Assembly: GCA_026387355.1 (NCBI GenBank)
Contig: JAPLLW010000011.1
Location: 9,504-73,503 of the forward strand
Direction: 5' to 3'
DNA length: 64,000 bases
Origin: Candidatus Omnitrophota bacterium
Lineage (GTDB): Bacteria; Omnitrophota; Gorgyraeia; Gygaellales; Profunditerraquicolaceae
Part shown: piece by piece, positions 1 to 64,000 of the stretch
How positions within the stretch are numbered: position 1 is the stretch's first letter
Layout of the letters: each line of letters starts with the position of its first letter
Made by a program: the position numbers and the translations under genes
Notes under the pieces: model-generated
What the model saw: the letters and a program-made list of their open reading frames with translations, nothing else
Told to the model about the DNA's origin: nothing
Databases searched by the model: none

Positions 1-603
1 GGACAATTCCCTGGCAAAGTCTTCGTCTTCAACTAATCTTATTCCATTAGTATTAAGCATCAAATGACGTATTTTCTTAGACTTAGCCAGTTCTATTATT
101 TTGAATATTTCAGGATGCAAGGTCGGCTCGCCACCACTGATTTGCAATACCTCGGGATGGCCTTCATAACGCACATATTGATTCAACATAAAATCTATTG
201 TCTCTAAATCTAGGAATTTATGCCCCTGCGCCTGCGCATAGCAGCTTGCGCAGCAAAGATTACAGTCATCAGTTACTTCAAGTAGAGCCAAACAGGTATG
301 CTGCTGGTGGTTAGGACAAATTCCGCAATCATCGGGACACCCTAGCTTTATTACGCTTCCGTATTCAAGTGGGCTTTGCCCCGGCTTATTAAAGGCTAAG
401 CTATGCGTGTACATATTAATATCAGAAGAGATTAGTGCTTCGAATTCTCCGTGCTCAAAACAACGTTTAAACATATACACTTTATCATTCCTAACCCTGA
501 TCTGAGCATCAAGGGTTTTCTTGCACACAGGACAGATTGAACGTGTTAATTCTAAGAAAATATAATCTTTTTCTTTTTGTGTTTGTTGGATAATTTTAGT
601 CAT
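1..603 (-). CDS. radical SAM enzyme, N-terminal 201 aa (3' end lies beyond the window edge). Cys-rich N-terminal extension, then a CxxxCxxC cluster motif
   Basis: Own translation of the reverse complement: MTKIIQQTQKEKDYIFLELTRSICPVCKK...CPDDCGICPNHQQHTCLALLEVTDDCNLCCASCYAQAQG...ISGGEPTLHPEIF. CNLCCASC is the CxxxCxxC motif and GGEPTL is the glycine-rich SAM motif. Absent from the ORF track because the stop is outside the window. Confidence 0.75.
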   Translation of the reverse strand, partial: MTKIIQQTQKEKDYIFLELTRSICPVCKKTLDAQIRVRNDKVYMFKRCFEHGEFEALISSDINMYTHSLAFNKPGQSPLEYGSVIKLGCPDDCGICPNHQQHTCLALLEVTDDCNLCCASCYAQAQGHKFLDLETIDFMLNQYVRYEGHPEVLQISGGEPTLHPEIFKIIELAKSKKIRHLMLNTNGIRLVEDEDFARELS

Positions 604-608
604 CTAAG

Positions 609-782
609 TTAATGTGGCCTCAAAATACCTGTTACTGACAACATACAAGTACCTAATAAAACTAACGGAACAAGCAAAATAATGGCAACGATTCCTATTG
701 AAATCGCTTTAATAATTTTTGAATCGGTAAAATATGCTAGTATTAATAGTAAGATGACTACTGCGACAATTACGTGAAACAT
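609..782 (-). CDS. 57-aa small membrane protein, paralog 1 of a PLV(L/F)LGTC-motif family. Not in the ORF track
   Basis: Own translation: MFHVIVAVVILLLILAYFTDSKIIKAISIGIVAIILLVPLVLLGTCMLSVTGILRPH. Two hydrophobic helices. The C-terminal motif is shared with 844-1137 and 1744-2040. Lies 6 nt upstream of the radical SAM start. Confidence 0.5.
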   Translation of the reverse strand: MFHVIVAVVILLLILAYFTDSKIIKAISIGIVAIILLVPLVLLGTCMLSVTGILRPH

Positions 783-843
783 AGTTGCTACCCCCTCATT
801 CTAAAAAGATTAAGGAAAATACATTTTTGTTTCAGGATTTTAT

Positions 844-1137
844 TCATCGCATAGGTACAAATAAGCTTCTTAAAGATGATCCTCCTACTGCCAAAAGGCA
901 TGTCCCAAGAAATACTAAAGGTATTAATACTAAAGCTATAAGAATAGCAATTAATATCTTTCTTGTACCAGCACTTTCCTTTATCTTCTTCAATATATTG
1001 CTACCACCTAATATCGCTATAATCAAGATAGAACAGATTACCCAAACTAGAAAACCGCTACCATTCCAATTTTGTATTAACCCATTTAAAAAAGCTACAA
1101 CAAAAAGCAATAACACAAAAATTGTTTTTCGATTCAT
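844..1137 (-). CDS. 97-aa small membrane protein, paralog 2 (…IPLVFLGTCLLAVGG…)
   Basis: ORF track. Three predicted TM helices. Motif shared with the two neighbours. Same strand as every flanking gene, so chosen over the overlapping plus-strand ORF 785-1162. Confidence 0.5.
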   Translation of the reverse strand: MNRKTIFVLLLFVVAFLNGLIQNWNGSGFLVWVICSILIIAILGGSNILKKIKESAGTRKILIAILIALVLIPLVFLGTCLLAVGGSSLRSLFVPMR

Positions 1138-1151
1138 ATTATCTCCTTTCT

Positions 1152-1718
1152 TTAGAAAATAAACGGAATTAGCATCTTAGTATCTTTAATATACTCCTCA
1201 TATTCTGGAAGCGCTACTTTAAGCATCTCTTCTTCTTTCTTAGACCTTAAGTAGTAAAGAAACGTGACTATAGGCGTATATAAAATTATAAAATAGTTAG
1301 AAATAAGCAAACCGGAACCCAGCACAACCAGGATCATAAAGAAATACATCGGGTGCCTTACCATTTTATACGGGCCAGCTTTAACTAAGCTATGCCCTTC
1401 TTTAATTGCCGCGGAGATTGCCCAATTTTGTTTTAAATAAAGGATGGCTGCAATATAGCCGCTTACACCTATAAGCATAATCGCTAGTCCAAGAAGTTGC
1501 GCAATAACATTGGCTTTATATGTTCCGAAATAAACGCGAACTGAGAACCAGCCAAAGACCACTAAATATGGCGCAACAACTTGGAGCCTTGCAATTAAAC
1601 CCCCGCTTTGTTTGTGTTTACCCCTAAAGCGAATCTGCGCAATAATCGCAACGATTAATAAAAACCCCCAAATATCTTTAAAAATTAATTCTGCCTTATA
1701 TTGAGAAATCATATTCAC
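1152..1718 (-). CDS. Membrane methyltransferase of the isoprenylcysteine carboxyl methyltransferase / phospholipid methyltransferase family
   Basis: Polytopic protein with KAGPYKMVRHPMYFF…EEEMLKVALPEYEEY. The RHPxY motif and the C-terminal EE..L…P.Y..Y block are typical of ICMT/PEMT-type enzymes. Confidence 0.7.
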   Translation of the reverse strand: MNMISQYKAELIFKDIWGFLLIVAIIAQIRFRGKHKQSGGLIARLQVVAPYLVVFGWFSVRVYFGTYKANVIAQLLGLAIMLIGVSGYIAAILYLKQNWAISAAIKEGHSLVKAGPYKMVRHPMYFFMILVVLGSGLLISNYFIILYTPIVTFLYYLRSKKEEEMLKVALPEYEEYIKDTKMLIPFIF

Positions 1719-1743
1719 CTCATAAATAACAACTTAGCAAGAA

Positions 1744-2040
1744 TCAATAAAACCATTTTAAAAAACATGTACCTAAAAGTACAAGGGGAAAACTAATCAT
1801 TGCGAATAGAAAACCTATACCTATGTATTTTCTTTTTTTGCCGAAATAGTTAACAAGAAGTAAACTTAATATAAGAAAAACTGGATATCCTATTGAACCT
1901 AACGGGTTAAAAATATGAAAACTCGTTGTCAAATACCTTACCAGGTACAAAATTAGACCTATCCCACCAGGTATTATCAAAAAACCTACTAAAAAGTCAA
2001 TTACCTTTTCACTCGTCTTTTCATAGATCTTTTTCTCCAT
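1744..2040 (-). CDS. 98-aa small membrane protein, paralog 3 (…FPLVLLGTCFLKWFY)
   Basis: ORF track. Hydrophobic helices. The C-terminal motif aligns with 609-782 and 844-1137. Confidence 0.55.
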   Translation of the reverse strand: MEKKIYEKTSEKVIDFLVGFLIIPGGIGLILYLVRYLTTSFHIFNPLGSIGYPVFLILSLLLVNYFGKKRKYIGIGFLFAMISFPLVLLGTCFLKWFY

Positions 2041-2081
2041 TTTTCTCCCTCCCTTCTATACTAGCTATCTTCTCTAACCTC

Positions 2082-2630
2082 TTATTCCTTTTTACTACCT
2101 TCAAGTTTTTTTGTGATTAATACCAGATTGAGATCTGCTATGATCTCTGTAGCTATTTTGGAATAGCTATCCGTTCCATAGGCCCGATAAACCTTACCCC
2201 ACCTTCCTTTATCAGTAGAATATGATACATGAATGTCCGTTCCCTCAACCTTATGGGTCCCTCCATTAAATCCATCATTAGGAATTAAACCAAAAAAGAA
2301 ATATTTTGTACCCTCATTTTTCTTAAAATGCTTAATTCTAAGCCTTGCTGCTAAATCAGCTCCTTTGGGAGACGCAACGATTGTATATCCCCTTTCCACC
2401 AACTTTCCTTTAAGATGCCTCTCAAAATCCCCTAAAACAGCCCCTTGGTCCTTAGGGTCCCCTGATAATTCAAAATAAATAGTGTCAATTGCACTGCCGG
2501 ACTTCATCTGAATCCTGTCAAACAAATAATCATCCGCCGTAAAGGTAATCCAAGTACAGCCAGTTGCAATTAAATAAAATATTACCGATAAAAATAAACC
2601 CGCAAAAAGTGCTTTTCTAGTAAAATTCAT
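2082..2630 (-). CDS. probable lipoprotein, unknown function
   Basis: Signal peptide ending LIATGC (lipobox-like), then a soluble domain. ATGA overlap with the lgt stop. Confidence 0.5.
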   Translation of the reverse strand: MNFTRKALFAGLFLSVIFYLIATGCTWITFTADDYLFDRIQMKSGSAIDTIYFELSGDPKDQGAVLGDFERHLKGKLVERGYTIVASPKGADLAARLRIKHFKKNEGTKYFFFGLIPNDGFNGGTHKVEGTDIHVSYSTDKGRWGKVYRAYGTDSYSKIATEIIADLNLVLITKKLEGSKKE

Positions 2631-3343
2631 TTTAATCTCCGGTTTGTTTTCAGAAAATACCCTGCCAGAATAATAAAAATAGAGCCTGTTATAAGCTGGG
2701 CCAAACTTAAATTAAATATTGAATTAACTGTATCTGCGCGCAAAAACTCTACCCAAAACCTAAAAAAACAATACGCAAGTAAGAATATCTTAAATAAATC
2801 CCCTTCTTTTCTTTCTTTCTCTCGCACTGACCATAAATATAAAAAGAGTATTAAACAAAAAATTGACTCATAAATCTGCGTAGGATGCCTTATCGCGCCT
2901 TTATAAAATATCCCCCAAGGTAAACAAGTAGGAACCCCATAACAGCAACCATTTAGAAAACAACCAATTCTTCCTATGGCAATACCAAGCGCTAACCCTG
3001 GTGCGAATAAATCACCTGTAGAGCGTTTTACTTTTAGAATCCTCTTAGCAATTATTACCCCAATATATCCGCCAATTAAACCACCAACAATAGTTTTCCC
3101 CCCTACTTCGGGAAAAAGTATAGCCAATGGATTATTAATATAGAAATCAGGGTATACAAATAAGGCTGAGCCTAGCTTACTGCCTATCAATCCACCTAAT
3201 AAAGCAGCAAAAACAATATACAAAACGTTCTCCGAGTTATATTCTTTACGTTTTGCCTCAAGGTAAATAACAAACCCTGCTGCGCTGTATGCCAACACGC
3301 TAAATAAACTATATGCTATTCTTCCGTATAATTGACTATACAT
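2627..3343 (-). CDS. lgt: prolipoprotein diacylglyceryl transferase
   Basis: Lgt signature GRIGCFLNGCCYG and multi-TM topology. Stop codon is TGA. Confidence 0.85.
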   Translation of the reverse strand: MYSQLYGRIAYSLFSVLAYSAAGFVIYLEAKRKEYNSENVLYIVFAALLGGLIGSKLGSALFVYPDFYINNPLAILFPEVGGKTIVGGLIGGYIGVIIAKRILKVKRSTGDLFAPGLALGIAIGRIGCFLNGCCYGVPTCLPWGIFYKGAIRHPTQIYESIFCLILFLYLWSVREKERKEGDLFKIFLLAYCFFRFWVEFLRADTVNSIFNLSLAQLITGSIFIILAGYFLKTNRRLK

Positions 3344-3365
3344 AATGAACTTTTATTACGAACAT

Positions 3366-4130
3366 CTAACCTGTTTGTGCCATAATAGCTGGGTACATCG
3401 TAACTGCAAACCAGCTTTTTATTTCACGAACAAATTCTTCTTTTGAGTCTTTCATCAAATACTCTGCGTGCGAACCATTCTTGATAATAACAAGCTTCTT
3501 ATTTGATTGAGTTTGCTCAAAAAGGATTTTAGAATGCCACGGCTTAACTACCCAGTCTTTCTCTCCGTGAATATAACAAACCGGAATATTTACTCTATCT
3601 ATATTATCAATTGGTTTTTGTTTTTTACGCCAGAAAACCCCTGGCCTAAAACCTCTCCCTTTTAGCCCGTCCGGAGTAAATAAGGTATACGCCAGGTCGC
3701 CCTTCAGATCTAAATTCCAGAAATTATAATCAATTTTATCGGGATCTGATGCAGCGCTTACGCAGATTAACGAATCAACTCGCTTGCCTTGCGCTAAGAA
3801 ATTAATTGCTACGCTTGCTCCCAATGAAAAGGCAATTAACCCGGTTTTCTTATATTTACCTTCTATATACTCTAGGACTGCTTTTAGATCTTTCCCTTCA
3901 TTGCTTATCCAGCTAAAAAGACCACCGCTCTTTCCATGTCCCCTAAAGTCAAACATAAATACGTCATATTCGTCAATGAGCCTGTTTTTTAACTCTTGGA
4001 GCAAAACCGCGTCTTTACTATTGTAAAACCCATGCGCAATTATAATAATCCTATCATGATTATTCAGCGCATGCTCATAAGCAATCTTCTGACTATCTTG
4101 CGTTATTAAATTACCTTTCAGTAATTTCAT
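3366..4130 (-). CDS. alpha/beta-fold hydrolase
   Basis: HGFYNS…GHGKSGG oxyanion region and the GxSxG nucleophile elbow FSLGAS. Confidence 0.7.
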   Translation of the reverse strand: MKLLKGNLITQDSQKIAYEHALNNHDRIIIIAHGFYNSKDAVLLQELKNRLIDEYDVFMFDFRGHGKSGGLFSWISNEGKDLKAVLEYIEGKYKKTGLIAFSLGASVAINFLAQGKRVDSLICVSAASDPDKIDYNFWNLDLKGDLAYTLFTPDGLKGRGFRPGVFWRKKQKPIDNIDRVNIPVCYIHGEKDWVVKPWHSKILFEQTQSNKKLVIIKNGSHAEYLMKDSKEEFVREIKSWFAVTMYPAIMAQTG

Positions 4131-4143
4131 GATAATTCCCGCG

Positions 4144-5847
4144 TTATTTATTTACCATTTCCGATACAGCTTTTCTTTTTATCTTCCGGGAAGCTGTTTT
4201 GGGAAGCTCAGCGTTCCAAATTTCAAAATCTACTATTCTTTTATAATCAGCAAGATTTTCGCTAAGGCGAGAAATATCTTTCGAGATCTTATCCTTAATC
4301 TTCTGCGCATCTGTATGCTCGCCTTGCTCAAACGCATCAAGATTAGGGACAATTACGGCATAAACCTCTTCGCAGCCTTGACGCATTCCTCTCGTAGCGA
4401 TTCTACCCAAAACACAAATCTCCTTAATTAAAGGGCTCCTACCCATCACATCTTCTACTTCTTCAGGAAATACTTTTTTTCCTGCCCCAAGTACAATCAG
4501 GTTTCTAATTCTTCCTGAAATGTATAAAAATCCGTCTTTATCAAAATATCCTAAATCGCCCGTATGAAACCAGCCGTACTTAATAACTTCCGCTGTCTTC
4601 TCAGGGCTCTGAAAATACCCTTTCATGACATGATTACCCCTGGTTAATATCTCTCCGTCTTTAGAGCTATCATTTTCTTTTAGTATTTTAACCTTTGCCC
4701 CTGGAAGCGCTTTCCCAACCGAACCAAACCTGCTCTGCTTATAAGTATTAACTGTTATAACAGGAGAGGTTTCAGTTAGGCCGTAACCTTGCAATACCCT
4801 AAAGCCTAAAGCATTAAAATTTATCTCGACATCTATATTTAATGGCGCCCCTCCGCTCATAAAGCTATGTAGTGACCCGCCGAACTGCTGTTGTACGCTC
4901 CAAAATAATAAACAGCCTATCCTAATATTAAACTTAAGCAAACTTTTTGATAAACTCAATAAGCTATTAAAGATTTTTTGCTTATACGCGGGCATCTTAG
5001 CCGCCTTATCCATAATTCCATCGTGGAGCATCTTTAATACAAGCGGCACGCAAATCATCATCACTGTGTGTGTCTCTTGCATAAGTGAAATTATGCGGGT
5101 AGGTTTTACGCTATCGCAGTATGTAATACAGGCGCCGGCATATAAAGGAGAGATAAGCCCTCCAGTTAACTCAAGCGTATGGTTTAATGGCAGGATAGAA
5201 AGAAACTGCTCGCCAATCTTATAATTGATTATTTCACTTAAGGACCTGACCTGAAACATTAAATTCCTAAAAGTAAGCTCAACGCCCTTGGCTGATCCTG
5301 TAGTACCTGAGGTATATATTATTAACGCGGTATCTTCCTCGTGTATCGGCCGGTTCTTATTTTCTTCACTGACAAGTTTCAGATCTTTTAGCTTAATTAT
5401 ATCTTGCCTCTGACTATCATCTATGACAATAACATATTTTAATTCCGGCAGATTTGTCCTTATTTTATCAATAAGCTCCAAATGCTTTTCGCTAACGAAT
5501 ATGCATTTAGTCTGGCTATTACTTAGTATAAACTGCACTTCAGCTTCACTAAGCTTAACATCTACAGGCACAACTATAGCAGCGGCACAAACAATGCCGA
5601 AAAAAGCTACTGACCATTCAGGCCTATTCTCCGAATATATTGCGATTTTGTCATCTTTAACTATACCTAATTTTATAAGATTAGAAGAAACATCAACTGT
5701 TCTCCTGCCTAATTCCACATAAGAGATTTTTCTAAATGACCCGTCTTTCTCTTTTATCTGAACGGCCGTAATGTCGCCATAATTCTTATTTATCGCCTCC
5801 ATAATATCAATTATAGTAACGGTATTTAAGCTTATTTTCTTTTTCAT
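4144..5847 (-). CDS. AMP-dependent synthetase/ligase (fatty-acyl-CoA/ACP ligase-like)
   Basis: AMP-binding motif YTSGTTGSAKGV. 567 aa. Confidence 0.8.
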   Translation of the reverse strand: MKKKISLNTVTIIDIMEAINKNYGDITAVQIKEKDGSFRKISYVELGRRTVDVSSNLIKLGIVKDDKIAIYSENRPEWSVAFFGIVCAAAIVVPVDVKLSEAEVQFILSNSQTKCIFVSEKHLELIDKIRTNLPELKYVIVIDDSQRQDIIKLKDLKLVSEENKNRPIHEEDTALIIYTSGTTGSAKGVELTFRNLMFQVRSLSEIINYKIGEQFLSILPLNHTLELTGGLISPLYAGACITYCDSVKPTRIISLMQETHTVMMICVPLVLKMLHDGIMDKAAKMPAYKQKIFNSLLSLSKSLLKFNIRIGCLLFWSVQQQFGGSLHSFMSGGAPLNIDVEINFNALGFRVLQGYGLTETSPVITVNTYKQSRFGSVGKALPGAKVKILKENDSSKDGEILTRGNHVMKGYFQSPEKTAEVIKYGWFHTGDLGYFDKDGFLYISGRIRNLIVLGAGKKVFPEEVEDVMGRSPLIKEICVLGRIATRGMRQGCEEVYAVIVPNLDAFEQGEHTDAQKIKDKISKDISRLSENLADYKRIVDFEIWNAELPKTASRKIKRKAVSEMVNK

Positions 5848-6587
5848 TGTTTATCGTGCTCTCTTCTTTCTTTTGTGGATTCGGCAGGAACACCCGCATA
5901 GACACTATGCGGCTCAACCTGCTTGTTTTTCCCCAATACAGCCCCTGCAGTAATAAAAGCACCGTCTCCGATCTCTGCTCCTGCTAAAACTACAGAATTT
6001 AGGCCGATAACCACATTTTTGCCAATTTTAACTTTGCGCAATATTAACCTGTTACGCTCAAAAGAATGGCCGATTACCGTTGCATGGCCCCCTATAACAG
6101 TATTATCCCCTATCTCAAGCAGGGATAAATCTGCGCAGATCTTTGAGTTGATTTGCACGTTCTTACCGACTTTAGCCCCCATTAGACGGAAAAATAATGC
6201 CGCGATAGGAGTAAGCAGGATAAAATCCATAAATGTAATCGAAACTATTATATACAGCGCATTAATAAACATCCACCGCATCATACCTATGGAAGCTACG
6301 CGATACTCTCCTTCTTTAAGATTCAATCTTAATACTATTCTTAATAACCCCAGTATAGAAATTAAGCTAAACCCGTAAACAAAATAAGCCAAAACTAAGC
6401 TAACGCAAAGCAACCAAACACGTAAAACAATAAAATAAACAACGGTGTGAGTCCATACATAATAGATCAACAAAACACCTGGGAAGATTGCCGAACCAAT
6501 AACTAAGATACCTATCAGATGAAGACAGGCTACGAATAAAAGCTGTAACATTGTCGTAAACAAAGCCTTAACTTTAACAGTCACCAT
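5844..6587 (-). CDS. membrane-anchored hexapeptide-repeat (left-handed beta-helix) acyltransferase
   Basis: N-terminal TM helices, then imperfect hexapeptide repeats (IGDNTVIGGHATVIG…IGKNVVIGLNSVVLAGAEIGDGAFI). Start overlaps the stop of the ligase. Confidence 0.65.
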   Translation of the reverse strand: MVTVKVKALFTTMLQLLFVACLHLIGILVIGSAIFPGVLLIYYVWTHTVVYFIVLRVWLLCVSLVLAYFVYGFSLISILGLLRIVLRLNLKEGEYRVASIGMMRWMFINALYIIVSITFMDFILLTPIAALFFRLMGAKVGKNVQINSKICADLSLLEIGDNTVIGGHATVIGHSFERNRLILRKVKIGKNVVIGLNSVVLAGAEIGDGAFITAGAVLGKNKQVEPHSVYAGVPAESTKERREHDKQ

Positions 6588-6662
6588 TTAAAACCTCCTT
6601 GCACAATAAGTGCACACCGACTTATTCGATAAGACCGGGCGTTATTTAACAATCGCATAATA

Positions 6663-7154
6663 TTATACCCTGTTATCAAAATTACTCTTTGATAATTTAG
6701 CGCACCATTTCTCAAGAACATGTGCAAGCTGACTTAATTCACCTTGATTTAAAAGCTTAGCTAACTCTTGTATTTTCCTATAATAACCAGGCCACAATTG
6801 ATCAAGCAGATCCGAACCCTTTTGGCTGATTTTCACTAAGTTAACCCTTCTATCGCCTTTTAAATTTAAACGCTCAATAAAACCTTCTTTTTCTAATTTA
6901 TCAATAAGCCGCGTCATATTTGATGCAGTGACTACCAGATGCCTGCCAATCTCGATTTGACTTATCCCCTCATCTCTACCCTTGTGCTTTATGACCATCA
7001 TAGCATTAAACTTTGCCGGAGTGAGGTTATGGGGTCTTAAAATATCAGAAATAACTTTTTCTATGAGGGTAAAGGTGCGTGCCACTCCGTATATCGAGCC
7101 TTCCAATAAACTATTTTTGTATATGTCTACCCCAAACTGCCTAAGCGGTTCCAT
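6663..7154 (-). CDS. MarR-family transcriptional regulator
   Basis: Winged-helix region (…ISQIEIGRHLVVTASNMTRLIDKLEKEGFIERL…) typical of MarR. 163 aa. Confidence 0.75.
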   Translation of the reverse strand: MEPLRQFGVDIYKNSLLEGSIYGVARTFTLIEKVISDILRPHNLTPAKFNAMMVIKHKGRDEGISQIEIGRHLVVTASNMTRLIDKLEKEGFIERLNLKGDRRVNLVKISQKGSDLLDQLWPGYYRKIQELAKLLNQGELSQLAHVLEKWCAKLSKSNFDNRV

Positions 7155-7199
7155 TTATTAGCTAACCTCCTTACCTAAATATAGTTTACTATGCAATAG

Positions 7200-7211
7200 T
7201 TGACTTGTCAA
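7200..7211. promoter_or_regulatory. perfect palindrome TTGACTTGTCAA overlapping a putative -35 of the marR promoter (candidate MarR operator)
   Basis: In minus sense: TTGACA-N17-TAAACT, then an AAGGAGG ribosome-binding site and the marR ATG at 7154. Confidence 0.35.
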
Positions 7212-7263
7212 GTATATCTGTACAAAATAAACGAGAGGCTATAAAGCCCCCCGTTTTATAAAA

Positions 7264-7335
7264 TGCCGAGGAGAAGAATCGAACTTCCCACGCCGGCCTT
7301 TTCAGGGCCGCGCTCTACCACTGAGCTACCTCGGC
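7264..7335 (-). tRNA. tRNA-Phe (anticodon GAA)
   Basis: Hand-folded cloverleaf. Acceptor GCCGAGG/CCUCGGC, D-arm GCUC…GAGC, anticodon stem CGGCC/GGCCG with loop CUGAAAA, T-arm GGAAG-UUCGAUU-CUUCU, discriminator A. No encoded CCA. Confidence 0.85.
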
Positions 7336-7425
7336 GAATGATTCTTAAGGAATATCTATTTTTACCACAAAAAAAGGAAATTTCAAGGATTACTTAATCT
7401 CTTTCCTAGAGAAAGCCCTCGCCAA

Positions 7426-7920
7426 TTATTTATAATTCTTGGCAGTTAAGAACCATTCTATTAACTGCTTTAATGTATTGTTAACTTCAGGGCTTAAGCC
7501 CTCACCAAAAGAAATAACCTTTGGCTGAATTGCCAAAACCATTATATCAACCTTAAAACTGTTTTTCAAATAACTGATGGCAAGCGATATGGACGCATCG
7601 TGGGTCGAAAAAAAGTTTACTGTTTGAATATCTTCTCCTTCGTACATCCTGAATTCACCGGGAGAGCCTCCAAAATCCACTGCGTCAATTATTAAAACAG
7701 TATCCGGCTTATCTTTTATAATCTTTCCAAGATAATTCTCAGGGCTTGAACTTGAGTCATAGACAATATAAGGCACCTTACCTTCTATAGCCGAAGCCAG
7801 CATTGATCCAATGCCATCGTCGCTACATAAGGTATTTCCTATACCTAAAACCAAAACTTTGCCGGTAAGATGTAACTTGAGATGCTCTAAGGCGCCTAAA
7901 TGTTCAGAACTTTTTTCCAT
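7426..7920 (-). CDS. hydrogenase maturation endopeptidase (HycI/HyaD family)
   Basis: GIGNTLCSDDGIG and DAVDFGG motifs. 164 aa. Confidence 0.75.
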   Translation of the reverse strand: MEKSSEHLGALEHLKLHLTGKVLVLGIGNTLCSDDGIGSMLASAIEGKVPYIVYDSSSSPENYLGKIIKDKPDTVLIIDAVDFGGSPGEFRMYEGEDIQTVNFFSTHDASISLAISYLKNSFKVDIMVLAIQPKVISFGEGLSPEVNNTLKQLIEWFLTAKNYK

Positions 7921-8215
7921 GACGGTGGGGCCGGGTCTTATTATACTTTATCTTCTTTAGCAGCGCTTTTTCCAGGTTTATCTTTCTTGAGCCGCAATAA
8001 TCAAATATACGAATACAGCAATCCGCTAGTTCTTCGGCTATATCTTCCTGCTTACCATCCTTACGCATCGCCTCCAACGCCTCAGATAGCTCGGAATGCA
8101 TAAGCGCAATTAACTCTCCATCATTACGCGCATCCATCCACCAACCCTTAGATTTAGCAACTCTATGGCAAACTTTAATGAAATCATTTACCGAAAGTTT
8201 TCTTTTCTCTAACAT
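7904..8215 (-). CDS. MazG-like nucleotide pyrophosphohydrolase domain protein
   Basis: All-alpha EExxE-type motifs (HSELSEALEA…IAEELADC). Confidence 0.6.
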   Translation of the reverse strand: MLEKRKLSVNDFIKVCHRVAKSKGWWMDARNDGELIALMHSELSEALEAMRKDGKQEDIAEELADCCIRIFDYCGSRKINLEKALLKKIKYNKTRPHRHGKKF

Positions 8216-8718
8216 TAATTACTCCCTTTCTCTTCTTTTACTTTTAGTGAATCTGTTAGGCCCTTAAAAATGGTATTAGCAATAGTTTCTTTTGCGTAAG
8301 TGCTAGGACTGGATACCTCAACCAGAGTTTTACCTTTACCGGTTTCTGTCAGAAATATTCCCACGGGCGTTGTATCGGTTTCAGTAAGATAGCATGCGAT
8401 AAAATCTTGCTTTAGATTATCCTCATAAACATAAACCCTGTTACTGACATTATCCTCGGTATCCTCGCTGCCAAACATACCCTTATTTCCCATAAGACTA
8501 TTAACATTCTTATTAACCATATCCTGCCTAATTATCTTCATTATCTTGCTGTGGGAAGTAACTAAATCATAATTAAATTCCTTCTTAATGGCATCTTTGC
8601 GGTGATCCTCTAAAACCTTAGTAGAAACTCCAAGAAATCCCTTAACCCCCTCTTTCATACTGCTACATCCTGCTAATATGCCTATTAATAATATCAAAAA
8701 TATCTTAAGACCTTTCAT
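8215..8718 (-). CDS. lipoprotein, unknown function
   Basis: Signal peptide with canonical lipobox LAGC. Confidence 0.5.
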   Translation of the reverse strand: MKGLKIFLILLIGILAGCSSMKEGVKGFLGVSTKVLEDHRKDAIKKEFNYDLVTSHSKIMKIIRQDMVNKNVNSLMGNKGMFGSEDTEDNVSNRVYVYEDNLKQDFIACYLTETDTTPVGIFLTETGKGKTLVEVSSPSTYAKETIANTIFKGLTDSLKVKEEKGSN

Positions 8719-8732
8719 AGCTCTTCCCCCCC

Positions 8733-10748
8733 CTATTCGTTTATAACCTTCCAGATTTTGTCCAGATTCTTACGCGCTTCTTCTTCTCCTCTACGGGCAA
8801 ACTCTGAGGCCCTGTGCAATTCAAGCCAATATAGCCCTGAAGTATCAGGATGCAAAACTATATCCGCAAGCAACCCCTCTTTTTGCGCTACCTCAGACTG
8901 AAGTATTTCAAAAGTACTAAATATAATATCCAGTATATTAGTTTTAAATAGATCTTTAAAGTGCCTGCCTAAATTAAACCAGTTCTTCTTTTTTATCTCT
9001 CCGGAGATATTTACCTTTATCCCCTGTTTTATCTTTTCGTATTGATTCAATATATCCTGTCGCGAAGGCGTAACATTAACCGCGATAATCTTTTTTACCC
9101 CCATCTTTAGAAGCGGTTCGGTGGGAAGCGGATTAGTTACCCCGCCATCAAAGAGAAATTCTTCTTTAAATTTAAAAGGCGCAAAAACTCCGGGCATAGA
9201 ACAGCTCGCCATAATTGCATCTGCCAATAAACCTTTATCGAGAACGCGAGGCTCTTTCCTTTTAACATCAGTAGCAATAATCTTAAGCGGAAGGCGTACA
9301 TCATAAAAAGTCTTATCTCCTAAATGCTTCTTCAAAAACCCATGCAGTTTATTGCCTTTAAGAAATCCGATATGCGGAAATGTCAGGTCAATCAAACCCC
9401 AGATATGCTTTGGCTCCTTAAATTCCTTCATAATCTCCAGAATCTCGGAACTTGACTTGCCAATCGCCCAAAGACTAGCAATTAGCGCCCCCATACTGGA
9501 ACCGGCAATAATATCTATCGGGATATTCTCTTCTTCAATTACCTTTAATACGCCCAGATGACAAAAACCATAACCTACCCCTACTCCCAAGACTAAACCT
9601 ACCATACATTCGCCCACATAGCGGGAGATTCTTCTTACCGCTCTGGTATACTCGCTATCCGGCTCATCCAAGACCAACCGGTCAGTAAGACCAGGCTTAA
9701 TCATAGGTAAAGTGGCAAAAATATTCCTATCTAAGATCTTAGCCTGTTCGATAGGAGTAACTTTGGAGAATTTATATTCATTGATAATAATCTTAATTTT
9801 ATCGACTTGAAAATCAAACTCTTTCTTTAACCTAAGAGTAAGATTATGCGTTTTCTCAAGCTCTGGCTCATCCGGACCACTCAATAAATGTATAAGGTCG
9901 GACTGATTCAAGATACTAAATATATTCTTATCTAGAAGCGATGGTAGGTCTAAGATCAGGTAGTGATAGTCATTTACTAACCAACTTAAGATACCCACCA
10001 GACTTCTTACGCACTGATCATCGAGCGGATTATAATAAAAACAAAGCACGTCAATCCCAAAACTGCTATTTAAGATAAAATCTTTGGCTAAGCTTGAATT
10101 CCCGGAATCCTTACTAGAAAGATCAAATACTTTCTCATTACTAATCCCCAGCCTCCCCGGTAAACTATGCTTTTTATTAGCAGAGAGTATGTCCAGTATG
10201 ATTACTGACTTACGTGTCTCATTTTTAAGGCTTAAGGCAAGATTCAAAGCATAAATTGTTTTTCCTGCCTGAGAATATGAACTAAAAACAGAGATAAACG
10301 TACTTACAAAAATTGTTTTTTGATGGACGTCTTTTCTTTTAAGCCTGCGCGATAGGGTCTTACTTAAATCAATAGCTAAACGTGGGATTTTATTAATAAT
10401 AAAATCAAAATCTTCTTTACTAATAACCAGAATCAAACAATCATTAGTTGCCTGGGCAGTAACCGAATGCGTCTCGTTTGTAAGAAGCGAGATTATTCCG
10501 AAATATTTACCTCGGTGCAGATATTCCAGTATCTTCTGTGTGCCCTGGTTATCCTTAGTGTAAATAACCACTCTTCCTTGGGCCAAACAATAAAAACCGC
10601 TAGGGGAAGATCCTTCTTGATAAATTATATCCCCTTTTTTCAATGAAATAACGCTTGAGCGCTGCATGATAATTTTGCGCTGATGGATAGATAAATCCGC
10701 AAAGATAGGAAATTCCTGGATAACTAAACTCTTATTGATTAATTCCAT
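8733..10748 (-). CDS. three-domain protein: N-terminal cNMP-binding-like (CAP effector) domain, degenerate ParA/MinD-like middle domain, C-terminal patatin-like phospholipase
   Basis: aa 1-140: CAP_ED-like (FGIISLL…HSVTAQA). Middle: ParA-like (SQAGKT, HYLILDLPSLLD). C-terminus: patatin GxSxG (AGSSMGA) and DGG (FLFDGGV) catalytic dyad motifs. Confidence 0.75.
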   Translation of the reverse strand: MELINKSLVIQEFPIFADLSIHQRKIIMQRSSVISLKKGDIIYQEGSSPSGFYCLAQGRVVIYTKDNQGTQKILEYLHRGKYFGIISLLTNETHSVTAQATNDCLILVISKEDFDFIINKIPRLAIDLSKTLSRRLKRKDVHQKTIFVSTFISVFSSYSQAGKTIYALNLALSLKNETRKSVIILDILSANKKHSLPGRLGISNEKVFDLSSKDSGNSSLAKDFILNSSFGIDVLCFYYNPLDDQCVRSLVGILSWLVNDYHYLILDLPSLLDKNIFSILNQSDLIHLLSGPDEPELEKTHNLTLRLKKEFDFQVDKIKIIINEYKFSKVTPIEQAKILDRNIFATLPMIKPGLTDRLVLDEPDSEYTRAVRRISRYVGECMVGLVLGVGVGYGFCHLGVLKVIEEENIPIDIIAGSSMGALIASLWAIGKSSSEILEIMKEFKEPKHIWGLIDLTFPHIGFLKGNKLHGFLKKHLGDKTFYDVRLPLKIIATDVKRKEPRVLDKGLLADAIMASCSMPGVFAPFKFKEEFLFDGGVTNPLPTEPLLKMGVKKIIAVNVTPSRQDILNQYEKIKQGIKVNISGEIKKKNWFNLGRHFKDLFKTNILDIIFSTFEILQSEVAQKEGLLADIVLHPDTSGLYWLELHRASEFARRGEEEARKNLDKIWKVINE

Positions 10749-10750
10749 AT

Positions 10751-11968
10751 CTATAATTTACCGGTTAAACACACCTGCGCAAATTTCTTAGCGCTCTCTC
10801 TAACTGTACGCTGAAAAGTATTGTAATCTATACCTATAAGCCCAAAGCGCGGACTAAACCCCTTATCCCACTCAAAATTATCCAAAAGCGACCAATAGAT
10901 AAATCCCATTATCTCTAAACCGCTAAGTAGCGCCTTATTTACGCTCTTTAAATGCTCCTGAATAAACTCCCATCTTAAAGCATCATCTTCTGTGCAAATT
11001 CCGTTCTCTAGAATAAACACGGGCAATTTATAACGCTTAATACTTATCAATACATCATAGAGCCCCTGCGGATATATATCCCAACCCATAGAGTTCTTTT
11101 TTAAATGATGGTGGTCTTTCTCGCAAACATCCGAAGCAAAATTCTTTATTCCCCAACCCTTAAGTTCAACCCAAGTAGGACTATAATAATTTACTCCTAT
11201 AAAATCCAAAGCTTTGTGACGGAATATCTTGTCAATAAATCCAAGGTTGTAAGATTTGTGCCTTAAATAAGCGGCGAGTTTATTCCTTAAGCTTAGGCGA
11301 CAAGGGACAAATGCCTGCATATTCTGAGCAACACTTATTTTAGGAGGCATTAAATTCTTTTCCTTATATATCTGGCGGATAAGACGATACGCCTTAATGT
11401 GAATACGCTCCAGAGTATTCATTACCCTTGTGGATTTTATTAAAGACTTCTCCTGCGGAGGCCAAAAACCTAAAAGATAGGAAAAATAGGCATAGACATT
11501 GGGTTCATTTATAGTAACCCAGAAACGCACATTATTCGCTAATACTTCTACAACCTTACTGACATAACGTAGAAAATATTTGTCAGCATCCTTATTACAC
11601 CAGGCGCCAAGAGAAGCAAACCATGCAGGATTAGTAAAATGATGCAGAGTAACTATCGGCTCAAGCCCGCGCTCCTTAAGCGCAAGGATTACTAATCTGT
11701 AATGCTCTAGTGCCTCAGATGAGAATTTACCCTCTTGTGGCTCAATGCGTGACCATTCAATTGATAAACGATGACAATTATGATGCAAAGATTTTGCTAA
11801 ATCAAGATCCTGGTTATAAAAATCATAATGCCGGCAAGCAGCGCCGGATTGATTTTTCAAATTCGCTCGCTTCTCCCACTCCCACCAGTCGCTGTAAACA
11901 TTGCCGCCTTCGACCTGGTAGGCTGAAGTAGCTGCACCCCATAGGAATCTTTTAGGAAATTCGATCAT
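10751..11968 (-). CDS. glycoside hydrolase family 1 beta-glucosidase
   Basis: N-terminal FPKRFLWGAATSAYQVEGG, catalytic TLHHFTNPAWF (acid/base NEP region) and ILENG nucleophile motif. Confidence 0.85.
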   Translation of the reverse strand: MIEFPKRFLWGAATSAYQVEGGNVYSDWWEWEKRANLKNQSGAACRHYDFYNQDLDLAKSLHHNCHRLSIEWSRIEPQEGKFSSEALEHYRLVILALKERGLEPIVTLHHFTNPAWFASLGAWCNKDADKYFLRYVSKVVEVLANNVRFWVTINEPNVYAYFSYLLGFWPPQEKSLIKSTRVMNTLERIHIKAYRLIRQIYKEKNLMPPKISVAQNMQAFVPCRLSLRNKLAAYLRHKSYNLGFIDKIFRHKALDFIGVNYYSPTWVELKGWGIKNFASDVCEKDHHHLKKNSMGWDIYPQGLYDVLISIKRYKLPVFILENGICTEDDALRWEFIQEHLKSVNKALLSGLEIMGFIYWSLLDNFEWDKGFSPRFGLIGIDYNTFQRTVRESAKKFAQVCLTGKL

Positions 11969-11985
11969 CGAGGGTACATTATAAC

Positions 11986-12027
11986 ATCAAAAAACAGAAA
12001 GTCCCAACAAAAATGCTGGGACTTTCT
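11986..12027 (-). terminator. rho-independent terminator after gene 12055-12519
   Basis: Perfect 11-bp inverted repeat AGAAAGTCCCA-N10-TGGGACTTTCT, followed in minus sense by GTTTTTTG. Confidence 0.6.
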
Positions 12028-12054
12028 TGGATTACTTAGTGAAAAACAATAACT

Positions 12055-12519
12055 TTATCTACTTTTTGAAGGCGCTTTCTCTAAATTCAGGCTCTTACTT
12101 AATGCACTCCAAGTCTTCGGCCCGACTTTACCATCAGCCGTCAAACCATTTGCTTTCTGGAATTCTGCGATAGCCTTCTTGGTCTTAGAGCCAAGCTTAC
12201 CATCTACCTCTCCGGTATAAAAGGAAGCATTTTTAAGCGCTGTTTGAATTTCAACAGGCGTAGGCTTATACGGACCAGCTGGTGGCAATGACTCCAATTT
12301 ACCTGGTTTAGAAGCAGTAACAAACACCGGCTCAACCTTTATCTCAGGAGTCTTTACCTCGATTGCCTGAACAGTTGCCGGAGCTGTGGTATTCATGGTA
12401 GTAAGCGTCTCCATAGACATCGGCTGCTGCACTTCTTCTAAGGATTGCTGTTTCTTACCACATCCATATAGATAAGTTCCTAATGCAAAAACTAAAGCGA
12501 CAAAAACAAATTTCTTCAT
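12055..12519 (-). CDS. secreted/lipoprotein with C-terminal peptidoglycan-binding domain
   Basis: Signal peptide (…LYGCGKK). PG_binding_1-like repeat GEVDGKLGSKTKKAIAEFQKANGLTADGKVGPKTWSAL. Confidence 0.6.
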   Translation of the reverse strand: MKKFVFVALVFALGTYLYGCGKKQQSLEEVQQPMSMETLTTMNTTAPATVQAIEVKTPEIKVEPVFVTASKPGKLESLPPAGPYKPTPVEIQTALKNASFYTGEVDGKLGSKTKKAIAEFQKANGLTADGKVGPKTWSALSKSLNLEKAPSKSR

Positions 12520-12586
12520 ATTCGTTCACCTCCTTAGTGGATTAATTAATTTTAGCAAAATTTCTATAAAAAGCAAATAAAATTAC

Positions 12587-13783
12587 CTAAATCAACCTGA
12601 TCTTAGGATACAATACATTTACGCTTAAGAAGAATCCTAAGCAGATAATCCCGCCTAAGAAAACCGCAAAAGAAACACCTAATGATTGAGCAATAATACC
12701 AGCAAATAAATTTCCAAAAGGCATAAGGCCGGCAAAGGTAATCATAAATACACTCATTACCCTACCTCTGAATCTATCCTCTACCTTAGTCTGTAATAAA
12801 GTGTTCACTAAAGCCAAGGCGATAACACTTGAGCCTCCTACAAACGCCAGTGCCACCAGTGATAAAGAGTATATTTTTGACAATGAAAAGGTAATCAAGG
12901 AGACAGAGAATAATATCGAAGAGAACGAAAGTAATTTCCCCTTATATTTGAAATCGCCTAAACGTGCTAAGACCAACGCCCCTATAAGAGCGCCGGCACC
13001 TGCACTAGACATAAGTACACCTAGACCTTTGACACCAACCTTTAATATATCTTTAGCAAATATAGGCATAAGAACAACGTGCGCTACGCCAAAAAGACTA
13101 ACCACTCCTATCATCGAGATCAGAGCCAGGATTAAACGATTATTCTTTATAAAAATAAGCCCTTCTATAGAATCTTTGAATGCACTGCCAGCTAAATTAT
13201 CCTGCGGCTTGTCATATATCTTGATTGTCCAAAGCGCAAGTAGCACTGCAAAGAAACTTATCCCATTTATATAGAAACATCCGCTCATGCCAATACTTGA
13301 AATCAAAATACCGCCAAGCGCAGGCCCGATAATGCGCGAAGAATTAAAAGATACGGAATTTAAAGCAATAGCGTTGGTCAAATGTTCTTTCCCGGTTAAT
13401 TCTACAACTACCGCCTGGCGACTCGGGGCATCAAAAGCCATCACAATACCGTTTAAAACAGCAATAACCATAATTTGCATAGTTGTAATTAATTTTAACT
13501 GGGTAAGAATAGCCAGGGCAAATGCCAAGACCATGAAAGCAAATTGAGTAGCAATAAGAATACTTCTTTTGTTGAGACGGTCAGCTAAAACACCCCCGAA
13601 TAAAGAAAGGAAGAGTATGGGGATAGAACTTAAGAATCCTACTACGCCTAATAAAAAAGCAGAATTAGTCAGCTGAAAAACAAGCCAACTAAGGGAAACC
13701 TGCTGGATCCATGTCCCCACCAGCGAAACAAACATACCAAACCAATAAACCCTGAAATCTTTTACCTTGAGTGATGAGAACAT
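12587..13783 (-). CDS. MFS transporter
   Basis: 12 predicted TM helices and a typical MFS loop motif (GVLADRLNKR). Confidence 0.8.
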   Translation of the reverse strand: MFSSLKVKDFRVYWFGMFVSLVGTWIQQVSLSWLVFQLTNSAFLLGVVGFLSSIPILFLSLFGGVLADRLNKRSILIATQFAFMVLAFALAILTQLKLITTMQIMVIAVLNGIVMAFDAPSRQAVVVELTGKEHLTNAIALNSVSFNSSRIIGPALGGILISSIGMSGCFYINGISFFAVLLALWTIKIYDKPQDNLAGSAFKDSIEGLIFIKNNRLILALISMIGVVSLFGVAHVVLMPIFAKDILKVGVKGLGVLMSSAGAGALIGALVLARLGDFKYKGKLLSFSSILFSVSLITFSLSKIYSLSLVALAFVGGSSVIALALVNTLLQTKVEDRFRGRVMSVFMITFAGLMPFGNLFAGIIAQSLGVSFAVFLGGIICLGFFLSVNVLYPKIRLI

Positions 13784-13784
13784 C

Positions 13785-14399
13785 TTAAGACTTAATTACT
13801 GCTTCTCGACGACAACCCGGGCAGAGAATCTTTGTGCGCGTTGAACGATTAATTGTTGCGGATCTACTACCGGGAGAGGCCCTCTCTTTTAAACTTAAAC
13901 CTATACTCCTTAAATAGAAAAGTAGAAGCGAGGCATTAGAAAAAGTTAGCGGACCTAATTTATTGGCTACCCATGCGTATTGATCATAGGGAATAATCGG
14001 CACACCGCAACATTCACAAACAATAAATTCCTTTTCTATTGACTGCTTAAGTTCTTGTCTCTTTTCCGTAGTAGCATAATCAAACTCCTGAGAAAGAATT
14101 ATGCCTTTGGTAGTCAAACAATTAGCCTGGCACTGCCCGCAAGATACACAAATATCCCAATGTACGGTAAGTCTTCTTTTGACCAAAGTCCCTTTTATCT
14201 CATCGATAAATTCAATTGCATTCGCAGGGCATACCTGGGCACAAGCAGCACATCCTACGCAACCATCTTGATAAAAATACGGTCGACCGCGAAAACGCTC
14301 ATATGGCTTATGGGGCTTGACCGGGAAGTTGTTGGTGTAGGGCCTACTAAATAGTGACTTTAACGCCTGCTTTAATTCTCTTACTTTAGGTCTTCGCAT
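13785..14399 (-). CDS. group-4 hydrogenase 2x[4Fe-4S] subunit (NuoI/EchF-like)
   Basis: Two CxxCxxCxxxCP motifs (CVGCAACAQVCP, CVSCGQCQANCL). Confidence 0.7.
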   Translation of the reverse strand: MRRPKVRELKQALKSLFSRPYTNNFPVKPHKPYERFRGRPYFYQDGCVGCAACAQVCPANAIEFIDEIKGTLVKRRLTVHWDICVSCGQCQANCLTTKGIILSQEFDYATTEKRQELKQSIEKEFIVCECCGVPIIPYDQYAWVANKLGPLTFSNASLLLFYLRSIGLSLKERASPGSRSATINRSTRTKILCPGCRREAVIKS

Positions 14400-16128
14400 T
14401 TTTATTCTTACGCTTAAAAATCCATTTTAAAGTGAGAATATTATAAATATCTAAATCTTCCGACTTAAGGAAACGATAATAAATGCGCAGTAACGGCAGG
14501 TTTTCGATAGTTTTATAAAATTCTGTTGCCGGAAAAAGCGGACGGCTATACCCGGATTCTCCACCGACAAAAAAAGTATCTTCTCTAACGCCCTTTTTAT
14601 TCATTGAATTCCAAATTATAAAACCTATAACTAACGCCATAATTATAAATACTGAAACAAAAATACTATTCCAGCTACCGCTATAATCTAATATAAACGA
14701 AAAAGACGGAGCAATGAATTTTCCTACAAAATAATTTGCAAATACCCCAAGCATAACGCAAAAAGCAGCTAAAGTTAGCAAAGGTACAAGCATCTCCCAG
14801 GAAGCCTCACCGATTTTTTCCTTTGACTTAAGATTGTCCTGACCTAAGAAGATAGCATGGATAAACTTGATGAAACTAGCCAAGGTAAGCGCACTACCAA
14901 ACATAGCGGCAACTAAAGCAAACATGTAAATAAATCTTAAGCATATGTTTGTTGTAGCTAATAGACCTAGAAAAGCGCCTTGATAAAGCATCCATTTTGA
15001 AGCAAATCCATTTAACGGAGGAATACCAGAGATAGAAAGAGAGAAAACTATTGCCGCTAGAAAAGTAAGCGGCATATAACGTGCTAAACCTCCCAGTCGA
15101 TCTAATTCAAATGTATTGGCCTTCTTCTCTACTGCTCCACCTACTAGAAATAACCCGCTCTTATATATGGAATTATTAATCATATGAAATATAGCGCCGA
15201 TAATGCCGATTGGGGTTGCGGTACCAATCCCTAAGACCATATAGCCCACCTGGCTTATAGCATGATAGGAGAGCAGCTTCCTCAAATCATGTTGAATCAA
15301 AGCCATCATTACTGCAAAAATAATCGTAAGGCTACCGGTAATAAGCAAGAGGCCGATTATAAAATTGTTCATCACAAAAAAATCCAGGCATATGCGGGAG
15401 AGAATATATATACCAAGCAGCTTATCCAGTGAAGCAGGCAATATCGCCATTACCGTAGCCGGAGCACTCTGGCTTGCCGTAGGAATCCAGGTATGCAGCG
15501 GGCCTGAACCTGCCTTTGCCAATGCCCCTATAAGCATAAGCACGATCGCTACCCAACAGACCGGCCGATTCAAAATCATCGTCGATCCGGTGAACATACT
15601 ATTTGATCCGGTAAAGGAAGTATAAATAATAGCGCCCGCAATAAAACAGAGGTAAGAAAATCCTAGAATTACTCCCGCTTTCTTAGCGCTAAACTTTGAA
15701 TTTAAATTAAGCAACATATAAAGGATAAAGATCGAACCACCCCAGGATAATGTAAAGACAATAAAATCCGTAGCCAGGATTTCTAAATTAGTAAAAACCA
15801 TAAGCAGGATTAACCAGGAGAAATACCCGCCTTTACCGTTAGAATAATCTTTGGAAAAAAGACAAATTAGGAAACCGAAAAGATTAGCAAAGACTAAGAC
15901 CAGACGAGAGAGCTTATCCAAAGTAAGAAATACGGTGAACCCGGGGAAAATCTGCTTGCTCCAGGCAAAATGCGGGCTTAGCGATATGATTATGGCGTAG
16001 ATTAAACTGAATAATAAAACTCCTAGGCTTATGTTTTTTCTTAGATTATCGAGGCGCCCTAAAAAGAAAAAACATATCCCGGATAAAAGCGGTAAAGTTA
16101 GCAGGAAAAATAAACTGATATTCGTCAT
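14386..16128 (-). CDS. complex-I antiporter-like membrane subunit (NuoL/MrpA/EchA-like)
   Basis: About 16 TM helices. Conserved GPLHTWIPTA…PATVMA motif. Confidence 0.8.
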   Translation of the reverse strand: MTNISLFFLLTLPLLSGICFFFLGRLDNLRKNISLGVLLFSLIYAIIISLSPHFAWSKQIFPGFTVFLTLDKLSRLVLVFANLFGFLICLFSKDYSNGKGGYFSWLILLMVFTNLEILATDFIVFTLSWGGSIFILYMLLNLNSKFSAKKAGVILGFSYLCFIAGAIIYTSFTGSNSMFTGSTMILNRPVCWVAIVLMLIGALAKAGSGPLHTWIPTASQSAPATVMAILPASLDKLLGIYILSRICLDFFVMNNFIIGLLLITGSLTIIFAVMMALIQHDLRKLLSYHAISQVGYMVLGIGTATPIGIIGAIFHMINNSIYKSGLFLVGGAVEKKANTFELDRLGGLARYMPLTFLAAIVFSLSISGIPPLNGFASKWMLYQGAFLGLLATTNICLRFIYMFALVAAMFGSALTLASFIKFIHAIFLGQDNLKSKEKIGEASWEMLVPLLTLAAFCVMLGVFANYFVGKFIAPSFSFILDYSGSWNSIFVSVFIIMALVIGFIIWNSMNKKGVREDTFFVGGESGYSRPLFPATEFYKTIENLPLLRIYYRFLKSEDLDIYNILTLKWIFKRKNKNAKT

Positions 16129-16742
16129 TTTATCTTTAGTAAGCTCTTAGCGATTTTCTTAATGTGATAATAAACCGCGGCTGTAAAATCAAGCATATTC
16201 AAATACATATTGCAACTCATAGGAGTACATAGACCGGCAATAAGCCTCTGATTATGGTGATTACGGTATTTATCAACCATACTATCAATATGCTCTTCGT
16301 TCCTTAAAACCTCTTGCACTAAAGCGGGGTTATCTTTTTCTAAGACAAAAACCACCTCTTCTAAGGCAACTTTTGTTTTATTGTAAAGTTCTTTATATTC
16401 TTCAACAGCGACCTCATCAAATAAAAGCCTCTCTTCTATCTTGATTTGAATCCTCTCAAGAATATCTTTACAATAATCTCCGATTAACTCAAAATCAGCT
16501 GCAATATCCGCATAAACTAAGATTCTCATTTTTTCTTCAGTAGAATAAGCGGTGCGACCTAAATCAATAATGTTTTTGTTAATATCTTCTTCTAGGGCAT
16601 TCAACCTAGCTTCGTCTTCCAGGGCCTTAGTAATAAGCTCCACGTCGTGTTCAATAAAAGCGTCATAGGTGAGCTTCCACATAGACAATGAGCTTTTTGC
16701 CATCTGAGTTACTTTTTCCTTAATACTATTTAGATCTACCAT
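16125..16742 (-). CDS. PhoU-domain-like all-helical protein embedded in the hydrogenase operon
   Basis: Two-repeat acidic helical protein resembling PhoU/DUF47 (…EDEARLNALEEDINKNIIDLGR… repeated). Translationally overlapped on both sides. Confidence 0.4.
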   Translation of the reverse strand: MVDLNSIKEKVTQMAKSSLSMWKLTYDAFIEHDVELITKALEDEARLNALEEDINKNIIDLGRTAYSTEEKMRILVYADIAADFELIGDYCKDILERIQIKIEERLLFDEVAVEEYKELYNKTKVALEEVVFVLEKDNPALVQEVLRNEEHIDSMVDKYRNHHNQRLIAGLCTPMSCNMYLNMLDFTAAVYYHIKKIAKSLLKIK

Positions 16743-17934
16743 AGTAGCTCTCCTTTAGTTTAAGGGTTTTATCCTGCGACAATTTAATCAAATCCCAACC
16801 ATTCATTATTTTAGAATTATCCGATTTATTAATCACCGCCACCCTCTCCGTACAGCAATAACAAGGATCGACCGCTGCTAGAGTAAGAGTAGCGTCGGAG
16901 ATCGTACCTCCCACAGCAGCTACCTTATCGGACGCTACATTCATAAAGCTTGGGGAACGGATCTTATGCCTTAACGGCCGGTTAGTTCCGTCACTTACTA
17001 TATAATGGAAACATTCACCTCTGGGAGCCTCCACCCTACCGATACCCTCACCAACTGGGATATCCTTAATGTCAGCGTCAATTATTCCGGATTTAGGCAT
17101 CTTATCTAAACATTGCCTGATAAGGCTTATGCTTTCATATAACTCTAAAATCCTTACTACGGTTTTACAAAATATATCTCCGTCTTTTTCTATAATTACC
17201 TTCCAGTCAAGCCGGTCGCTTGAGCCATATGGTTCATCCCGACGTATATCAATATTCACACCTGAAGCACGCGCAGTCGGGCCTACAACCGCCCATTCAA
17301 TTGCCTGCTGCCTAGTTAATCTCCCAACATCCTTTAAGCGCATCTTTATTATCGGGTCATCCATAATCGCGCCATGAAATAAATCTATCCCCGGCAATAA
17401 TTCATCCAGCATCTTCTTAATCTGCGGGATATCATCGTCTTTTATATCACGCCTAACTCCTCCGACCTTAAACATCGCGTAATTATTACGGTTACCAGTG
17501 ACCATCTCAAACATATCCAAAACCGGCTCGCGGAACTTCCAGGCCCACATCCAGACAGTATTATAACCGATAAAGTGCCCCACCAACCCCAGCCACAAAA
17601 GATGACTGTGAATCCTCTGCAATTCATCTATAATCGTACGGATGAAAAGTGATTTTTCAGGTACAATATTAAATTCTCCGCCCAATATATTTTCTACTGC
17701 CAAAACATAAGCATATGGATGGCTGGACGAACAAATACCGCAGATGCGCTCAACTAAAAACGGAACCTGATCAAAATGCTTAGACTCAGAGAGTTTCTCT
17801 ATGCCGCGGTGGTTATAGCCAATGATAATATCAATATCAACCACCTTCTCGCCCTCGACATAAAGCTGGAAAAACTCCGGTTCTTCCTGTAACGGATGAT
17901 ACGGGCCTATAGGAACAATGATTTTATGACTCAT
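16726..17934 (-). CDS. [NiFe] hydrogenase large subunit, group 4 (NuoD/EchE-like)
   Basis: L1 motif RICGICSSSH (RxCGxCxxxH) and L2 motif DPCYCC (DPCxxC). Confidence 0.85.
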   Translation of the reverse strand: MSHKIIVPIGPYHPLQEEPEFFQLYVEGEKVVDIDIIIGYNHRGIEKLSESKHFDQVPFLVERICGICSSSHPYAYVLAVENILGGEFNIVPEKSLFIRTIIDELQRIHSHLLWLGLVGHFIGYNTVWMWAWKFREPVLDMFEMVTGNRNNYAMFKVGGVRRDIKDDDIPQIKKMLDELLPGIDLFHGAIMDDPIIKMRLKDVGRLTRQQAIEWAVVGPTARASGVNIDIRRDEPYGSSDRLDWKVIIEKDGDIFCKTVVRILELYESISLIRQCLDKMPKSGIIDADIKDIPVGEGIGRVEAPRGECFHYIVSDGTNRPLRHKIRSPSFMNVASDKVAAVGGTISDATLTLAAVDPCYCCTERVAVINKSDNSKIMNGWDLIKLSQDKTLKLKESYYGRSK

Positions 17935-18359
17935 TTTTTATTCCTCATAGGGTAGTCGCCTTGCGGCCATTCATCAGCGAGAAGCAATTTCTTTAAATTC
18001 GGATGGCCTATAAAATTAATTCCGAACATCTCCCAAATCTCACGCTCGATCCATTCTCCTCCCGGGAATAACGGTGAGATAGAAGCAACCTCGGGCTTTA
18101 GCTTATCATCTAACAAAAGACGCACTGTATAAATCTCGCCAGATGGATCATTGCTAAAATGATAGAGTAATTCAAAACCATGCGGAAGCTCTACAGCTGA
18201 AGCAGTAATAAATCTTAACTCTAGATTCTTAAGCAGGATTTCGGTCGTCTTAAGAATGTCTTTTTTATCCAGACTAAAATATATTCTCTTAGTAGAGACC
18301 TCTCTCCAATCTTTAATCTTGTCCTGCAGCTTTTCTTTAATTCTATCCCTCATCTCCAT
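17931..18359 (-). CDS. hydrogenase NuoC/EchD-like subunit
   Basis: 30-kDa-subunit-like fold. Position between the small and large subunits. Confidence 0.65.
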   Translation of the reverse strand: MEMRDRIKEKLQDKIKDWREVSTKRIYFSLDKKDILKTTEILLKNLELRFITASAVELPHGFELLYHFSNDPSGEIYTVRLLLDDKLKPEVASISPLFPGGEWIEREIWEMFGINFIGHPNLKKLLLADEWPQGDYPMRNKK

Positions 18360-18363
18360 AAGA

Positions 18364-18822
18364 CTATTTGCCTTTCTTCATTTTATTCACTAACTGCAGA
18401 ATGCCTGAAATAATAGCTTCGGGTTTAGGAGGACAACCCGGGATATATAAATCGACCGGCAGGATCTTATCCAACGGCTCACCGACATTATAGCTGTCTC
18501 TAAACATGTGCTGCGAACAGGCGCAGATACCACAAGCAACCACCACGCACGGCTTAGCTGTCTGCTCGTAAACCTTCTTCATCCTGACAATTGCCTTCTT
18601 ATTCATTGCGCCGGTAATTAAGAGCGCATCCGCATGCCGGACCGAACCGATAAGCTGAATACCAAAACGCTCAATATCATGCCTAGGAGTAAAACAATCC
18701 AATATCTCGATATCACAGTTATTGCAGGAACCAACACTCATATGAAATACCCAGATGGATTTAGTTAGGGCCTTACTTCTAATATCCATATTATAAACCG
18801 AATGAGGCAAGGATAACCGCAA
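18364..18822 (-). CDS. [NiFe] hydrogenase small subunit (NuoB/EchC-like)
   Basis: GSCNNC, CGICA and PGCPP cluster-binding motifs. Confidence 0.8.
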   Translation of the reverse strand: MRLSLPHSVYNMDIRSKALTKSIWVFHMSVGSCNNCDIEILDCFTPRHDIERFGIQLIGSVRHADALLITGAMNKKAIVRMKKVYEQTAKPCVVVACGICACSQHMFRDSYNVGEPLDKILPVDLYIPGCPPKPEAIISGILQLVNKMKKGK

Positions 18823-19702
18823 TCCCCGCCAACACCGTCGGAATCCTCCAAAAGAATTTTAACGCCTGGTCAATACGCAGACGCGGATTAGTATTTTTGA
18901 TCAATATAATTATTAATAATAACATTAGATATTTAGCAATTATAAAAATCGGAGTTAAATCACGACCTAAAAACAGAACAATAATAAAGACTGGAAGCAC
19001 ATAAAGCATAACCGCTTTGGTTAATTTAAAGATCGCTAGAGGTAAGCCCGAATATTCGATGAGCGTACCACCCATAATCTCCTGGTCTGCCTCGGCAATA
19101 TCAAAAAGCCCGATTCCTAACTTTGCTTGTATGCAGAATATAGCAACAATAAAAGCTAGGGCTCCGGATAGGCTAAAAGCAATTGAACCATATAGTAACT
19201 GATATTGAATAACTTGACCAATCTGGAGCGCGCCTTTACACTTAAGCACTACCGCGATCACGCAAAGAATTAACGGCAGCTCATAAGCTAGAATCAATTT
19301 CATCTCTCTAGACGCACCCACCGAAGCTAGCGGGTTTCTTGAAGACGATGCCCCGATAATTACCGCAATCGCCGGAATAATTAATAAATATAAAAAGACG
19401 ATTAAATCTCCGGAGAAACTATCAAGCGGTGAAATTATACTCCTACCTAAACTAGCGGTTACCAAAACTACACTTGCCAAACCCAGATATGGAGATAACA
19501 AGAAAACTAGTTTTGAGCCCTCAGGGACAATAGTCTCTTTTCCGAGCAACTTTAAAATATCCATAAAGTTTTGATACCACGGCGGGCCAACCCTCCATTG
19601 CAGACGCGCAGTGAGCTTACGGTCTAACCAACCGGCTAAAAGCCCGACTGTTAAGCTAAATAAAAAACCCGGAAATATTAACAGATAGAATATAGTCTTC
19701 AT
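18791..19702 (-). CDS. hydrogenase membrane subunit (NuoH/EchB/HyfC-like)
   Basis: 8-TM protein with a NuoH-like profile. Confidence 0.7.
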   Translation of the reverse strand: MKTIFYLLIFPGFLFSLTVGLLAGWLDRKLTARLQWRVGPPWYQNFMDILKLLGKETIVPEGSKLVFLLSPYLGLASVVLVTASLGRSIISPLDSFSGDLIVFLYLLIIPAIAVIIGASSSRNPLASVGASREMKLILAYELPLILCVIAVVLKCKGALQIGQVIQYQLLYGSIAFSLSGALAFIVAIFCIQAKLGIGLFDIAEADQEIMGGTLIEYSGLPLAIFKLTKAVMLYVLPVFIIVLFLGRDLTPIFIIAKYLMLLLIIILIKNTNPRLRIDQALKFFWRIPTVLAGIAVILASFGL

Positions 19703-20193
19703 TTCTTCTTAGGTAATTGAACATCCTCTTTTGACCACCTACAAGTATGCACAGCCAAGTTCTCTCCCACAAAATAAATGTCCTGCTCCAGATTCTCTTC
19801 TACTTCTTTTATCTGAACGGCTTTCTCTGGGCAGAGAGAAACGCATTTAGGTAATTCAACTGATTTACCAATACAAAAATCGCATTTTGAATCCAAGTAC
19901 GGGATAAAATCCTGAAAGATAACCCCAAATGGACAGGCGATGGTGCAAGATTTACAGCTTGTGCAGCGCATCTTGTATCGCTTAAGGTGACCGTCGCTAG
20001 CTCGCTCAAGGGCATTGTGATAACAGGAATTTACGCAAGGCGCCTCCTCGCAATGCCGGCAGATAGTAGCAAAGGTAGCGTACTCTCGCAAAGAAGTAAT
20101 CCCGTTATTCTGCGGATGATAAAAATAATCGCAGACAATTGAACATTCTTTGCATTTATTACAGATGTCTAAATCAATAAATAAACGTTTCAT
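19699..20193 (-). CDS. polyferredoxin, 4x[4Fe-4S] (HycB/CooF-like)
   Basis: Four Cys clusters (CNKCKEC…C, CRHCEEAPC, CTSCKSCTIACP, CDFCIGK…CVSLCP). Confidence 0.75.
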   Translation of the reverse strand: MKRLFIDLDICNKCKECSIVCDYFYHPQNNGITSLREYATFATICRHCEEAPCVNSCYHNALERASDGHLKRYKMRCTSCKSCTIACPFGVIFQDFIPYLDSKCDFCIGKSVELPKCVSLCPEKAVQIKEVEENLEQDIYFVGENLAVHTCRWSKEDVQLPKKK

Positions 20194-20213
20194 TTATTAA
20201 GCTTTAAGCTTTC

Positions 20214-20245
20214 AGCTATCAGCTAACGGCTGACGGCTGATAGCT
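20214..20245 (-). other. intra-operon RNA hairpin (10-bp perfect stem AGCTATCAGC/GCTGATAGCT), 1 nt after the stop of 20247-21065
   Basis: Seen directly. No U-run follows, so it is not a terminator. Adjacent duplicated AAGCTT and CAGCCGT motifs. Confidence 0.4.
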
Positions 20246-20246
20246 A

Positions 20247-21065
20247 TTAGTCCCAAATATCCCGAATATCTTTTAATTGCTCATAAGTAAAAACCGGACC
20301 ATCTTTACAGGCATAGTATTTCCCGATACGGCAATGCCCGCATTTACCTAAACCGCAAGACATGCTCTTCTCCATTGATAGATAGATATCCTGCGGATTA
20401 AAACCTAAATCCAATAATTTTAAAGTAACAAATTTCATCATGATCGGCGGACCGCAAACTATTGCTACTGCCTTAGCAGAGACTACCGGAACTTCCCCCA
20501 ATACTGTTGTCACTAAACCTACATTCCCCTGCCAGCTTGGGTCTCCTATATCAACACTCGCTAAAACATCAACCTTGTCCTTCTTGGCCCATTCGGGAAG
20601 TAGTGCTTTATAAACTATATCGCTTGGCGTACGCGCACCATAGCGCAAAACCACTTTGTTATACTGGTCTATTCTAGAAAAAAGACTAAACAAAAGAGAA
20701 CGTAGTGGTGCTAATCCCACACCACCACCAATTATTAATATATCTCTGCCTTTAAATTTATCGAGAGGATAACCTAAGCCATATGGCCCCCGGATACCGA
20801 GAATATCGTTTTTTTGCATAGTATGCAATTTAGAGGTGACTTCTCCTGCCTTCATTATAGTAAGCTCTAGTAAATCTTTTATTCCGGGATCAGAAGAGGG
20901 TGTAAAAGGAGCCTCCCCTACGCCCGGCACAGTCAACTCTATAAATTGTCCGGTAGCAAAGCTAAACGGAATAGCCGGCCTTAATTTAAAGGTCTTTATC
21001 GTGGAGGTTTCTTCAATTACCTCTTCAATGACTGCCTTGATTGGCTGGTATATATTTTTCTTCAA
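20247..21065 (-). CDS. FAD/NAD(P)-binding oxidoreductase subunit with C-terminal [2Fe-2S] (PyrK/HydG/AsrB-like)
   Basis: FNR-like fold. C-terminal CGLGKCGHC…C cluster motif. Confidence 0.75.
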   Translation of the reverse strand: MKKNIYQPIKAVIEEVIEETSTIKTFKLRPAIPFSFATGQFIELTVPGVGEAPFTPSSDPGIKDLLELTIMKAGEVTSKLHTMQKNDILGIRGPYGLGYPLDKFKGRDILIIGGGVGLAPLRSLLFSLFSRIDQYNKVVLRYGARTPSDIVYKALLPEWAKKDKVDVLASVDIGDPSWQGNVGLVTTVLGEVPVVSAKAVAIVCGPPIMMKFVTLKLLDLGFNPQDIYLSMEKSMSCGLGKCGHCRIGKYYACKDGPVFTYEQLKDIRDIWD

Positions 21066-22168
21066 CCCACAACCTCCGGCTGCACTTGACGAGATTCATG
21101 TAATATCTTTAAGATGCGGCGTATATCTATTTTCCCAGGACATACATCAATGCATCTTCCGCAACCACAACAAGCCTGAATCCCTAAATTAGAGATGAAA
21201 AAATCAAATTTCTTTAAGAAACGGTTACGCAGCCTCATATAGCGCAACTTTAAAGGATTAGCGCCTCCGGCAACTTTAGTAAAATTTTTAAGCAGACAAC
21301 CATCCCAAAGACGCAGGCGCCTGGCATTACCTGATGACGAATCGTCAGATAATAAGAAACAATGGCAGGTATCGCAGATAAAAACGCAACCGTTACATTC
21401 TACACAGGTGCGCGATTCGTTCTGCCAAACTGTTGAATTGTGCCCTGATACAACTATATCCTGTAATTTTTCTTTCTTGGGAATCTGGTATTGAGTAAGG
21501 TAATCATCTAGCCTACGAACTACTGACTCTCTTTTGGATGACCGTCCTGAAAGTTGACCTAGGGTAGCCGGAACTAATACATCTTTTAAGGAAAATGCAA
21601 TCGAGCTTGCCTTTTGCGAAGCTACATCAACGAGATAGCCGTTAGTTAACGGAGAGAAATTAAAATCATAGCCTTCGGTAGGAAAAGGGTTAATATCAAA
21701 AGCCCTGCAGAAACAAACATTCTTGAACTGAGGACAATCGCTGGCAATAATCAGGGTAGTATCTCTTCTTGCCTTATAAGCAGCGTCGACTTCGCTTCCT
21801 CCTAAAAAGACAAAATCCTGTATCTTTAACGCAAATATATCACAATTCTTTACCCCGCATAACGCAAGAGGCCTCTCCTTCTTGCCTTTTGAATCTTCGC
21901 CTTCGAAGAAAACAGAAACCTCTTCCTTATACTGAGTAAAAAAAGACCGGATTGGCTCGGTAGAACGGTAATCGCTAAAAACTATTTCTTCTTTTTTAAC
22001 TTGAGAGAACTTCTTTATGGAGAAATCATCCGTAGGGACGATTGGCTTACAATCACAGTTTAATTTTAACGCAGATTTGGCTTTGACGGGAACGAATAGC
22101 TCGTATTCCTGGTTGAGCCGTTCATAAAATTTGAGGATATCCTCGTTTTTTAGAAAATATGTTTCCAT
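21062..22168 (-). CDS. iron-sulfur subunit (sulfhydrogenase beta HydB / AsrA-like)
   Basis: CVECNGCVFIC and CCGCGRCIDVCP 4Fe-4S motifs. Paired with the PyrK-like subunit. Confidence 0.6.
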   Translation of the reverse strand: METYFLKNEDILKFYERLNQEYELFVPVKAKSALKLNCDCKPIVPTDDFSIKKFSQVKKEEIVFSDYRSTEPIRSFFTQYKEEVSVFFEGEDSKGKKERPLALCGVKNCDIFALKIQDFVFLGGSEVDAAYKARRDTTLIIASDCPQFKNVCFCRAFDINPFPTEGYDFNFSPLTNGYLVDVASQKASSIAFSLKDVLVPATLGQLSGRSSKRESVVRRLDDYLTQYQIPKKEKLQDIVVSGHNSTVWQNESRTCVECNGCVFICDTCHCFLLSDDSSSGNARRLRLWDGCLLKNFTKVAGGANPLKLRYMRLRNRFLKKFDFFISNLGIQACCGCGRCIDVCPGKIDIRRILKILHESRQVQPEVVG

Positions 22169-22249
22169 TGGAAAAAAGTTTTAAAAGATTGATCGGAAGG
22201 AGAAAATAAGATAACATACTTAGCGCTTACTGTCCAGACAAATCTAAAA

Positions 22250-22699
22250 TTATGGCTTAGAAAGCCGCTCTCTGACTAAGTCGCTGACTAGCCTACCATC
22301 CGCCTTACCCGCTATCTTGGCATTAACTTCCTTCATTAACCTACCCATATCTTTCATGCCGCCTGCATTAAGCTCAGCTGCCGACTCTTCAATTATCTTC
22401 TTAATTTCATCAGCGGATAACTCCGGAGGAAGATAGATTTTAAGAATCTCCAGCTCCTTCTTCTCTTTTTCGGCCATCTCCAGACGCTCTCCCTTTGTAA
22501 ACTGCTCGATAGAATCTTGACGCTGCTTAATCTGCTTCTTAATTACCGCTACTACCTCGCTATCATCAAGAGCATTCTTTTTCTTAGCAAGAGCCGTATT
22601 CATAATATCTGCTCTTAAAAAACTTAAAACCGAACTCTTTAACGTATCCCTGGCTTTCATCGCCTCTTTATAATCTGCCATCATCTTCTCTTCTAACAT
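22250..22699 (-). CDS. GatB/YqeY domain protein
   Basis: 149 aa. The C-terminal …AGKADGRLVSDLVRERL matches the YqeY family. Confidence 0.8.
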   Translation of the reverse strand: MLEEKMMADYKEAMKARDTLKSSVLSFLRADIMNTALAKKKNALDDSEVVAVIKKQIKQRQDSIEQFTKGERLEMAEKEKKELEILKIYLPPELSADEIKKIIEESAAELNAGGMKDMGRLMKEVNAKIAGKADGRLVSDLVRERLSKP

Positions 22700-22709
22700 A
22701 AATCCTCCC

Positions 22710-23609
22710 TTAGAATAAAACTTGCCTTCTGAATTCTGCTAACCTATTATCTAAATCTTTCATAGAAAGTTTAGCCGTTCTTTCTAAACCAAAACCCTCA
22801 ATATTAAAAGAAGCGGCTATTGTCCCATAAGCTAATGCCTTCTTAATATTCTGCGCATTAACCGTTTTAGCCTTAGCCAAATATCCCATAAACCCTCCAG
22901 CAAAGGTATCGCCTGCGCCAGTAGGGTCTACCACTTTATCTTCCGGATACGCAGGAAGCGAAAATATGAATTTATCCGAATAGAATAAAACCCCATGCTC
23001 GCCTTTCTTTATCAAAATCATCGGGGGACCAAAGGAACGCAATCGCTTAGCCGCTCTAATAAGATTATCCTCCTGGGTGAGAGAACGCGCCTCTTGATCA
23101 TTAGCTACATAAATATCCACTTTCTTTAATACTTTCAGCAATGACTTACGTTTAGTATTAATCCAGTAATTCATACTATCCAAAACAATTAACTTTGGCG
23201 AGGATAAATGAGGCAAGATATGTCCTTGAATATCGGGATCAACATTAGCTAAGAAAATATACTTTATCTTTTTCTGCTCCTCGGAAAGCTTAGGCTTAAA
23301 TGAAGCCAAAACTCCCAGCTCTGTATTTAAAGTAACCGCGGTATTCAAATCTCCTTTATATTCGCCTGACCACTGAAAGGTTTTCCCTTGGGCCCGGATA
23401 AGCGAAGCAAGACTAATGCCTTTTTGTTGCAGGAAATCAATATGCCTCTGAGGAAAGTCTTCGCCTACAGTAGCAACCAGACTAACCTTGGTAAATAAAC
23501 GGCTGGACATAGAAAAATGCGCAGCTGAACCACCAAGCAGTTTATTCCTCTCTCCATATGGAGTCCTGACGTTATCTAAAGCCACCGTCCCTAAAACAAG
23601 TATGCTCAT
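22710..23609 (-). CDS. PfkB-family carbohydrate/nucleoside kinase
   Basis: DPTGAGDTFAGGF motif. Start placed at the internal MSILVLGTV so that it abuts the uppP stop (ATGA overlap). The track ORF extends 31 codons further upstream. Confidence 0.75.
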   Translation of the reverse strand: MSILVLGTVALDNVRTPYGERNKLLGGSAAHFSMSSRLFTKVSLVATVGEDFPQRHIDFLQQKGISLASLIRAQGKTFQWSGEYKGDLNTAVTLNTELGVLASFKPKLSEEQKKIKYIFLANVDPDIQGHILPHLSSPKLIVLDSMNYWINTKRKSLLKVLKKVDIYVANDQEARSLTQEDNLIRAAKRLRSFGPPMILIKKGEHGVLFYSDKFIFSLPAYPEDKVVDPTGAGDTFAGGFMGYLAKAKTVNAQNIKKALAYGTIAASFNIEGFGLERTAKLSMKDLDNRLAEFRRQVLF

Positions 23610-24349
23610 CTTATAAATACCATAGTTAAAATTGCTAATGCAATACAATAATACCCAAAATAATAAAATTTGGCTCGTGTTATAACCAATTTTAAGATCC
23701 AAAGCGCTAACAAACCAGTAAACAAACTGACAATAAAACCAGTGACTAAGTTAATGAAATCGCTTCTTAAGGCAAGATCGACTTTTCTCGCCTCTAAAAG
23801 CGTAGCGCCTAAGATTATAGGAATGGAGACTAAAAAGGAGAACTTAAAACAAGTCTGCTTATCTATTTTTCTGAATAAAAGCGTAGAGATAGTTATGCCA
23901 GAACGCGAAATTCCCGGAATAATCGCTAAAGCTTGAGCAAACCCCAAAATGATCGCATCTCTTAATCCAACCTTATCTCTCTTTGCATCCATGAACTTAC
24001 GGGTTAATAACAGGACGATACCAGTAAAAGCGAATGAAAATCCTACTGCCTTAGCTGAACTAAATAAGCTCTCAAAAAAATCTTTACCCAGTAAACCGAT
24101 TGTGCCGGTAATTAGAGTTACTAAAAGTATTAATGAAATCAGCTTTATATCGCGCAAGAGTTTCAATATATCTTTACGGAAAAAGGCTACGACTGCAAAT
24201 AATGTGCCTAAATGCAAAACTACCGATATTGCGATCTCCTCTCCGCTCATACCGAGGAGCTTCTGAGCAATTACCAAATGCCCGGAGCTACTCACGGGGA
24301 GGAATTCGGTAAGTCCCTGAATTATTCCTAATATAATATATTTAATCAT
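23606..24349 (-). CDS. uppP: undecaprenyl-diphosphatase
   Basis: N-terminal GIIQGLTEFLPVSSSGHL and the BacA/UppP multi-TM profile. Confidence 0.85.
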   Translation of the reverse strand: MIKYIILGIIQGLTEFLPVSSSGHLVIAQKLLGMSGEEIAISVVLHLGTLFAVVAFFRKDILKLLRDIKLISLILLVTLITGTIGLLGKDFFESLFSSAKAVGFSFAFTGIVLLLTRKFMDAKRDKVGLRDAIILGFAQALAIIPGISRSGITISTLLFRKIDKQTCFKFSFLVSIPIILGATLLEARKVDLALRSDFINLVTGFIVSLFTGLLALWILKLVITRAKFYYFGYYCIALAILTMVFIR

Positions 24350-24939
24350 TTATGCTTGTTTAAAAACTCTTCCAAATCCTTCGGCAATGGACTCTCTAAA
24401 TACAACTGTTTTCCTGTCAGAGGATGAACAAATTCTAATCTCTCTGCGTGCAGACAAAGCCGCTTAGCCTTAACTATAGAATCCCGACGAAAAGCAAATT
24501 TGCTTTCGCCCAAAACCGGGTGACCTATCTGCTTAAAATGAATCCTGATCTGATTTGTCCTGCCGGTTAAAGGATTAACTTTTACAATAGCAAAATCATT
24601 CATTTTTGCAATAACTTTATAGCGAGTGCAAGCACTTAACCCTTCAATCTTATTCTTTATTTCCCCCTCTAATCTAAGTGGGACACCCTGCACAAAAGCA
24701 ATATAACTTTTCTTAACTACACGCTGCCTAAATTGATCAGCCAACTTTTGCTGAGTAGACTTGCTTTTTGCGTAAATAATCAATCCAGAAGTTTCGCGAT
24801 CAAGCCGATGACAAGGATATAAATTAAGTATACTTGTGAGTGTGCGTTCTTCGTTTTTAGGGGTAGGGACTGTCAGTAGCCCGGAGGGTTTGTCAACTAC
24901 AAGTATCCAATCGTCTTCATAAATAACGGGTATATTCAC
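24346..24939 (-). CDS. RluA-family pseudouridine synthase
   Basis: Catalytic HRLDRETSG motif. Confidence 0.75.
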   Translation of the reverse strand: MNIPVIYEDDWILVVDKPSGLLTVPTPKNEERTLTSILNLYPCHRLDRETSGLIIYAKSKSTQQKLADQFRQRVVKKSYIAFVQGVPLRLEGEIKNKIEGLSACTRYKVIAKMNDFAIVKVNPLTGRTNQIRIHFKQIGHPVLGESKFAFRRDSIVKAKRLCLHAERLEFVHPLTGKQLYLESPLPKDLEEFLNKHK

Positions 24940-24940
24940 C

Positions 24941-25858
24941 TTAAATTATTTCCAACATCCTATCTATTGCTTTTTTTGCCTTAAGCCGTATCTCGTCTGA
25001 AACCTTGACCTCTTCCTTTAATTCTTCCAAAGCCCAGAGAATCTTTTCTTGAGTAGTCCGCTTCATATTCGGGCAGACAGCCCGCTCAGAAGCAGGGTAA
25101 AATTCCTTATTAGGATTATCTTTCTTAAGACGGTAAATAAGACCTATCTCAGTCCCGACAATAAACTCTGTTGCTTCTGACTCTTTTGCAAATTTAGACA
25201 TCTGGCTTGTGGATAAAGCCGCATCTGCCAGGCCTACTACCTGCGGCAGGCATTCCGGATGCACAATCACTTTTGCAAAAGGATGAAATTTCTTTTCGCG
25301 CTTAACATCTTCGGGAAGGATCTTTATATGCGTCGGACAAAATCCGTTCCAGGTGATAAGTTTTCTCCCTGTCTTTTTAGATACATAATCCCCAAGATAC
25401 TTATCAGGAACAAAAATTATCTCTTCTTTATCTTTTAAGGCATTAACTACGGTTACGGCGTTAGTTGATGTGCAGCAATAATCTAATTCCGCCTTTACTT
25501 CTGCCGAAGTATTCACATAACCCACCACTACCGCATTGGGATGTTCTTTCTTTAGTTTCTTCAGCTCCTCAGCATTAAGCATATTCGCCATAGGGCAACC
25601 CGCTTGTATATCAGGCATAATTACTAATTTCTCCGGAGATAGAATTGAAGCGGTCTCTGCCATAAAATACACCCCGCAGAAAACAATTACCTTGTTTTCG
25701 ACCTTAGCTGCGATACGGCTTAACTCTAGAGAATCGCCTCTAAAATCAGCCACATCTTGAACCTCCGGCAACTGATAGTTGTGCGCCAATATTATAGCAT
25801 CGCGCTTCTTCTTTAACTTTGCGATCTTCTCTTCTAAACCAGCAATTTCTTTAGTCAT
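24941..25858 (-). CDS. nadA: quinolinate synthase A
   Basis: ILAHNYQ and the NadA three-repeat architecture. 305 aa. Confidence 0.85.
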   Translation of the reverse strand: MTKEIAGLEEKIAKLKKKRDAIILAHNYQLPEVQDVADFRGDSLELSRIAAKVENKVIVFCGVYFMAETASILSPEKLVIMPDIQAGCPMANMLNAEELKKLKKEHPNAVVVGYVNTSAEVKAELDYCCTSTNAVTVVNALKDKEEIIFVPDKYLGDYVSKKTGRKLITWNGFCPTHIKILPEDVKREKKFHPFAKVIVHPECLPQVVGLADAALSTSQMSKFAKESEATEFIVGTEIGLIYRLKKDNPNKEFYPASERAVCPNMKRTTQEKILWALEELKEEVKVSDEIRLKAKKAIDRMLEII

Positions 25859-25865
25859 TTAATTC

Positions 25866-26927
25866 TTAATCCTTCTCAATAATCCCGCCACCTAAAACCA
25901 AATTTTTATCGTAGAAAACTGCGGATTGTCCAGGCGTTATGGCGAATTGGGATTTATTAAATACGACCTTGATTTTCTTCCCGATGGGAAACAACTCTGC
26001 TTCCGATTCTTTATGATTATACCTTATTTTAACCTTAAGGGCAACCCTCTTTTTGATGGGTTTTAATGCAAAGTGCACATCTCTAACAAAAAAGCTACTG
26101 CCAAAAACAGACTCTCTCGGCCCTATAGTTATCCGGTTTTTCTTAAAGTCTATACTAGTTATATAAACCGGGTGCCCCCTAGCAAGGCCTAGGCCTTCGC
26201 GCTGACCAATAGTATAATATGCAATACCTTTATGCTCGCCAACTACCTGGCCATTTTCATCCACAACTGGGCCGGGAGCTATCTTTTTCCCAAATCTCTC
26301 CCTTAAAAACGCGCGATAGTCATCTTTCGGTAGAAAACAGATTTCTTGACTGGCTTTTTTCTCAGCAACAGGAAGTGCAAATTTCCTAGCCAGAGAGCGC
26401 ACCTCTTCCTTAGTATAGCCGCCTAAAGGAAAAATTATATGCTTAAGCTTATCTTGATTTAATCTATACAAGAAATACGTCTGGTCCTTCTTGGGATCTT
26501 TTGCCTTTTTCAACAAATACCCACCTCTTGACCTAGCTATCCTAGCATAGTGACCGGTAGCGAGGAATTTAGCGTCAAAGGATTTAGCCTTATTTAATAA
26601 TTCACCGAATTTAAGATATTGATTGCAAATAACGCAAGGATTCGGCGTTTCCCCTTCAAGATAGCTCTTACAGAAGTCTTTAATTACCCGCTCCTCCAAA
26701 TCCTTTTGCATATTTAAAATATAATGCCTTATTCCCAGCTTATGTGCTACTCTCCTTGCGTCTTCTACCCCTTGGATACTACAGCAGGCAGGTGACTTAC
26801 GGGGATAATCAGCGAAATTGAAACACATAGTGATCCCTATCACCTCATAGCCTTGATCAATTAATAAAGCAGCGGCTACTGAAGAATCTACTCCCCCACT
26901 CATGCCTACAACCACACGTTTTTTCAT
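25866..26927 (-). CDS. mnmA: tRNA-specific 2-thiouridylase
   Basis: PP-loop VVVGMSGGVDSS and the MnmA C-terminal domain. Confidence 0.85.
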   Translation of the reverse strand: MKKRVVVGMSGGVDSSVAAALLIDQGYEVIGITMCFNFADYPRKSPACCSIQGVEDARRVAHKLGIRHYILNMQKDLEERVIKDFCKSYLEGETPNPCVICNQYLKFGELLNKAKSFDAKFLATGHYARIARSRGGYLLKKAKDPKKDQTYFLYRLNQDKLKHIIFPLGGYTKEEVRSLARKFALPVAEKKASQEICFLPKDDYRAFLRERFGKKIAPGPVVDENGQVVGEHKGIAYYTIGQREGLGLARGHPVYITSIDFKKNRITIGPRESVFGSSFFVRDVHFALKPIKKRVALKVKIRYNHKESEAELFPIGKKIKVVFNKSQFAITPGQSAVFYDKNLVLGGGIIEKD

Positions 26928-26967
26928 AATATCAATTATAGCACAATGCTTTTAAAATTAAGTAACA

Positions 26968-27011
26968 AAAAGGGATGCCTCTATCTAAAAGACTAAAGCA
27001 TCCCTTTTTTT
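26968..27011. terminator. bidirectional hairpin terminator (AAAGGGATGC…GCATCCCTTT flanked by A- and T-runs)
   Basis: Seen directly. Downstream of the small ORF 27035-27214. Confidence 0.45.
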
Positions 27012-27034
27012 GAACTAACCCGAAAGCTATTCTT

Positions 27035-27214
27035 TTATTTCTTTTCGAAAAGCTTAGCCGCAATCGCTAATAAAAGTACAGTATTAGCAAGCGTAATCGT
27101 TGTCAATATTTTAACCCCCATGAAAGTACGAGGATTCCCGACAAATCTACCCACAACTGCACCAACAAGCAAGATAACCCCTGCTCCAAGCAAAACCATA
27201 GGTAATTTCTTCAT
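27035..27214 (-). CDS. 59-aa small membrane protein (not in the ORF track)
   Basis: Own translation MKKLPMVLLGAGVILLVGAVVGRFVGNPRTFMGVKILTTITLANTVLLLAIAAKLFEKK. Strong SD AAAGGAGGT 5 nt upstream. Confidence 0.5.
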   Translation of the reverse strand: MKKLPMVLLGAGVILLVGAVVGRFVGNPRTFMGVKILTTITLANTVLLLAIAAKLFEKK

Positions 27215-27261
27215 TTTACCTCCTTTTGTGTATTATAGCACAAAATTTCATTTATCAATAA

Positions 27262-27300
27262 AAAAATAGGCCCAGTATATTCTACAAGGCCTATTTTTAT
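27262..27300 (-). terminator. cspA terminator (AATAGGCC…GGCCTATT followed by TTTTTATTT)
   Basis: Perfect 8-bp stem, U-run. Confidence 0.6.
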
Positions 27301-27312
27301 TTACTACTTAGG

Positions 27313-27513
27313 TTATAACTTGTTTACCTTTGTAGCTTGCTCACCCTTAGGACCTTTTTCAATCTCAAATTCAACTTCCTGGCCCTCTTCTAAAGTCTTA
27401 TAGCCATCACCCTGTATAGCAGTATGATGTACGAATACATCATTACCGTTCTCAGGAGTAATAAACCCATAACCCTTTTGGTTGGAAAACCACTTTACTT
27501 TACCTTTTACCAT
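27313..27513 (-). CDS. cspA: cold-shock protein
   Basis: [21 protein letters not shown]…VFVHH (RNP1/RNP2 motifs). 66 aa. Confidence 0.9.
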
Positions 27514-27681
27514 TTACTGTACTTCCTCCTTCCTTGTTCCCGCTGATTCGTTTAAACTCTAGTCGGGATCCCGTTTCACCGGGATAAATTTTAGTAAACC
27601 AAGATAACAAAAAACCGTAAGGCGCGTCACTCTTTCTCCTCACGGTTCAAGCGTTCAACTACCTTGTTTACTACTGTGGTA
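27514..27681 (-). promoter_or_regulatory. long (~165 nt) structured 5' UTR of cspA
   Basis: Distance from the predicted TSS to the ATG. Established knowledge: csp mRNAs carry long thermoregulatory leaders. Confidence 0.45.
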
Positions 27682-27709
27682 AGTATACACTAAATTCTGC
27701 TATTGTCAA
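27682..27709 (-). promoter_or_regulatory. sigma70-like promoter of cspA (TTGACA-16 nt-TATACT)
   Basis: Read in minus sense: TTGACAatagcagaatttagtgTATACT. Confidence 0.5.
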
Positions 27710-27769
27710 TAAGAAACTTAATAGAATAAACACTTTGGATAACTTAGCGAGAGGTATTTTCAGGCTTTT

Positions 27770-27797
27770 ACTTACGACTTACCACTTACGACTTACG
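27770..27797. repeat. 4 tandem copies of the heptamer ACTTACG/ACTTACC
   Basis: Seen directly. Overlaps the 3' end of CDS 27786-28082. Confidence 0.6.
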
Positions 27798-28082
27798 ACT
27801 AATATCTATACCCTTAAGATTATAGTAACCCAACACCTTTACCTTCGCCTTAGATTTACTTACAAGCCAATCGTGGCGCTTTTTCATAAAACCCTCATGG
27901 CTCTCCTGCTTATCCCATTCATATACCGAGGCATACTGGTTCTTATAGCCATAGCGCTTCATGGTAAAATAGGCCCTAAAACCCTTTACCTTCTTGGCGA
28001 AGCTAGCCCAAATCAAGCTATCTTTACGGTACTTAGTAACTTCTTTAGGCTGGATTTTGAATAAGACGGTATGTATAAACAT
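27786..28082 (-). CDS. antibiotic-biosynthesis-monooxygenase (ABM)-like small protein
   Basis: About 98 aa. W…ES..H pattern (YEWDKQESHEGFMKKRH) typical of the ferredoxin-like ABM fold. Confidence 0.45.
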   Translation of the reverse strand: MFIHTVLFKIQPKEVTKYRKDSLIWASFAKKVKGFRAYFTMKRYGYKNQYASVYEWDKQESHEGFMKKRHDWLVSKSKAKVKVLGYYNLKGIDISRKS

Positions 28083-28086
28083 CTAC

Positions 28087-28653
28087 CTAGAATATCTCTT
28101 TGAAGCGGGAATTTAATTTAGAATAGATAATCGTTGCAACAAGCGCCTTTAAGATATCTCCTACAATAAAAGGAATAAAACCTAAGGTAAGTGCATTTAA
28201 AAGACTGCACCTGAAAAGCTGTTTAATCCACAGGCTTCCACAAACCAAAATCAATATATCCGCTACACAAAATAGCAAGAAAGTAGTCGAGAAATCACTT
28301 TTAAAATATTTCAAGAAAGTCCCCAGGAAAATAGCCGCAAAGATAAAACCGAATATATAACCTGAGGTTGGACCAGAAAGATAAAGCAGGCCGCTACCGC
28401 TTCCCGTAAACAAAGGAATACCAGCAATTCCTAATACGGCATAACATATTTGCGAAAATCCCCCTAGCCTTGAACCTAAAAATGCTCCGGATAATAAAAC
28501 GAAAAGTGTTTGCAGTGTTATAGGCACTGGCGTAAAGAAAAGAGGAATGCGCACAAAGGCCCCTAATGCCGTCAATATAACAAATACTGCCACTGCAATT
28601 ACTTTACATAAATCTTTATTTATGATTATTTCTTTTTTTAAGATAGCTTCCAT
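28087..28653 (-). CDS. bioY: biotin transporter, ECF S-component BioY
   Basis: PITLQTLFVLLSGAFLG motif. Six TM helices. Confidence 0.75.
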   Translation of the reverse strand: MEAILKKEIIINKDLCKVIAVAVFVILTALGAFVRIPLFFTPVPITLQTLFVLLSGAFLGSRLGGFSQICYAVLGIAGIPLFTGSGSGLLYLSGPTSGYIFGFIFAAIFLGTFLKYFKSDFSTTFLLFCVADILILVCGSLWIKQLFRCSLLNALTLGFIPFIVGDILKALVATIIYSKLNSRFKEIF

Positions 28654-28740
28654 TATTCCTCCCTGCCTACTTAAAACCGATAGGCGTAATTAGTTTGCTT
28701 AGTTAGTAATTATACCTAAAATTTATAGAAAGTAAAGCTT

Positions 28741-30561
28741 CTACCATTGAAATTTTAATCCCGTTTTAATCCATCTTCCCGGCTGGAGGACCCCTCCTAC
28801 TTCGCTGTATTGCGTATTGGTGAAATTATCCACGCTTACAAATGGCTCTAAAGAAAAATCCTTTGTCTCAAATTTTTTTCCTAAATAGATATTCCCGACA
28901 AAGTAATTATCGCTGTAATACCTGTCGTTATAAGAAAACTGCCAATTTAATTTTAACCCGCAAACTAAAGTATATATATCAAGGAGATACTGGTGTTTAA
29001 GTATATCTAACGCATATTTTGACTGAAATCCATTTGCCTTTCTGTTCGCATACATATAATTATATGAAAACCCTACTTTTGGTACTTTTAAGAATTTAAA
29101 GTCGGCATTGGGATTGATCTTGAAATTGAATTCTAGCCCGCTATAATCCACTCTCCCCAGATTCGTCGCCTGCCAAGGCTGAGTTGATACGCTGCGCGTC
29201 CAATCAATCAAATTATACCCGCGACGCAAAAATCCTGCTAACCCAGTTTCTAGAAATTCATTTGCAAAATCCAGCCCTAATCTAAAATTATAGGAATATT
29301 CTTCTTTTAGATTTGGATTTCCTTTGTTTCCGGGGTCGGAATAATACAGTTCAGTAAATGAGGGTAGTCTGTACGACCTGGAAACAGCTCCGTTTATTTT
29401 CAATTTATTATCTATCAAATAATACCCTAGCCCCAAATTAAATGACTCCTGCCAGTTCCATTTCTGATAATAATCAACCCCGAAATTAAAATTAGACCTT
29501 AACCTCCCCGCAGGATCAAGGGAAAAACCCAGAGTAGCGCCTTCATGGCGCCTTGAATGCTTACCTAAATTAGTAGAGTTTATCTCTTCTTCTACGATAT
29601 TAAACCCCAATGATGCTTTTCCGTATTTAACCGGACGCTCAAAATTGGAATCAAAACCATAGACATAAGTAGTGTGGTAATTTACCGAAGTCGGGTTATT
29701 TCTTTGTAAGATAAACTTATCATTATGCTTCCTTAAATAGAGACTTGTCTTAAAGAAACCTGGATTTAATTTAAACTTAGCCCCTGTTTTATAAAAGTAA
29801 ATTTCTGTGTGCTCTTCCTCTTCGGGGTATAAATTGGAGTAGAAACTATCCGCGCCAAAATCTTTTTTCTGATAACCGGCTAAGAGATCTAAATCAGCAA
29901 ATTCATAATCTTTAGTCAGGTATAAAGAAGCGGTTTGATTCTCAAAATCAGTGTTCGGCACTGCAGCCTGGGCTTTCTTATGGTCAAAAGAAAACCTCCC
30001 TGAAATTACCTCAGATGGGAAAGTCAGAGATAGCGCCTGTCCGAACAAAGCATGCTCTCCGAATAAAGCTTCTAAATTGAATTTTTTTTGCGTAGGCTTC
30101 TTGACCACCATATTAACACTTCCGGCAAAAGCACCGGCGCCGTATAAAGAAGAATCCCCGATTTTGTCGACATTAATTCTTTCGACATCAAAAATTGTTA
30201 AAGGAATATCCAGGTTGTGGTGGCCTGTTTGAGGATCCATAACATTTATCCCGTCAATAGCTACTGCTACTTCTTCAAAGTTAGAGCCATTAAGCGATAA
30301 GTCGCCTTGAATTCCCATCGGAGAGCGATTACGCAGATCTATTCCCGGGACATAGTTAAGAACATCGTAGGTAAAAGTGGCATCGCCTTCACCAATGCCC
30401 TCTATATTAAAGCTTTCAAAGCCTTCTTGGCTCTGGGTCTTTACCACAATCTTATCCAAAGCATAAGGCTCGGCAGAGAAGAGAGGAGTTAAAAACAGAA
30501 AAAACGCTAAGATAATCCCATATATTATTTTCATTTTTAGAATAAAAAAACTCCAGCCCAT
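28741..30561 (-). CDS. TonB-dependent outer-membrane receptor
   Basis: Plug and beta-barrel. C-terminal …GLKFQW aromatic terminus. The start is ambiguous. ATG 30534 gives a classic MKIIYG… signal peptide. Track ATG 30561 lies inside the hairpin. Confidence 0.7.
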   Translation of the reverse strand: MGWSFFILKMKIIYGIILAFFLFLTPLFSAEPYALDKIVVKTQSQEGFESFNIEGIGEGDATFTYDVLNYVPGIDLRNRSPMGIQGDLSLNGSNFEEVAVAIDGINVMDPQTGHHNLDIPLTIFDVERINVDKIGDSSLYGAGAFAGSVNMVVKKPTQKKFNLEALFGEHALFGQALSLTFPSEVISGRFSFDHKKAQAAVPNTDFENQTASLYLTKDYEFADLDLLAGYQKKDFGADSFYSNLYPEEEEHTEIYFYKTGAKFKLNPGFFKTSLYLRKHNDKFILQRNNPTSVNYHTTYVYGFDSNFERPVKYGKASLGFNIVEEEINSTNLGKHSRRHEGATLGFSLDPAGRLRSNFNFGVDYYQKWNWQESFNLGLGYYLIDNKLKINGAVSRSYRLPSFTELYYSDPGNKGNPNLKEEYSYNFRLGLDFANEFLETGLAGFLRRGYNLIDWTRSVSTQPWQATNLGRVDYSGLEFNFKINPNADFKFLKVPKVGFSYNYMYANRKANGFQSKYALDILKHQYLLDIYTLVCGLKLNWQFSYNDRYYSDNYFVGNIYLGKKFETKDFSLEPFVSVDNFTNTQYSEVGGVLQPGRWIKTGLKFQW

Positions 30562-30579
30562 ATTATATATGGGCTGGAG
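30544..30579 (-). terminator. hairpin (13-bp perfect stem CTCCAGCCCATAT/ATATGGGCTGGAG) plus U-run after birA. Overlaps the possible start codon of the TonB receptor
   Basis: Seen directly. May act as terminator or attenuator. Confidence 0.5.
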
Positions 30580-30582
30580 CCA

Positions 30583-30614
30583 TTGTCAACTATTCTAGTA
30601 TGCTTGGTTTACAA
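30583..30614. promoter_or_regulatory. BirA-box-like palindrome ATTGTCAAC-N16-GTTTACAAT
   Basis: Matches the half-site consensus TTGTAAAC / GTTTACAA of biotin-repressor operators. Lies between birA and the TonB-receptor/bioY genes. Confidence 0.5.
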
Positions 30615-30645
30615 TTGCAAGGAAAGATTAACTACTGGTAGAAAA

Positions 30646-31605
30646 TTACCTGCAGTGGACTACATCGCCGGTCATAACCTTCTGGGTTAAACCGGAATCT
30701 TTTCTTATTAATAATCCTCCGTCTTTATCAATATCTACTGCCTCTCCCTCAATATGTTTACTCTGGCAATAAACCTTAACCCTTCGGCCTAAGGTAAGAT
30801 TATTCTGGCGCCATTTATCAATAATAATAGAGCTACCTTTCTTGGCTAAAAGTAAATAATTTGCTTCGAGCCTGCGTAGTATCTCCTGCAACAACTCCAG
30901 ACGGCTTACCTCTTCTTTCTTCTGCTCCCTCAAAGATGTAGCGCCGCTAATCAAAGACTTCTTATCATTATTCACGTTTATGCCGATACCGATATTTACA
31001 AAATTAACTTTATCAGTTTCAGCGCTTATCTCTGTAAGTATCCCGCCGAGCTTCTTACTGTGTACTAAGATATCATTCGGCCATTTTATCTGCGCATCGA
31101 TACCTGCAACTTCTTTTACTGCTTCGCAAATACTAATTGCAGCCATGAATGTTAATATCGATGCCTGCGCAGGCAAAAGATCGGGCCGCAGTATCAAAGA
31201 AAAATAAAGCCCCTTGTATTTCGGAGAAGACCAGATTCTCCCTAATCTACCCCTGCCTTTATTTTGCGCCTCGGCTAAAATCATTGTGCCTTCACTTGCG
31301 CCTTTTATCCCTAATTGCATAGCCATATCCATGGTAGAATTTAGAGAATCGAAATAAAGAATTTTTCTACCTAAAACCTTTGTATCCAAGCCATTCTTAA
31401 CCTCAAAATCAAACAACCTATCGGGACTAGATTCCAGACGATATCCGAGATGGGGAACTGCGGCGATATTGTAACCTAGATCCTTTAGCTCCTGGATATG
31501 CTTCCAGAGCGCCTGACGGCTTATTTTAAAATGGCTGCTTATCTCTTCGCCGGATATATAATCTTTTTCCCTTTTTAATAGTTCGATTATCTTTTCATCG
31601 ATCAT
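30646..31605 (-). CDS. birA: bifunctional biotin-protein ligase / biotin operon repressor
   Basis: N-terminal HTH (ISGEEISSHFKISRQALWKHIQELKDLGY) plus ligase motif GRGRLGRIWSSP. Confidence 0.85.
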   Translation of the reverse strand: MIDEKIIELLKREKDYISGEEISSHFKISRQALWKHIQELKDLGYNIAAVPHLGYRLESSPDRLFDFEVKNGLDTKVLGRKILYFDSLNSTMDMAMQLGIKGASEGTMILAEAQNKGRGRLGRIWSSPKYKGLYFSLILRPDLLPAQASILTFMAAISICEAVKEVAGIDAQIKWPNDILVHSKKLGGILTEISAETDKVNFVNIGIGINVNNDKKSLISGATSLREQKKEEVSRLELLQEILRRLEANYLLLAKKGSSIIIDKWRQNNLTLGRRVKVYCQSKHIEGEAVDIDKDGGLLIRKDSGLTQKVMTGDVVHCR

Positions 31606-32636
31606 TTCTTCAGATACTCCTCAAACTTGGCCCAAAAAGGATCTACGCCGGGATGCTTAAGCTTATACTCTTTGTTTTTCTCAAAAACACAGATGCCTTT
31701 ATTCTTTTCAACCACTTCTCCGGCTACGCTGGCAGGAATACCCTCTTTAATTAAAGCACTAACCACGGCCTGAGCCTTATTCTTCTTAACGGTTGCAAGT
31801 AATGTCCCTTCGCTTATCGAATTATAAGGATTGATATCAAAACATGCGCAGGTTTTCTTTACTTCATCCTGAACTACTATCTTATCCAGATAAATATGCA
31901 TACCCACCTGACTATGCATAGCTATCTCATAAAGCCCACCGAATATGCCGCATTCAGTAGCATCATGCATAGCAGTCACTCCTCCTACTCTAGCGACAAT
32001 CTGCGCGTCTTTTACCGTCGACATCTGATAATAAACATCTTGGGCAGGCTTGACAAATTTCTTGCCATATTTAGCCTCCAAAAACTTTGGGAAATAAGCC
32101 GCCAATAATCCTGTGGTTTCAATAGCCGGCCCCTTAGAGATAACAATCACATCCCCGATTTTTGCCTGAGGCATAATCAGTTTTTCTTTTTTATCTATAC
32201 CAAATACAGTCGCACCACCTACAAATGGGTAATTACACCCCGCATATCTAGCAGTATGCCCGGTGACAACGCTTATACCTAAAGCCTTACATTCGCTATC
32301 TACTACACCCCACATCCTGCTTAGCTCATTTTCAGTCATCTCTGGAGGAAGATTTAAATCAACAGCCAAGTATCTTGGTCTTATACCACTGACTGCTACG
32401 TCGCTAGCTAAGATATGCACTGCAAACCAAGCAGCTTTTTCTATGCCTAGCTCTTTTGCGATATAGAAAGGGTCGGTTGATAAAACCATCGCCTTATCGC
32501 CTAAATCAATTACCCCAAAATCAACCCCGGATTGAGGCTTTAGTATGACGGAAGAATCTTTTCTCCCTAATCTAGGATAAATTACTTTATTAAAAAATTC
32601 CGGATTGATTTTACCGAGTTTTGGCAGCTTACTCAT
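31602..32636 (-). CDS. PurM-superfamily (AIR-synthase-related / HypE-like) protein of unclear function
   Basis: PurM N/C domains (VDFGVIDLGDKAMVLSTDPF…FAVHILASDVAVSGIRP). No C-terminal Cys, so not canonical HypE or SelD. Confidence 0.5.
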   Translation of the reverse strand: MSKLPKLGKINPEFFNKVIYPRLGRKDSSVILKPQSGVDFGVIDLGDKAMVLSTDPFYIAKELGIEKAAWFAVHILASDVAVSGIRPRYLAVDLNLPPEMTENELSRMWGVVDSECKALGISVVTGHTARYAGCNYPFVGGATVFGIDKKEKLIMPQAKIGDVIVISKGPAIETTGLLAAYFPKFLEAKYGKKFVKPAQDVYYQMSTVKDAQIVARVGGVTAMHDATECGIFGGLYEIAMHSQVGMHIYLDKIVVQDEVKKTCACFDINPYNSISEGTLLATVKKNKAQAVVSALIKEGIPASVAGEVVEKNKGICVFEKNKEYKLKHPGVDPFWAKFEEYLKK

Positions 32637-33796
32637 TTTTTATCGTATAGCGGAGACATGGCACGTAACTTATGCACAACCTTAGGTAGGTTTTCTAAAA
32701 GATAATCAATATCTGACTCTTTGGTCCATCTACCCATAGTAATTCTCACTGAGCCATGGGCAGTCTCGTGGTCAAGACCGATAGCTAAAAGCACATGGGA
32801 TGGCTCTAAGGAACTGGATGTGCAGGCAGATCCGGTAGAAACAGCTATACCCAACATATCTAGACTCAAGAGAATGGATTCGCCTTCGATATATTTTATT
32901 GAAAAATTAACATTGTTTGGCAATCTCTGCGTAGGGTGGCCGTTAAGCATAACATCGCTAATCTTCTTGGGTATTTCTTTAATTAATCTATCTCTTAAGG
33001 CAATCTGAAATTCAGCCTCTTTTTTCATATTCTTACTGCACAGCTCTATTGCCTTGCTTAAACCTACGATACCTGGAATATTATGAGTGGATGCCCTCCT
33101 GCCCTTCTCCTGATCCCCTCCCTGCAGGAATTTTCCTAAACGCGTACCTTTTCTTATAAACAAAGCGCCTACGCCTTTTGGCCCGTAAAATTTATGGCCT
33201 GAAATAGAAAGCAGGTCAACGTTTAAATTATTTACATCAACCGGTATGTGCCCTGCAGTCTGCACTGCATCAGAGTGAAAACATACTCCTTTTGCCTTGG
33301 CAATCTTTCCAATTTCAGCAATTGGCTGAATAGTCCCGATCTCATTATTCGCATGCATTATAGAGATGAGGATGGTTTTGTCGGTAATCGCCTTTTTAAC
33401 ATCTTCAGCAGAGACAATTCCCTGTTTATCAACTCCTAGATAACTAATTTTAAAACCTTTTTTCTCAAGAACTGCGCATGGTTCGCTTATAGCGTGATGC
33501 TCGATCTTAGAAGTGATAATATGGTTGCCTTTATCGCCTAAAGCCTCGGCTACCCCGAATATCGCGTTGTTATCAGATTCTGTGCCTCCAGAGCTAAATA
33601 TAATTTCATCCGGTTTTGCCCCTAGAAATTCAGCAACATTATGACGGCTATCTTCAAGCGCCTTCTTCGCCTCTTGTCCGTATGCATGTAAACTAGAAGC
33701 ATTGCCAAACTTCTCAAAGAAATAAGGCTCCATGGACTTGATCACTTCAGGATCAGTAGGTGAAGTTGCTGCGTAATCTAAGTATACCCTTTTCAT
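32633..33796 (-). CDS. cysteine desulfurase (NifS/IscS class)
   Basis: PLP lysine in SGHKFYGPKG. Catalytic loop STGSACTSSS. Confidence 0.85.
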   Translation of the reverse strand: MKRVYLDYAATSPTDPEVIKSMEPYFFEKFGNASSLHAYGQEAKKALEDSRHNVAEFLGAKPDEIIFSSGGTESDNNAIFGVAEALGDKGNHIITSKIEHHAISEPCAVLEKKGFKISYLGVDKQGIVSAEDVKKAITDKTILISIMHANNEIGTIQPIAEIGKIAKAKGVCFHSDAVQTAGHIPVDVNNLNVDLLSISGHKFYGPKGVGALFIRKGTRLGKFLQGGDQEKGRRASTHNIPGIVGLSKAIELCSKNMKKEAEFQIALRDRLIKEIPKKISDVMLNGHPTQRLPNNVNFSIKYIEGESILLSLDMLGIAVSTGSACTSSSLEPSHVLLAIGLDHETAHGSVRITMGRWTKESDIDYLLENLPKVVHKLRAMSPLYDKK

Positions 33797-34599
33797 CTGA
33801 TAAGCCCCTCGTTCATACTCCCTGTACGATAACCCTCTAAATCTATAGTGATATAATTATATCCCAATTTCTTTAATTTGTCGATTATGCTTTTTCTTTT
33901 ATCTATCAAATCAGGGATACCCTTTTTCCCCACTTCTATGCGGCATAAATTCTCGTAATCCCTGACTCTGACATGATCAAAACCAATTGTTCTTAGATAA
34001 GTTTCTGCTTTGTTAATCCGCTCAAGAATAATTGTAGAGATGCGCCTGCCATAAGGAATACGCGAAGCAAGACAAGCTAAAGCCGGCTTATCCCAAGTAA
34101 TCAGACCTAACTTTCTACTTAATTTGCGAATCTCGTCTTTATTAAGGTCCACTTTCTGGAGCGGAGATAGCACCTTGAGTTCTTTTTTTGCTTCATTCCC
34201 GGGCCTAAAATCAGATTTATCCGACGCATTGCTAGCGTCAAATATATACTTAATATTATTCTTTTGCGCGATCGACCATAATTGTGTAAAAAGTTCTTTC
34301 TTACAAAAATAGCAACGCTGGGTAGAATTAGCAATAAACTTTTTGTTATTTAATTCGCGCGTACTAATTACCTTGTGCCTGACTCCAAAACTACGGGCAA
34401 TCCTCTTAGCAAAAACCAATTCCTCTTTAGGGTAAGTAGGAGAATTTGCAGTTACGCCTAGAATCTTGTTTTTTGGAATAACCAAAGAGGCAACCTTTAA
34501 CAAAAAGGCGCTATCCACTCCGCCTGAGAAAGCAATCAGGCAGGAATCATACTTTGAAAGCAACTTTTTAAGTTTATTTAGCTTTTTTGCAAGTTGCAT
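33793..34599 (-). CDS. PP-loop ATPase of the LarE/TIGR00268 family, 3-Cys type
   Basis: PP-loop AFSGGVDSAF. Cys at CYFC and ACLASRIP. Confidence 0.7.
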   Translation of the reverse strand: MQLAKKLNKLKKLLSKYDSCLIAFSGGVDSAFLLKVASLVIPKNKILGVTANSPTYPKEELVFAKRIARSFGVRHKVISTRELNNKKFIANSTQRCYFCKKELFTQLWSIAQKNNIKYIFDASNASDKSDFRPGNEAKKELKVLSPLQKVDLNKDEIRKLSRKLGLITWDKPALACLASRIPYGRRISTIILERINKAETYLRTIGFDHVRVRDYENLCRIEVGKKGIPDLIDKRKSIIDKLKKLGYNYITIDLEGYRTGSMNEGLIR

Positions 34600-34605
34600 T
34601 AATTA

Positions 34606-35013
34606 TCAGAAATGTACTTCCATGGCGCGCGGCGGGCAGAGCTTTACGCAAAGTTCGCAGGCGATGCATTTCTTATTATCGAATGAAATTTCCCGTGTTT
34701 TAGGATCAACTATTAAAGCCTGTGTAGGACAAATCGGCACGCAAACACCGCAATTAGTACACCTCTCTTCATTTCTAATAACATCCTGACTTAAAGGTTG
34801 GATGCGCACGCCGCAAGATTTCAAATATTCAATACCCTTATCAAAATTCTCGCGCTTGCCCGTTAATTCCAAAACCATGAGTCCTTCTTCTTGCGGAGTT
34901 ACAAAAGCTTTAAGGATATTAAATTGTAAATCGAGCTCCTTAACCAGCTTATAAATAATCGGCTGATTAACCAATCGATGAGGAAAATGCAGAACTATTC
35001 TTTTAGAAACCAT
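34606..35013 (-). CDS. NIL-domain / 2x[4Fe-4S] ferredoxin protein (homocysteine biosynthesis partner, MA1822-like)
   Basis: N-terminal NIL-like domain. CTNCGVCVPICP and CIACELCVKLCP. Confidence 0.7.
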   Translation of the reverse strand: MVSKRIVLHFPHRLVNQPIIYKLVKELDLQFNILKAFVTPQEEGLMVLELTGKRENFDKGIEYLKSCGVRIQPLSQDVIRNEERCTNCGVCVPICPTQALIVDPKTREISFDNKKCIACELCVKLCPPRAMEVHF

Positions 35014-35014
35014 A

Positions 35015-36229
35015 TCACTCCTCTTTCTGTAATATCGGCCTCTCCTTGAGCAGCTTAAAACTATACCCGGAATCTGCCGCAGGGAGCTTTGCCACTGGTT
35101 CAGTTAATTCAAAATCACCTTTTTTAATCCAAGACTTTAATTCTTCGGATATTTTAACTGCCTTGGAATAACTAGAAAGGTTTCCCGTAGGAACCTCTTT
35201 ACCTTGAATAGTTATCTTGCCGGACTTTAATTGTTCATAGCTAGCCTCTCCGAGTGAACCTGGAATAACCTGCGGATAATTCTGGCTATAATCCACAATA
35301 GGCGCGTATATATCTTTATCCTTAGCTGCGGCATGCTGAATAACTTCTTCGTCTAGAACCGGAATCGGCACACCTATACCGACGATAAGCGTAACTCCGT
35401 AACCAAGCATACTTGTACCCACCAAATATTGTGACTTCATCTGTTTCAGGTCTCCGATAACCGAAAGAGTACCTCCGGGAACCTTAGTCGTTCCATTCTC
35501 TCTACGCGGTACTCCGGGATTATGCTGCGTCCCCTGCCAGGCAACAAAACCTATTCCTCCACCTAAGAAAATCTTAGTGCCTATACCAATAGTTTTATAA
35601 TACGGGTCCTTGAGTAGCGGAGAGAGTTGACCGGCCGAACAATAATTAGCATTACCAAGATTCGGCTTAAGCATCCCTAGATAAGTATAAATCGGCTTAT
35701 CCGATAAATTTACCGCAATATTATAGTTTTGATAGGCATTACGCATATTGAATAATACTGCCTCATTCAAATCTTTGATATTAAGCAGAGTCTCTAACTT
35801 TCTACGCGGATAGCAATCAGTACCGTAAGCAGTAGCATCAAGCCGCACATCTTTACCTGCGACAATATCTTCAATTACATGTGCGCCGCCGTATTTAAAT
35901 TCTCCGGGATAAACTTTATTACGCGGATCATCATCCGGAATGGCTGTTGCGCCCATATAAATATCCACTGCGGCAAACCCGGTATACGCAGGCACATCGT
36001 TAAGCGTACAGGTTCCTCCGCCGATTTTTATACGCGGCTTAGTATGCCCAATATTAAAATATGCGCCACTTGAACACATAGGACCGAATGTCCCGGTAGT
36101 AACAACATCTACCTCCTGCGCAACCTTCTTGACCCCTTTCTTCTCAACAAGGTCTATCACTTCCTCGGCAGTAACTACAACTACCTGCCCTTTTCTTATT
36201 TTCTCGTTAATCTCTTTTATCGTGCGCAT
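35015..36229 (-). CDS. DUF39/COG1900 homocysteine-biosynthesis enzyme (MA1821-like)
   Basis: 404 aa with a COG1900-like profile (…VVTTGTFGPMCSSGAYFN…GGGTC…). Adjacent to the NIL-ferredoxin. Confidence 0.7.
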   Translation of the reverse strand: MRTIKEINEKIRKGQVVVVTAEEVIDLVEKKGVKKVAQEVDVVTTGTFGPMCSSGAYFNIGHTKPRIKIGGGTCTLNDVPAYTGFAAVDIYMGATAIPDDDPRNKVYPGEFKYGGAHVIEDIVAGKDVRLDATAYGTDCYPRRKLETLLNIKDLNEAVLFNMRNAYQNYNIAVNLSDKPIYTYLGMLKPNLGNANYCSAGQLSPLLKDPYYKTIGIGTKIFLGGGIGFVAWQGTQHNPGVPRRENGTTKVPGGTLSVIGDLKQMKSQYLVGTSMLGYGVTLIVGIGVPIPVLDEEVIQHAAAKDKDIYAPIVDYSQNYPQVIPGSLGEASYEQLKSGKITIQGKEVPTGNLSSYSKAVKISEELKSWIKKGDFELTEPVAKLPAADSGYSFKLLKERPILQKEE

Positions 36230-36268
36230 CTTTACCCTTTCTTATCTTTAAATAAATTATTAAAAAGT

Positions 36269-36490
36269 TTAAATCGCAATTACCTCTTTTACCTCCGGAA
36301 CCTCTTCTTTAAGTATTCTCTCAATTCCCATCTTTAGAGTCATCTGAGACATCGGACAGCAACCACAGCTGCCCTTAAGCTTTAATTTTACTACCCCATC
36401 ACTGGTTACTTCTATTAATTCAACATTGCCACCATCAGCAATAAGCATAGGCCTAACCTTTTCTAACGCCTTCTCTACTCTGTCTCTCAT
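36269..36490 (-). CDS. NifU/Nfu-like Fe-S scaffold domain protein
   Basis: GGNVELIEV…GSCGCCPMS (Nfu C-terminal CxxC). Confidence 0.7.
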
Positions 36491-36505
36491 TTTATTCTCC
36501 TTTTG

Positions 36506-37426
36506 TTAGGTAAACAGGCCCGTGCTTAAATAACGCTCGCCGGTATCAGGTAAAATTACCACAATTAGCTTACCCTTATTCTCTTCTCTTTTAGCTACTT
36601 CTAGAGCCGCAAATAACGCAGCACCCGAAGATATCCCAGCCAATATCCCTTCCTCTTTGGCTAATCTCCGAGCTGTCTGGGCAGCATCCTCATTAGAAAC
36701 CTGGATTACCTCGTCAATAATTTTACGATTCAATATCGCAGGGACAAAACCTGCTCCGATGCCCTGAATCTTGTGCGGTCCGGGGGAGCCCCCTGATAAA
36801 ACCGGTGAATCTTTAGGCTCTACTGCAACGGCCTTAAAATTTGGCTTTTTCTTTTTAATCGCCTCGGCTATGCCCGTAACTGTACCTCCTGTTCCTACTC
36901 CGGCAACTAAAATATCAATCTTGCCGTCAGTATCTTCCCAGATCTCTCTTGCGGTTGTACGACGGTGGATCTCTGGATTCGCTGTATTCTCAAATTGCTG
37001 CAAAACAAAATATCGTTTATCATTTTTAGCTAGCTCAACTGCCTTTCTTACTGCCCCGGACATCCCTTCGCCTCCGGGAGTAAGAATAATCTCTGCACCA
37101 AAAGCAGCTAATAACTGCCTGCGTTCAAGACTCATAGTCTCAGGCATGGTCAAAATAAGTTTATATCCTTTTACTGCGCATACAAAAGCTAAAGCTATCC
37201 CCGTATTTCCGGAAGTAGGCTCAACAATAATCGTATCTTTCTTTATTCTGCTTTCCTTCTCAGCTGCCTCTATCATACTCAACCCAATTCTATCCTTAAC
37301 CGAAGAGCAAGGATTAAATGATTCGACTTTCACAACCACCGTAGCAAGCGCATCCTGGCTTAAACGGTTAAGCTTAACCAAAGGGGTATTCCCGATTAAC
37401 TCTGTGATATTCTTAGCTATCTTCAT
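36506..37426 (-). CDS. cysK: cysteine synthase A (O-acetylserine sulfhydrylase)
   Basis: PLP-lysine motif SVKDR. GTGGT glycine loop. Confidence 0.85.
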
Positions 37427-37429
37427 CTT

Positions 37430-37879
37430 TTAAATTTGATAAGTAGAAACGGCACTTGTCTTTTTTGTCCTCTTAACCAAATCCTCAAAAGTTATATTAT
37501 CTATAATCTTGCTCGTGGCTTTATTTACCTCATACCAAATATCTTTAAATGCGCAGGTTCCCATATCGCGACATCCTGAATACTCTTTACTTACGCAGGC
37601 AATCGGCTCAACTGAGCCGTCAATAAATCTAACTACCTCTCCAAGCTTGATCTCAGAAGGTGCTTTAGCCAAGAAATAACCACCAACGCTACCTCTTCTA
37701 CTTTCTACAAACCTGCCTCTTTTTAAATCTAGAAGTATCTGCTCTAAGAATTTAGTCGGAATATCCAGCCGCTTAGCAAGTTCAGTAATTGTTGCAGCGG
37801 GTTCTTCCCCATAATGTAGCGCCAACTCCAAAATTGTCTTTAAAGCATAATCGCCACGATAAGTTATGCGCATAATCAC
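37430..37879 (-). CDS. Rrf2-family regulator (IscR/CymR-like) with 3 Cys
   Basis: N-terminal wHTH (RITYRGDYALKTILELAL). CVSKEYSGCRDMGTC. Confidence 0.75.
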   Translation of the reverse strand: MIMRITYRGDYALKTILELALHYGEEPAATITELAKRLDIPTKFLEQILLDLKRGRFVESRRGSVGGYFLAKAPSEIKLGEVVRFIDGSVEPIACVSKEYSGCRDMGTCAFKDIWYEVNKATSKIIDNITFEDLVKRTKKTSAVSTYQI

Positions 37880-37943
37880 CTCTTCTATATAATCTCTATT
37901 GCTTTAGTAGAGTATACAATGAAAAAAATAGTTGTCAAGTTCT

Positions 37944-38246
37944 TTATGCAATTATTTTTAGAGCTTCTTTTACTGTCATTCCTTTAATCACTCCAAGCTT
38001 AGCTGCTTGCGGAGTAAGCGCAGCTACTTTTGCCCTTAATGCCTCCTCAATATTAGAGACCCCAGTTATTTTTATAGCCGCATCCTTAAACTTTCTGGCC
38101 ACGGATAAGTTAAGATAACCGCACGAAACATACCCTCGGCTTCCTCTTAAAAGAATAAAATTCTTAACGCTTAAATTAATACAAAGCGCTTCGATAATTT
38201 TAGGACCAACCTTTATCTTTCTATATACCAGCATTCTTCTTTTCAT
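37944..38246 (-). CDS. DUF1805 (YunC-like) small protein
   Basis: …RGSRGYVSCGYLNL… motif. 100 aa. Weak call. Confidence 0.35.
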   Translation of the reverse strand: MKRRMLVYRKIKVGPKIIEALCINLSVKNFILLRGSRGYVSCGYLNLSVARKFKDAAIKITGVSNIEEALRAKVAALTPQAAKLGVIKGMTVKEALKIIA

Positions 38247-38610
38247 GCTTTTTTATCTTATTCCAGTTAGCGATAATCTGACGCGTAGACTTTACCCTTA
38301 ACCCGCCAAAAACGTGCGGATGCCTTCTCTTGATCTTTTTAATCAAACCGTCAATAACATCTTCTATGTCAAACTCACCCTCTTTAGAAGCAATCTGGGC
38401 ATTAAACATAACGTGCAATAATATATCACCTAACTCTTCCTTCATATGCTGCTGGTTATTACTTTTTACAGCATGGATAAACTCTTCTACCTCTTCCCGT
38501 AAATCCTTAATCAGACTCTTATGCGTCTGCTTTCTATCCCACATACACCCTTTTGGACTATGTAGAATTTTGTATATTTCTTTTAGCTCATTAAACTTGG
38601 TTTTTTTCAT
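38221..38610 (-). CDS. MazG-family nucleotide pyrophosphohydrolase
   Basis: EEVEEF and ELGDILLHV motifs. Confidence 0.7.
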   Translation of the reverse strand: MKKTKFNELKEIYKILHSPKGCMWDRKQTHKSLIKDLREEVEEFIHAVKSNNQQHMKEELGDILLHVMFNAQIASKEGEFDIEDVIDGLIKKIKRRHPHVFGGLRVKSTRQIIANWNKIKKHEKKNAGI

Positions 38611-39029
38611 TATAATAATTGAATCTTTGTCAGATTATATGTAGGATTTTCATCATCGACGATTGAATCAAGATTTCCGCTAATCAAGCAACCTCTGACT
38701 ATTGATCCATTGCTATCCATAAGAAAAGTAGGGCTCATTTCTACGCTCACGGTTATCGTTTTACCGACCTTATAGACTTTTTGACAGTCGATATCTAAAC
38801 TATAGGCTTCTTTAATTACAGAACCAATCTTTTTAATCTGAATCATCATATCTAAATAGGTAACATCTCCAAATGAACCATCGAATTGCATAACCTGCTC
38901 ATGCCTTTCTTTAACGGAGATTACTCTAGCAGTTATTTCTACTATGCAACGATTGGAGACAACCGCAGCATACGAATTAATAAATAAGAAAATAGATATT
39001 ACAAATAAAGCTAGCCGTTTATAATTCAT
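38610..39029 (-). CDS. secreted hypothetical protein
   Basis: Signal peptide. No recognisable motif. Confidence 0.4.
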   Translation of the reverse strand: MNYKRLALFVISIFLFINSYAAVVSNRCIVEITARVISVKERHEQVMQFDGSFGDVTYLDMMIQIKKIGSVIKEAYSLDIDCQKVYKVGKTITVSVEMSPTFLMDSNGSIVRGCLISGNLDSIVDDENPTYNLTKIQLL

Positions 39030-39040
39030 TTGTAAGCTCC

Positions 39041-39970
39041 TTAGCTAAATGTTTTGCTATTTAAGTACTTAAATATATTCAAACACGCCTTTGAGCCTTC
39101 ACCTGCAGCAATAATAATTTGCTTCTCCGGGACATCAGTTACATCCCCCGCAGCAAAAATACCAGCTAGATTAGTCTGATTATGAGCGTTTATTTTGATC
39201 TCTCCTTGAATATTCCTTTCAACGTCTTTCACAAAATCCGCATTTGGAATTAACCCGATCTCTACAAATATACCCTGAAGCGAGATGATCTCCTCTGTGC
39301 CATCGCGTTTTATCTTAATAGCATTAACAAACTTGTCTCCTAAGACAGCAGTTACTTTAGTATCGTTAAAAATACTTACTCTTTTCGAGTCTTCTAACTT
39401 CTTACGCATAATTGCGTCGCCATTAAGCTTAGGTGTATTATTTATGATATAAACTTTCTCTGCAATCTTTACTAATTGCAATCCTGCATCCAAAGCGGAA
39501 TTTCCTCCTCCAATAACTGCAACGACTTTCCCGCTAAAAAGCGGTCCGTCGCAGGTTGCGCAATAGGTAAGCCCTTTATTCTTGAATTCTTTTTCTCCCG
39601 AAACACCCAACTCCCTTGAGCGCTTGCCTGAAGCAATAATAACTGCCCTTGCTTGATAATCACCCTTAACTGTCTTGACCGAAATAATCTCACCGGACTT
39701 TTTTATCTCCAAAACTTCTTCTTTCTCTTTAAGGCTAGTATTATATTTACGCATATGCTCTTCAAATTTCTGCGTAAGCTGCGGCCCGGTAATGAATTGG
39801 TAACCCGTATAATTCTCGATATCTCCGCTCCAGGCAGCCTGGCCTCCGATATCCTGCGTTATAACCAGAAAATCCATCTGTTTACGCGCAGCATAAACGC
39901 TGGCAGTAATCCCTGCCGGCCCGGCACCAATAATTATAAGATCGTAAATCTTCATACCTTGAGCACCCAA
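39041..39970 (-). CDS. trxB: thioredoxin reductase
   Basis: GAGPAG FAD motif and redox-active CATCDG. The true start is probably ATG 39955 (MKIYDLIIIG). The track uses TTG 39970. Confidence 0.85.
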   Translation of the reverse strand: MGAQGMKIYDLIIIGAGPAGITASVYAARKQMDFLVITQDIGGQAAWSGDIENYTGYQFITGPQLTQKFEEHMRKYNTSLKEKEEVLEIKKSGEIISVKTVKGDYQARAVIIASGKRSRELGVSGEKEFKNKGLTYCATCDGPLFSGKVVAVIGGGNSALDAGLQLVKIAEKVYIINNTPKLNGDAIMRKKLEDSKRVSIFNDTKVTAVLGDKFVNAIKIKRDGTEEIISLQGIFVEIGLIPNADFVKDVERNIQGEIKINAHNQTNLAGIFAAGDVTDVPEKQIIIAAGEGSKACLNIFKYLNSKTFS

Positions 39971-39989
39971 TTAATAGTTATCTTGTCGT

Positions 39990-40030
39990 GGGACAGTCCC
40001 CTTATGAACCTTCGCATATAGGACAGTCCC
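39990..40030. promoter_or_regulatory. two copies of the palindrome GGGACAGTCCC / GGACAGTCC, 30 bp apart, upstream of trxB
   Basis: Seen directly. Candidate operator. Confidence 0.35.
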
Positions 40031-40045
40031 TACTGGCGACGCTGG

Positions 40046-40291
40046 TTATAACCCCAAAGAAGATTTAATCTTCTCCTTGTCAAATCCAACGATAATTTCA
40101 CCTTCGATATCAATCACCGGAACACCCATCTGCCCGGTCTTCTTAATCATCTCTTCGGCCCTTACTTGGTCGGTTCCAACATCGTAATCCTCAAAAACAA
40201 TATTACTATCTTTCAAGAACTGCTTAACCCTAATACACCAGGGACAAGTCGGGGTACTATAGACTCTTACGCTTTTAGCCATATAAACCAT
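40046..40291 (-). CDS. glutaredoxin/NrdH-like thioredoxin-fold protein
   Basis: CPWC active site. 81 aa. Confidence 0.7.
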   Translation of the reverse strand: MVYMAKSVRVYSTPTCPWCIRVKQFLKDSNIVFEDYDVGTDQVRAEEMIKKTGQMGVPVIDIEGEIIVGFDKEKIKSSLGL

Positions 40292-40320
40292 CCTTTCTAA
40301 TAAAGCTATTCTTAATATTA

Positions 40321-40782
40321 TTATCTAAGATTATAAGGCGCTAGATCAACTACCTCTTGCACTTCAAATAAAATAAGGTATTTTGGCTTAGGGAGCGAGA
40401 CCTCCGGGTGAGGCGAATTGACTTTTTCTTCACGCAGATTCTTTAATAGCCTTTGGGTAGCCCTATTAGTAATCCTCTCTTCCCAAGACTTAAGCACTTC
40501 CGGGGTCATCTCTTTTTCAGAGAGAGAACTTGCCTTACCCTTAAGACAATACCCGATAAACTTATGTTCGTTAAAAGCAGTGATACTAGCCAAAGAGCTT
40601 CTTTTTAAATTCTCAAAGGTTTTCCCATGATAAACATCCAACAGATAAATCTTACCCTCTCTATCTATCTTAATAATATCTTTACAGGCACTATGCGGGA
40701 AACCTAGTGCATCAATAGTAGCTAAAATTACGCATCCCTGGCTTTCAAAAAACCTGATTACCGATTCAGTTAACTTAACCAT
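40321..40782 (-). CDS. PNPOx-like FMN-binding split-barrel protein
   Basis: Fold-level resemblance (…GCVILATIDALGFPH…). Low specificity. Confidence 0.5.
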   Translation of the reverse strand: MVKLTESVIRFFESQGCVILATIDALGFPHSACKDIIKIDREGKIYLLDVYHGKTFENLKRSSLASITAFNEHKFIGYCLKGKASSLSEKEMTPEVLKSWEERITNRATQRLLKNLREEKVNSPHPEVSLPKPKYLILFEVQEVVDLAPYNLR

Positions 40783-41965
40783 TTATTCTTCTCGCAAAAT
40801 CCTTTCCAAACTCAAAGCAACGCTGCATTTCATCTTTATCTGGAAGATACTTGAAGGCTATTCCGGGTTGAGCAACTTCTATGCCAGCCTTAATAACCAC
40901 TTCTTCCATCTCTTTAACCGAACCTCCTGCCCAGCCAAAAGAACCAAAACAGCTAGCTACCCTGTTTTTAGCAGCCAGGCCTTTTACAAATTCCAGAAAT
41001 CCTGCCATTGTCGGAAGCATTCCGTTATCATGAGTAGAAGAACCGAATATAAAACCTTTTGCATCAAGCATCTCTTTAATTACGTCGGTGCGATCAGCTT
41101 GATTAACGTCAAAAAACTTTACACTTACCCCGCTCTCGCTTAAGCCAGAGATTATCTGCCGAGCCATCTTTTCGGTTGCACCCCACATTGTCTCATAAAC
41201 TACAACTACCTTAGGTTTAGTTTCGTTCTTAGCCCAACTTAGATATTTATTTACTATTTGTAACGGATCTTTCCTCCAGATTAACCCGTGGCTAGGAGCA
41301 ATTATTTTTATTTCGATATTCATCTTCAAAACATCCGCAATCTTCTTCTCAATAAGTGAGCCCAGCGGCCAGAGTATATTTGCATAATATTTTGCTGCTT
41401 CATCCCATAAGGCGCATTGATCAACTTCGTCAGCAAAACGTTCCGAACTAGCCAAGTGCTGACCGAATGCGTCATTGGGCATAAGTAAAGACTCTTCGGG
41501 ACAATAGGTAAACATACTATCCGGCCAATGAATCATGGGAGCCTCTATAAAAGTAAGGCTACGCTTACCCAGTTTTAAAATATCACCGGTCTTAACTACC
41601 TGAGAATCCCAGTTAACGTAGTAATTTTTATATAAACCATCCTTGCATTTTGCCGTCCCCAAAATCTTTGCCTTCGGGCATAACCTCATTAACTCAGGCA
41701 GAGCCCCTGAATGGTCTGTTTCTACGTGATTTGCAATTATATAATCAATCTTTTCAAGTGGAGTAATCGCTTTAATATTCTCTATTAACTCATCCGAAAA
41801 AGAACCAAGCACCGTATCCACCAAAACAATCTTTTCATCAATAATTAAATATGCATTATAAGTTGTACCCCTTTTAGTAGTATAGGTATGCCCGTGAAAA
41901 CTACGCACATTCCAATCAACTACACCGACAGAATATATCCCGGGCAATAGTTTCGTAGCTGGCAT
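40775..41965 (-). CDS. flavodiiron protein (rubredoxin:oxygen/NO oxidoreductase, FprA)
   Basis: Metallo-beta-lactamase diiron motif HVETDHSG plus a C-terminal flavodoxin domain. Confidence 0.85.
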   Translation of the reverse strand: MPATKLLPGIYSVGVVDWNVRSFHGHTYTTKRGTTYNAYLIIDEKIVLVDTVLGSFSDELIENIKAITPLEKIDYIIANHVETDHSGALPELMRLCPKAKILGTAKCKDGLYKNYYVNWDSQVVKTGDILKLGKRSLTFIEAPMIHWPDSMFTYCPEESLLMPNDAFGQHLASSERFADEVDQCALWDEAAKYYANILWPLGSLIEKKIADVLKMNIEIKIIAPSHGLIWRKDPLQIVNKYLSWAKNETKPKVVVVYETMWGATEKMARQIISGLSESGVSVKFFDVNQADRTDVIKEMLDAKGFIFGSSTHDNGMLPTMAGFLEFVKGLAAKNRVASCFGSFGWAGGSVKEMEEVVIKAGIEVAQPGIAFKYLPDKDEMQRCFEFGKDFARRING

Positions 41966-41973
41966 AAATCCTC

Positions 41974-42678
41974 CTAATATCCCTGAAAGTTTTCAGTAAT
42001 AATATTATCTTTTGCTAAACTTAATTCCTCAGCCAACATCTTCCTCATCGCCTCAACCATTGGAGGCGGGCCGCACAAATAAAATTTTCTTTCCAAATAA
42101 TCCTTAATTTCACTCTTAATCAACTGGGCATTAATTAAACCGGGCAGACATTTAAAAGACGGATCAGGCTCACAAAGAACGTGGATTACCCTTAATTTCT
42201 GATATGCTTTCTGCATAGCGTCAAAATCTTCTTTAAACACAATGTCTTTAATAGAACGGTTGGCATAAACTAAGACTATATCCGTACCCAGATTCTTATC
42301 CACGACGAATTTAGCCATACTCCTTAAAGGGGTTATGCCAATGCCTCCGGATAAGAAAACCAACTTCTCTCTCGACTCCCCTAAAGTAAACTTACCCATC
42401 GGATATTGAATTCTCACATTATCTTCGGGCTTAAGCTCATCAAGTGCTTTCGAGAAATCACTAGCGGTAATTCTCTTAGTAAATTCCAGATAAGCGCCTT
42501 CTGTAGGAGAGCTTGATATTGAAAGATACCTTTTTAGAGCGGGGTTATTTAAAAGGGTGACCGAGAGAAACTGGCCAGCCTTAAAATCAATAACACTATC
42601 GATCTTAAGACGAACGCTTTTAACATTATAGGTTCTCTGAATAACTTCACTTATTCTAGCTTCTAATTCAAGTGCCAT
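41974..42678 (-). CDS. FNR-like FAD/NAD(P)H oxidoreductase (possible rubredoxin reductase partner)
   Basis: RYLSISS FAD motif and GGIGITP NAD motif. No Fe-S Cys. Confidence 0.6.
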   Translation of the reverse strand: MALELEARISEVIQRTYNVKSVRLKIDSVIDFKAGQFLSVTLLNNPALKRYLSISSSPTEGAYLEFTKRITASDFSKALDELKPEDNVRIQYPMGKFTLGESREKLVFLSGGIGITPLRSMAKFVVDKNLGTDIVLVYANRSIKDIVFKEDFDAMQKAYQKLRVIHVLCEPDPSFKCLPGLINAQLIKSEIKDYLERKFYLCGPPPMVEAMRKMLAEELSLAKDNIITENFQGY

Positions 42679-43530
42679 CTAAACACCTAATTCGTCGATT
42701 ATCTTAGCCATAATAAAATCGTTTTCAGTGAGCCCTAAAGCTGCATGCGTACTAAGCGTAACTTTTAATTTATTAAAAGTTAGTGTCAAGGTCGGATGAT
42801 GCCCTTGATCCTGGGCGATAATTGAGATTAAATCTAGGAAAAATTTTGCCTCAACAAAATCAGCAAACTTAAACTCTTTAACTATTTTTCTATCTTCAAC
42901 TAATTCCCAGCCACGGCTAAGCGCAAGCAATCTCTCTAATTTTTCCTTAGAAATTGGCGCGATTTCTCCTTCACAAGGTTTACAGTGCAAAGACAGATCT
43001 TCCTTGAGCGTTAACGCAGGGCTCTTAATAACCTCCCCCAGATTCCTTAAAACATCCTCGTAATTTAAGGCGTGGGTTAATTCCGGGGCAATCTGGATGT
43101 ATCTTAAAATATTATTTTTATCTAAAATAAGCGCTGCCCTAGCTAGAAGTTTCAACTCTTTAATCAACAAACCATAATTTATCCCAAAAGAGGAAAATCG
43201 GTAATCTGAGAGTACCATTTCATTCTTAATTTCGTTTAAAGAACAAAATCGGCTTTGCGCAAAAGGTAGGTCATCACTTATCCCTAAGACTACGATATCA
43301 CTAGAAAGCTGGGCTATCTTTTTATTAAATTCCTTAACCTGCAGGTCACAGATAGGAGTATCTAAAGACGGGAAAGAACTAATTACCTTAATCTTGGCTT
43401 TAAAATCCGATAAACTTACTTCCTTTAGGCTATTAGAAATAACCTTAAAATCCGGAGCAATACTACCAAGACTGATTCGCCTTCCTACTAAAGTAAGCGG
43501 GTTTCCTTGAAAAGCTATTTTTAGCGGCAT
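42679..43530 (-). CDS. fusion: thiol peroxidase Tpx + pterin-4a-carbinolamine dehydratase (DCoH)-like domain
   Basis: Tpx: FQGNP…SLDTPIC…LPFAQSRFC…LARAA. C-terminal 100 aa: CKPCEG…GHHPTLTLTF…THAALGLTENDFIMA, matching the PCD [EDKH]x3H[HN]P signature. Confidence 0.7.
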   Translation of the reverse strand: MPLKIAFQGNPLTLVGRRISLGSIAPDFKVISNSLKEVSLSDFKAKIKVISSFPSLDTPICDLQVKEFNKKIAQLSSDIVVLGISDDLPFAQSRFCSLNEIKNEMVLSDYRFSSFGINYGLLIKELKLLARAALILDKNNILRYIQIAPELTHALNYEDVLRNLGEVIKSPALTLKEDLSLHCKPCEGEIAPISKEKLERLLALSRGWELVEDRKIVKEFKFADFVEAKFFLDLISIIAQDQGHHPTLTLTFNKLKVTLSTHAALGLTENDFIMAKIIDELGV

Positions 43531-43542
43531 AAACTTACACCT

Positions 43543-43701
43543 TTAAATCTTCTCAAACATATCCTTGCCTACTCCGCAATCAGGACAGACCCAATCAACG
43601 GGAAGCTTATCAAAAGGCGTACCAGCAGGGATTCCGCCGACTGAATCACCTATAGCAGGGTCATAAATATAACCACAAACAGTACACTTATATTTATCCA
43701 T
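43543..43701 (-). CDS. rubredoxin (52 aa, not in the ORF track)
   Basis: Own translation [20 protein letters not shown]…[17 protein letters not shown]. Two CxxCG knuckles. Confidence 0.85.
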
Positions 43702-43728
43702 TTAAATTCTCCTCTTATGAATAACAAA

Positions 43729-44130
43729 CTATTCTGCCTTGTAAATTACCCCTTTGTTACCGGCGCAACCTAACTTATCCTGATTAACATCCTTATCTTT
43801 AACGATAGCTTGCTTAGCCATAGGCGGAGTCTGTTCTCTAACCATGTCTCTTTTACTATCCATATTCTTATACATCTTATGGTGACCTGCCTTCATTCCC
43901 ATCATAGGACATGGAGGCCTCATTAAAGGCTTACCCGTCACTATATGAAAGATCCCGCATGATAAAACTAAACCCGCAGAAATCCATAACATAACCGCTA
44001 CAGCAAAACCAAAAAGTTTCAACTCTTTTTGCTCTACCTTGCGTAGCGCAAATAAAACAAAAAAACTTATGGTTAATAATACTGAACAAGGTATTACTGC
44101 AAATACACCTAATAATCTATGCATACCCAT
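43729..44130 (-). CDS. membrane protein with Met/His-rich segment (CPMMGMKAGHHKMY), possible metal binding
   Basis: Two TM helices, then MxM/HH motifs. Confidence 0.45.
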   Translation of the reverse strand: MGMHRLLGVFAVIPCSVLLTISFFVLFALRKVEQKELKLFGFAVAVMLWISAGLVLSCGIFHIVTGKPLMRPPCPMMGMKAGHHKMYKNMDSKRDMVREQTPPMAKQAIVKDKDVNQDKLGCAGNKGVIYKAE

Positions 44131-44145
44131 ATTTACCTCCTCAAA

Positions 44146-44634
44146 TTAGCCTTCTCTTTTACCTAATTCCCTATCTAACATAATTAAAGCCGCAGAATCC
44201 GGCTTGATTATTTTCAAGGTGTCCAAGATCGCCGAAGCATTCTTTTCTTCTTCAACCTGCTCGGTGATAAACCACTGCAGAAATATTTCAGCTGCCTTAT
44301 CATCGACTTTTTTAGCTAAATCACTTAAAGACTCGATGAGTGACGTAACTTTCTTTTCATGCTTTAAGGTCTCCACGAACAACTCCTGGACAGAAGCAAA
44401 ATCAAAGGCCGGCTCAGGGATGGCCTGCAGATGCACGCGCGCACCCTTATCATGCAGGAATTCAAACATCTTCATCCCGTGAGATATCTCTTCCTTGTAT
44501 TGGACCTTAAACCACTTAGCAAAACCCGGAAGATTATTGCTTTCGGCAAAAGCTGCCATTGCTAAATAAAGATACCCCGAATAAAATTCATTCTTGATCT
44601 GATCGTTAAATGCCTTCTCTAATTTCTTATCCAT
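44146..44634 (-). CDS. ferritin-like protein (non-heme ferritin)
   Basis: Ferritin diiron ligands (E…EExH…E…QxxE pattern). 162 aa. Confidence 0.7.
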   Translation of the reverse strand: MDKKLEKAFNDQIKNEFYSGYLYLAMAAFAESNNLPGFAKWFKVQYKEEISHGMKMFEFLHDKGARVHLQAIPEPAFDFASVQELFVETLKHEKKVTSLIESLSDLAKKVDDKAAEIFLQWFITEQVEEEKNASAILDTLKIIKPDSAALIMLDRELGKREG

Positions 44635-44649
44635 AAGACTCCCCTTTCT

Positions 44650-45039
44650 TTATTCAACCTTTAATTCCTTAGTATTCTTCCATATCCCGTGTATATTGCA
44701 ATAAGAAGTGACATAAATTGTCCCACTCTTCTCGGTTTTAAATGACACAGCTACGTTAGGCTCGGAGAAAACAGTACTAGTATTCGGTCCTTGCGTAGAC
44801 TCTCCGTGAGTATTGAGCTCGAAACGCGCCACCTGAAAAGGAAATTTCTCCCCCTCAGCTAAGAAATAAACCTCAATTGATTGAATATGATGCTCGGCAG
44901 TATTAGGGTGAGCTATCTCTTTGCCCACAATAACAGCAACCTTTAAAGACTCTCCTCTTTTAATTTTGTCCGGGGCCTCAATTACCGGAACATGTTTTTC
45001 GGTTTTCCAATCTGCGCTCTGTAATAATCAATCTACCAT
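44650..45039 (-). pseudogene. 1Fe superoxide reductase (neelaredoxin) with an in-frame TGA at codon 4 (45028-45030)
   Basis: From the ATG at 45039 with a good SD: M V D [TGA] L L Q S A D W K T E K H V P V I E … Y C N I H G I W. It is co-linear residue for residue with Pyrococcus SOR (MISETIRSGDWKGEKHVPVIE…CNIHGLW). The track ORF starts only at the GTG after the EKHVP motif. Confidence 0.65.
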
Positions 45040-45053
45040 CGCATCCCCCCCTC

Positions 45054-45093
45054 TTTAAAATAACCCCGGCGTCTTTCTTAGAAAAGCGCCGGG
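45054..45093 (-). terminator. hairpin CCCCGGCG-N14-CGCCGGGG followed by a U-rich tract, between the hcp region and the SOR
   Basis: Seen directly. Confidence 0.5.
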
Positions 45094-45101
45094 ATTCAAA
45101 A

Positions 45102-45155
45102 CTACTTCTTCTTTGCTTTCTTCTTTTTCTTTGCTCCGCATTTTCCACAACCCAT
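45102..45155 (-). CDS. 17-aa ORF MGCGKCGAKKKKKAKKK with SD AGGAGGTG, directly after the hcp stop
   Basis: Own translation. Strong ribosome-binding site 5 nt upstream. Could be spurious. Confidence 0.25.
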   Translation of the reverse strand: MGCGKCGAKKKKKAKKK

Positions 45156-45169
45156 ATCCACCTCCTGAT

Positions 45170-46462
45170 TTATTTACTTAAAATTGTTTTTAAGTCTCCA
45201 TCCGGAGTACTGATTAATCTTAAATCAAAACTCTTTTGTAAAACCGAGAATACATTCTTAGAAATAAACGCCGGCGGGGTCGGCCCGACATAAATACCCT
45301 TGATATTAAGATACAACAAAGTGAGCAATATGGCAACTGCTTTTTGCTCAAACCACGATAGAACCATGGTTAAAGGGAGTTCGTTTACTGTACAGTTAAA
45401 TACTTTGCTTAAAGCAAGTGCCACCTGAATTGCAGAATAGGCATTATTACACTGGCCAATATCAATTAGCCGCGGAACCCCATCTATCTCCCCAAAATCC
45501 AGCTTGTTAAAACGGTATTTACCACAGGCAAGCGTAAGGATAACGCAGTCTTTAGGGACTTTTTCCGCAATTTCAGTATAGTAATTCCTACCTGGCTTGG
45601 CACCATCGCAACCGCCGATTAGAAAGAATCTTTTAATCTTTCCTGTCTTAACCAGATTAACAATCTTATCCGCTAAATTTAAGATTGCAGTATGGTGAAA
45701 TCCGGTCAAAATCTTCTTACCCGGAGCCTCTGGCAAAGAAGGTAGGGATTTTGCTTTATCAATCAAAAGCTTGAAATTTCTATCTTTTAAATGCGTAGCC
45801 CCGGGGACACCGGTAATTCCTATTGTAAATAAACGGTCTAAATAGCTATTCTCCGGAGGGATTAATACGCAATTAGTGGTTGCTAGAATAGCGCCACTAA
45901 AATTATTAAACTCGTTTTTTTGCTCCTGCCAAGCTCCTCCATAGTTTCCGACAAGATGCTTGAATTTCTTTAACTCAGGATACCCGTGCGCAGGTAACAT
46001 CTCGCTATGTGTATAAATATTTACGCCTGTGCCTTCGGCCTGCTTCAACAGCTCAAATAAATCCAGTAAATCATGGCCTGTAATCAATATGCCTGGCCCA
46101 GATTTTGTCCCTGTCTCGACAGGAGTTGGAACCGGATTCCCAAAGCTTTCAGTATGGGCCTTGTCTAATAACTCCATAACCTTTAAATTCATCTCTCCGC
46201 ATTTTAATACTTCTTCAAGATGCTGATTAAGGTCAAAACTCACATTTGTAATCGTTTTAAATAGTGCTTCGTGCATAAATGCATCAACCTTTTCATCCCA
46301 GGCGCCAAACTCCCTAGCATGATAGGCGTATGCTGCAATACCTTTTAACCCGAATAATAAAATATCCTGCAGGCTTTGGATATCTTCGTTTTTCCCGCAC
46401 GCACCTACTGATTTTGTACAAGCGCTCCCGCCAATTGTCTGCTCACACTGATAACAAAACAT
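45170..46462 (-). CDS. hcp: hybrid cluster protein / hydroxylamine reductase (short class)
   Basis: N-terminal MFCYQCEQT Cys motif. 430 aa. Confidence 0.85.
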   Translation of the reverse strand: MFCYQCEQTIGGSACTKSVGACGKNEDIQSLQDILLFGLKGIAAYAYHAREFGAWDEKVDAFMHEALFKTITNVSFDLNQHLEEVLKCGEMNLKVMELLDKAHTESFGNPVPTPVETGTKSGPGILITGHDLLDLFELLKQAEGTGVNIYTHSEMLPAHGYPELKKFKHLVGNYGGAWQEQKNEFNNFSGAILATTNCVLIPPENSYLDRLFTIGITGVPGATHLKDRNFKLLIDKAKSLPSLPEAPGKKILTGFHHTAILNLADKIVNLVKTGKIKRFFLIGGCDGAKPGRNYYTEIAEKVPKDCVILTLACGKYRFNKLDFGEIDGVPRLIDIGQCNNAYSAIQVALALSKVFNCTVNELPLTMVLSWFEQKAVAILLTLLYLNIKGIYVGPTPPAFISKNVFSVLQKSFDLRLISTPDGDLKTILSK

Positions 46463-46692
46463 TACTTACCTCCTTTTAACTGCTTCCACTTCTCTTCTCC
46501 GATACATTCTCTTGCCGCTTTACACCAATCTACGCAGGATGGTAAACGACTCCTGCAGATAAAACCCTTACATTTAGGACATTTTACTTTTATCTCATCC
46601 GTAAAGATCTCAGCCGTATAACCGCAATCCGGACACCTAATCGGCTCTGCCTTTATATTACGGTCATCTTGCCCGGGACATTTATTAATCAC
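46462..46692 (-). CDS. Cys-rich zinc-ribbon-like small protein
   Basis: CPDCGY…CPKCKG knuckles. 76 aa. Confidence 0.5.
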   Translation of the reverse strand: MINKCPGQDDRNIKAEPIRCPDCGYTAEIFTDEIKVKCPKCKGFICRSRLPSCVDWCKAARECIGEEKWKQLKGGK

Positions 46693-47528
46693 TTTAGCCT
46701 CTCTCCCTTGATCCCGATTATTACCTCTTGGAACGGGATCTTCTTACCAGAACCAGCAATCGCTTCTTCAACAACTCCGAGCAAACCAGAACAACAAGGA
46801 ACCTCAATATGGACATAGGTCATAGATTTAAGATTATTATTTTCGATTATCTGTTTAATCTTCTGCTTATAAATATCGATATTGTCGAGTTTCGGACAAC
46901 CAACCAATAAAACCTTCCCCTTAAGCAAATCTTCATGAAAGGAAGGATATGCAAAAGCTACGCAATCCGCTGCAATTAATAAATCGGCATTATTTAGGAA
47001 AGGCGCAAAAGCCGGAACGAGCATTATCTGCACCGGCCAGTTGACTAACTCTGACTCCCTATTTGCTGAAACTTCTTTATTAGTCGTAGTCTGTTTATGC
47101 TTTAAATCCATTATCTTTGAGCCAGGGCAACCACCAGAGATATGCTGATGTGCTCCTATTCCGGCTTGCGCATCAATGGGATTATTAATCCCTTTTTCTT
47201 TTAAATAAGAGAGGGCTTCGTGCAAATATCCCTGCTCATTATGCTCTTTTAGATGATTAAGATGCGCCTTAATCACATTCGCGCCCTGCTTAACAATATT
47301 CTCCATCACCTTTCGCTCGCTGTATTTCTCTGCCTCTCTCTCCTCTATAATAATTGCGCCCTCTGGGCAATGCCCAAGACATGCGCCCAGGCCATCGCAA
47401 AATAAATCACTAATTAGGCGCGCTTTACCATCGATAATCTGGATAGCTCCCTCAGGGCAGTTAGGAATACACAACCCGCAGCCATTACATTTATCCTCTT
47501 CAATCTTAATAATCTTTCGCTTTGACAT
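46689..47528 (-). CDS. 2x[4Fe-4S] ferredoxin-domain protein with Cys-containing C-terminal domain
   Basis: CNGCGLCIPNCP and CDGLGACLGHCP, followed by CVAF…GCPK…PCCSG. Confidence 0.6.
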   Translation of the reverse strand: MSKRKIIKIEEDKCNGCGLCIPNCPEGAIQIIDGKARLISDLFCDGLGACLGHCPEGAIIIEEREAEKYSERKVMENIVKQGANVIKAHLNHLKEHNEQGYLHEALSYLKEKGINNPIDAQAGIGAHQHISGGCPGSKIMDLKHKQTTTNKEVSANRESELVNWPVQIMLVPAFAPFLNNADLLIAADCVAFAYPSFHEDLLKGKVLLVGCPKLDNIDIYKQKIKQIIENNNLKSMTYVHIEVPCCSGLLGVVEEAIAGSGKKIPFQEVIIGIKGERLK

Positions 47529-47537
47529 TTACTAAAC

Positions 47538-47939
47538 TTAGCTCCTTAATAATAATGCTATGCTTACAGTTCCCAATTCTCTCAAAACATAATCCTCAAT
47601 TTTAACAATCTTTTTCCTTAATGGGCAACTTCCAGTATGAGGACAAACAATCTTCTTTAAAAAACACTCATTCAGGCTTGGCTTACCCTGGAATATACGC
47701 ATAATATCAGTTAAAAATATCTTTGCCGGTTCCTTGGCAAGAATAAACCCGCCACTCTGTCCCTTAAAAGACTCGAGAATCTTTTTTTTATTCAGCTGCT
47801 GGAGTATTTTTCTTAAGAATGGCCTGGGCAATTGCAATGCCAGAGCCAACTTCTTCACAGAAACAATACAACCTTTACGCTGAGCAATTAAACATAGGGC
47901 CCTTACCGCATAATCAGTATCTCTAGTTATTAATTTCAT
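47538..47939 (-). CDS. Rrf2-family regulator, NsrR-like (3 Cys)
   Basis: N-terminal wHTH DYAVRALCLIAQ. CFLKKIVCPHTGSCP. Sits upstream of hcp, as NsrR regulons do. Confidence 0.75.
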   Translation of the reverse strand: MKLITRDTDYAVRALCLIAQRKGCIVSVKKLALALQLPRPFLRKILQQLNKKKILESFKGQSGGFILAKEPAKIFLTDIMRIFQGKPSLNECFLKKIVCPHTGSCPLRKKIVKIEDYVLRELGTVSIALLLRS

Positions 47940-48049
47940 ATTTTAATTAAATTCGTTTGGGCAGTTTTAAGTCTTACCCAGGACAAAATACTGCAGCCCT
48001 CTTTACAATGGGCTACCGGACGAATCATGTATCTAACTGTTATATCCAT
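47936..48049 (-). CDS. 37-aa ORF MDITVRYMIRPVAHCKEGCSILSWVRLKTAQTNLIKI, translationally coupled (ATGA) to the Rrf2 gene
   Basis: Own translation. SD AAGGAAGGAGGG 3 nt upstream. Not in the ORF track. Confidence 0.35.
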   Translation of the reverse strand: MDITVRYMIRPVAHCKEGCSILSWVRLKTAQTNLIKI

Positions 48050-48072
48050 ACGCCCTCCTTCCTTTAATCATA

Positions 48073-48100
48073 ATGATACTATAATTGTATCATTTGTCAA
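48073..48100 (-). promoter_or_regulatory. promoter (TTGACA-16 nt-TATCAT) with an embedded palindrome ATGATAC-N7-GTATCAT overlapping the -10 and spacer. Candidate Rrf2 operator
   Basis: Seen directly in minus sense. Confidence 0.45.
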
Positions 48101-48143
48101 GTAAAATTTTAGGGCCCTCTGAATTTAACAAAGAGCCCTAAAA
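48101..48143 (-). terminator. terminator after 48148-48495 (TAGGGCCCTCT…AGAGCCCTA stem plus U-run)
   Basis: Seen directly. Confidence 0.55.
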
Positions 48144-48147
48144 ATAG

Positions 48148-48495
48148 TTACTTTACCGTAATCTCTTTTTCGAGCTTTCCACTTAAATTACAATACCCCT
48201 CTACCGAAAGTTTATCCCCGGGCCTTACATTAACGATCGCGTAACTTACGCTTTGGGTAGCCGAGTTATCCTGCTTTGTGAACTTGAGCTCTTTTATCTC
48301 TTTACCATTTAATCCAATATCAACTTTCTTAATATAGTGTGTTGCTGGATTGCTTACACTATGTTTGATTACCGCATTAAGCGTATTTGTTTTTTTGTCA
48401 AAGGTTATAATAATATCCTGCGGTGGATGCGCATAGGCTACAACTGATAATGTAAAACAAAAACACAGCAAAATAAATAAAACCTTTCTTTTCAT
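48148..48495 (-). CDS. exported SOR-fold-like (desulfoferrodoxin Fe-binding-domain-like) protein with altered metal ligands
   Basis: Signal peptide …VVAYA|HPPQ. NPATHYIKKVDI vs HPNTAEHHIQSIEV of SOR, and YCNLSG vs YCNIHG of SOR. Inferred by eye alignment to the SOR in this window. Confidence 0.4.
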   Translation of the reverse strand: MKRKVLFILLCFCFTLSVVAYAHPPQDIIITFDKKTNTLNAVIKHSVSNPATHYIKKVDIGLNGKEIKELKFTKQDNSATQSVSYAIVNVRPGDKLSVEGYCNLSGKLEKEITVK

Positions 48496-49238
48496 GCCTT
48501 CCTCCTTTGCGATATCTTGTTCAAGATCGGAACAAAAAGATTTAAAACTAATAACGCACCTATCTCTGCGTCAAAACTTACTCCGCTTTGAGTAAAAATA
48601 AAAATTAAAGCAGCAACACTAGCGCCAAAGGTTAACTTAGCTAAAAAATTAAACGGAGTTGATTTAGGCTCAATTAACATTATAAAGATAAAAAAGTAAC
48701 TAAGATAACCGAAAATTGATCCTATTGGCTCTCTACGTATTAATGCCTGTGATCCAAAAATAACCAGCGAAGTAATAAAATAACTGAGGAGTAGTTCTAG
48801 TTTATGTATCTTAAAAATAAAATACAGACCTACAGGAATAAGGATATACCATAAATACGTCCCTCTCCATTGGGTTTGGGCGCCTAGAAGTAAGGTCGCC
48901 AAAATTACGCCAAATCCAGCGGGATTAAATATGTGCTTCTTGTTAAAGCGAATTAAATACTTTGATGAGATAGCAAAAACTGATGTCAATACGATAACCC
49001 ACCAATGGCTATCACTAGCTAACACAAAGCCGATTATTAATCCTGTGATAATCGAGCTTTCCGATATAGAAAACCTTTTATCTTTTAAATAGAGTAGCAA
49101 TGATTCCGCTGCAATTGCGCTTATTAACGCAATCGCAGTAGCAAAGAAAAAAGAGCTATCTTTATCTATAAACGATAAGGATAAACCAAACAAAATCAGA
49201 AATAGAATTAGCTGCTTTTTAATTGAGACAGGTTTCAT
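48492..49238 (-). CDS. polytopic membrane protein, unknown function
   Basis: About 7 TM helices. HIFNPAGFG motif. Overlaps neighbours on both sides. Confidence 0.55.
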   Translation of the reverse strand: MKPVSIKKQLILFLILFGLSLSFIDKDSSFFFATAIALISAIAAESLLLYLKDKRFSISESSIITGLIIGFVLASDSHWWVIVLTSVFAISSKYLIRFNKKHIFNPAGFGVILATLLLGAQTQWRGTYLWYILIPVGLYFIFKIHKLELLLSYFITSLVIFGSQALIRREPIGSIFGYLSYFFIFIMLIEPKSTPFNFLAKLTFGASVAALIFIFTQSGVSFDAEIGALLVLNLFVPILNKISQRRKA

Positions 49239-49339
49239 TTTTTATCCGAAGAACCGCAACCACACCCACAATTACCCTTACCCTTCTTTATAAAGATAAT
49301 CAAAACAATAACTAAAATTATAAGCCCAAGCCAAAGCAT
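49235..49339 (-). CDS. 34-aa TM peptide with C-terminal CGCGCG (resembles the FeoB-associated Cys-rich membrane protein family)
   Basis: Own translation MLWLGLIILVIVLIIFIKKGKGNCGCGCGSSDKK. SD GGAGGTG. The TGA overlaps the ATG of 48492-49238. Confidence 0.45.
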   Translation of the reverse strand: MLWLGLIILVIVLIIFIKKGKGNCGCGCGSSDKK

Positions 49340-49455
49340 CTCACACCTCCTTGTTATTTAAAAGTTACACCATAAAAGACTATTTGCCCCTTCTTTCCTT
49401 ATTCATTTTACTCTTTAGTAATAAGTTGTCAATTGTATTAAGATTAAAAAAGTAC

Positions 49456-49483
49456 TTGCATTTAATTAATTTTTTCATATAAT
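49456..49483 (+). promoter_or_regulatory. promoter TTGCAT-16 nt-TATAAT ending 7 nt before the ATG 49491 (leaderless transcript candidate)
   Basis: Seen directly. No SD precedes the ATG. Confidence 0.4.
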
Positions 49484-49490
49484 ACAACTA

Positions 49491-50126
49491 ATGAAAAAAA
49501 TAGTAGTTTTCCTAGTTTTATTTGGCCTAACCGTTCTACTTTCAAGGCCCTGTGCAGCTGATGAGGGGAAAAAAGCCAACGGGCAGAAATCAAAGGCTTC
49601 TCAAACCGAAGAAGCCAAGAAAGGTAGCCTTGAGGCTATTGAAATCCTCACCGGATTTAGCTGGGGGAATTTAGTTAATGGGCAGGAGAATTACAATCTT
49701 ATCCCCGTAAGCGTATCTTTTGATTTTAACCTTAGAGAGCTAACCAAAAAAATACATTTTAATCCCAAGCAGCTATTGCAATTTCAGATAGAGCCATTTT
49801 TGGGATTTATTTCAAGCCCTGACTCCAATTTCGAAGGCGGAACAAATTTCTGGATCAAGATGGGGATCTTCCCAGATACCTGGAAATGCCAACCTTATGC
49901 TAAAATCGGTGTAGGATTAGATTACATGACCCTACACACACAGGAACAATCTACGCAATTTAATTTTACCGAACAGGTTGGCCTAGGACTACATTATTAC
50001 TTCACCAAGAACACTGCCCTGACCATAGAAGGACGCATGCGCCACCTTTCTAATGCCAGCATAAAACAACCAAACCACGGCATAAACAGTTACTTCGGCC
50101 TTGCGGGAATATCTTACCGGTTTTAA
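49491..50126 (+). CDS. outer-membrane beta-barrel protein, PagL-like lipid A deacylase family (tentative)
   Basis: Signal peptide. HLSN (HxSN) motif near the C-terminus. Terminal …YRF aromatic. Confidence 0.45.
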   Translation: MKKIVVFLVLFGLTVLLSRPCAADEGKKANGQKSKASQTEEAKKGSLEAIEILTGFSWGNLVNGQENYNLIPVSVSFDFNLRELTKKIHFNPKQLLQFQIEPFLGFISSPDSNFEGGTNFWIKMGIFPDTWKCQPYAKIGVGLDYMTLHTQEQSTQFNFTEQVGLGLHYYFTKNTALTIEGRMRHLSNASIKQPNHGINSYFGLAGISYRF

Positions 50127-50189
50127 CCAAGAATACTGACAAAAATCTCCAAAATTAAAACATAATGTCAGAAAAATTATCTTAATAAA

Positions 50190-51050
50190 ATGATTATTTT
50201 TTCCCTTAGAGAAGACTGGCGCAAGATCCAAGATATTCCGGATTCTAGCTTCTTTCTTGAAGGCGACAAGAACCTTTGCTTTCTTATCCATGGCTTAACC
50301 GGGACAGCAAAAGAAATGGGCTCTATTGGCCAGAGGCTTAATAGGCAAGGCTATTCCGTTTATAGCCCGATGATCAGTGGACACAACCAATCTTTGTCTA
50401 TACTCAAAAGAAAAAAATGGCAAGAATTATACTCGCAGATAAAAAATGAGTTCTTAAAATATGAATCTAAATACGAGAATATATTTGTTGCGGGACTATC
50501 CTTTGGCGCGTTATTAGGATTAAACCTCTCCTACGAATTCCCAAGAAAAATACGCGCGATCAACTGCTTCTCCCCTACGCTATTTTTCGATGGCTGGGCC
50601 ACGCCAAAACTAAAAATACTTTTACCTATAGTCTATAAGACGCCTCTTCAATATTATTTTTATCTTAAGGAAGAGTTTCCCTACGGCATTAAAAACGAGA
50701 GGCTGCGATCAAGGATTGAAAACTTCTACAAGAAATCGGATTTATTTGATTATAGTAAGGTGCACCTTTATGGTTATCCGGTTATTCCGGTATCAAGCAT
50801 GCACCAGAATAGCCTCTTAGCAAAACATGTTATGAATTTATTACCTGAAATAAATACCCCAATACAGCTATTACAGGCAAAAGAAGATGATGTCACTAGT
50901 CCTAAGAATTCATATTATATACGCGACCACATAGGCTCTATTGATAAAGAGGTCGTGCTTTTTGAAGACTCCTACCATATTATTATTGCCGACCAACAGA
51001 GGGATGAAGTTGCGCAGAAGACACTGGACTTCTTTAACAAATACAAATAA
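50190..51050 (+). CDS. alpha/beta hydrolase (esterase/lipase)
   Basis: HGLTGT oxyanion region. GLSFGA nucleophile elbow. Confidence 0.7.
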   Translation: MIIFSLREDWRKIQDIPDSSFFLEGDKNLCFLIHGLTGTAKEMGSIGQRLNRQGYSVYSPMISGHNQSLSILKRKKWQELYSQIKNEFLKYESKYENIFVAGLSFGALLGLNLSYEFPRKIRAINCFSPTLFFDGWATPKLKILLPIVYKTPLQYYFYLKEEFPYGIKNERLRSRIENFYKKSDLFDYSKVHLYGYPVIPVSSMHQNSLLAKHVMNLLPEINTPIQLLQAKEDDVTSPKNSYYIRDHIGSIDKEVVLFEDSYHIIIADQQRDEVAQKTLDFFNKYK

Positions 51051-51079
51051 AGCTTCCCTAAGAAACTCTACCTAAAGAT

Positions 51080-52489
51080 TTATTTTAATGCCCTGGATAA
51101 TGCCTCTTCAAAAAGCTCAACCCCTAAATCCATCTCTTTCTCAGTGATATAAAAAGATGGCGCCATAGTAAAGGCGTTTTTATAATATCCTCCCACATCT
51201 AGTATAAGCCCGCGTTTTTTACCGCCAACAGAAAGTGTTCCACTTAAACCAAGATTCGCTATTCTATCGGTTAACTCTTTATTAGGCGTAAAACTATCTT
51301 TTTCACACATCTCAACGCGTATAGCCAGGCCTAAACCGGCAACATCTCCGATCTGCGGGTATTTCTTTTGCAGCTTCTTAAAGCGAGCGAGCAGATATTG
51401 GCCCTTCTTAGGAACATCCACAGCAAAGTTTGACTCTTCAATTAATTTCATTACCTCGAGTCCCGCTGCAGTACCTAACGGGTTAGCAGAGAATGTGGAG
51501 TGCGTTGAGCCCGGAGGAAATACTTGCGGTGAGATAAGTTTTTCCTTTGCCCAGATACCGGAGATAGGGTTTAGTCCATTGGTTAAAGCCTTGCCGAATA
51601 CAATTATATCCGGAGTAACGTTAAAATGCTCTATTGCCCAAAGTTTACCCGTACGAAAGAATCCCATCTGTATTTCATCATCAACGAAAAGTATACCGTA
51701 TCTATCCAAAACTTCTTTTAGGCCTGAAAAATACTCCTGCGGAGGAACAATATAGCCTCCTGTCCCTTGAATAGCCTCAACGTAGAAAGCAGCAAATTCG
51801 CACTTGTTTGTCTTCTTGTTTACTACCGAATAATATTCGGTTTCAAACAATCTTTCAAATTGCTTCAAGCAGTACAGATCGCAAAAATCCTTCTTTTTAT
51901 CATAAGGGCATCTAAAACAGTACGGATATGGAACAAAGAACGCCCTATCCCCAAAATGACCAAACTTTTCACGATAACGAAAACTTGAGGTAATCGCTGA
52001 GGCAGCCAGGGTCCTTCCATGATAACCACCCATAAAAGCAAATACCAAGCTCCTCCCGGAATGATTTCTTACAAGCTTTAACGAGTCTTCAAGCGCAGAC
52101 GAACCGCCGACATTAAAATGCACCCTCCCCTTCTCCTCAAAGGTCATTTCATTTCTCCGGGAGATCTTTGTGGCAAGCTGAATTTTCTCCTCGTGCAAAT
52201 ATTGACAGGCTAACTGCGGAAGGATATCAATTTGTTTCTTAAGCGCTGCATTTAACCGTTTATTCCTGTACCCGAAATTAACTGCAGAATACCACATCTG
52301 TAAATCCAAATATTCAACACCTTTATCATCATACAGGAAGCTCCCGTTAGCTGACTTAAAAATATTTAGCTTTTCCGCATAATGCACCGTATCTCCCCAA
52401 GAACAATATTTTGCTTCTAAGGCCAGGAGCTCATCGGAGGATACCGGATTACTGACTTTATTCTTTTTTACAGCTAAATTCTGACTCAT
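51080..52489 (-). CDS. class-III PLP aminotransferase
   Basis: DDEIQMGFFRTGKLWA motif. 469 aa. Confidence 0.8.
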   Translation of the reverse strand: MSQNLAVKKNKVSNPVSSDELLALEAKYCSWGDTVHYAEKLNIFKSANGSFLYDDKGVEYLDLQMWYSAVNFGYRNKRLNAALKKQIDILPQLACQYLHEEKIQLATKISRRNEMTFEEKGRVHFNVGGSSALEDSLKLVRNHSGRSLVFAFMGGYHGRTLAASAITSSFRYREKFGHFGDRAFFVPYPYCFRCPYDKKKDFCDLYCLKQFERLFETEYYSVVNKKTNKCEFAAFYVEAIQGTGGYIVPPQEYFSGLKEVLDRYGILFVDDEIQMGFFRTGKLWAIEHFNVTPDIIVFGKALTNGLNPISGIWAKEKLISPQVFPPGSTHSTFSANPLGTAAGLEVMKLIEESNFAVDVPKKGQYLLARFKKLQKKYPQIGDVAGLGLAIRVEMCEKDSFTPNKELTDRIANLGLSGTLSVGGKKRGLILDVGGYYKNAFTMAPSFYITEKEMDLGVELFEEALSRALK

Positions 52490-53169
52490 ATAAAACTCCT
52501 TCTGAAATATTTATACACATCTTTTAAAGAATTATAAGCAAAACAGGTAAGCTTTTTATCCTGAAAATGTTTTAAAAGGCTATCTTTAGCAAATACTATA
52601 TCCGCATGCTGCGCCGGACAAATATCCGACCGCCCATCTCCAACATATATTATTATAGAATCTTGCGCCACGTTTGCCAAGAGGTTTTTTGTCTTACAAT
52701 GGCCACAAACCTGGCAATTCTTGTTATGAAATGGAAAGCGCGGAATGAGCCCATTCTTGTTAAAGCTTAATTTATTAGAATAAATCTTCAGACTCTTGAT
52801 AGAATGCCGATTTAATATACGCTTCAATATATAATCAAAATTATCGCTTAAAACGATTGTCTTTATTTGTTTTGCAGAGAGTAATTTTACTATCTTCTCA
52901 AAATAAGGGTCTAATTTTATACTAGATAGATACTTATTCAGCTTAACCTTTGTAATGCTTAAACCCTTAATCTGGCCTTCGAGGCAAACGTGGGATCCAA
53001 TCTTTCCCTTTTCCCACTCCTTCTCAAGCTTAATCCAGAGCTCATCCTTAGAAAAACGGGGTAGCATGCTATCGAGAACATCACAGGTAGAGATAGTATT
53101 ATCAAAATCAAAGAATACAATACACTTTTGCGGATTAATTATCTTCATTCTTTCTTTAAAATCAGGCAA
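52486..53169 (-). CDS. HAD-superfamily hydrolase (phosphatase, IB-like)
   Basis: FDFDNTI (DxDxT) motif I. C-terminal CQVCGHC. Confidence 0.65.
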   Translation of the reverse strand: MPDFKERMKIINPQKCIVFFDFDNTISTCDVLDSMLPRFSKDELWIKLEKEWEKGKIGSHVCLEGQIKGLSITKVKLNKYLSSIKLDPYFEKIVKLLSAKQIKTIVLSDNFDYILKRILNRHSIKSLKIYSNKLSFNKNGLIPRFPFHNKNCQVCGHCKTKNLLANVAQDSIIIYVGDGRSDICPAQHADIVFAKDSLLKHFQDKKLTCFAYNSLKDVYKYFRRSFI

Positions 53170-54172
53170 ATACTCCGGGGGTTATTTTGTTACAATAAAC
53201 ACAATTGCCCTGCTTAATATTATACTCCATAATACTGAAATCTTTCCTCTTAATCAACCTCTTTTTGCATGCGTAACATTCTGTATCCGTTCCCCAGCCA
53301 CTGACATTCCCAGCATAAATATACTCTAATCCTGCTTCAAAACCTATAATTCTGGCTTTTTTTAGTATATCCTCAGGCGTAACCTCATAATCCTTGAATT
53401 TATAATCCGGATGGAAACGCGAAACATGCCAAGGGATAGTTTTGTCTACGCTTGCGATAAAATTAGCTATCTTGCTTAACTCTTTTTCAGAATCATTTAT
53501 ATTGGGGATAATTAAGGTAGTTATCTCAACCCAAATCCCTAAGGCCTTCATAAGCTTAATCGAATCTAAAACTGGGTTTAAAGAACCGTTACAATATTTT
53601 TTATAGGAAGCTTCGCTAAAAAATTTAAGATCAATATTCGCAGCATCAAGATAAGGCCTGATCATTTCAATACAATCAGAACTCATATAACCGTTAGTAA
53701 CAAATATATTGTAAAGGCCTTTCGCTTTGGCTAGCTTTGCTATTTCCTGGGCGTATTCAAAGAAAATAGTCGGTTCAGTATAAGTATAGGAGATGCTTTT
53801 GCAGTCGCTCTGGATAGCTTGTTCAACTATATCCTTGGGAAGAAACTCTTCCTCCTCTAAATGCGCTTGGGCTTTAAACGTTTCTTGAGATATCTCCCAA
53901 TTCTGACAAAAACCGCAACGAAAATTACAACCCAGCGTTGCTATCGAAAAACTGCTTGAGCCCGGTAAGAAATGATACAACGGTTTCTTTTCAATGGGAT
54001 CTACGTGAGCTGCTACCACATTCCCATAAGTATGAGTATACAATATGCCATCGACGTTCGCCCTTACTCCGCATAGACCAAACTTCTGATTAGCGATTCT
54101 ACAGTTATGGCTGCAGAGATAGCAGAGCACCCCCTTTTCTTCGAGCTGCTTATAAAGTAACGCTTCTCTCAT
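53162..54172 (-). CDS. radical SAM enzyme of the AmmeMemoRadiSam type (PflA-like)
   Basis: CYLCSHNC…GLCGVRAN…DPIEKKPLYHF…GCNFRCGFCQNW. Confidence 0.65.
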   Translation of the reverse strand: MREALLYKQLEEKGVLCYLCSHNCRIANQKFGLCGVRANVDGILYTHTYGNVVAAHVDPIEKKPLYHFLPGSSSFSIATLGCNFRCGFCQNWEISQETFKAQAHLEEEEFLPKDIVEQAIQSDCKSISYTYTEPTIFFEYAQEIAKLAKAKGLYNIFVTNGYMSSDCIEMIRPYLDAANIDLKFFSEASYKKYCNGSLNPVLDSIKLMKALGIWVEITTLIIPNINDSEKELSKIANFIASVDKTIPWHVSRFHPDYKFKDYEVTPEDILKKARIIGFEAGLEYIYAGNVSGWGTDTECYACKKRLIKRKDFSIMEYNIKQGNCVYCNKITPGVFA

Positions 54173-55176
54173 AATCTTAAACTATCGAGTTTGCCTTCGC
54201 ATATAGGAAAGGCCTCTGCTACGCAAGGCGTAGTTACAGAATTATCTTTTCTATAATAAATTATTCTTGCTCTCTTGGCATCATTTAAATCACAGTAACG
54301 GCTCATTATCTGACAGGATAATTCCACCAATTGATCATTAAACTCTCCCCTACCTAAACAAGCCGGACCAGCTAAATCTTGATCGGGTATGAATAAATAA
54401 TCGGTTTCTTTAACTAAATACTCTAACTCCTTATTCTCTATTTCATTTCGGCCTACGATCAATTTAGTAGAAGCACTAAGTCTAAAATGCCTGCCTATTT
54501 TCAATAACTCCACATTTTCTATATTTAGCTGCCTATGTATAATAAGATCCCTGAGTCTATTAGAAAATTGCAGATCCGTAAGAAGACATCCTCCTGCTGA
54601 ATTCGGATAATCGCTTATCCCAAGCTTACGGGCTAAATTTATTTGAGGCCGGCGGGAGCGGCCATTAAAATTAAATAATTCTTCTCGCCTCACCCAAAGC
54701 TCTTTCTCGGGGACAGTTTCAGGAAATAATTTAGCGGATAATGGCCTAAGCAATAAACCCTCTAAAGCCGAATCCTTCTCGATAACCTGTAAGGCTCTTC
54801 TATGTTGTGACATCGGGCGTTGACCTAAAACTTCACCCGTAACTATGAACTGCGCATTCCATTCTCCCAACAGCTCTTTGGCCTTCTTCAACATAGTAAT
54901 CTTACAGTCTATGCAAGGATTCATATTTGAACCAAAACCGTGCTTAGGATTTAAAACTAGCTCCATAAAATCTTTACTAATATCCATACACCTAAGCTCT
55001 TCGCCTAAGTTATTCTTTACAAAAGAACTCATGGTATTATCAGGCTGCGCATTTTTCTTTCGCTGGCAAAAAGGAATCTTAAAATTAAGCGGGATAACCT
55101 CTACCCCTTGATCCTTAACTACTTTTGCCGCCAGAATGCTATCCAGGCCGCCAGAAATTAATGTAATTGCTTTCAT
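54169..55176 (-). CDS. PP-loop ATPase, ThiI-like without THUMP domain
   Basis: LISGGLDS PP-loop. GEVLGQRPMSQ (like ThiI GESLGQVASQT). Extra CIDC. Confidence 0.55.
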   Translation of the reverse strand: MKAITLISGGLDSILAAKVVKDQGVEVIPLNFKIPFCQRKKNAQPDNTMSSFVKNNLGEELRCMDISKDFMELVLNPKHGFGSNMNPCIDCKITMLKKAKELLGEWNAQFIVTGEVLGQRPMSQHRRALQVIEKDSALEGLLLRPLSAKLFPETVPEKELWVRREELFNFNGRSRRPQINLARKLGISDYPNSAGGCLLTDLQFSNRLRDLIIHRQLNIENVELLKIGRHFRLSASTKLIVGRNEIENKELEYLVKETDYLFIPDQDLAGPACLGRGEFNDQLVELSCQIMSRYCDLNDAKRARIIYYRKDNSVTTPCVAEAFPICEGKLDSLRL

Positions 55177-55197
55177 AAATTAAAATAAAATGAAGAG

Positions 55198-55938
55198 TTA
55201 TTCCGGTAGAAAATATTTGGCTAAAGCCATAAAAAGAATACCAAATAAGAACGCAACAAACGCAAACGTTGCGCGTTTTTGGTTACTTTCTTTGTGTATC
55301 TCGGGGATAAGATCAGATGTAGCTATGTATATAAAGCCTCCTGCAGTTAAAGGCATGATGAAATTAGTAAAATTATGAACATAACTAGAGATAAAATATC
55401 CTATCAAAGCGCCAATTACCGCTGTTAATGCTGTTAGGAAATTACAAAGAAGAGCCTTTTTACGGGTAAACCCCCCATAAACCAATACTCCAAAATCTCC
55501 AAGTTCCTGAGGTATTTCGTGTAATATTATGGCTATTGTAGTAGCCACACCGACATTAAAAGAGACAATAAAGCTGACCGAAATAACAATTCCATCAAGA
55601 AAATTATGGAATGCATCTCCTACAAGGTTAAGATAAGTAAAGGCGTGAATACGACAATTCTCTTCATGGCAGTGGCGCCAATGAAGAAACCTTTCCATTA
55701 AGAAGAACACTATTATCCCGAGTATGGTGAAGTAGAATACGGTTGTAGTATTGGTTTTTTCTATAGCTTCAGGCAGGATATGCAAAAATGCGCCTCCAAT
55801 AAGCGCACCGGCTGAGAATCCAAGGAGATAAAAAATAATCTTGTGCAATAAATTATTTTTTATCGCTAAAGTTACAACGCCAATCAGCGAGATAACGCTG
55901 ACTAATAATGTACTCGTAAGGATCCAAATCAAAACCAT
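55198..55938 (-). CDS. zupT: ZIP-family metal (Zn/Fe) transporter
   Basis: HNFLDGIVISVSF and HEIPQELGDFGVL motifs. Confidence 0.8.
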   Translation of the reverse strand: MVLIWILTSTLLVSVISLIGVVTLAIKNNLLHKIIFYLLGFSAGALIGGAFLHILPEAIEKTNTTTVFYFTILGIIVFFLMERFLHWRHCHEENCRIHAFTYLNLVGDAFHNFLDGIVISVSFIVSFNVGVATTIAIILHEIPQELGDFGVLVYGGFTRKKALLCNFLTALTAVIGALIGYFISSYVHNFTNFIMPLTAGGFIYIATSDLIPEIHKESNQKRATFAFVAFLFGILFMALAKYFLPE

Positions 55939-56025
55939 AATTAAATTTCTTCTACTACTTAACCTAGGTTAGGCTTTCTTCCGTGGTTCGCTTTCTTAGT
56001 GCGCCAGTTAAGTTTGCCTCTACGT

Positions 56026-56718
56026 TTACGCTTTCCCATTTTTATCTCCCTTGTAATAACTTGCTGGTACGTTTTGCACAATATATTTAACTGCTTCAAT
56101 AATACATTTATGAATCGCCTGTTCTATAGGGGTATTGACATAGGCAGAAATCCCCTCTTTTAGTGAATCCCTATTGCGAGGCTTCTTCCTTATGGCGCTT
56201 TCCGTTTCGGTAGCCTGACCAGTGATGCGCTCTGAAGCTAAGACCTTTGATGACAGAGTATCAACAATGCGGATATTTATTGCTATGTACGGCTTATTAA
56301 CGCCTGTGCCCAGAAGGCTACCAAGCGTCCCGCTCCCAGCGCTCCCGCCGCCACCTATACCAAGACTCCCGCCGGATGTGCGCGGCTCAAAATTTATTAC
56401 TTCAGTTGCAATAATAATCGATTTAATCGGCTTTTCAATCTCTTCCTTAGTTGCAGAGACTACCAGAAAACGGTTGGTCTTATTAAGCCCGGCTATCAAC
56501 ATATCCCGTAAATCCGAGCCAACATCAGTAGTGGCCTTAGCCGCTTTAATTTCGAAATCAGCTACCATTACCTCTACCTTAGGTCCGGAATAAGGGGGAA
56601 AGAAAGTCTGACCGATAAATCTATCTACAAATTGAACAGGCTTATTTATTAATACACAACCCGTTGCTCCAAGTATTATGAATACGCAACCGATTATAAA
56701 TAGAAAATTAGCTTTCAT
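56026..56718 (-). CDS. CsgG-like outer-membrane lipoprotein (tentative)
   Basis: Lipobox-like ATGC. …KVEVMVADFEIKAAK…LRDMLIAGLNKTNRFLVV resembles the CsgG-family N-terminal motif. Gly-rich loop. Confidence 0.45.
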   Translation of the reverse strand: MKANFLFIIGCVFIILGATGCVLINKPVQFVDRFIGQTFFPPYSGPKVEVMVADFEIKAAKATTDVGSDLRDMLIAGLNKTNRFLVVSATKEEIEKPIKSIIIATEVINFEPRTSGGSLGIGGGGSAGSGTLGSLLGTGVNKPYIAINIRIVDTLSSKVLASERITGQATETESAIRKKPRNRDSLKEGISAYVNTPIEQAIHKCIIEAVKYIVQNVPASYYKGDKNGKA

Positions 56719-56727
56719 TAAGTTAAA

Positions 56728-56751
56728 GGCAGGGAGTTCTTAAGCCCTGCC
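56728..56751 (-). terminator. hairpin GGCAGGG-N9-CCCTGCC after gene 56783-57268 (weak U-tract)
   Basis: Seen directly. Confidence 0.35.
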
Positions 56752-56782
56752 ATATATACTTTATTTTATATACGCCGAACTA

Positions 56783-57268
56783 CTAATTGGCTAAAGAAGG
56801 TGCAGCAGCAGGCTCTGGTTGTGAAGAGGTGCTCTGATCTGCCTGAGCCTCTTCAACTGTTATTTTATCTTCTCCTGGCCCAGTGGGTGTGGTTGAATCT
56901 TCGGCTTTTTCTTTACTTATGTTTTTGGCAGTATTCTTGGAATCGCTAACTATAAAATCAACGCTTAAAGTATCTTTTAGCTGAATATCCTGCAGAGACT
57001 TAACATTTTCATATGCAGTTGAGTCGTCTACAACTAAAACTAGGTCTTTTTCCTGATCAGTATCAAAATCAAGATATTTAATAGTCAGGGTTTTATTCTG
57101 TGGATCCAAACTTACCACTTCTCCCCAACGCCATTGCGTATCTGTATCGCTGCCTACCTGGGAAGTTTGCTGAACAGGCCCATCCTCAGTTAAGCCTAAG
57201 GTTAAATTAGTACTCGCGAATATTAATAAAGATAAAGCCACGAGAATTATATATACTCTAATCTTCAT
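56783..57268 (-). CDS. secreted acidic low-complexity protein
   Basis: Signal peptide. D/E/T/S/Q-rich. Confidence 0.4.
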   Translation of the reverse strand: MKIRVYIILVALSLLIFASTNLTLGLTEDGPVQQTSQVGSDTDTQWRWGEVVSLDPQNKTLTIKYLDFDTDQEKDLVLVVDDSTAYENVKSLQDIQLKDTLSVDFIVSDSKNTAKNISKEKAEDSTTPTGPGEDKITVEEAQADQSTSSQPEPAAAPSLAN

Positions 57269-57350
57269 CTAAACCCTCCTTTTATGGTTTTACTTTACCA
57301 CAAAAGAGAGCTTTTGTCAATAAAATGAGCCTATCGGATATTTATTTCAA

Positions 57351-57395
57351 AATAAAAAAGGGCTGGCTTACGCTACAAAAGCCAACCCTCTTTCT
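57351..57395. terminator. bidirectional terminator (GGGCTGGCTT…AAGCCAACCC flanked by A- and T-runs)
   Basis: Seen directly. 9/10 bp stem. Confidence 0.5.
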
Positions 57396-57411
57396 TAAAT
57401 CTCAAGCTTTA

Positions 57412-57612
57412 TTATTCTTTAGCTATAGCTAAGGTAATTACACCGGCTAAAATAAAGAACAGGCCAATACAGCCCTTGATAATCATAAAAAGCAACTTGT
57501 ACCATCTTAGGATCGCAAAGACGCCTATTCCTAAGAAAGCTAAACCCAAGATAACTTTAAGCAAAGCGGCAACTCCTTTTTTTGCATCTGCTTTCTTTAC
57601 CTCTTCTGCCAT
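57412..57612 (-). CDS. 66-aa two-TM small membrane protein
   Basis: Hydrophobicity only. Confidence 0.4.
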   Translation of the reverse strand: MAEEVKKADAKKGVAALLKVILGLAFLGIGVFAILRWYKLLFMIIKGCIGLFFILAGVITLAIAKE

Positions 57613-57625
57613 CTCACACCTCCTT

Positions 57626-58537
57626 TTAGTTCGGTTTACTCTTCCATCTGCGGTGAATCCATCCCCATTCCGCAGGATATTTACGAATATATTCTTCTAT
57701 GATGCTGGTTAATTTCTGAATATTTATAAGAACCATTTCCTGCGCATCTTTACCCTCCTCCAGCTTTAGAGAAGGCTCAAAAATAATCTTATACATATTG
57801 TCGCCATGCCTAACAATAAAACAAGGCAAAAGCGAAGCGCCGGTACGCTGAGCAAGAATTACCGGACCGGTTGCTGTAGCAGCCTGTCTACCGAAGAAAT
57901 TTACAAACACACCCCCCGTACCAAAATTCTGGTCTATGGGAATAAAAACCAACTCGTTATTACGTAAAGCTTTTATAGTGTTATTCACGCATACATTGCG
58001 CGGCTGGCTATATATTGTTTTTACCCCAAATTTTTCTCGCTTCTCAAAAAAAATCTTCTCAACCCGAGAATCTCTCATCGGACGCATAATTCCACCCGCC
58101 TTATAACCTTCGAGTGCCAACCTTCCCAATAAAAGCGGGAAATTACCAAAATGCGCGCTAATTAATATTACTCCGTGCCCATTAGCTAAAGCACGGTCTA
58201 AATTCTCTCTACCCTCTATTACCACGCGCTCTTTTACCAGCTTAGGCCTGTCCATAAGAAACATTAACTCCACCGCTGACTTTGCTATATAAGTAAAACA
58301 GTCGCGGGCAATATCCTCTAACTCTTGCTGGGACTTCTCTTTACCAAAAGCAATACTTAAGCTTTCTAAAGCAATCTTACGCTGCTTTCCGGCAAAACGA
58401 TACGCCAAGGAACCTATCCCCTGGGCAAAACCATACAAAAACTGTGTCGGAATAAGCTTAATTATCAAAGAACAGAGGATTAAACCTAGCCATCCTGCGA
58501 AACGACCAATACTTTTACGTATTTTTTTAAAATCCAT
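57626..58537 (-). CDS. lipid A biosynthesis (Kdo2-lipid IVA) acyltransferase, LpxL/HtrB family
   Basis: N-terminal TM. AHFGNFP (HX4D-like) motif. About 300 aa. Confidence 0.75.
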   Translation of the reverse strand: MDFKKIRKSIGRFAGWLGLILCSLIIKLIPTQFLYGFAQGIGSLAYRFAGKQRKIALESLSIAFGKEKSQQELEDIARDCFTYIAKSAVELMFLMDRPKLVKERVVIEGRENLDRALANGHGVILISAHFGNFPLLLGRLALEGYKAGGIMRPMRDSRVEKIFFEKREKFGVKTIYSQPRNVCVNNTIKALRNNELVFIPIDQNFGTGGVFVNFFGRQAATATGPVILAQRTGASLLPCFIVRHGDNMYKIIFEPSLKLEEGKDAQEMVLINIQKLTSIIEEYIRKYPAEWGWIHRRWKSKPN

Positions 58538-58588
58538 TATAACCTGTGAAAATAATTATAGCAATTTGGGTTTAATTTACAAGATAAA

Positions 58589-59074
58589 TTATAGCTTATA
58601 TCCGATTTTACGCAAGAATTCTTTACGCCAGATAAGATCGGCTTCATCTTCAACGCCTTTTGGCCGAGCACCGTCAATTACACCCAATATTCCGTTACCT
58701 TGCTCTGTCTGAACCACAACAACCTTAAGCAAATTAGCAGTTGCGCAGTATATATTACATACCTCTGGGATATTCTTAATGGCATTGAGAATATTTATCG
58801 GAAAGGCATTACGCATACAGATTACAAAACTATGCCCCGCGCTTATTTCAAGGCAATTATCCACAGCTACTTTTTTAAGCTCAGGATCATTACCCTCAAC
58901 CCTCACCTTACAGGCGCCGCTAGCCTCCGCAAAAGCTATGCCAAATTTTATACCAGGGACATTATTTACTAAAACTTCATAGATATCTTCTACGCTTTTA
59001 ATAAAATGGCTCTGCCCTAAAATTAGATTAACATCTTCTGGTTTTTTTATCTCGATCAGTTTTAACTCTAACAT
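58589..59074 (-). CDS. adenosine-specific-kinase-family (PF04008/DUF355-like) protein, tentative
   Basis: 161 aa. …GHSFVICMRNAFPINILNAIKNIPEV… resembles that family. Low certainty. Confidence 0.35.
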   Translation of the reverse strand: MLELKLIEIKKPEDVNLILGQSHFIKSVEDIYEVLVNNVPGIKFGIAFAEASGACKVRVEGNDPELKKVAVDNCLEISAGHSFVICMRNAFPINILNAIKNIPEVCNIYCATANLLKVVVVQTEQGNGILGVIDGARPKGVEDEADLIWRKEFLRKIGYKL

Positions 59075-59088
59075 CAGATCCTCCCGCT

Positions 59089-60483
59089 TTATTTTATAAC
59101 GATCTCCCTAAATCCAGTTGCATCTACAGGAAGCCTTCCACTATAAGCCTTTAGCGAAGTAAGTATTAAGCCAGGGTCACCTAATAAGGTAAGCGGGATA
59201 TGCACAACTACTTCCTCGGAATCCGTGTCCAAAAGAAACCCTACCGGTGATGCTACTTTCTTTTTCCCGTCATAAATTCTGTGCTTCTTACCTTTAATAA
59301 GAATGCGTATTTTAGGCATAGAGGAAAATGGGACTTTATCATTATAACCAAAGACATAAAGCATAAAGCTTAAGCCCTTGATTGACTTCTTAGTTTTATC
59401 AACACGTATAACTAAACAATGATCCACAATAGCATAGCCTACTTCACCCTGACCCTCTATGAAGCTATCACGAGAAAGCATCCCCTCATCTTCCGAATCT
59501 TCAAAGATACGCGTAGAACCGAAGAACTCCGGAGCTTTTTCTTTCAAAGAAGCCTGCCTGGCTAATTCAATCTGCGGATAGTTACCGAATAATTCATTTT
59601 TGCGGGCAAAGGCTAAAAGATAAAAAGCATGCGAAGCAGTCTGACTTCTATAGCAGAGTATTGCCTGATGCTTTTTCTCTAACTCCTCTGGGGTTAAATT
59701 GGATTTTAACCAGCTCGCCTGGGAATCTAGAAAGTTTTTCGGAGGCACTAAATCTAGTTCGGGATGATAATGTCGCGGTTTGGGCCAACCCACGCAATGT
59801 ATCAAATAAGGATAAACCTTTACAGGAGAAATCTGCTTATTTAAATCGAGTAAAGCCACTCTTAAAAAAAGATAGAATGTTTTATGATCTAAGTTTACAT
59901 CGGCAGGATGAGAGACAAGAATCTTGGTAGGCTTATAATCAAGGAGGATCTTTTTTAAATCATTCAGAATACTCTCTCCGACGTAAGGTGAACCGAAAGA
60001 TAAATCATTCTTATAAGGAACGCTGGATGTGCGTGTAAGTAAATTCCTAAATGGCTTATCTGTCTGCCAAAATTGACTAAATATCGTAAATGTTCCAAAA
60101 TCTGGATACCCAAGAAAGATAAGATCCCGCTCATTTAAGCCTAATAACTTCATGGCATTAATCGCTTCTTTGCAACGTAGCTGCCCCATGTGAAGAAACT
60201 CTCCTTTTCTAAAGGTGAGCCTTTTTTCATATACGATAAATGCTAACTCATTGTGATCACTATTAGTTAAATAAACTATCTTTACTTGAGCGCCTGCTGA
60301 AAGTGCATGTTGGATCACACCGGCTCCCCCTATAGCCTCATCGTCCGGATGAGGAGCTAATATAAGGATGCGGTCGGTTTTCTGGAAAGCTTCTATATCC
60401 GGAATATCTTGAGCATAAATAGATACTCTTGCCAGGATAATTGCAAGAAATGTTAATAATAAAGCTGGATATTTCTTTAGCAT
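59089..60483 (-). CDS. exported PIG-L/LmbE-family N-deacetylase with an extra ~230-aa C-terminal domain
   Basis: Signal peptide. ILAPHPDDEAIGGAG (PIG-L zinc motif). Confidence 0.7.
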   Translation of the reverse strand: MLKKYPALLLTFLAIILARVSIYAQDIPDIEAFQKTDRILILAPHPDDEAIGGAGVIQHALSAGAQVKIVYLTNSDHNELAFIVYEKRLTFRKGEFLHMGQLRCKEAINAMKLLGLNERDLIFLGYPDFGTFTIFSQFWQTDKPFRNLLTRTSSVPYKNDLSFGSPYVGESILNDLKKILLDYKPTKILVSHPADVNLDHKTFYLFLRVALLDLNKQISPVKVYPYLIHCVGWPKPRHYHPELDLVPPKNFLDSQASWLKSNLTPEELEKKHQAILCYRSQTASHAFYLLAFARKNELFGNYPQIELARQASLKEKAPEFFGSTRIFEDSEDEGMLSRDSFIEGQGEVGYAIVDHCLVIRVDKTKKSIKGLSFMLYVFGYNDKVPFSSMPKIRILIKGKKHRIYDGKKKVASPVGFLLDTDSEEVVVHIPLTLLGDPGLILTSLKAYSGRLPVDATGFREIVIK

Positions 60484-60537
60484 ATTTTTATTTTATCACA
60501 CGATCTTAATTCTGCCGATATTATATCTTGTCTTACA

Positions 60538-62580
60538 CTATTGCAAATACTCCAAAGGATCTTGAGGGATATTGTTTTTTTCTATTTCAAAATGTAAATG
60601 GGATTGCATATCCTTATAGTTGGCATTCCCGGTCTTCCCTACCGCACCAATGACATCACCCTGACGGACAATCTTGTTTTTTGTAACCAGAATCTGTGAG
60701 AGGTGCCCATATATAGTTACTAAGCTTGGGCTATGCCTAATAATAATATATTTGCCCATACCGCGGTTCCTATTGGCCTGAATGACTATTCCTGAACGCA
60801 CGGCTAAAACCGGTGTGCCTATCTTGGCAAAAAGGTCTATCCCCTCATGCATACGCCTACCGCTACGATTAGTGCCGAAAAATCCATCCCCCCTGGCATC
60901 AGAACGGATAATTAAGTCGCCGCTATAATTTATCGGAGAAATAAAATAATATTTATCCGCAAAATAAAAGACAAAAGCGGAATAGATTGTTAAGATTAAT
61001 AAAAAGACTAACAATACCTTCTTTGCCAAATTCTTATGTAAAGCAAAGATAAATAAATACAATAAACAGAGTAAACATATAACAATTAGGAAATCTCCGT
61101 GATTACTATAAAAAGATGCTTGTCCGCGAATAAAGATATTTTGGGTTTTAAACCCCGGGACAAATATCAGATTTCCAAACTCATCGTGCACCGAAGAAAT
61201 TATCCTGCCTTGAGGATTAATAAATCCAGAGATCCCTGTATTGGCAGAGCGCACCAGATACACCCTATTCTCAACCGCACGAAATACCGAACCTGCCAGA
61301 TGTTGAGATGCTTCAGTGGTCTTGCCAAACCAAGCATCATTAGTGATGTTGATTAAGAAATCTGCACCCTTATTCACGAAATTTCTAGCTAAATTAGGAA
61401 AAACATCCTCAAAACAAATCAATGTTCCGAATTGAAAATATCTACCTGATAAATAAACTTGTCTTCCGGAGTTTAAAACCGGGGCCGCTATCTTCTGGCT
61501 ACGAATTTTAAATAATGTATAGTATTTCCCTCTTGTAATATCGCCTATAGGAGCAATTGTATCTAAAAACTTTAAGATATTCCTAAAAGGTATGTACTCA
61601 CCAAAAGGGACAAGATGCAACTTATCATACCTTCCCAATAAAATACCTTCTCCTGAAGCCATAAGCGCACTATTATAATAAGAGTCTAGTCGACAAGTAA
61701 CCGCTCCAAATACTAAGGGCTTGCCTATTGTTTTAATAAACCGGCTTAACTTCCCATAGTAAACAGGTTCCTCCTCAGGAATGACCGGAAACGAAGCCTC
61801 TGGCCAGATAATTAAATCCGGATTATCCTTTCTTGCTTCAACAGTTAATTTAAAATACCTCTCCATAATAAATTCCCTGGAGCTCTCCTCCCACTTACGT
61901 TCCTGGGGGATATTCCCTTGGATAACAGATATTTTTAACGGAATTCCTGACAAGCCCTGATTCAACCTTAGGTATCCATAAGCAAAAACAGCTACTAGTA
62001 GAACAATAATTAAAGACGAATACAGTTTGCGCTTGCCTAAAATCATCTCCTGGATAACTACATTAATCAGCACTACCAAAAATGATACCAACCATACCCC
62101 TGCAATATCCGCAATCTGAATAAGTGTCAAATTAAGATACTGCGAATAGCCTAATAAAGCCCAGGGGAAACCGGAAAAAAGATGGCTGCGCAAATACTCC
62201 AGCATAACCCAGAGAGTTGGTATAAAAAGTATGCGCAGTTTAATTGATGGTCTGGATATTAGAAACCCGAAAACCCCGAAGTAACAGGCGAGATAAAAAA
62301 TCAAAATAATCTGACCTAATAATGTTACATGAATTAACCAGTATAAAGTAGCTGTCCAAAATATAACTCCTGCAAGATAAGAAATAAGAAACGCTTTTTT
62401 TCCGCTTTGATACTTCAGCGCAAAAAATAAAGGGATAAACCCAAACCATGCCAAAATCCATAATTTTCCAAAAGAAAATGGAACGGCTAATAGGACCGCA
62501 GAAAAAATAGCTAGTATTATGCTTTTTACTATAGGTTGTTGTTGACTATAGAGTATTGGCGCTTTCATTTTCCGCAACAT
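60538..62580 (-). CDS. lnt: apolipoprotein N-acyltransferase fused through two extra TM helices to a C-terminal M23 (LytM-type) metallopeptidase domain
   Basis: Lnt: TM-rich N-terminus. CN-hydrolase catalytic Cys in TLICFE. NDAWFG. M23: HEGID (HxxxD) and HLHFE (HxH). Confidence 0.8.
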
Positions 62581-64000
62581 TTTTTATATTTTTTACCGGA
62601 TCCGCAGGGGCAGGGATCATTTCGTCCGACTTTAGGGTGGGATAATTTTACTGTTTTAACAACTGCCTCCTGCGGAGAAGATAAATCTTGGGCGTCAAAC
62701 TTCTCTACAGGAGCCTGTAAACCGCTAACTTCAGGATGCGTTAGTTCCTGACGCACAGTACTAAATACACCCTTAAATCTTTCCGGATGCACCGACTCCA
62801 ATTTAAAGATCGCCTCAATCGCATCTTCTTCAATAGCCGCAACCATCTGACTGAACATACCAAATGCCTCACGCTTATATTCAACTAAAGGATCGCGCTG
62901 GCCATAGGCGCGTAAACCTATTCCTTCGCGCAGACTATCCATTGCATAAAGATGATCCTTCCATTTAGCATCAATAATCTGCAAGAATACCATGCGCTCA
63001 AGATGACGCATTAAATCCGTACCAAAAGACTTCTCTTTTTCTTCGTAAATCTTAAAAGCGCTACTAATTAACTCTTCTTTTAAATCTGACTTAGATAAGC
63101 TACTCATTTTCTCAGCCTCAAGCTCTATGCCAAATTTTGCCCTTACTACAGCAATAAAGCCTTGTAGATCTGGTTCAGAGCCAGTTGAGTTTTCTGCAAA
63201 ATATATACTGGTAAGATTATCAACTACTCCGTCGACTATCTCAATTATTCTCTCTTTGAGAGAAATACCCTCTAAGATTTGACGACGCTGGCCATAGATT
63301 ATTTCTCTCTGTTTATTCATTACATTATCGTATTCCAGGAGTTGTTTTCTAATCTCAAAGTTATGCTGTTCAACACGGCGCTGTGCAATCTCGATAGAGC
63401 GGCTAACCCAGGGATGCTCGATAGCCTGGCCTTCCTCTAAACCTAATTTATCCATAATACCGATAAGCCGATCAGATCCGAACAAGCGCATCAGATCATC
63501 GCCTAAAGAAACGTAGAATCTTGAAGAGCCAGGGTCACCCTGGCGCCCGCACCTACCGCGCAACTGATTATCAATCCTGCGCGCCTCATGCCGTTCAGTC
63601 CCTAAAACATGCAAACCTCCTAAGCCTACTACTTTTTCATGTTCTGTGCTAGTCTCGCTCTTATATTTATCAAACAGCTTATGATATTCTGCTTGATAAT
63701 TCGGATCCTGCAGATCTAACTTCTGTCTAGCGACATTCTTAGACATAAACTCAGGATTACCGCCTAATAAAATATCCGTACCGCGGCCAGCCATATTTGT
63801 AGCAATGGTTATGCCTTTGTATCTACCGGCTTGAGCAACAATTTGCGCCTCTGTCTCGTGATATTTAGCATTGAGCACCTGATGCGTTATGCCCCGGCGT
63901 TTCAACATCTCAGAAAGAAGTTCTGATTTCTCTATTGAAATTGTACCTACCAAAACTGGCCTCCCGGCACTATAAAGCTCTGAGATCTCGTTTACCACAG
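62565..64000 (-). CDS. secA: preprotein translocase ATPase SecA, C-terminal ~480 aa (5' end beyond the window)
   Basis: Helical scaffold/wing domains. C-terminal zinc finger [14 protein letters not shown]. Confidence 0.9.

Follow-up and report, generated by a model that had tools for sequence, protein, structure and literature searches.

A widespread, apparently undescribed bacterial gene module joining a radical SAM enzyme of the Tes/GDGT-MAS family, an Lgt-family transferase and small cysteine-bearing membrane proteins

The closest described systems

GDGT-MAS acts on a lipid tail, and archaeal Tes couples the termini of archaeol phytanyl chains. To our knowledge, genes for Lgt-like enzymes, ICMT-like enzymes or the mini-proteins described below have not been reported beside archaeal Tes. 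Catalysis by Tes goes by way of a substrate-S-[4Fe-4S] adduct and yields a +S product when SAM is limiting (PMC13459092), and a role in making membrane-spanning lipids has already been proposed for bacterial Tes homologues (bioRxiv 10.1101/2024.06.25.600576). Another radical SAM family, TrsS (NF045646), stands next to Tso-named selenoproteins in a selenoprotein table (Haft and Tolstoy 2025, as cited in PMC13188914), where it is listed alongside rhodanese-like selenoproteins. Elements of the locus also recall the bacterial lipoprotein pathway (Lgt, LspA, Lnt), eukaryotic CaaX processing (prenyltransferase, Rce1/Ste24, ICMT) and the radical SAM/SPASM systems that mature RiPPs such as sactipeptides and ranthipeptides.

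We analyzed a 64-kb stretch of DNA (the window) from an Omnitrophota MAG, in which all module features lie on the minus strand. Its radical SAM enzyme shares a zinc-ribbon, an N-terminal auxiliary cluster motif, a radical SAM core and a C-terminal Cys domain with Tes/GDGT-MAS of Methanocaldococcus jannaschii (PDB 7TOL); it differs in its shorter C-terminal region and in its bacterial host, where archaeol is not expected. With TrsS it shares a sulfur/selenium theme, as the locus encodes a YedE-like transporter and a Se/S carrier and the table in PMC13188914 places a rhodanese/DsbD-like selenoprotein with TrsS. No cluster protein matched the Tso families of NCBIfam at the thresholds used.

Gene order of the operon and its radical SAM enzyme

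The features of the locus are as follows.

1..603, minus strand: radical SAM enzyme assigned to the Tes/GDGT-MAS family, N-terminal 201 codons (translation; Pfam Zn_ribbon_HMPTM and Radical_SAM)
609..782, minus strand: 57-aa two-helix mini-protein ending in ...PLVLLGTCMLSVTGILRPH (ORF and motif; called as a gene on Logan contigs)
844..1137, minus strand: 97-aa three-helix mini-protein ending in ...PLVFLGTCLLAVGGSSLRSLFVPMR (ORF and motif; orthologues at the same position elsewhere)
1152..1718, minus strand: ICMT/PEMT-family membrane methyltransferase (Pfam ICMT/PEMT; likely start ATG 1712, 186 aa)
1744..2040, minus strand: 98-aa three-helix mini-protein (MEKKIYEK... type) ending in ...PLVLLGTCFLKWFY (ORF and motif; AlphaFold model, hydropathy profile)
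2082..2630, minus strand: 182-aa predicted lipoprotein, signal peptide with LIATGC (sequence)
2627..3343, minus strand: membrane enzyme of the Lgt family, resembling prolipoprotein diacylglyceryl transferase, variant signature GRIGCFLNGCCYG (Pfam LGT, 160 bits)
3366..4130, minus strand: alpha/beta hydrolase, accessory, specific to Omnitrophota (Pfam)
4144..5847, minus strand: AMP-forming acyl-CoA ligase of the long-chain fatty-acid type, accessory (NCBIfam)
5844..6587, minus strand: membrane-anchored hexapeptide-repeat acyltransferase, accessory (Pfam Hexapep)
6663..7154, minus strand: MarR-family regulator, opening the transcription unit (NCBIfam)
7183..7256, minus strand: terminator-like hairpin of the upstream operon (7256-7229), then a promoter-like site (7211-7183) ahead of MarR

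A sequence-only reading had described the radical SAM gene with its Cys motifs, three small ORFs with a shared motif and the methyltransferase as a single operon. All of these are present on the minus strand, and the operon was borne out. Its extent had been drawn far too small, at 1-2040, and the gaps given as 6-26 nt measure 5, 61, 14, 25-31 and 41 nt. Transcription would run from MarR through the acyltransferase, acyl-CoA ligase, hydrolase, Lgt-like enzyme, lipoprotein, mini-protein, ICMT-like enzyme and two further mini-proteins to the radical SAM gene, and no terminator-like site of comparable strength was found between the site upstream of MarR and position 1. Past the radical SAM gene follow, as overlapping genes, an ArsP-type permease, a Se/S-carrier protein, a Carb_kinase-like protein and a YedE-like transporter. 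The region listed above is the upstream half of one long operon.

Several accessory genes recur in related loci. MarR heads the cluster in L005, L006, L007 and an ENA 22-kb contig; the alpha/beta hydrolase is found at variable positions in L005, L007, L011, L012 and L032; and the acyl-CoA ligase is found in L005, L010, L011 and L012, together with the hexapeptide acyltransferase, while L007 has an MFS-acyltransferase-AMP-ligase fusion in place of the ligase. The acyltransferase scores below cutoff against two NCBIfam models, with 92 bits for the Pls/PosA terminal domain and 66 bits for heptaprenylglyceryl-phosphate O-acetyltransferase. The 182-aa lipoprotein, which matched no family of Pfam or NCBIfam, has homologues in L006, L007 and L023 and belongs to some Omnitrophota versions of the cluster.

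The radical SAM gene starts at ATG 603 and runs past the left edge of the window, and the rest of a 461-aa protein comes from contigs L001, L002 and L004, whose compared overlaps with the window (1540-3153 nt) show 100% identity. A rubredoxin-like CxxC...CxxH zinc-ribbon (CPVCKK and C..H; C24, C27, C48, H51; 64-66 bits to Zn_ribbon_HMPTM), an auxiliary CPDDCGIC at 89-96 (C89/C93/C96) and the radical SAM motif CNLCCASC at 114-121 (C114/C118/C121) are invariant in the alignment of relatives, and the C-terminal Cys residues are conserved. The full-length enzyme matches PDB 7TOL with an E value of 3.2e-70, residues 19-457 aligning to 24-497 of the chain. It reaches 327.4 bits against the NCBIfam Tes model (NF045702; cutoff 450), where the match ends at about position 313 of 486, and 352.6 bits against TrsS (cutoff 490), its best-scoring named family, with an alignment spanning the whole 441-position model; ten relatives score 178-365 bits against Tes and 245-380 bits against TrsS. 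On these alignments, the protein is a Tes/GDGT-MAS-family enzyme.

This assignment bears on the RiPP-like framing of the sequence-only reading, in which the radical SAM enzyme would crosslink or modify the mini-proteins as precursors and the methyltransferase would cap them. Several paralogous small Cys ORFs do adjoin the radical SAM gene, as in sactipeptide and ranthipeptide systems, and the enzyme has NCBIfam matches to SPASM maturases. However, these matches are weak and partial, covering only the generic radical SAM core (residues ~100-270), and neither SPASM nor twitch appeared in a Pfam scan at E<=1, which returned Radical_SAM, Zn_ribbon_HMPTM and Fer4_12 only. A lipid synthase can be aligned to the enzyme over its whole length, and its family acts on lipids where characterized. 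The supposed peptides are two- or three-helix membrane proteins rather than short soluble leader-core precursors, their lone conserved Cys is predicted opposite the cytoplasmic enzyme, and neither a leader/core organization nor a RiPP-typical protease or exporter is conserved across loci. We regard RiPP-like maturation as highly improbable. The two refuting outcomes named by the earlier reading, a housekeeping membrane-protein family for the small proteins or a known role in cofactor biosynthesis for the radical SAM enzyme, did not overturn its observation.

The mini-proteins and the membrane enzymes encoded with them

All three mini-proteins of the window contain PLV(L/F)LGTC(M/L/F)L, and the looser pattern [LIVMF][LIVMFA]G[TS]C is confined to them in the six-frame ORF set of the window. 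Their proposed paralogy holds (pairwise phmmer E values of 6.6e-6 to 1.7e-3); a Shine-Dalgarno-like stretch precedes each ORF, and gene calls on independent assemblies include all three. Among 1.84 billion library proteins, 279 representatives of the family reach E<=1e-3, mostly with three helices, and the Cys is conserved across genomes, in support of the sequence-only reading, being present in 150 of the 161 sequences inspected and missing in 11. Each locus carries one to three paralogues whose N-termini diverge while the motif is kept, as expected of substrates. The 98-aa protein is the copy kept in every Omnitrophota locus, and its AlphaFold model has helices at 3-41, 48-69 and 71-97 (mean pLDDT 74). 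Orthologues of the 97-aa protein lie between the ICMT-like and radical SAM genes in L005, L008, L010, L012 and L057.

The family logo reads P(-7) L(-6) x x [FLV](-3) G(-2) [A/T/S/G](-1) C, with A, S or G at -1 in 107/150 sequences and T in 42/150; each of the three window copies has T. In 121/150 sequences 20-21 residues separate the last K/R from the Cys, and this spacing together with the motif suggests the layout of an n-region, h-region and lipobox. The likeness to the bacterial lipoprotein pathway consists of an Lgt-family gene beside proteins with a K/R patch, a hydrophobic helix of ~20 residues and [LFV]-G-[ATSG]-C predicted on the trans side; the mini-protein gene mostly abuts or overlaps the Lgt-like gene. 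There are differences, as the motif is internal or C-terminal instead of forming an N-terminal signal peptide, being placed in the last helix of the two- and three-helix proteins and N-terminally only in the L025 proteins and some high-GC variants, and no lspA or lnt gene was found in the module. Residues +2 to +5 past the Cys are hydrophobic, another departure from that pathway, suggesting that the Cys may sit in the bilayer and not at a signal-peptidase site. A tail of 0-18 residues (median 9) follows the Cys, and in some homologues (the L025 proteins and P0141) further transmembrane helices follow. A second conserved motif, (D)YY..KKVxDFxIGFFG, lies at the cytoplasmic N-terminus and is unrelated to any lipobox. 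Soluble N-terminal extensions that have no signal peptide, together with K/R-rich loops, lead to a predicted position of the Cys on the trans (outer) membrane face, the same side as the Lgt active site.

In lineages with no detectable homologue, unrelated small ORFs occupy the same place and combine K/R, a transmembrane helix, [GA]C and a short tail, some of them with a canonical lipobox (FLTAC, IAGC). A sequence-agnostic rule for this architecture picked out 44/505 neighboring same-strand ORFs versus 2/2573 other ORFs of the same loci.

The neighboring lgt and lipoprotein genes had been recognized correctly by the sequence-only reading (Pfam LGT; the adjacent LIATGC), which underweighted the Lgt-like gene as a mere neighbor. 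The enzyme scores 160.2 bits against Pfam LGT (gathering cutoff 24.9), while it stays below the cutoff of TIGR00544 (106.8 bits versus 118.9) and far below those of the other Lgt equivalog models. In an alignment to 5AZB, it keeps the positions of E. coli R143, G154, Y235, R239 and E243; of these, R143, R239 and E243 are phosphate-binding and catalytic residues of E. coli Lgt, in which G154 is important as well. The motifs GRxG...G and Y...R...E..R recur in the Lgt-like enzymes of the module. The positions of E. coli N146, E151 and H103 are occupied by Cys, Cys and Val (GRIGCFLNGCCYG; GGKTIVGG), the two Cys again setting it apart from the lipoprotein pathway, and the signature-loop Cys triad is found in 117 of the 120 closest homologues. 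These replacements, along with the sub-cutoff TIGR00544 score, suggest that its acceptor or donor may not be the one used by Lgt. Even so, it is the most plausible enzyme to act on the conserved mini-protein Cys.

Gene content, family assignments, motif conservation and synteny are observed here, whereas each catalytic step and the order of steps are inferred. Our leading explanation, put forward tentatively and with limited confidence, is that the Lgt-like enzyme lipidates the mini-protein Cys and the Tes-like enzyme tailors lipid tails. The former would move diacylglyceryl, or a related lipid, from a phospholipid to the invariant Cys in the outer leaflet, in parallel to the handling of lipobox cysteines by Lgt. 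The cytoplasmic Tes-like enzyme would perform radical chemistry at lipid-tail termini, either coupling carbon to carbon, like Tes, or halting once the C-S bond is made, on the donor phospholipid or on the protein-bound lipid. On the cytoplasmic side, the ICMT-like enzyme would methylate the lipid at an acidic group or a thiol.

Some observations sit awkwardly with lipidation. The Thr at -1 of the window motif, which also distinguishes it within the lipoprotein comparison, is outside the usual [GAS] lipobox, and to this are added the hydrophobic +2 to +5 residues, the altered Lgt-like signature, the occurrence apart from the module of this Lgt subfamily, which could be the only Lgt of these organisms, and a Dehalococcoidia clade that has no such partners. 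A thiol or chalcogen relay would account just as well for the many conserved Cys across the module (GC..GCC of the Lgt-like enzyme, the DUF4395 C-terminus, CVC of ArsP) taken with the sulfur/selenium transport genes.

Alternatively, the mini-proteins could be, instead of substrates, small subunits or scaffolds of a membrane complex of the radical SAM, Lgt-like and ICMT-like enzymes and the permease that makes modified or membrane-spanning phospholipids, with the Cys as a metal ligand or a redox/thiol relay beside the Cys triad of the Lgt-like enzyme. The N-terminal motif fits such a role, Pro -7, Gly -2 and the hydrophobic post-Cys residues suggest an intramembrane functional motif, and the three signature-loop Cys and the proposal for bacterial Tes homologues (bioRxiv 10.1101/2024.06.25.600576) point the same way. 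However, copy number varies, N-termini diverge and 11 sequences miss the Cys. Replacement in some lineages by non-homologous proteins, some with canonical lipoboxes, is unusual for a stoichiometric subunit. We consider this explanation unlikely, if still worth weighing.

Assignment of the methyltransferase to the ICMT family stands (Pfam ICMT 51 bits, PEMT 42 bits; VRHPMY and KKEEEML present). It matches Ma-ICMT (PDB 4A2N) with an E value of 1.7e-16 and reaches 87.8 bits against the isoprenylcysteine methyltransferase model NF040696, below the cutoff of 160. Its start is probably ATG 1712, with GAGGTG ahead, and not GTG 1718; independent gene calls also give 186 aa. A near-C-terminal Cys whose gene neighbors code for a lipid transferase and a methyltransferase of the ICMT family recalls CaaX processing. 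The module differs in that its tail is not a CaaX box and it has no conserved protease. Carboxyl-methylation of the mini-protein Cys is doubtful, since predictions put this residue at the outer face, opposite the SAM-dependent enzyme, and in homologues such as the L025 proteins and P0141 helices follow the Cys, which is then not near the C-terminus.

Distribution of the module and its possible function

The synteny of radical SAM, small protein and methyltransferase genes recurs widely across genomes, which supports the sequence-only reading. The Lgt-like gene is adjacent in nine of the nine mini-protein family contexts examined, which span Omnitrophota and Patescibacteria, and the eight long enough also hold the radical SAM and ICMT-like genes. 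It is also the most constant neighbor of the radical SAM gene, lying within 4 kb in 20 of the 22 related metagenomic loci in which each radical SAM flank spans 3 kb or more. A rumen alphaproteobacterial MAG has the same partners and analogous mini-proteins around a radical SAM enzyme that is only 33% identical. Gene architecture tracks the radical SAM tree. A caveat is that the 80 metagenomic loci are the closest relatives of the query and not an unbiased sample of bacterial Tes homologues.

If adjacency were circumstantial, a bacterial Tes homologue would make membrane-spanning lipids alone, and housekeeping lgt and unrelated small membrane proteins would just happen to be its neighbors. Consistent with this, in the Dehalococcoidia radical SAM clade the partners give way to a START-like protein and a methyltransferase of class I, and the Lgt subfamily is also found with no radical SAM gene, as on a contig labelled Pacearchaeota where only a DUF4395 remnant accompanies it. 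Nevertheless, the linkage survives across phyla despite rearranged order, with start/stop codon overlaps and ICMT::DUF4395 fusions, and the closest relatives of the Omnitrophota Lgt-like enzymes outside the phylum are the Lgt-like enzymes of Patescibacteria modules. Together with the constant adjacency of mini-protein and Lgt-like genes, this leaves chance proximity very little probability.

The module could also put sulfur or selenium into lipid tails, with the Tes-like enzyme stopping at the C-S adduct, the ICMT-family enzyme S-methylating the thiol, and the YedE-like transporter, Se/S carrier, DUF4395 and IscS/NifU feeding sulfur. MddA, an ICMT-family enzyme, acts likewise on methanethiol and weakly matches the ICMT-like protein (E 0.0024). 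The C-S adduct intermediate and +S product of Tes (PMC13459092) agree with this route, as do the continuation of the Omnitrophota operon into the ArsP-type permease, Se_S_carrier protein and YedE-like transporter, the cysteine desulfurase and NifU genes directly upstream of the radical SAM gene in one Patescibacteria locus, the listing of TrsS, the nearest named NCBIfam family, with rhodanese-like selenoproteins in PMC13188914, and the pairing of radical SAM with a methyltransferase in Dehalococcoidia as well. However, the genes for sulfur/selenium handling differ by lineage, with YedE and the Se/S carrier restricted to Omnitrophota loci; IscS/NifU beside a three-cluster enzyme may simply serve cluster assembly; and no role is left for the Lgt-like enzyme and the mini-proteins, the most conserved partners. 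We find sulfur insertion rather improbable.

In conclusion, we describe a widely conserved and apparently undescribed bacterial gene module. Its core comprises a radical SAM enzyme of the Tes/GDGT-MAS family, an Lgt-family transferase and one to three small membrane proteins whose lipobox-like Cys is predicted at the outer end of a transmembrane helix, with an ICMT-family methyltransferase as a frequent accessory. Taken together, the module looks like a system for tailoring membrane lipids or lipoproteins rather than for maturing a peptide antibiotic.

Operon layout and the radical SAM enzyme

Every gene of window 1-7154 lies on the minus strand, and the radical SAM gene, cut by the left edge, is preceded in transcription by three genes for Cys-bearing membrane mini-proteins and one methyltransferase gene:

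1-603 (-): radical SAM enzyme, ATG at 603 and running off the left edge; 201 codons in the window, with CPVCKK...C48xxH51, CPDDCGIC and CNLCCASC
609-782 (-): mini-protein, 57 aa
844-1137 (-): mini-protein, 97 aa
1152-1718 (-): ICMT/PEMT-family methyltransferase
1744-2040 (-): mini-protein, 98 aa

The intergenic gaps, estimated in the sequence-only reading at 6-26 nt, were slightly off and measure 5, 61, 14, 25-31 and 41 nt. The mechanical ORF start of the methyltransferase, GTG 1718, itself falls within a Shine-Dalgarno-like GAGGTG; since this element precedes ATG 1712 and public gene calls give a protein of 186 aa, ATG 1712 appears the more likely start. Rightward, the transcription unit contains a lipobox protein, the Lgt-family gene, an alpha/beta hydrolase, an acyl-CoA ligase, a membrane hexapeptide acyltransferase and MarR, ahead of which lie a promoter-like site and a terminator-like hairpin belonging to the preceding operon. 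A hydrogenase maturation protease (7426-7920, -) adjoins the cluster, and a gene set resembling group-4 membrane-bound [NiFe] hydrogenase/complex I lies nearby (13785-19702, -), with large-subunit, 30-kDa, NuoH-like, antiporter-like and ferredoxin-like members and a PhoU-domain gene inserted among them. The 671-aa protein encoded at 8733-10748 (-) combines cyclic-nucleotide-binding (CRP-like) and patatin-like phospholipase domains, which suggests a putative nucleotide-regulated lipase.

The window mini-proteins have matches in a Candidatus Omnitrophica MAG, where they are annotated as hypothetical. Three contigs from other samples (L001, L002 and L004) are 100% identical to the window across the 1540-3153 nt of overlap compared and extend leftwards, giving a full-length radical SAM enzyme of 461 aa. 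Four genes follow it, their reading frames overlapping or almost touching (L001:2320-5690):

first: ArsP_1-type permease, with a TPFCVC motif
second: Se_S_carrier/DUF8182 protein, 179 aa
third: Carb_kinase-like protein
fourth: YedE/YeeE-like Sulf_transp protein, with GCG and DGCF motifs

This block is restricted to Omnitrophota among the fetched loci, and its content hints at sulfur or selenium supply for the pathway.

Pfam finds Zn_ribbon_HMPTM and Radical_SAM in the radical SAM enzyme and nothing more, with no SPASM match even at E<=1. Among solved structures, the GDGT-MAS tetraether lipid synthase 7TOL aligns with it end to end (E 3e-70). The NCBIfam models for TrsS and Tes score 352.6 bits (cutoff 490) and 327.4 bits (cutoff 450), and ten relatives from other loci likewise miss both cutoffs. 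Full-length homology to 7TOL and these sub-cutoff scores place the enzyme, by sequence, in the Tes/TrsS superfamily, yet in neither named equivalog. In the characterised Tes reaction, a lipid tail loses a hydrogen from its terminal carbon, and the enzyme parks the radical on a C-terminal cluster sulfide before a C-C bond is formed (PMC13459092). TrsS is a named but uncharacterised relative that appears in one table line of a review (PMC13188914). The earlier suggestion of a RiPP-like system, in which the radical SAM enzyme and methyltransferase would modify the Cys of three paralogous peptides, did not hold up: the domain content is of Tes type without SPASM, and the "peptides" are membrane proteins. 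As the characterised family member works on a lipid tail, the main prop of that reading is gone, and we regard RiPP peptide maturation as very improbable.

The mini-protein family and its predicted topology

The motif proposed to unite the three small ORFs was confirmed, as all carry PLV(L/F)LGTC(M/L/F)L, and even a looser form is confined to them among all six-frame ORFs of the 64-kb window. The three proteins match one another (phmmer E 6.6e-6 to 1.7e-3). A word-indexed search recovered only 13 relatives, and a complete HMM search across 1.84 billion representatives returned 279 family members at E<=1e-3. With about 280 representatives and a tightly conserved motif, the mini-proteins make up a hitherto unmodelled family. 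The majority have 90-125 aa and three hydrophobic segments, and the AlphaFold model of the 98-aa protein has helices at 3-41, 48-69 and 71-97 (mean pLDDT 74). In 150 of 161 sequences the last helix carries P at -7, L at -6, F, L or V at -3, G at -2 and A (68), T (42), S (23) or G (16) at -1 relative to the Cys. A second conserved motif, (D)YY..KKVxDFxIGFFG, lies at the N-terminus, predicted to be cytoplasmic.

The last K/R stands 20-21 residues N-terminal of the Cys in 121 of 150 mini-proteins. The distribution of K/R, together with soluble N-terminal extensions that lack signal peptides, puts the motif Cys at the predicted outer end of the helix. The short tail beyond the Cys (0-18 residues, median 9) recalls CaaX proteins and prompted a reading in which the tail is trimmed and the ICMT-like enzyme methylates the Cys carboxylate. 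We rejected it, as some homologues have further helices behind the Cys, the module has no conserved protease, and the membrane is predicted to separate the Cys from the active site of the methyltransferase.

The Lgt-like enzyme and recurrence of the module

The Lgt-like protein (2627-3343) scores above the Pfam gathering threshold and below the NCBIfam lgt cutoff, and the 64-kb window holds no second Lgt homologue. Aligned with E. coli Lgt, it retains R143, G154, Y235, R239 and E243, and has Cys in place of N146, E151 and L152 and Val in place of H103. The resulting GRxGCFxxGCCxG signature is present in 36 of 53 module Lgt-like proteins and in 117 of the 120 closest homologues, which beyond Omnitrophota are Patescibacteria proteins. 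Between the Lgt-like and first mini-protein genes, a 182-aa protein with the near-canonical lipoprotein signal LIATGC is encoded (2082-2630, -); it matches no Pfam or NCBIfam family, recurs in part of the Omnitrophota versions and is absent from others, and may serve the Lgt-like enzyme as another acceptor. A candidate archaeal version was rejected: on a Pacearchaeota-labelled contig, a GC..GCC-type Lgt-like gene (L112:1900-2971) stands alone, with a frameshifted DUF4395 remnant upstream and no radical SAM gene, so the contig is either a decayed module or mis-binned.

A metagenome scan with the radical SAM alignment returned 80 loci, which are those closest to the query and not a random sample of bacterial Tes homologues. 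Where at least 3 kb was available on each side (22 loci), an Lgt-like gene lay within 4 kb of the radical SAM gene in 20, accompanied by ICMT in 9, ArsP in 7 and DUF4395 in 6. All Omnitrophota loci run Lgt-like, (lipoprotein), mini-protein, ICMT-like and zero to two more mini-proteins, then radical SAM, ArsP, Se/S carrier, Carb_kinase-like and YedE-like. The distant mini-protein family members come from Patescibacteria, in the orders radical SAM, ICMT, DUF4395, Lgt-like, mini-protein or radical SAM, ICMT::DUF4395 fusion, ArsP, Lgt-like, mini-protein. A rumen alphaproteobacterial MAG has a radical SAM gene (33% identical), two mini-proteins (..ILAGTC.. and ..LFGTC..), an Lgt-like gene and a long ICMT-like gene.

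The radical SAM tree and gene architecture run parallel. In clades with only radical SAM and Lgt-like genes, the adjoining small ORFs are not homologous to the mini-proteins yet combine K/R, a helix, [GA]C and a short tail; some bear a canonical lipobox (FLTAC, IAGC). Under a sequence-agnostic rule, this K/R-helix-Cys architecture occurs in 44 of the 505 same-strand ORFs in the neighbourhood and in 2 of 2573 other ORFs. We regard a merely coincidental adjacency of the module's genes as very improbable. The exception is a Dehalococcoidia clade (L013-L022 and L034; radical SAM 44-48% identical) with no Lgt-like, ICMT-like or mini-protein genes within 10 kb; there, overlapping genes downstream of the radical SAM gene encode a START/SRPBCC-like protein and a class I SAM methyltransferase instead (e.g. 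L014:9974-12749).

In Patescibacteria, the ICMT-like gene is always followed by DUF4395, in some loci as a fusion (L028:6772-7254, L031:8641-9090, L054:8382-9455). DUF4395 has a conserved FxFCRY motif, and its Cys-rich C-terminus reads GFCPAxKLYxC..GGCC. A suspected kinship with the YgaP-type "GxCP" membrane domain found no support in Pfam, which gives DUF4395 alone. At one Patescibacteria locus, the radical SAM gene comes directly after genes for a cysteine desulfurase, a NifU-like scaffold and an FAD/NAD-binding reductase (L031:3707-5998), which may be devoted to supplying Fe-S clusters and electrons. The module's wealth of conserved cysteines, along with the genes for sulfur/selenium transport, leaves room for two other roles: a scaffold or thiol relay, which we consider unlikely, and sulfur insertion, which is more doubtful still.

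Proposed function and significance

Taken together, the module appears to fit best with membrane lipid or lipoprotein tailoring. In the most economical assignment, the mini-protein Cys would be lipidated at the outer leaflet by the Lgt-like enzyme; the Tes-like enzyme would then act from the cytoplasmic side on the termini of the lipid tails, and the ICMT-family enzyme would methylate a group borne by the lipid. Adjacency, lipobox-like architecture, topology, a copy number that varies, and the substitution of unrelated proteins built in the same way argue for this assignment; because Thr stands at -1 in the window motif, the signature of the Lgt-like enzyme deviates from that of Lgt, and the scaffold/thiol-relay and sulfur-insertion readings are allowed, we hold it tentatively, at somewhat less than even confidence. 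A narrower version, in which a specialised Lgt gives the mini-proteins a thioether-linked glycerolipid whose tail ends the Tes-like enzyme radical-couples, by macrocyclisation or by tail-to-tail joining with a second lipid, seems unlikely to us. If true, it would be a new kind of protein lipidation, bacterial membrane-spanning lipids would be protein-anchored or protein-primed, and bacterial "Tes homologues" would not act by themselves as brGDGT synthases.

Bacterial Tes homologues are a known class of suspected brGDGT makers of which no member has been tested by experiment; where they turn up in metagenomes, they are currently counted as marking potential makers of branched GDGTs, lipids on which widely used palaeotemperature proxies are based (bioRxiv 10.1101/2024.06.25.600576). 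Our literature search found no paper tying Tes homologues to Lgt, ICMT-like genes or such mini-proteins; the bacterial Tes class and the TrsS name were known, and the link of Tes-like enzymes with Lgt-like, ICMT-like and mini-protein genes appears to be new. In the sampled clades, bacterial Tes homologues are almost always co-encoded with an Lgt-like enzyme and Cys mini-proteins, and often with an ICMT-like enzyme, and these near-constant Lgt-like and mini-protein partners caution against use of the homologues as brGDGT markers. Patescibacteria and Omnitrophota, whose membrane biology is largely obscure, commonly carry the module, and the co-encoded partners are a concrete, testable handle on the true role of bacterial Tes homologues.

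Follow-up and report, generated by a model that had tools for sequence, protein, structure and literature searches.

Which electron donor feeds the hydrogenase encoded at this locus of an uncultured Omnitrophota bacterium, and from which family of membrane-bound complexes does the enzyme come? The characterised MBH receives electrons from ferredoxin through MbhN (PMC7684303). The Omnitrophota enzymes have been classed as group 4g, with ferredoxin as the assumed donor (Williams 2021, Seymour 2023; PMC8542988, PMC10066038). An asrA/asrB/cooF module was seen earlier with such hydrogenases (Matheus Carnevali et al. 2019, PMC6349859) and was termed "enigmatic" in the earlier literature, so the combination is already known from genomes and is not new. 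In this study, we analysed a stretch of 64,000 nucleotides (the window), whose open reading frames were assigned to domains using Pfam and NCBIfam. All features described below lie on the minus strand.

A ten-gene operon for a membrane-bound [NiFe] hydrogenase

Ten co-oriented, mostly overlapping genes occupy window positions 13785-22168 and make up an operon that encodes a membrane-bound [NiFe] hydrogenase. From 5' to 3', they encode HydB/AsrA-like, HydG/AsrB-like and CooF/HycB-like proteins, the NuoH-, NuoB-, NuoC- and NuoD-like subunits, a PhoU-fold protein, an antiporter-like subunit and a HycF-like NuoI. The spacing from the first to the last gene is -4, 53, -4, -32, 4, -4, -17, -4 and -14 nt, which fits one transcription unit. 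The NuoD-PhoU-antiporter-NuoI junctions were confirmed by a second assembly, as Logan assembly L088 (SRR20698638) was 100% identical to window positions 14267-17455. A candidate promoter (22208-22236; TGGACA-17-TATCTT with an extended TG) lies in the 81 nt that separate yqeY from the operon's first gene; it is weak, and the scan gave no more sites than expected by chance.

The six core subunits named in the initial annotation (NuoL-, NuoH-, NuoB-, NuoC-, NuoD- and NuoI-like) were all recovered by their domain assignments. The NuoH/MbhM/HycD-like membrane anchor (18791-19702, 303 aa) matched Pfam NADHdh with E=4e-59. The NuoB/MbhJ-like small subunit (18364-18822) matched Oxidored_q6. Its true start is probably the ATG at 18789, giving 141 aa, rather than the TTG at 18822, because the orthologues have 137-141 aa. 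Its proximal-cluster ligands C33, C36, C100 and C130 were invariant. The NuoC/MbhK-like subunit (17931-18359, 142 aa) matched Complex1_30kDa, and the NuoD/MbhL-like large subunit (16726-17934, 402 aa) matched Complex1_49kDa and NiFeSe_Hases. The L1 and L2 motifs of the large subunit, RICGICSSSH and DPCYCCTER, aligned with the NiFe ligands of Pyrococcus furiosus MbhL, and E18 aligned with the catalytic MbhL E21. C65, C68, C358 and C361 were invariant in 84 sequences. The best PDB match was MbhL (6cfw_L, 6.7e-85), followed by HycE (7z0s_E, 1.5e-75), and a 38-aa C-terminal extension past R364 aligned with the HycE extension. These results agree with the earlier assignment to group-4-type membrane-bound [NiFe] hydrogenases.

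A HycI-type maturation endopeptidase (7426-7920, 164 aa; Pfam HycI), also recognised earlier, is encoded 5.9 kb downstream of the operon. It scored 109.3 bits against the NCBIfam hydrogenase maturation protease model (cut-off 47.45) and 102.8 bits against hycI, under the cut-off of 119.1. The gene is a conserved neighbour of the hydrogenase locus in relatives, and its product would mature the large subunit. As proposed before, it is the only maturation gene seen here: no hyp gene was found among the scanned window ORFs of at least 110 aa.

The locus derives from an Mbh-Mrp ancestor by loss of the Mrp module

The locus had been described as Ech-type with a non-canonical gene order. The order B-C-D-E-PhoU-A-F was confirmed; the Ech descent was not. 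A syntenic hydrogenase locus was found in 80 Omnitrophota species representatives, and the Mrp-linked Mbh/Mbs-like family is near-universal at this position in the phylum. The orthologous and syntenic loci L001, L002, L005 and L006 run from NuoD through an antiporter subunit, MbhD/E, MnhB, a NuoK-like protein, a second antiporter subunit, MnhE, MrpF and MrpG to NuoI. In a GTDB survey, 46 loci were complete at the 3' end, and 43 of these carried the seven-gene Mrp (Na+/H+ antiporter) module. Because of this gene order, the Mrp-bearing majority and the best solved relatives, MbhL and MbhH of 6CFW, the window locus is placed within the Mbh-Mrp (MBH/MBS-like) family and is not Ech by descent. The B-C-D-E-PhoU-A-F order results from loss of the Mrp module, which is absent from the window locus and from four relatives. 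No Mrp gene was found anywhere in the 64-kb window.

The single antiporter-like subunit (14386-16128, 580 aa; Pfam Proton_antipo_M) is MbhH/MbsH'/HycC-like, with PDB matches to 6cfw_H (3.9e-38) and 6u8y_X (2.2e-33). Its identity to the first antiporter subunit in the nearest relative, L006, is just 42%. It keeps TM15 and the FxGGE loop and is without the terminal TM16. A conserved C-terminal helix (LHxGVL..YL.W..G), the counterpart of the helix HL/TMH16 clamp in MbsH' (PMC7684303), was missing in all five Mrp-less loci and only in those. The end points of the truncation varied among these lineages, which suggests repeated adaptive trimming. The loss of the Mrp module at the window locus is real and adapted.

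The trimmed operon could also be a functionless remnant, in decay since Mrp was deleted. The prevalence of Mrp in complete loci, the missing TM16, the absence of hyp genes nearby and the replacement of two conserved channel lysines of the antiporter-like subunit in the Mrp-less relative L007 would fit such decay. However, none of the ten ORFs is disrupted, no cofactor ligand has been lost, and the Mrp-less form has been kept in five lineages whose antiporter subunits share 47-74% identity, with intact ORFs free of frameshifts. The lineage-specific end points again point to adaptation, and two-subunit membrane arms are functional in formate hydrogenlyase (FHL; 10.1101/2022.03.21.484881). We consider a remnant very unlikely. 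The canonical TM5 glutamate is absent from the antiporter-like subunit, with Gly in 74 of 74 family members; together with the loss of TM16 and the lysine replacements in L007, this means that the trimmed form may not pump ions.

A PhoU-fold soluble protein (16125-16742, 205 aa; Pfam PhoU) is encoded between the large-subunit and antiporter-like genes. Its AF2 model had a pLDDT of 92 and, in Foldseek, a TM score of 0.90 to P. aeruginosa PhoU (4q25). The gene occupied the same position in 37 of 75 loci, 48 columns were invariant among 36 homologues, and only 328 database matches were obtained. It is an accessory gene specific to Omnitrophota, and its product is probably a cytoplasmic accessory protein or regulator. 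We came across no account in the literature of a form that has PhoU and lacks Mrp.

An AsrA-AsrB-CooF module belongs to the hydrogenase

Three genes precede the core. The first encodes a HydB/AsrA-like iron-sulfur subunit (21062-22168, 368 aa; Pfam Fer4_22), with NCBIfam scores of 152.7 bits for ShyB, 122.2 for HydB and 108.3 for AsrA, all far under the equivalog cut-offs. Its top PDB match was the beta subunit of P. furiosus sulfhydrogenase I (9nez_B, E=8e-27), and 15 Cys residues were invariant in 62 orthologues including that of Kosmotoga. The second encodes a HydG/AsrB-like FAD/NAD(P)-binding flavoprotein with a C-terminal [2Fe-2S] site (20247-21065, 272 aa; FAD_binding_6, NAD_binding_1 and DHODB_Fe-S_bind), whose top match was the gamma subunit of the same enzyme (9nez_C, E=1.9e-54). 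Its GE.PFTPSS, GGGVGLAP and CG.GKCGHC...C motifs for FAD, NAD(P) and 2Fe-2S were invariant in 65 sequences. These matches bear out the HydB/HydG likeness noted in the initial annotation. The third encodes a CooF/HycB-like polyferredoxin (19699-20193, 164 aa; Fer4_11) with 16 Cys in four [4Fe-4S] motifs; its top matches were HDCR HycB4 (7qv7_B) and FHL HycB (7z0s_B).

The initial annotation had placed these genes in one operon with the core, and had named as counter-evidence a separate transcription unit, or Asr subunits of a sulfite reductase with an AsrC of their own elsewhere. The module lay 5' of the core in all 54 loci whose upstream sequence was long enough and in the cultured Kosmotoga olearia, which carries the same locus gene for gene (Kole_0561-0575); this adjacency spans divergence to 32-55% identity. 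In K. olearia, RNA-seq assigns Kole_0568-0575 to one operon that groups the module with the core, and the cluster is weakly expressed on pyruvate (RPKM about 40-200). Identity of AsrB and CooF to the window proteins correlated with that of NuoD at r=0.88, and the value for NuoC and NuoI was 0.87. Since the module tracks NuoD as tightly as core subunits do, it would belong to the complex. Neither the window nor the related loci inspected yielded an AsrC or siroheme (NIR_SIR) protein. These comparisons support the HydB/HydG-like genes being part of the hydrogenase, and speak against both a unit of their own and an Asr-type sulfite reductase.

The nearest solved and curated relatives of the module are sulfhydrogenase beta/gamma and AsrA/AsrB, and sulfhydrogenase reduces S0 in vitro according to Ma et al. 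1993, as cited in PMC8542988. The complex might thus be a membrane-bound sulfhydrogenase or sulfur reductase, in which H2 or NAD(P)H serves the HydB-like subunit as reductant for polysulfide, S0 or some other acceptor; a variant of this idea is an Asr-like sulfite reductase. The missing AsrC, the low ShyB, HydB and AsrA scores, and the NiFe ligands and proton-reduction Glu, which are intact here unlike in the sulfur-reducing MBS, make this highly improbable.

FHL-like wiring and NAD(P)H as a possible electron donor

The NuoI/HycF-like 2x[4Fe-4S] subunit (13785-14399, 204 aa) scored 81 bits as an NCBIfam formate hydrogenlyase iron-sulfur subunit, and its top full-length PDB match was HycF (7z0s_F). 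Its C-terminal CxxC...CPxC quartet (C128, C131, C193 and C196) was invariant in 53 of 53 sequences. In FHL, the HycF-type extension contacts HycB (10.1101/2022.03.21.484881).

The enzyme could instead be a ferredoxin-dependent, H2-evolving Mbh, with the HydB/HydG/CooF-like proteins forming a separate co-transcribed soluble enzyme, such as an NAD(P)H:ferredoxin or NAD(P)H:polysulfide oxidoreductase. This would follow the precedent of MBH and the treatment of the 4g enzymes described above, and the 53-nt gap between the AsrB-like and CooF-like genes is consistent with it. However, the CooF-like and NuoH-like genes share 4 nt where one stops and the other starts, the module stays beside the core and co-diverges with it, and the NuoI-like subunit has a Cys-quartet extension of the kind that docks HycB in FHL. 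We regard this alternative as rather unlikely, although a ferredoxin site may be present on the CooF-like or HycF-like subunit.

Electron confurcation or bifurcation, in which NAD(P)H and reduced ferredoxin jointly make H2 evolution from NAD(P)H feasible, was raised in the initial annotation. A low-potential co-donor is thermodynamically favoured, and the 15 conserved Cys of the HydB-like subunit and up to four clusters of the CooF-like protein could provide a second entry point. However, the sole flavin-binding protein detectable in the operon is of the FNR/PyrK type, and bifurcating flavoproteins of the GltD/NfnB, HydB(NuoF) or HdrA type are missing from both the operon and related loci. Such a mechanism appears quite improbable. 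The FNR-type flavoprotein and the FHL-like wiring make coupling to NAD(P)H, or bifurcation, reasonable, and a hydrogenase that draws on NAD(P)H in place of ferredoxin is plausible.

A proposed ion-coupled NAD(P)H/H2 reaction

Our preferred reading, with a probability of about 0.6, is a trimmed Mbh/Mbs-like hydrogenase with a three-protein NAD(P)H input module that catalyses an ion-coupled NAD(P)H/H2 reaction. It starts from the observed gene content, motifs, synteny, Mrp-module loss and co-truncation. From these, we infer that NAD(P)H is the substrate, along with the route of the electrons, the ion coupling and the direction. Electrons would enter through the HydG/AsrB-like FAD/[2Fe-2S] protein, which would bind NAD(P)H, and the HydB/AsrA-like and CooF/HycB-like proteins, with no site for free ferredoxin. 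They would pass from NAD(P)H to FAD, the 2Fe-2S cluster, the HydB-like clusters and the CooF-like clusters, and then via the HycF-like NuoI with its two clusters to the NuoB-like proximal cluster and the NiFe site. By analogy with E. coli FHL, the Cys-quartet extension of NuoI would dock the polyferredoxin. The proposed overall equation is NAD(P)H + H+ <-> NAD(P)+ + H2, with coupled ion transport through the NuoH-like and antiporter-like subunits.

Under standard conditions, making H2 from NAD(P)H costs ~18 kJ/mol (E0' -320 vs -414 mV). Therefore, either very low H2 or an ion gradient would pull the enzyme, or it would work as an energy-conserving H2:NAD(P)+ oxidoreductase, and direction and coupling are speculative.

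Comparison with known systems

In MBS, the terminal helix clamps the next subunit, whereas this helix is gone from the trimmed antiporter-like subunit described here. The NuoI-like subunit also differs from that of MBH, being of the HycF type and not the short 139-aa MbhN type. Like Ech and FHL, the trimmed complex keeps a comparable two-subunit membrane arm. Its HydBG/CooF/HycF wiring would resemble that of formate hydrogenlyase, with formate dehydrogenase (FdhF) replaced by an NAD(P)H flavoprotein, a sulfhydrogenase-type diaphorase.

A ten-gene hydrogenase operon with an intact catalytic core

The operon at window 13785-22168 contains ten ORFs, all on the minus strand. The first three genes encode a HydB/AsrA-like Fer4_22 protein of 368 aa, a HydG/AsrB-like FAD/NAD(P)/2Fe-2S protein of 272 aa, and a CooF/HycB-like polyferredoxin of 164 aa with 16 Cys residues (window 19699-20193). 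These are followed by the NuoH-like, NuoB-like, and NuoC-like subunits (genes 4-6), the NuoD-like [NiFe] large subunit (gene 7, 402 aa), a PhoU-domain protein (gene 8, 205 aa), the sole Proton_antipo_M subunit of the operon (gene 9, 580 aa, window 14386-16128, minus strand), and a NuoI-like 2x[4Fe-4S] protein (gene 10, 204 aa). Pfam matches to the NuoB-, NuoC-, NuoI-, NuoH-, and NuoL-like proteins complete the partner set of a membrane-bound [NiFe] enzyme. Apart from one 53-nt gap, consecutive genes overlap or are at most 4 nt apart, and a Logan contig was 100% identical over the NuoD-PhoU-antiporter-NuoI junctions. In a promoter/terminator scan, site counts were not above chance, and the one candidate promoter was weak. 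As the ORFs, family assignments, motifs, HycI-type gene, and Logan junctions all agree, the operon was described correctly in every component by the initial annotation. An MFS_3/MFS_1 transporter gene (window 12587-13783, minus strand) begins 1 nt past the NuoI-like stop and may be co-transcribed; such a gene comes after the operon in just under 30 related loci of Omnitrophota.

The large subunit carries both hydrogenase motifs, L1 (RxCGxCxxxH, here RICGICSSSH) and L2 (DPCxxCxxR, here DPCYCCTER), which were matched by alignment to the NiFe ligands of P. furiosus MbhL and E. coli HycE. The ligand cysteines C65, C68, C358, and C361 showed no variation among 84 sequences, and E18 aligned opposite the catalytic E21 of MbhL. 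C33, C36, C100, and C130 of the NuoB-like small subunit were also invariant, in keeping with a single proximal [4Fe-4S] cluster. The 38-residue tail past R364 of the large subunit aligned with the HycE extension that is cut off by HycI, and a HycI-type protease gene was identified at 7426-7920 by a family profile match. No hyp genes were found among the scanned ORFs of the 64-kb window. An AIRS-family protein at 31602-32636 was ruled out as HypE, as it scored 97 bits in hypE against a cut-off of 251.6.

This AIRS-family protein, with weak HypE/ThiL/SelD similarity, lies beside NifS and a 268-aa protein without assignment at window 31602-36229 (minus strand). The same cluster holds a COG1900 (HcyBio) and NIL-ferredoxin pair for homocysteine sulfur incorporation, and is probably a sulfur-transfer pathway rather than one of hydrogenase maturation. 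Between the operon and the HycI gene lies a gene for a cyclic-nucleotide-binding patatin-like phospholipase of 671 aa (window 8733-10748, minus strand), which is kept in the Omnitrophota loci with gene lists extending that far.

Elsewhere in the window, an oxidative/nitrosative-stress cluster at 39041-46462 (minus strand) encodes thioredoxin-reductase-like, PNPOx-like, flavodiiron, FNR-like reductase, ferritin, and hybrid-cluster proteins, together with an unusual fusion of peroxiredoxin and pterin-4a-carbinolamine dehydratase (42679-43530). At 46689-49238 (minus strand), a 248-aa protein with a weak partial RnfD/NqrB match (residues 22-123) adjoins a 115-aa ORF without family, an Rrf2 regulator, and a 279-aa Fer4 protein; a complete Rnf operon is not present. 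A 680-aa protein at 60538-62580 (minus strand) is a fusion of apolipoprotein N-acyltransferase (LNT_N and CN_hydrolase) with a C-terminal M23 peptidase domain. All family-assigned genes across window 1-64000 are on the minus strand except three, and GC skew is negative throughout, which is consistent with a single replichore of a small genome with about 39% GC. The window has one tRNA-Phe (7264-7335).

The operon descends from Mbh-Mrp hydrogenases

The best 120 large-subunit relatives listed (80-100% identical) were all metagenomic, and the named ones were nearly all from Candidatus Omnitrophica/Omnitrophota. By its gene context, the locus is orthologous and syntenic throughout the phylum, with PfkB and YqeY upstream and an MFS transporter, a peptidoglycan-binding protein, a GH1 enzyme, the cNMP-patatin protein, and HycI downstream. 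In the usual operon, which is longer, NuoD is followed by an antiporter-like subunit, an MbhD/E fusion, MnhB, a NuoK-like protein, a second antiporter subunit (MrpD-like), MnhE, MrpF, MrpG, and last the NuoI-like subunit. The usual layout of the family is thus Mbh-Mrp (MBH/MBS-like), not Ech. We then annotated 80 species-representative loci from GTDB genomes by tblastn. Individual loci are given L-numbers below.

The Mrp module, the seven genes between the first antiporter subunit and the NuoI-like gene, was present in 43 of the 46 loci with a complete 3' end and missing in L007, L023, and L034. The window and L004, whose large subunit is 89% identical to that of the window, are further cases. 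A tblastn search of the 64-kb window with eight proteins of L006 (H1, MbhD/E, MnhB, NuoK-like, H2, MnhE, MrpF, and MrpG) found no Mrp genes, the one match being the antiporter-like gene. Orthologous loci do have the module, and the large subunit of the window is 65-90% identical to those of Mrp-bearing syntenic loci. The best solved matches of the window subunits were MbhL and MbhH. The catalytic core is orthologous to Mbh by descent. This family placement draws on PDB matches, synteny, and the group 4g assignments in the literature.

The initial annotation had called the operon Ech-type with a non-canonical order. Its composition is indeed Ech-like, with six core subunits and NuoL- and NuoH-like proteins as the only membrane subunits. 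However, the order NuoH-, NuoB-, NuoC-, NuoD-like, PhoU, NuoL-like, NuoI-like is not echABCDEF, and 43 of the 46 complete related loci, as well as that of Kosmotoga, are Mbh-Mrp. The order arose because the seven Mrp genes were removed from the family order, and the Ech assignment was not upheld. Since the nearest relatives are already 74-89% identical in protein, synonymous sites are saturated.

Loss of the Mrp module is accompanied by changes in the antiporter-like subunit

The antiporter-like subunit of the window was 42% identical to the first antiporter subunit of L006, the closest relative by core genes. In a neighbour-joining tree without bootstrap support, it belonged to a distinct "long" clade; eight species representatives whose 3' end is complete have both a subunit of this clade and the Mrp module. 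The Mrp-less sequences occupied three separate positions in this clade, namely (L007,(window,L004)), L023, and L034. From this topology, the Mrp module would have been lost independently three times or more, and the lineage of the window would have had its membrane arm replaced.

The strongest case for a genuine, adapted loss came from the alignment of the C-terminal ends. All Mrp-bearing first antiporter subunits, and that of Kosmotoga, end in a conserved LHxGVL..YL.W..G, the final transmembrane helix. The five Mrp-less proteins end or diverge shortly ahead of this motif at differing points, and TM16 is absent from the window subunit, but TM15 and the FxGGE loop are retained in all five. In MBS, MbsH' clamps the adjacent antiporter subunit with helix HL and TMH16, whereas TMH15 and its loop link the pump to the peripheral arm (PMC7684303). 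The clamp was therefore lost along with its partner, and the coupling loop was retained. A two-protein membrane arm, HycC and HycD, is functional in E. coli FHL (10.1101/2022.03.21.484881).

The canonical TM5 glutamate (WE motif) was Gly (WG, residue 130 in the window) in all 74 first antiporter subunits of the family. We rejected this change as a sign of decay, since it is family-wide and Kosmotoga olearia also has the FWG motif. The TM7, TM11, and TM12 lysines of the first antiporter subunits are retained. The antiporter-like subunit of the Mrp-less locus L007 (PCRK01000058.1) has replaced two channel lysines that are invariant elsewhere (K205E and K323Q); this lineage may have changed or lost ion translocation.

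A HydB/HydG/CooF-like module diverges together with the hydrogenase core

The initial annotation left open that the HydB- and HydG-like genes form a separate transcription unit, or that they are Asr sulfite-reductase subunits with their own AsrC. Wherever a locus extended 4.7 kb or more upstream of NuoD (54 of 54), it carried AsrA-AsrB-CooF-NuoH-NuoB-NuoC, and the gene after the asrB-like gene was CooF-like in every case. Across loci, identity to the window correlated with that of NuoD for AsrB and CooF (r=0.88), comparable to NuoC (0.87), NuoI (0.87), NuoH (0.80), and NuoB (0.80). No AsrC/NIR_SIR siroheme protein was found in the scanned window ORFs or in the gene lists of L001, L002, L004, L005, and L087, the Kosmotoga locus. 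Given this conserved adjacency, co-divergence with the core, and lack of an AsrC-like siroheme protein, neither alternative holds, and the module is part of the hydrogenase operon.

The pair is of the sulfhydrogenase beta/gamma type, a multi-cluster HydB-like protein with a FAD/NAD(P)/2Fe-2S HydG-like protein. The best PDB matches were the beta and gamma subunits of P. furiosus sulfhydrogenase I (9nez_B, 8e-27; 9nez_C, 1.9e-54). The scores were under every NCBIfam equivalog cut-off tested (ShyB, HydB, and AsrA; HydG, ShyC, and AsrB), and the proteins are therefore homologues, not orthologues, of the sulfhydrogenase subunits. Across 65 sequences, the flavoprotein showed no variation in its FAD motif (GE.PFTPSS), its NAD(P) motif (GGGVGLAP), or its 2Fe-2S cysteines, and 15 Cys of the HydB-like protein were likewise invariant in 62 sequences. 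A second flavoprotein for electron bifurcation was not found.

The best matches of the CooF-like protein were the HycB-type connectors HDCR HycB4 and FHL HycB. Its C11 and C17, in the first [4Fe-4S] motif, vary across the family while the remaining 14 Cys are conserved, so some orthologues may have three clusters instead of four. In L004, the gene caller had split the CooF gene into 51- and 74-aa fragments; a break was rejected, as tblastn showed an intact 164-aa ORF of 84% identity. The NuoI-like subunit is of the HycF type, HycF being its best full-length solved match, and its C-terminal CxxC...CPxC quartet was invariant in all 53 family members. [quoted passage not shown] P. furiosus MbhN, a direct ferredoxin acceptor, has only 139 aa and therefore no room for such an extension. 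The HycB-type polyferredoxin, the HycF-type subunit with its C-terminal Cys4 site, and the HycI-type processing features of the large subunit together constitute FHL-type wiring. NuoC and NuoD are separate genes in the window, not fused as in HycE, and no molybdopterin protein was present among the scanned window ORFs as an FdhF partner.

A PhoU-fold protein in the hydrogenase operon

The AF2 model of the PhoU-domain protein (pLDDT 92) superposed on PhoU structures with a TM of 0.90 to 4q25 and has the two-repeat six-helix-bundle fold. The Pfam PhoU score was 67 bits. The protein is not an orthologue of the Pst regulator, because it scored 46.6 in TIGR02135 phoU_full against a cut-off of 130. 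The family had only 328 database matches; the best 120 of the 328 were about 205 aa long, and the organism-named ones among them were from Omnitrophota. Many homologues carry the JGI label "phosphate:Na+ symporter", and conservation is strong, with 48 invariant columns. The gene was found in 37 of 75 loci, overlaps both flanking genes, and is missing from Kosmotoga. Our guess is that it assists or regulates the membrane module from the cytoplasm.

NAD(P)H as the likely electron donor

All characterised members of the PyrK/HydG/AsrB/NfnA flavoprotein family use pyridine nucleotides, to our knowledge, and NAD(P)H is therefore favoured as the likely substrate. By analogy with FHL, electrons would pass from NAD(P)H through FAD, 2Fe-2S, the HydB-like, CooF-like, and HycF-like proteins, and the proximal cluster of the NuoB-like subunit to NiFe. 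Under standard conditions, forming H2 from NAD(P)H costs about 18 kJ/mol, so that the complex would operate at very low H2, use the ion gradient, or be an ion-pumping H2:NAD(P)+ oxidoreductase. Ferredoxin is a possible electron input of the window enzyme, and genome reconstructions at present take Mbh as ferredoxin-dependent (PMC8542988, PMC10066038). Together with this possibility, the TM5 Glu-to-Gly change, the missing TM16, and the two replaced lysines of L007 call for caution on the mechanism with NAD(P)H.

With a probability of about one in three (0.35), the family would be an ion-motive, complex-I-like NAD(P)H:H+ (H2:NAD(P)+) oxidoreductase, in which the HydBG pair serves as the N-module via a HycB/HycF-type relay and the NAD(P)H-H2 gap of about 100 mV is conserved or consumed. 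In the same reading, the window would hold a natural minimal version, with the Mrp Na+/H+ module and clamp helix dispensable and the PhoU-fold protein as a new accessory or regulatory subunit. The initial interpretation is supported in part.

We know of no characterised pyridine-nucleotide-coupled energy-converting hydrogenase of this kind. If the HydBG/CooF module feeds the membrane hydrogenase, the enzyme would run on pyridine nucleotides rather than ferredoxin, formate, or CO, and models of redox balance and energy conservation would change for Omnitrophota, Kosmotoga, Saganbacteria, and Elusimicrobia. The main value of the finding is that the NAD(P)H hypothesis is directly testable now, because the same operon is present in the cultured Kosmotoga olearia. 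The trimmed form, in which apparently repeated Mrp loss is matched by loss of the clamp helix, provides a natural example of the modular evolution that has been proposed in the complex I superfamily, and its ten genes are a smaller target for heterologous expression.

Comparison with known systems

The association of asrA/asrB/cooF genes with a hydrogenase is already known, though unexplained, as similar modules were noted by Matheus Carnevali et al. 2019 (PMC6349859) and Meheust et al. (10.1101/765248). The former described the genes as a putative oxidoreductase module of an "enigmatic" group 4 [NiFe] hydrogenase in Saganbacteria RX5A, a Mrp-Mbh enzyme with its closest relatives in Omnitrophica and Zixibacteria, and the latter named a "Mbh-Mrp-oxidoreductase type" in Elusimicrobia. 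The Saganbacteria locus has a molybdopterin (FdhH-like) oxidoreductase and Mrp subunits, whereas the window has neither. Omnitrophota Mbh enzymes have been assigned to group 4g as Mrp-linked, with ferredoxin dependence assumed (Williams 2021, Seymour 2023; PMC8542988, PMC10066038). Literature searches returned no description of the Mrp-less, PhoU-bearing form, the co-truncated clamp, or the HycF-type docking feature, and no paper on an NAD(P)H-linked Mbh, the cryo-EM structure of sulfhydrogenase I, or a Velamenicoccus Mrp hydrogenase.

In a search of 1.84 billion cluster representatives followed by cluster look-ups, Kosmotoga olearia TBF 19.5.1 was the nearest named relative outside Omnitrophota, with a large subunit of 402 aa that was about 55% identical. 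Kosmotoga hydrogenases are reportedly listed by Schut and colleagues in FEMS Microbiol Rev in 2012. The locus (Kole_0561-Kole_0575, CP001634.1, about 608-624 kb) is an annotated cluster known from genes and expression tables. It shares the gene order from the HydB-like, HydG-like, and CooF-like genes through NuoH, NuoB, NuoC, NuoD, and the antiporter-like gene to the HycF-like NuoI and then HycI, as well as the TM5 change and the NuoI Cys quartet. Unlike the window, it has TM16 and the full Mrp module (MbhD/E, MnhB, NuoK-like, second antiporter subunit, MnhE, MrpF, MrpG), lacks the PhoU gene, and has hypF, hypC, and hypD directly downstream of HycI. RNA-seq operon tables place Kole_0568-0575, from the large subunit up through the HydB-like gene, in one transcription unit, with low expression on pyruvate (RPKM about 40-200) (PMC5674127 supplement).

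Among solved structures, P. furiosus MBH (6CFW) is the best relative, through MbhL for the large subunit (6.7e-85) and MbhH for the antiporter-like subunit; MbsH' of MBS (6U8Y) aligned to the latter over residues 8-507. The NiFe ligands and catalytic Glu of MBH are conserved in the window, and the membrane arm of its full-length relatives is MBS-like, comprising two antiporter-like subunits and Mrp parts. In contrast, every Mrp subunit and TM16 are absent from the window, and the NiFe site is absent from MBS. Both P. furiosus complexes take ferredoxin electrons via the short MbhN/MbsN and have no HydBG/CooF module, unlike the window operon.

The operon resembles E. coli FHL-1 (7Z0S) in its two-subunit membrane arm (HycD and HycC in FHL), in the HycB-type polyferredoxin that feeds a HycF bearing a Cys quartet at its C-terminus, and in the C-terminal extension of the large subunit, which is cut by HycI in FHL. 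However, FHL-1 receives electrons from FdhF, a Mo/Se formate dehydrogenase, in place of a HydBG-type flavoprotein pair; its HycE is a NuoC-NuoD fusion, and HycC keeps TM16 and the TM5 Glu. The window subunits are nearer to Mbh than to Hyc. With P. furiosus sulfhydrogenase I (group 3b, 9NEZ), the closest solved homologue of the pair, the FAD/NAD(P)/2Fe-2S and Fe-S motifs are held in common, although the pair is far under the HydB, HydG, ShyB, and ShyC equivalog cut-offs. The beta/gamma subunits serve a soluble group 3b enzyme, whereas the window pair is on a membrane-bound group 4 enzyme via an extra CooF-like connector.

Ech (echABCDEF, group 4e) and the window operon are functional look-alikes, each with six core subunits and only two membrane proteins. 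The Ech large subunit is not known to have a C-terminal extension or to need HycI. The two differ in gene order and in descent, all near relatives of the window operon being Mrp-linked, and Ech has neither the HydBG/CooF module nor the PhoU protein, both of which are present in the window operon.

Follow-up and report, generated by a model that had tools for sequence, protein, structure and literature searches.

In an uncultured Omnitrophota lineage, a TonB-dependent receptor gene and the biotin transporter gene bioY behind it probably form an operon that holo-BirA represses by occluding the -35 element, and through which biotin or a biotin vitamer is scavenged across both membranes. The window, the part of the genome that the analysis covers, is a 64-kb stretch of a metagenome-assembled genome (MAG) of Candidatus Omnitrophota bacterium (GCA_026387355.1, contig JAPLLW010000011.1, positions 9,504-73,503, forward strand). 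Because a predicted BirA operator precedes the receptor here and the same site stands before members of this receptor family in about 40 other genomes, the locus probably represents an undescribed route of biotin uptake. We give slightly more credence than doubt to a wider proposition: that the receptor family is a regular part of BirA regulons across Omnitrophota and a sporadic one in Desulfobacterota and Firestonebacteria, and is expressed from a conserved promoter-inside-terminator module, in which one 70-bp segment is at once operator, promoter and terminator of the upstream gene.

All genes of the locus (birA, receptor, bioY and a 98-aa ORF) lie on the minus strand (Table 1). The first of them, birA, closes an upstream operon (…nifS, AIRS-like gene, birA), overlapping at its start with the stop of the AIR-synthase-like gene before it; the operator lies 30 nt downstream of the birA stop codon. 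The preliminary description of this DNA had placed the site upstream of a TonB-dependent receptor gene with bioY after the receptor stop, and Pfam confirms BirA, receptor and BioY alike. The 98-aa ORF may be the final gene in the receptor-bioY unit; its homologues come after the receptor in nine loci of the same synteny group. Its own domain matches are sub-threshold and DUF4937/ABM-like.

Table 1. Features of the birA-receptor-bioY region, numbered from the first nucleotide of the window.
Feature	Position	Strand	Description
birA	30646..31605	-	319 aa bifunctional biotin-protein ligase/repressor, N-terminal winged HTH
BirA operator (predicted)	30582..30615	.	ATTGTAAAC-N16-GTTGACAAT on minus strand
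-35 hexamer TTGACA, receptor promoter	30584..30589	-	Within right operator half-site; promoter scan
-10 hexamer TATAAT, receptor promoter	30562..30567	-	Loop and top of hairpin; promoter scan
Intrinsic terminator of birA transcript (predicted)	30544..30581	-	13-bp perfect stem, 3-nt loop, T7
TonB-dependent receptor	28741..30534	-	597 aa counted from ATG 30534; Pfam and AlphaFold
Promoter-like TTTACT-N16-TATAAT, receptor-bioY spacer	28709..28736	-	10/12 consensus match; without comparative support
bioY, biotin transporter S-component	28087..28653	-	188 aa; Pfam BioY
98-aa ORF	27786..28082	-	Begins 4 nt past bioY stop

BirA has the architecture of a ligase that is also a repressor: Pfam recognizes HTH_11 (residues 4-56, E 6e-16), BPL_LplA_LipB and BPL_C; NCBIfam recognizes birA_ligase (217 bits) and the birA_repr_reg domain; and residues 4-315 align with bifunctional BirA models (NCBIfam), residues 5-315 with the structures solved for BirA of S. 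aureus and E. coli. The comparative-genomics signal for BirA is reportedly due to Rodionov et al. (2002). On the minus strand the predicted operator matches TTGTAAAC-N16-GTTKACAA with 0 mismatches and is the sole match in the 64 kb when up to two mismatches are allowed (0.02 expected from dinucleotide shuffles). It agrees with the published BirA consensus, TTGTAAACC-N14/15-GGTTTACAA (PMC545781), as the preliminary description had proposed in likening the palindrome to biotin-repressor half-sites; the 8-mers TTGTCAAC/GTTTACAA lie exactly where it had put them (30583-30614), but its 9-mer coordinates were one off at both ends, the 9-mers with flanking A/T included spanning 30582-30615.

The motif is specific to biotin genes elsewhere as well. 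Among 80 metagenome loci with the exact motif, 45 have it before bioY, 11 before bioB (confirmed as Radical_SAM plus BATS), 5 before birA operons (birA in two, nifS-birA in three) and 3 before the receptor; the expectation that the same motif would precede biotin genes was therefore correct. Homologues of the receptor locus were found with a profile from a 27-homologue alignment, the single receptor sequence alone having recovered none. A BirA box stands no more than 350 nt upstream in 40 of the 75 loci with receptor relatives (0.78 expected), and its frequency follows receptor identity: 27/29 at 45% or more (plus two further degenerate or more distant sites), 9/13 at 34-45%, and 4/33 among distant receptor loci. 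Relatives in Bacteroidota (26-32% identity) mostly lack the box, and we do not count them as members.

Three unrelated gene contexts carry the box: birA followed by the receptor (context A), a trmA-like gene followed by the receptor (context B), and pabBC-receptor-bioY (context C). It also precedes the receptor in Desulfobacteraceae (as two tandem boxes), Desulfuromonadales and Firestonebacteria. From a reading of representative sequences, the neighbours in context B are assigned as a trmA-like gene, DUF711 and an ACT-domain gene, and those in context C as pabB/pabC, an ArnT-like gene and a GT2; neither set is biotin-related. Directly upstream of the receptor, birA is found in 25 loci; these are one conserved synteny block, so this adjacency is weak evidence by itself, and it is the box that carries the argument. 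In seven loci of a second receptor subfamily bioY lies directly downstream or divergent, so that receptor-bioY adjacency is seen in two subfamilies only 35-38% identical. At locus L026 the divergent bioY and receptor have one box in common, and at locus L080 birA and the box are followed by bioB in place of the receptor. Receptor homologues are thus linked to bio genes through birA, bioY and the box, and the earlier proposal that the receptor is BirA-regulated is, as far as sequence can tell, well supported by the upstream boxes and by the motif before bioY and bioB.

The receptor carries the Pfam domains Plug and TonB_dep_Rec_b-barrel behind a signal peptide (MKIIYGIILAFFLFLTPLFSA), and its AlphaFold model (pLDDT 82.9, pTM 0.83) has a plug and a 22-strand barrel. 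After the signal peptide comes the TonB-box-like LDKIVVK (L26-D-K-I29-V-V31-K), which we take to resemble the BtuB box DTLVVTA; I29 is invariant and L26 and V31 nearly invariant across 27 receptor orthologues, and the family profile from position 28 onward aligns to BtuB residue 6. The receptor presumably depends on TonB in vivo. TonB-domain proteins have been reported in Omnitrophota (bioRxiv 10.64898/2026.06.07.730766). Its nearest relatives of solved structure, 14-18% identical, are receptors for B12, siderophores or haem, and the best PDB match is BtuB (2gsk; TM 0.80, 16% identity). No specific NCBIfam family is reached: the receptor was rejected as BtuB on the cut-offs of TIGR01779 (66.5 bits against 599.7) and NF007926 (49.9 against 836) and on the absence of a cobalamin riboswitch from the leader, and as a siderophore or haem receptor of the Fur regulon on scores all far under the curated NCBIfam cut-offs and on the absence of a Fur box from the whole 64-kb window with up to three mismatches allowed.

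These comparisons bear on the reading that the palindrome is incidental, an inverted repeat associated with promoter or terminator, and that the receptor is one of the usual kind for iron complexes or B12. Such a reading would fit the top structural and sequence matches (BtuB, Cir, PirA) and the names given to JGI homologues ('iron complex outermembrane receptor protein' or 'vitamin B12 transporter'), but every score falls far below its curated family cut-off, neither a cobalamin riboswitch nor a Fur box accompanies the gene, and the sequence and spacing of the palindrome are kept across about 40 loci in several phyla, with the same motif before bioY and bioB. We find this reading barely credible.

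The region between birA and the receptor also contains a candidate promoter. The promoter scan identifies a sigma-70 promoter matching the consensus at 12 of 12 positions (TTGACA-N16-TATAAT, 30589..30562), which overlaps both the operator and a hairpin; this superimposed promoter is new, the preliminary description having missed it, and so are the boxes before receptor relatives and the confinement of the hairpin to loci with an upstream birA. Almost every orthologous site retains TTGACA or TTTACA in its right half, and in the Omnitrophota loci the -35 is followed 16-18 nt later, with few exceptions, by a TATAAT-like hexamer. A gap of 6-7 nt separates the -10 from the ATG in context C, a leaderless arrangement that supports the predicted promoter. 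From standard -10 to +1 spacing, transcription of the receptor gene is predicted to start at about 30552-30558.

The hairpin arms (CTCCAGCCCATAT/ATATGGGCTGGAG; 30551-30579, loop 3 nt) are directly followed by a run of seven T at 30550..30544 on the minus strand, in agreement with the 13-bp perfect hairpin plus U-run already described at 30544-30579. Counting two G-U pairs, the stem has 15 pairs, of which seven are G-C, and the birA-receptor spacer has an MFE of -36.5 kcal/mol (z = -4.5). Per-sequence folds reveal a hairpin and T-run in all 21 examined loci with birA upstream, built from 21 different arm sequences with compensating stems; where birA is not upstream, the hairpin is weak or largely absent (MFE -16.6 kcal/mol with birA, -6.9 without; p = 2e-5) and the T-run is lost, whereas operator and promoter are kept. 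RNAalifold, applied to 20 spacers aligned with MAFFT, gives no consensus hairpin, because the stems differ in length and are out of register; per-sequence folds and an arm/loop table were used instead, and the structural argument rests on these.

Since the hairpin is present only with an upstream birA, and since 21 of 21 stems differ yet compensate, we read it as the terminator of birA and not as a leader attenuator. It had been suggested to be either or both, and the terminator half of that suggestion survives. An attenuator in the receptor leader, possibly ending birA transcripts too, would stop transcription unless folding is prevented; the position of hairpin and U-run between operator and start codon would suit it, and read-through from birA could in principle feed receptor expression. 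It is nonetheless very improbable: transcripts from the one strong promoter, whose -10 falls in the loop, would lack the 5' arm, the 30 nt from the birA stop to the operator hold neither an anti-terminator pairing nor a leader peptide, the receptor leader matches no riboswitch or other Rfam element, and operator and promoter outlast the hairpin where birA is not upstream.

ATG 30561, which the gene caller had picked, lies inside the stem directly 3' of the -10 hexamer, and the overlap of the hairpin with this alternative start had been described correctly. Transcripts from the predicted promoter would start in the 3' arm, and could therefore neither form the hairpin nor include ATG 30561; receptor orthologues align from residues 1-3 of the 597-aa form. 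The start codon is 30534, and the alternative is discarded.

BioY is assigned by Pfam (PF02632, 132.5 bits, residues 40-181) and is identical to NCBI MCX5700572.1, BioY of a Candidatus Omnitrophica MAG. The gene starts 87 nt past the receptor stop with a GGGAGG ribosome-binding site (RBS), and is solitary, with no bioMN near it. In the 87-nt spacer no terminator is predicted and no BirA box is found, as had been stated for the box; bioY presumably borrows the BirA-controlled promoter of the receptor, with which it would be co-transcribed. The promoter-like site in the spacer may give bioY a BirA-independent basal transcript, and this site and the RBS are a point against taking its co-regulation with the receptor as certain.

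These features suggest the following cycle. Transcription of the upstream operon would stop at the intrinsic terminator (30581..30544), whose DNA is shared with the sigma-70 promoter: the right operator half would serve as -35 and the terminator loop as -10. Receptor transcripts would begin in the 3' arm at about 30555 and be translated from ATG 30534. When biotin is ample, a dimer of BirA·biotinyl-5'-AMP would sit on the operator, occlude the -35 and keep receptor and bioY off; when biotin is scarce, the adenylate would be spent on apo-carboxylase, BirA would leave the DNA, and both receptor and BioY would be made. The BirA-repressed unit may extend to the 98-aa ORF. Between them, the outer-membrane receptor and the inner-membrane BioY carrier would then salvage biotin, or a closely related vitamer (dethiobiotin, for example), across both membranes.

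At 244 Da, biotin can as a rule get through porins, and why it should need a TonB receptor of its own is not self-evident. An alternative is that the receptor is BirA-regulated but imports a precursor or derivative (dethiobiotin, KAPA/DAPA, pimelate, biocytin or biotinylated peptides, biotin sulfoxide), with BioY as the inner-membrane step for biotin-like molecules only. TonB receptors usually serve scarce or bulky ligands, and in the majority of receptor loci, those of context A, bioY is not nearby. Roughly half of the complete Omnitrophota genomes hold bioB without the full pathway (bioRxiv 10.64898/2026.06.07.730766), a genotype that published reconstructions place among potential dethiobiotin users (PMC6593275, table). 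Against a precursor stands the repeated pairing, in two receptor subfamilies, with BioY, a biotin-specific carrier family; the sequence itself has nothing to tell ligands apart, and no biotin-binding signature is recognizable in the receptor. We consider a ligand other than biotin unlikely, though well short of negligible. Uptake of biotin or a close vitamer remains our preferred reading, and partial biotin pathways, which are common in Omnitrophota genomes (bioRxiv 10.64898/2026.06.07.730766; PMC10066038), indicate a biological need and were counted in its favour.

If this reading is true, biotin joins the few vitamins (B12, thiamine) that are actively imported across the outer membrane, and the at least 974 metagenome proteins that are homologues of the receptor and are labelled 'iron complex' or 'B12' receptors gain a name and a testable ligand. 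Such uptake would also bear on the cofactor supply of ultra-small, partly host-dependent Omnitrophota, which often lack a complete biotin pathway. A conserved terminator that carries a -10 in the loop would be a case of promoter, operator and terminator overlaid in compact genomes, and the call of ATG 30561 inside the stem warns against relying too readily on automatic calls of start codons and operons.

Known bacterial biotin uptake consists of inner-membrane carriers (BioY/ECF, YigM), passage of the outer membrane being assumed to occur by porin diffusion. The literature checked, which did not include the 2002 BirA regulon paper, yielded no BirA-regulated or biotin-specific TonB receptor, and a published list of the BirA regulon in 94 Proteobacteria includes no TonB receptor and yigM as its sole transporter. 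BioY itself is standard here; BirA boxes elsewhere precede bioY (45 of the 80 motif loci), whereas here bioY stands behind the receptor, without a box of its own and without bioMN nearby. PqqU/YncD-type transporters (PDB 9c4o, 6v81) have a similar plug and barrel and are a precedent for uptake of a small, soluble cofactor for which porins could in principle suffice, but identity is 14-15% and regulation and ligand differ.

Closer parallels in organization are found among vitamin receptors. BtuB is controlled by a B12 riboswitch; it is the closest in fold, but the identity is only about 16% and the presumed ligand here is biotin. In Bacteroides, the TonB receptor OMthi and the carrier PnuT are under a TPP riboswitch (PMC6977713). 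As in both systems, the receptor is paired in the genome with an inner-membrane carrier, presumably of the same vitamin, and, we propose, is switched off by a vitamin-derived signal; the sensor here would be the protein repressor BirA rather than a riboswitch. The regulatory site itself compares best with E. coli bioO, where BirA acts at bioA-bioBFCD: the two agree in half-sites and in spacing (TTGTAAAC-N16-GTTKACAA), each operator overlaps a core promoter, both BirA proteins are class II with a winged HTH, and repression by promoter occlusion would be alike. Here the right half-site also serves as the -35 and is for that reason constrained to GTTGACAAT. Unlike bioO, which controls biosynthetic genes, the operator described here would control an outer-membrane receptor and bioY, and it lies directly after the birA stop, fused to the birA terminator.

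The genes around birA, the predicted TonB-dependent outer-membrane receptor gene and bioY all lie on the minus strand. The spacer between birA and the receptor gene reads, on the coding strand, birA stop codon, 30 nt, ATTGTAAACCAAGCATACTAGAATAGTTGACAAT, GGCTCCAGCCCATATATAATATGGGCTGGAGTTTTTTT, ATTCTAAAA and ATG, and folds with z = -4.5. The palindrome and hairpin of the preliminary description are both present in this spacer, the 9-mers of the palindrome reaching one base further on each side, and its likeness to BirA half-sites holds: it agrees with the published consensus, TTGTAAACC-N14/15-GGTTTACAA, and with delta-proteobacterial variants that include TTGTcAACC-N14-aGTTgACAA (PMC545781). A search for TTGTAAAC-N16-GTTKACAA with at most 2 mismatches finds a single match in 64 kb, where 0.02 are expected from dinucleotide shuffles; uniqueness of the operator in the window was also seen in an independent scan. 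The 64-kb window has no Fur box, and no Rfam family matches the leader (E up to 1).

Coordinates of features in the window and of boxes or segments in related loci (L-numbers)
Feature	Position	Strand	Remarks
Gene run ending in birA	31602-36229	-	tightly packed, overlapping
birA	31605..30646	-	Pfam: N-terminal HTH_11, ligase and C-terminal domains
birA-receptor spacer		-	111 nt, between birA and receptor ATG 30534
BirA box	30582..30615		palindrome 30583-30614
Sigma-70 promoter	30589..30562	-	perfect 12/12
Hairpin	30544..30581	-	13-bp stem, T7 run
TonB-dependent receptor	30534..28741	-	Pfam: Plug and barrel
bioY	28653..28087	-	Pfam BioY, 132 bits
98-aa ORF	28082..27786	-	starts 4 nt past bioY stop
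Cold-shock gene and 5' UTR	27262-27709		
Promoter-like site, 11/12	27709..27682	-	upstream of cold-shock ORF
Cold-shock protein ORF	27513..27313	-	66 aa
L049, distant receptor relative	860-1090		box
L053, distant receptor relative	21-52		box
L069, distant receptor relative	5787-5818		box
L080	120-300	+	birA end, box, bioB

Several features of the surroundings were also recorded. The run that birA concludes is made up of HcyBio (COG1900-type homocysteine synthesis), NIL-ferredoxin, PP-loop ATPase, NifS-like cysteine desulfurase, AIR-synthase-like and birA genes, and the synteny of this sulfur-trafficking block is kept in ~20 Omnitrophota loci. Strand bias is unusually strong (of 49 ORFs of 180 aa or longer in window 1-64000, 46 are on the minus strand). 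The window BioY has the same sequence as NCBI MCX5700572.1, a protein of a Candidatus Omnitrophica MAG. The 98-aa ORF may be a third gene of the receptor-bioY unit; its only similarity, DUF4937/ABM-like, stays below threshold (E 0.006), and its homologues (cluster c11) come after the receptor in 9 further loci of Omnitrophota. An apparent 860-nt gene-free gap downstream of the unit is occupied by the cold-shock gene and its long 5' UTR, which scores 44.6 bits against the Rfam cspA thermoregulator (RF01766), below the gathering score of 78.

The box is conserved upstream of receptor relatives. We collected 77 loci from one-genome-per-species contigs with a 27-sequence alignment as query, and scanned up to 350 nt upstream of the receptor (at most 3 mismatches, spacer 14-18); the box is present in 40 of the 75 loci having upstream sequence, against 0.78 expected from the background elsewhere in the same loci. 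It precedes 27 of 29 receptors at least 45% identical to that of the window (of the remaining two, L014 has a site at 343 nt and L006 a degenerate one), 9 of 13 at 34-45% identity (plus one degenerate site, L032) and 4 of 33 below 34%. The last group includes Desulfobacteraceae, Desulfuromonadales and Firestonebacteria MAGs, indicating that the association of box and receptor extends beyond Omnitrophota. Distant relatives with boxes (L049, L053, L069) are 28-30% identical to the window receptor; the Desulfobacteraceae MAG has two tandem boxes, the second adjoining a GGAGG ribosome-binding site.

Box-bearing receptors occur in three unrelated gene contexts: context A, the window's type (nifS, AIRS-like gene, birA, receptor, in some cases the 98-aa ORF, mnmA, nadA), in which bioY is found in the window only; context B, in which a trmA-like gene precedes the receptor and convergent DUF711/ACT genes lie opposite (4 loci, their palindrome perfect); and context C (6 loci), pabB, pabC, receptor, bioY, ArnT-like gene and GT2. 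One further context C locus has bioY divergent from the receptor, with a single box in between. Adjacency of birA and receptor could by itself be explained as inherited synteny; the box before receptors of contexts B and C could not, nor could the receptor-bioY pairs, which recur in two receptor subfamilies only 35-38% identical. Receptor homologues are thus linked to bio genes, as the preliminary description would have it: to birA in ~25 loci (context A) and to bioY in context C.

The same motif precedes biotin genes elsewhere, which favours the earlier reading. A metagenome scan for exact ATTGTAAAC-N16/17-GTTGACAAT found at least 80 matching loci, and the first gene downstream in motif orientation was classified. 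Among the 80 matches listed this gene encodes BioY in 45, biotin synthase (Radical_SAM + BATS) in 11, the receptor in 3, BirA in 2 and, at the head of a birA operon, a NifS-like protein in 3; 16 have no recognisable downstream gene, 5 of them with less than 250 nt of downstream sequence. Thus, at least 64 of the 80 matches listed precede biotin-regulon genes. In L080, whose BirA shares 74% identity with that of the window at the C-terminus, bioB follows the birA stop and box where the window has the receptor; the bioB ATG directly adjoins the box with no hairpin, and BirA may act there on read-through or another promoter. A box upstream of birA or of the nifS-like gene heading its operon (L083, L137, L153, L133, L136) implies autoregulation in those loci; no box precedes the window's birA operon within the 64 kb.

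Overlapping the operator is a promoter unnoticed in the preliminary description (TTGACA-N16-TATAAT, by promoter scan), whose -35 coincides with the core of the right operator half-site and whose -10 makes up the hairpin's loop and top. Standard promoter geometry would place the transcription start ~7 nt past the -10, near 30555, within the 3' arm; transcripts from this promoter would therefore be unable to form the hairpin, and ATG 30561, adjoining the -10, would be absent from the mRNA. Of the two start codons previously considered, this geometry favours 30534, as do the typical signal peptide that it yields (MKIIYGIILAFFLFLTPLFSA) and the orthologues, which align from residues 1-3 of the 597-aa form. 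In almost all loci with post-operator sequences compared, TATAAT lies 16-18 nt past TTGACA. In the bioY-linked receptor subfamily (L026, L028, L029, L031, L034, L038, L047), the ATG lies 6-7 nt past the predicted -10; this spacing in context C predicts leaderless mRNAs and independently supports the promoter assignment.

The hairpin had been proposed to be the birA terminator, a leader attenuator or both. A GC-rich stem around the -10 with a T-run is confined to loci with same-strand birA upstream: over the 48 nt past the operator, mean MFE is -16.6 kcal/mol with birA upstream (n=23) and -6.9 kcal/mol without (n=18), and the T count in the best 8-nt window is 6.5 and 4.4, respectively (Mann-Whitney p = 2e-5 each). 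All 21 examined birA-upstream loci have a hairpin of 7-14 pairs (5-8 G-C) whose loop carries the -10 and whose tail is rich in T; their arms differ in 21 of 21 (for example CCAGCCCATA, CCCGGCATT, CCCGCAGCC, CCCTTCCG), compensating changes keeping the stem paired while -35 and -10 remain fixed. On this comparative evidence the question resolves in favour of the birA terminator, which is built into the receptor promoter and carries its -10. A leader attenuator is disfavoured, as the hairpin tracks upstream birA and the -10 sits at its loop.

Among scored candidates, 974 are relatives of the receptor with E < 1e-10; identity is 47-60% for the best of them, which belong to Candidatus Omnitrophota MAGs where a name is given. 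The receptor falls short of the cut-off of every curated NCBIfam receptor family (BtuB model, 66.5 bits where 599.7 are required), and a profile of 27 orthologues matches BtuB, Cir and siderophore receptors in the PDB weakly. The AlphaFold model (pLDDT 82.9, pTM 0.83) is a plug-in-barrel transporter with BtuB as the nearest structure (TM 0.80, 16% identity). A TonB-box-like LDKIVVK after the signal peptide is conserved among orthologues, and transport is presumed to be TonB-dependent. In L003, L006 and L018 the receptor is followed by a 260-aa protein (cluster c36) whose N-terminus is lipoprotein-like and which could be a surface partner of the receptor.

The 87-nt receptor-bioY spacer contains neither terminator nor BirA box, the latter as previously described, suggesting that receptor and bioY probably share a transcript; the spacer also contains a GGGAGG ribosome-binding site and a promoter-like site (10/12), and bioY may have an additional basal promoter. 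Holo-BirA would bind the operator, occlude the -35 and repress the receptor-bioY unit; biotin shortage would derepress it, and receptor and BioY would carry biotin or a vitamer through the outer and inner membranes. The terminator would insulate the unit from the upstream operon, leaving BirA as sole input. We regard this scheme as quite probable. The conserved operator and motif specificity support the earlier claim of BirA regulation; biotin or a vitamer as cargo is what we infer. The main rival is that the ligand is a vitamer or precursor and not biotin itself: many Omnitrophota retain bioB in an otherwise partial pathway (bioRxiv 10.64898/2026.06.07.730766), which would fit dethiobiotin salvage (PMC6593275).

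No receptor appears in a compilation of BirA regulons from 94 Proteobacteria, which names bio, fab, birA and yigM genes (PMC5343134 supplement), and the delta-proteobacterial study describes bio genes only (PMC545781). Our literature search found no TonB receptor for biotin and none assigned to a BirA regulon; an earlier mention may exist. The result, a predicted BirA-regulated receptor, is solid, conserved and, it seems, undescribed; of secondary interest is the conserved promoter-in-terminator module. Such a receptor extends an established theme and overturns none: the operator is of the standard BirA type, the repression proposed is promoter occlusion as at E. coli bioO, and the receptor-bioY pair parallels BtuB, a B12-specific TonB receptor with an inner-membrane carrier that is shut off by its vitamin, and OMthi-PnuT, a thiamine TonB receptor and inner-membrane carrier that are vitamin-switched (PMC6977713).
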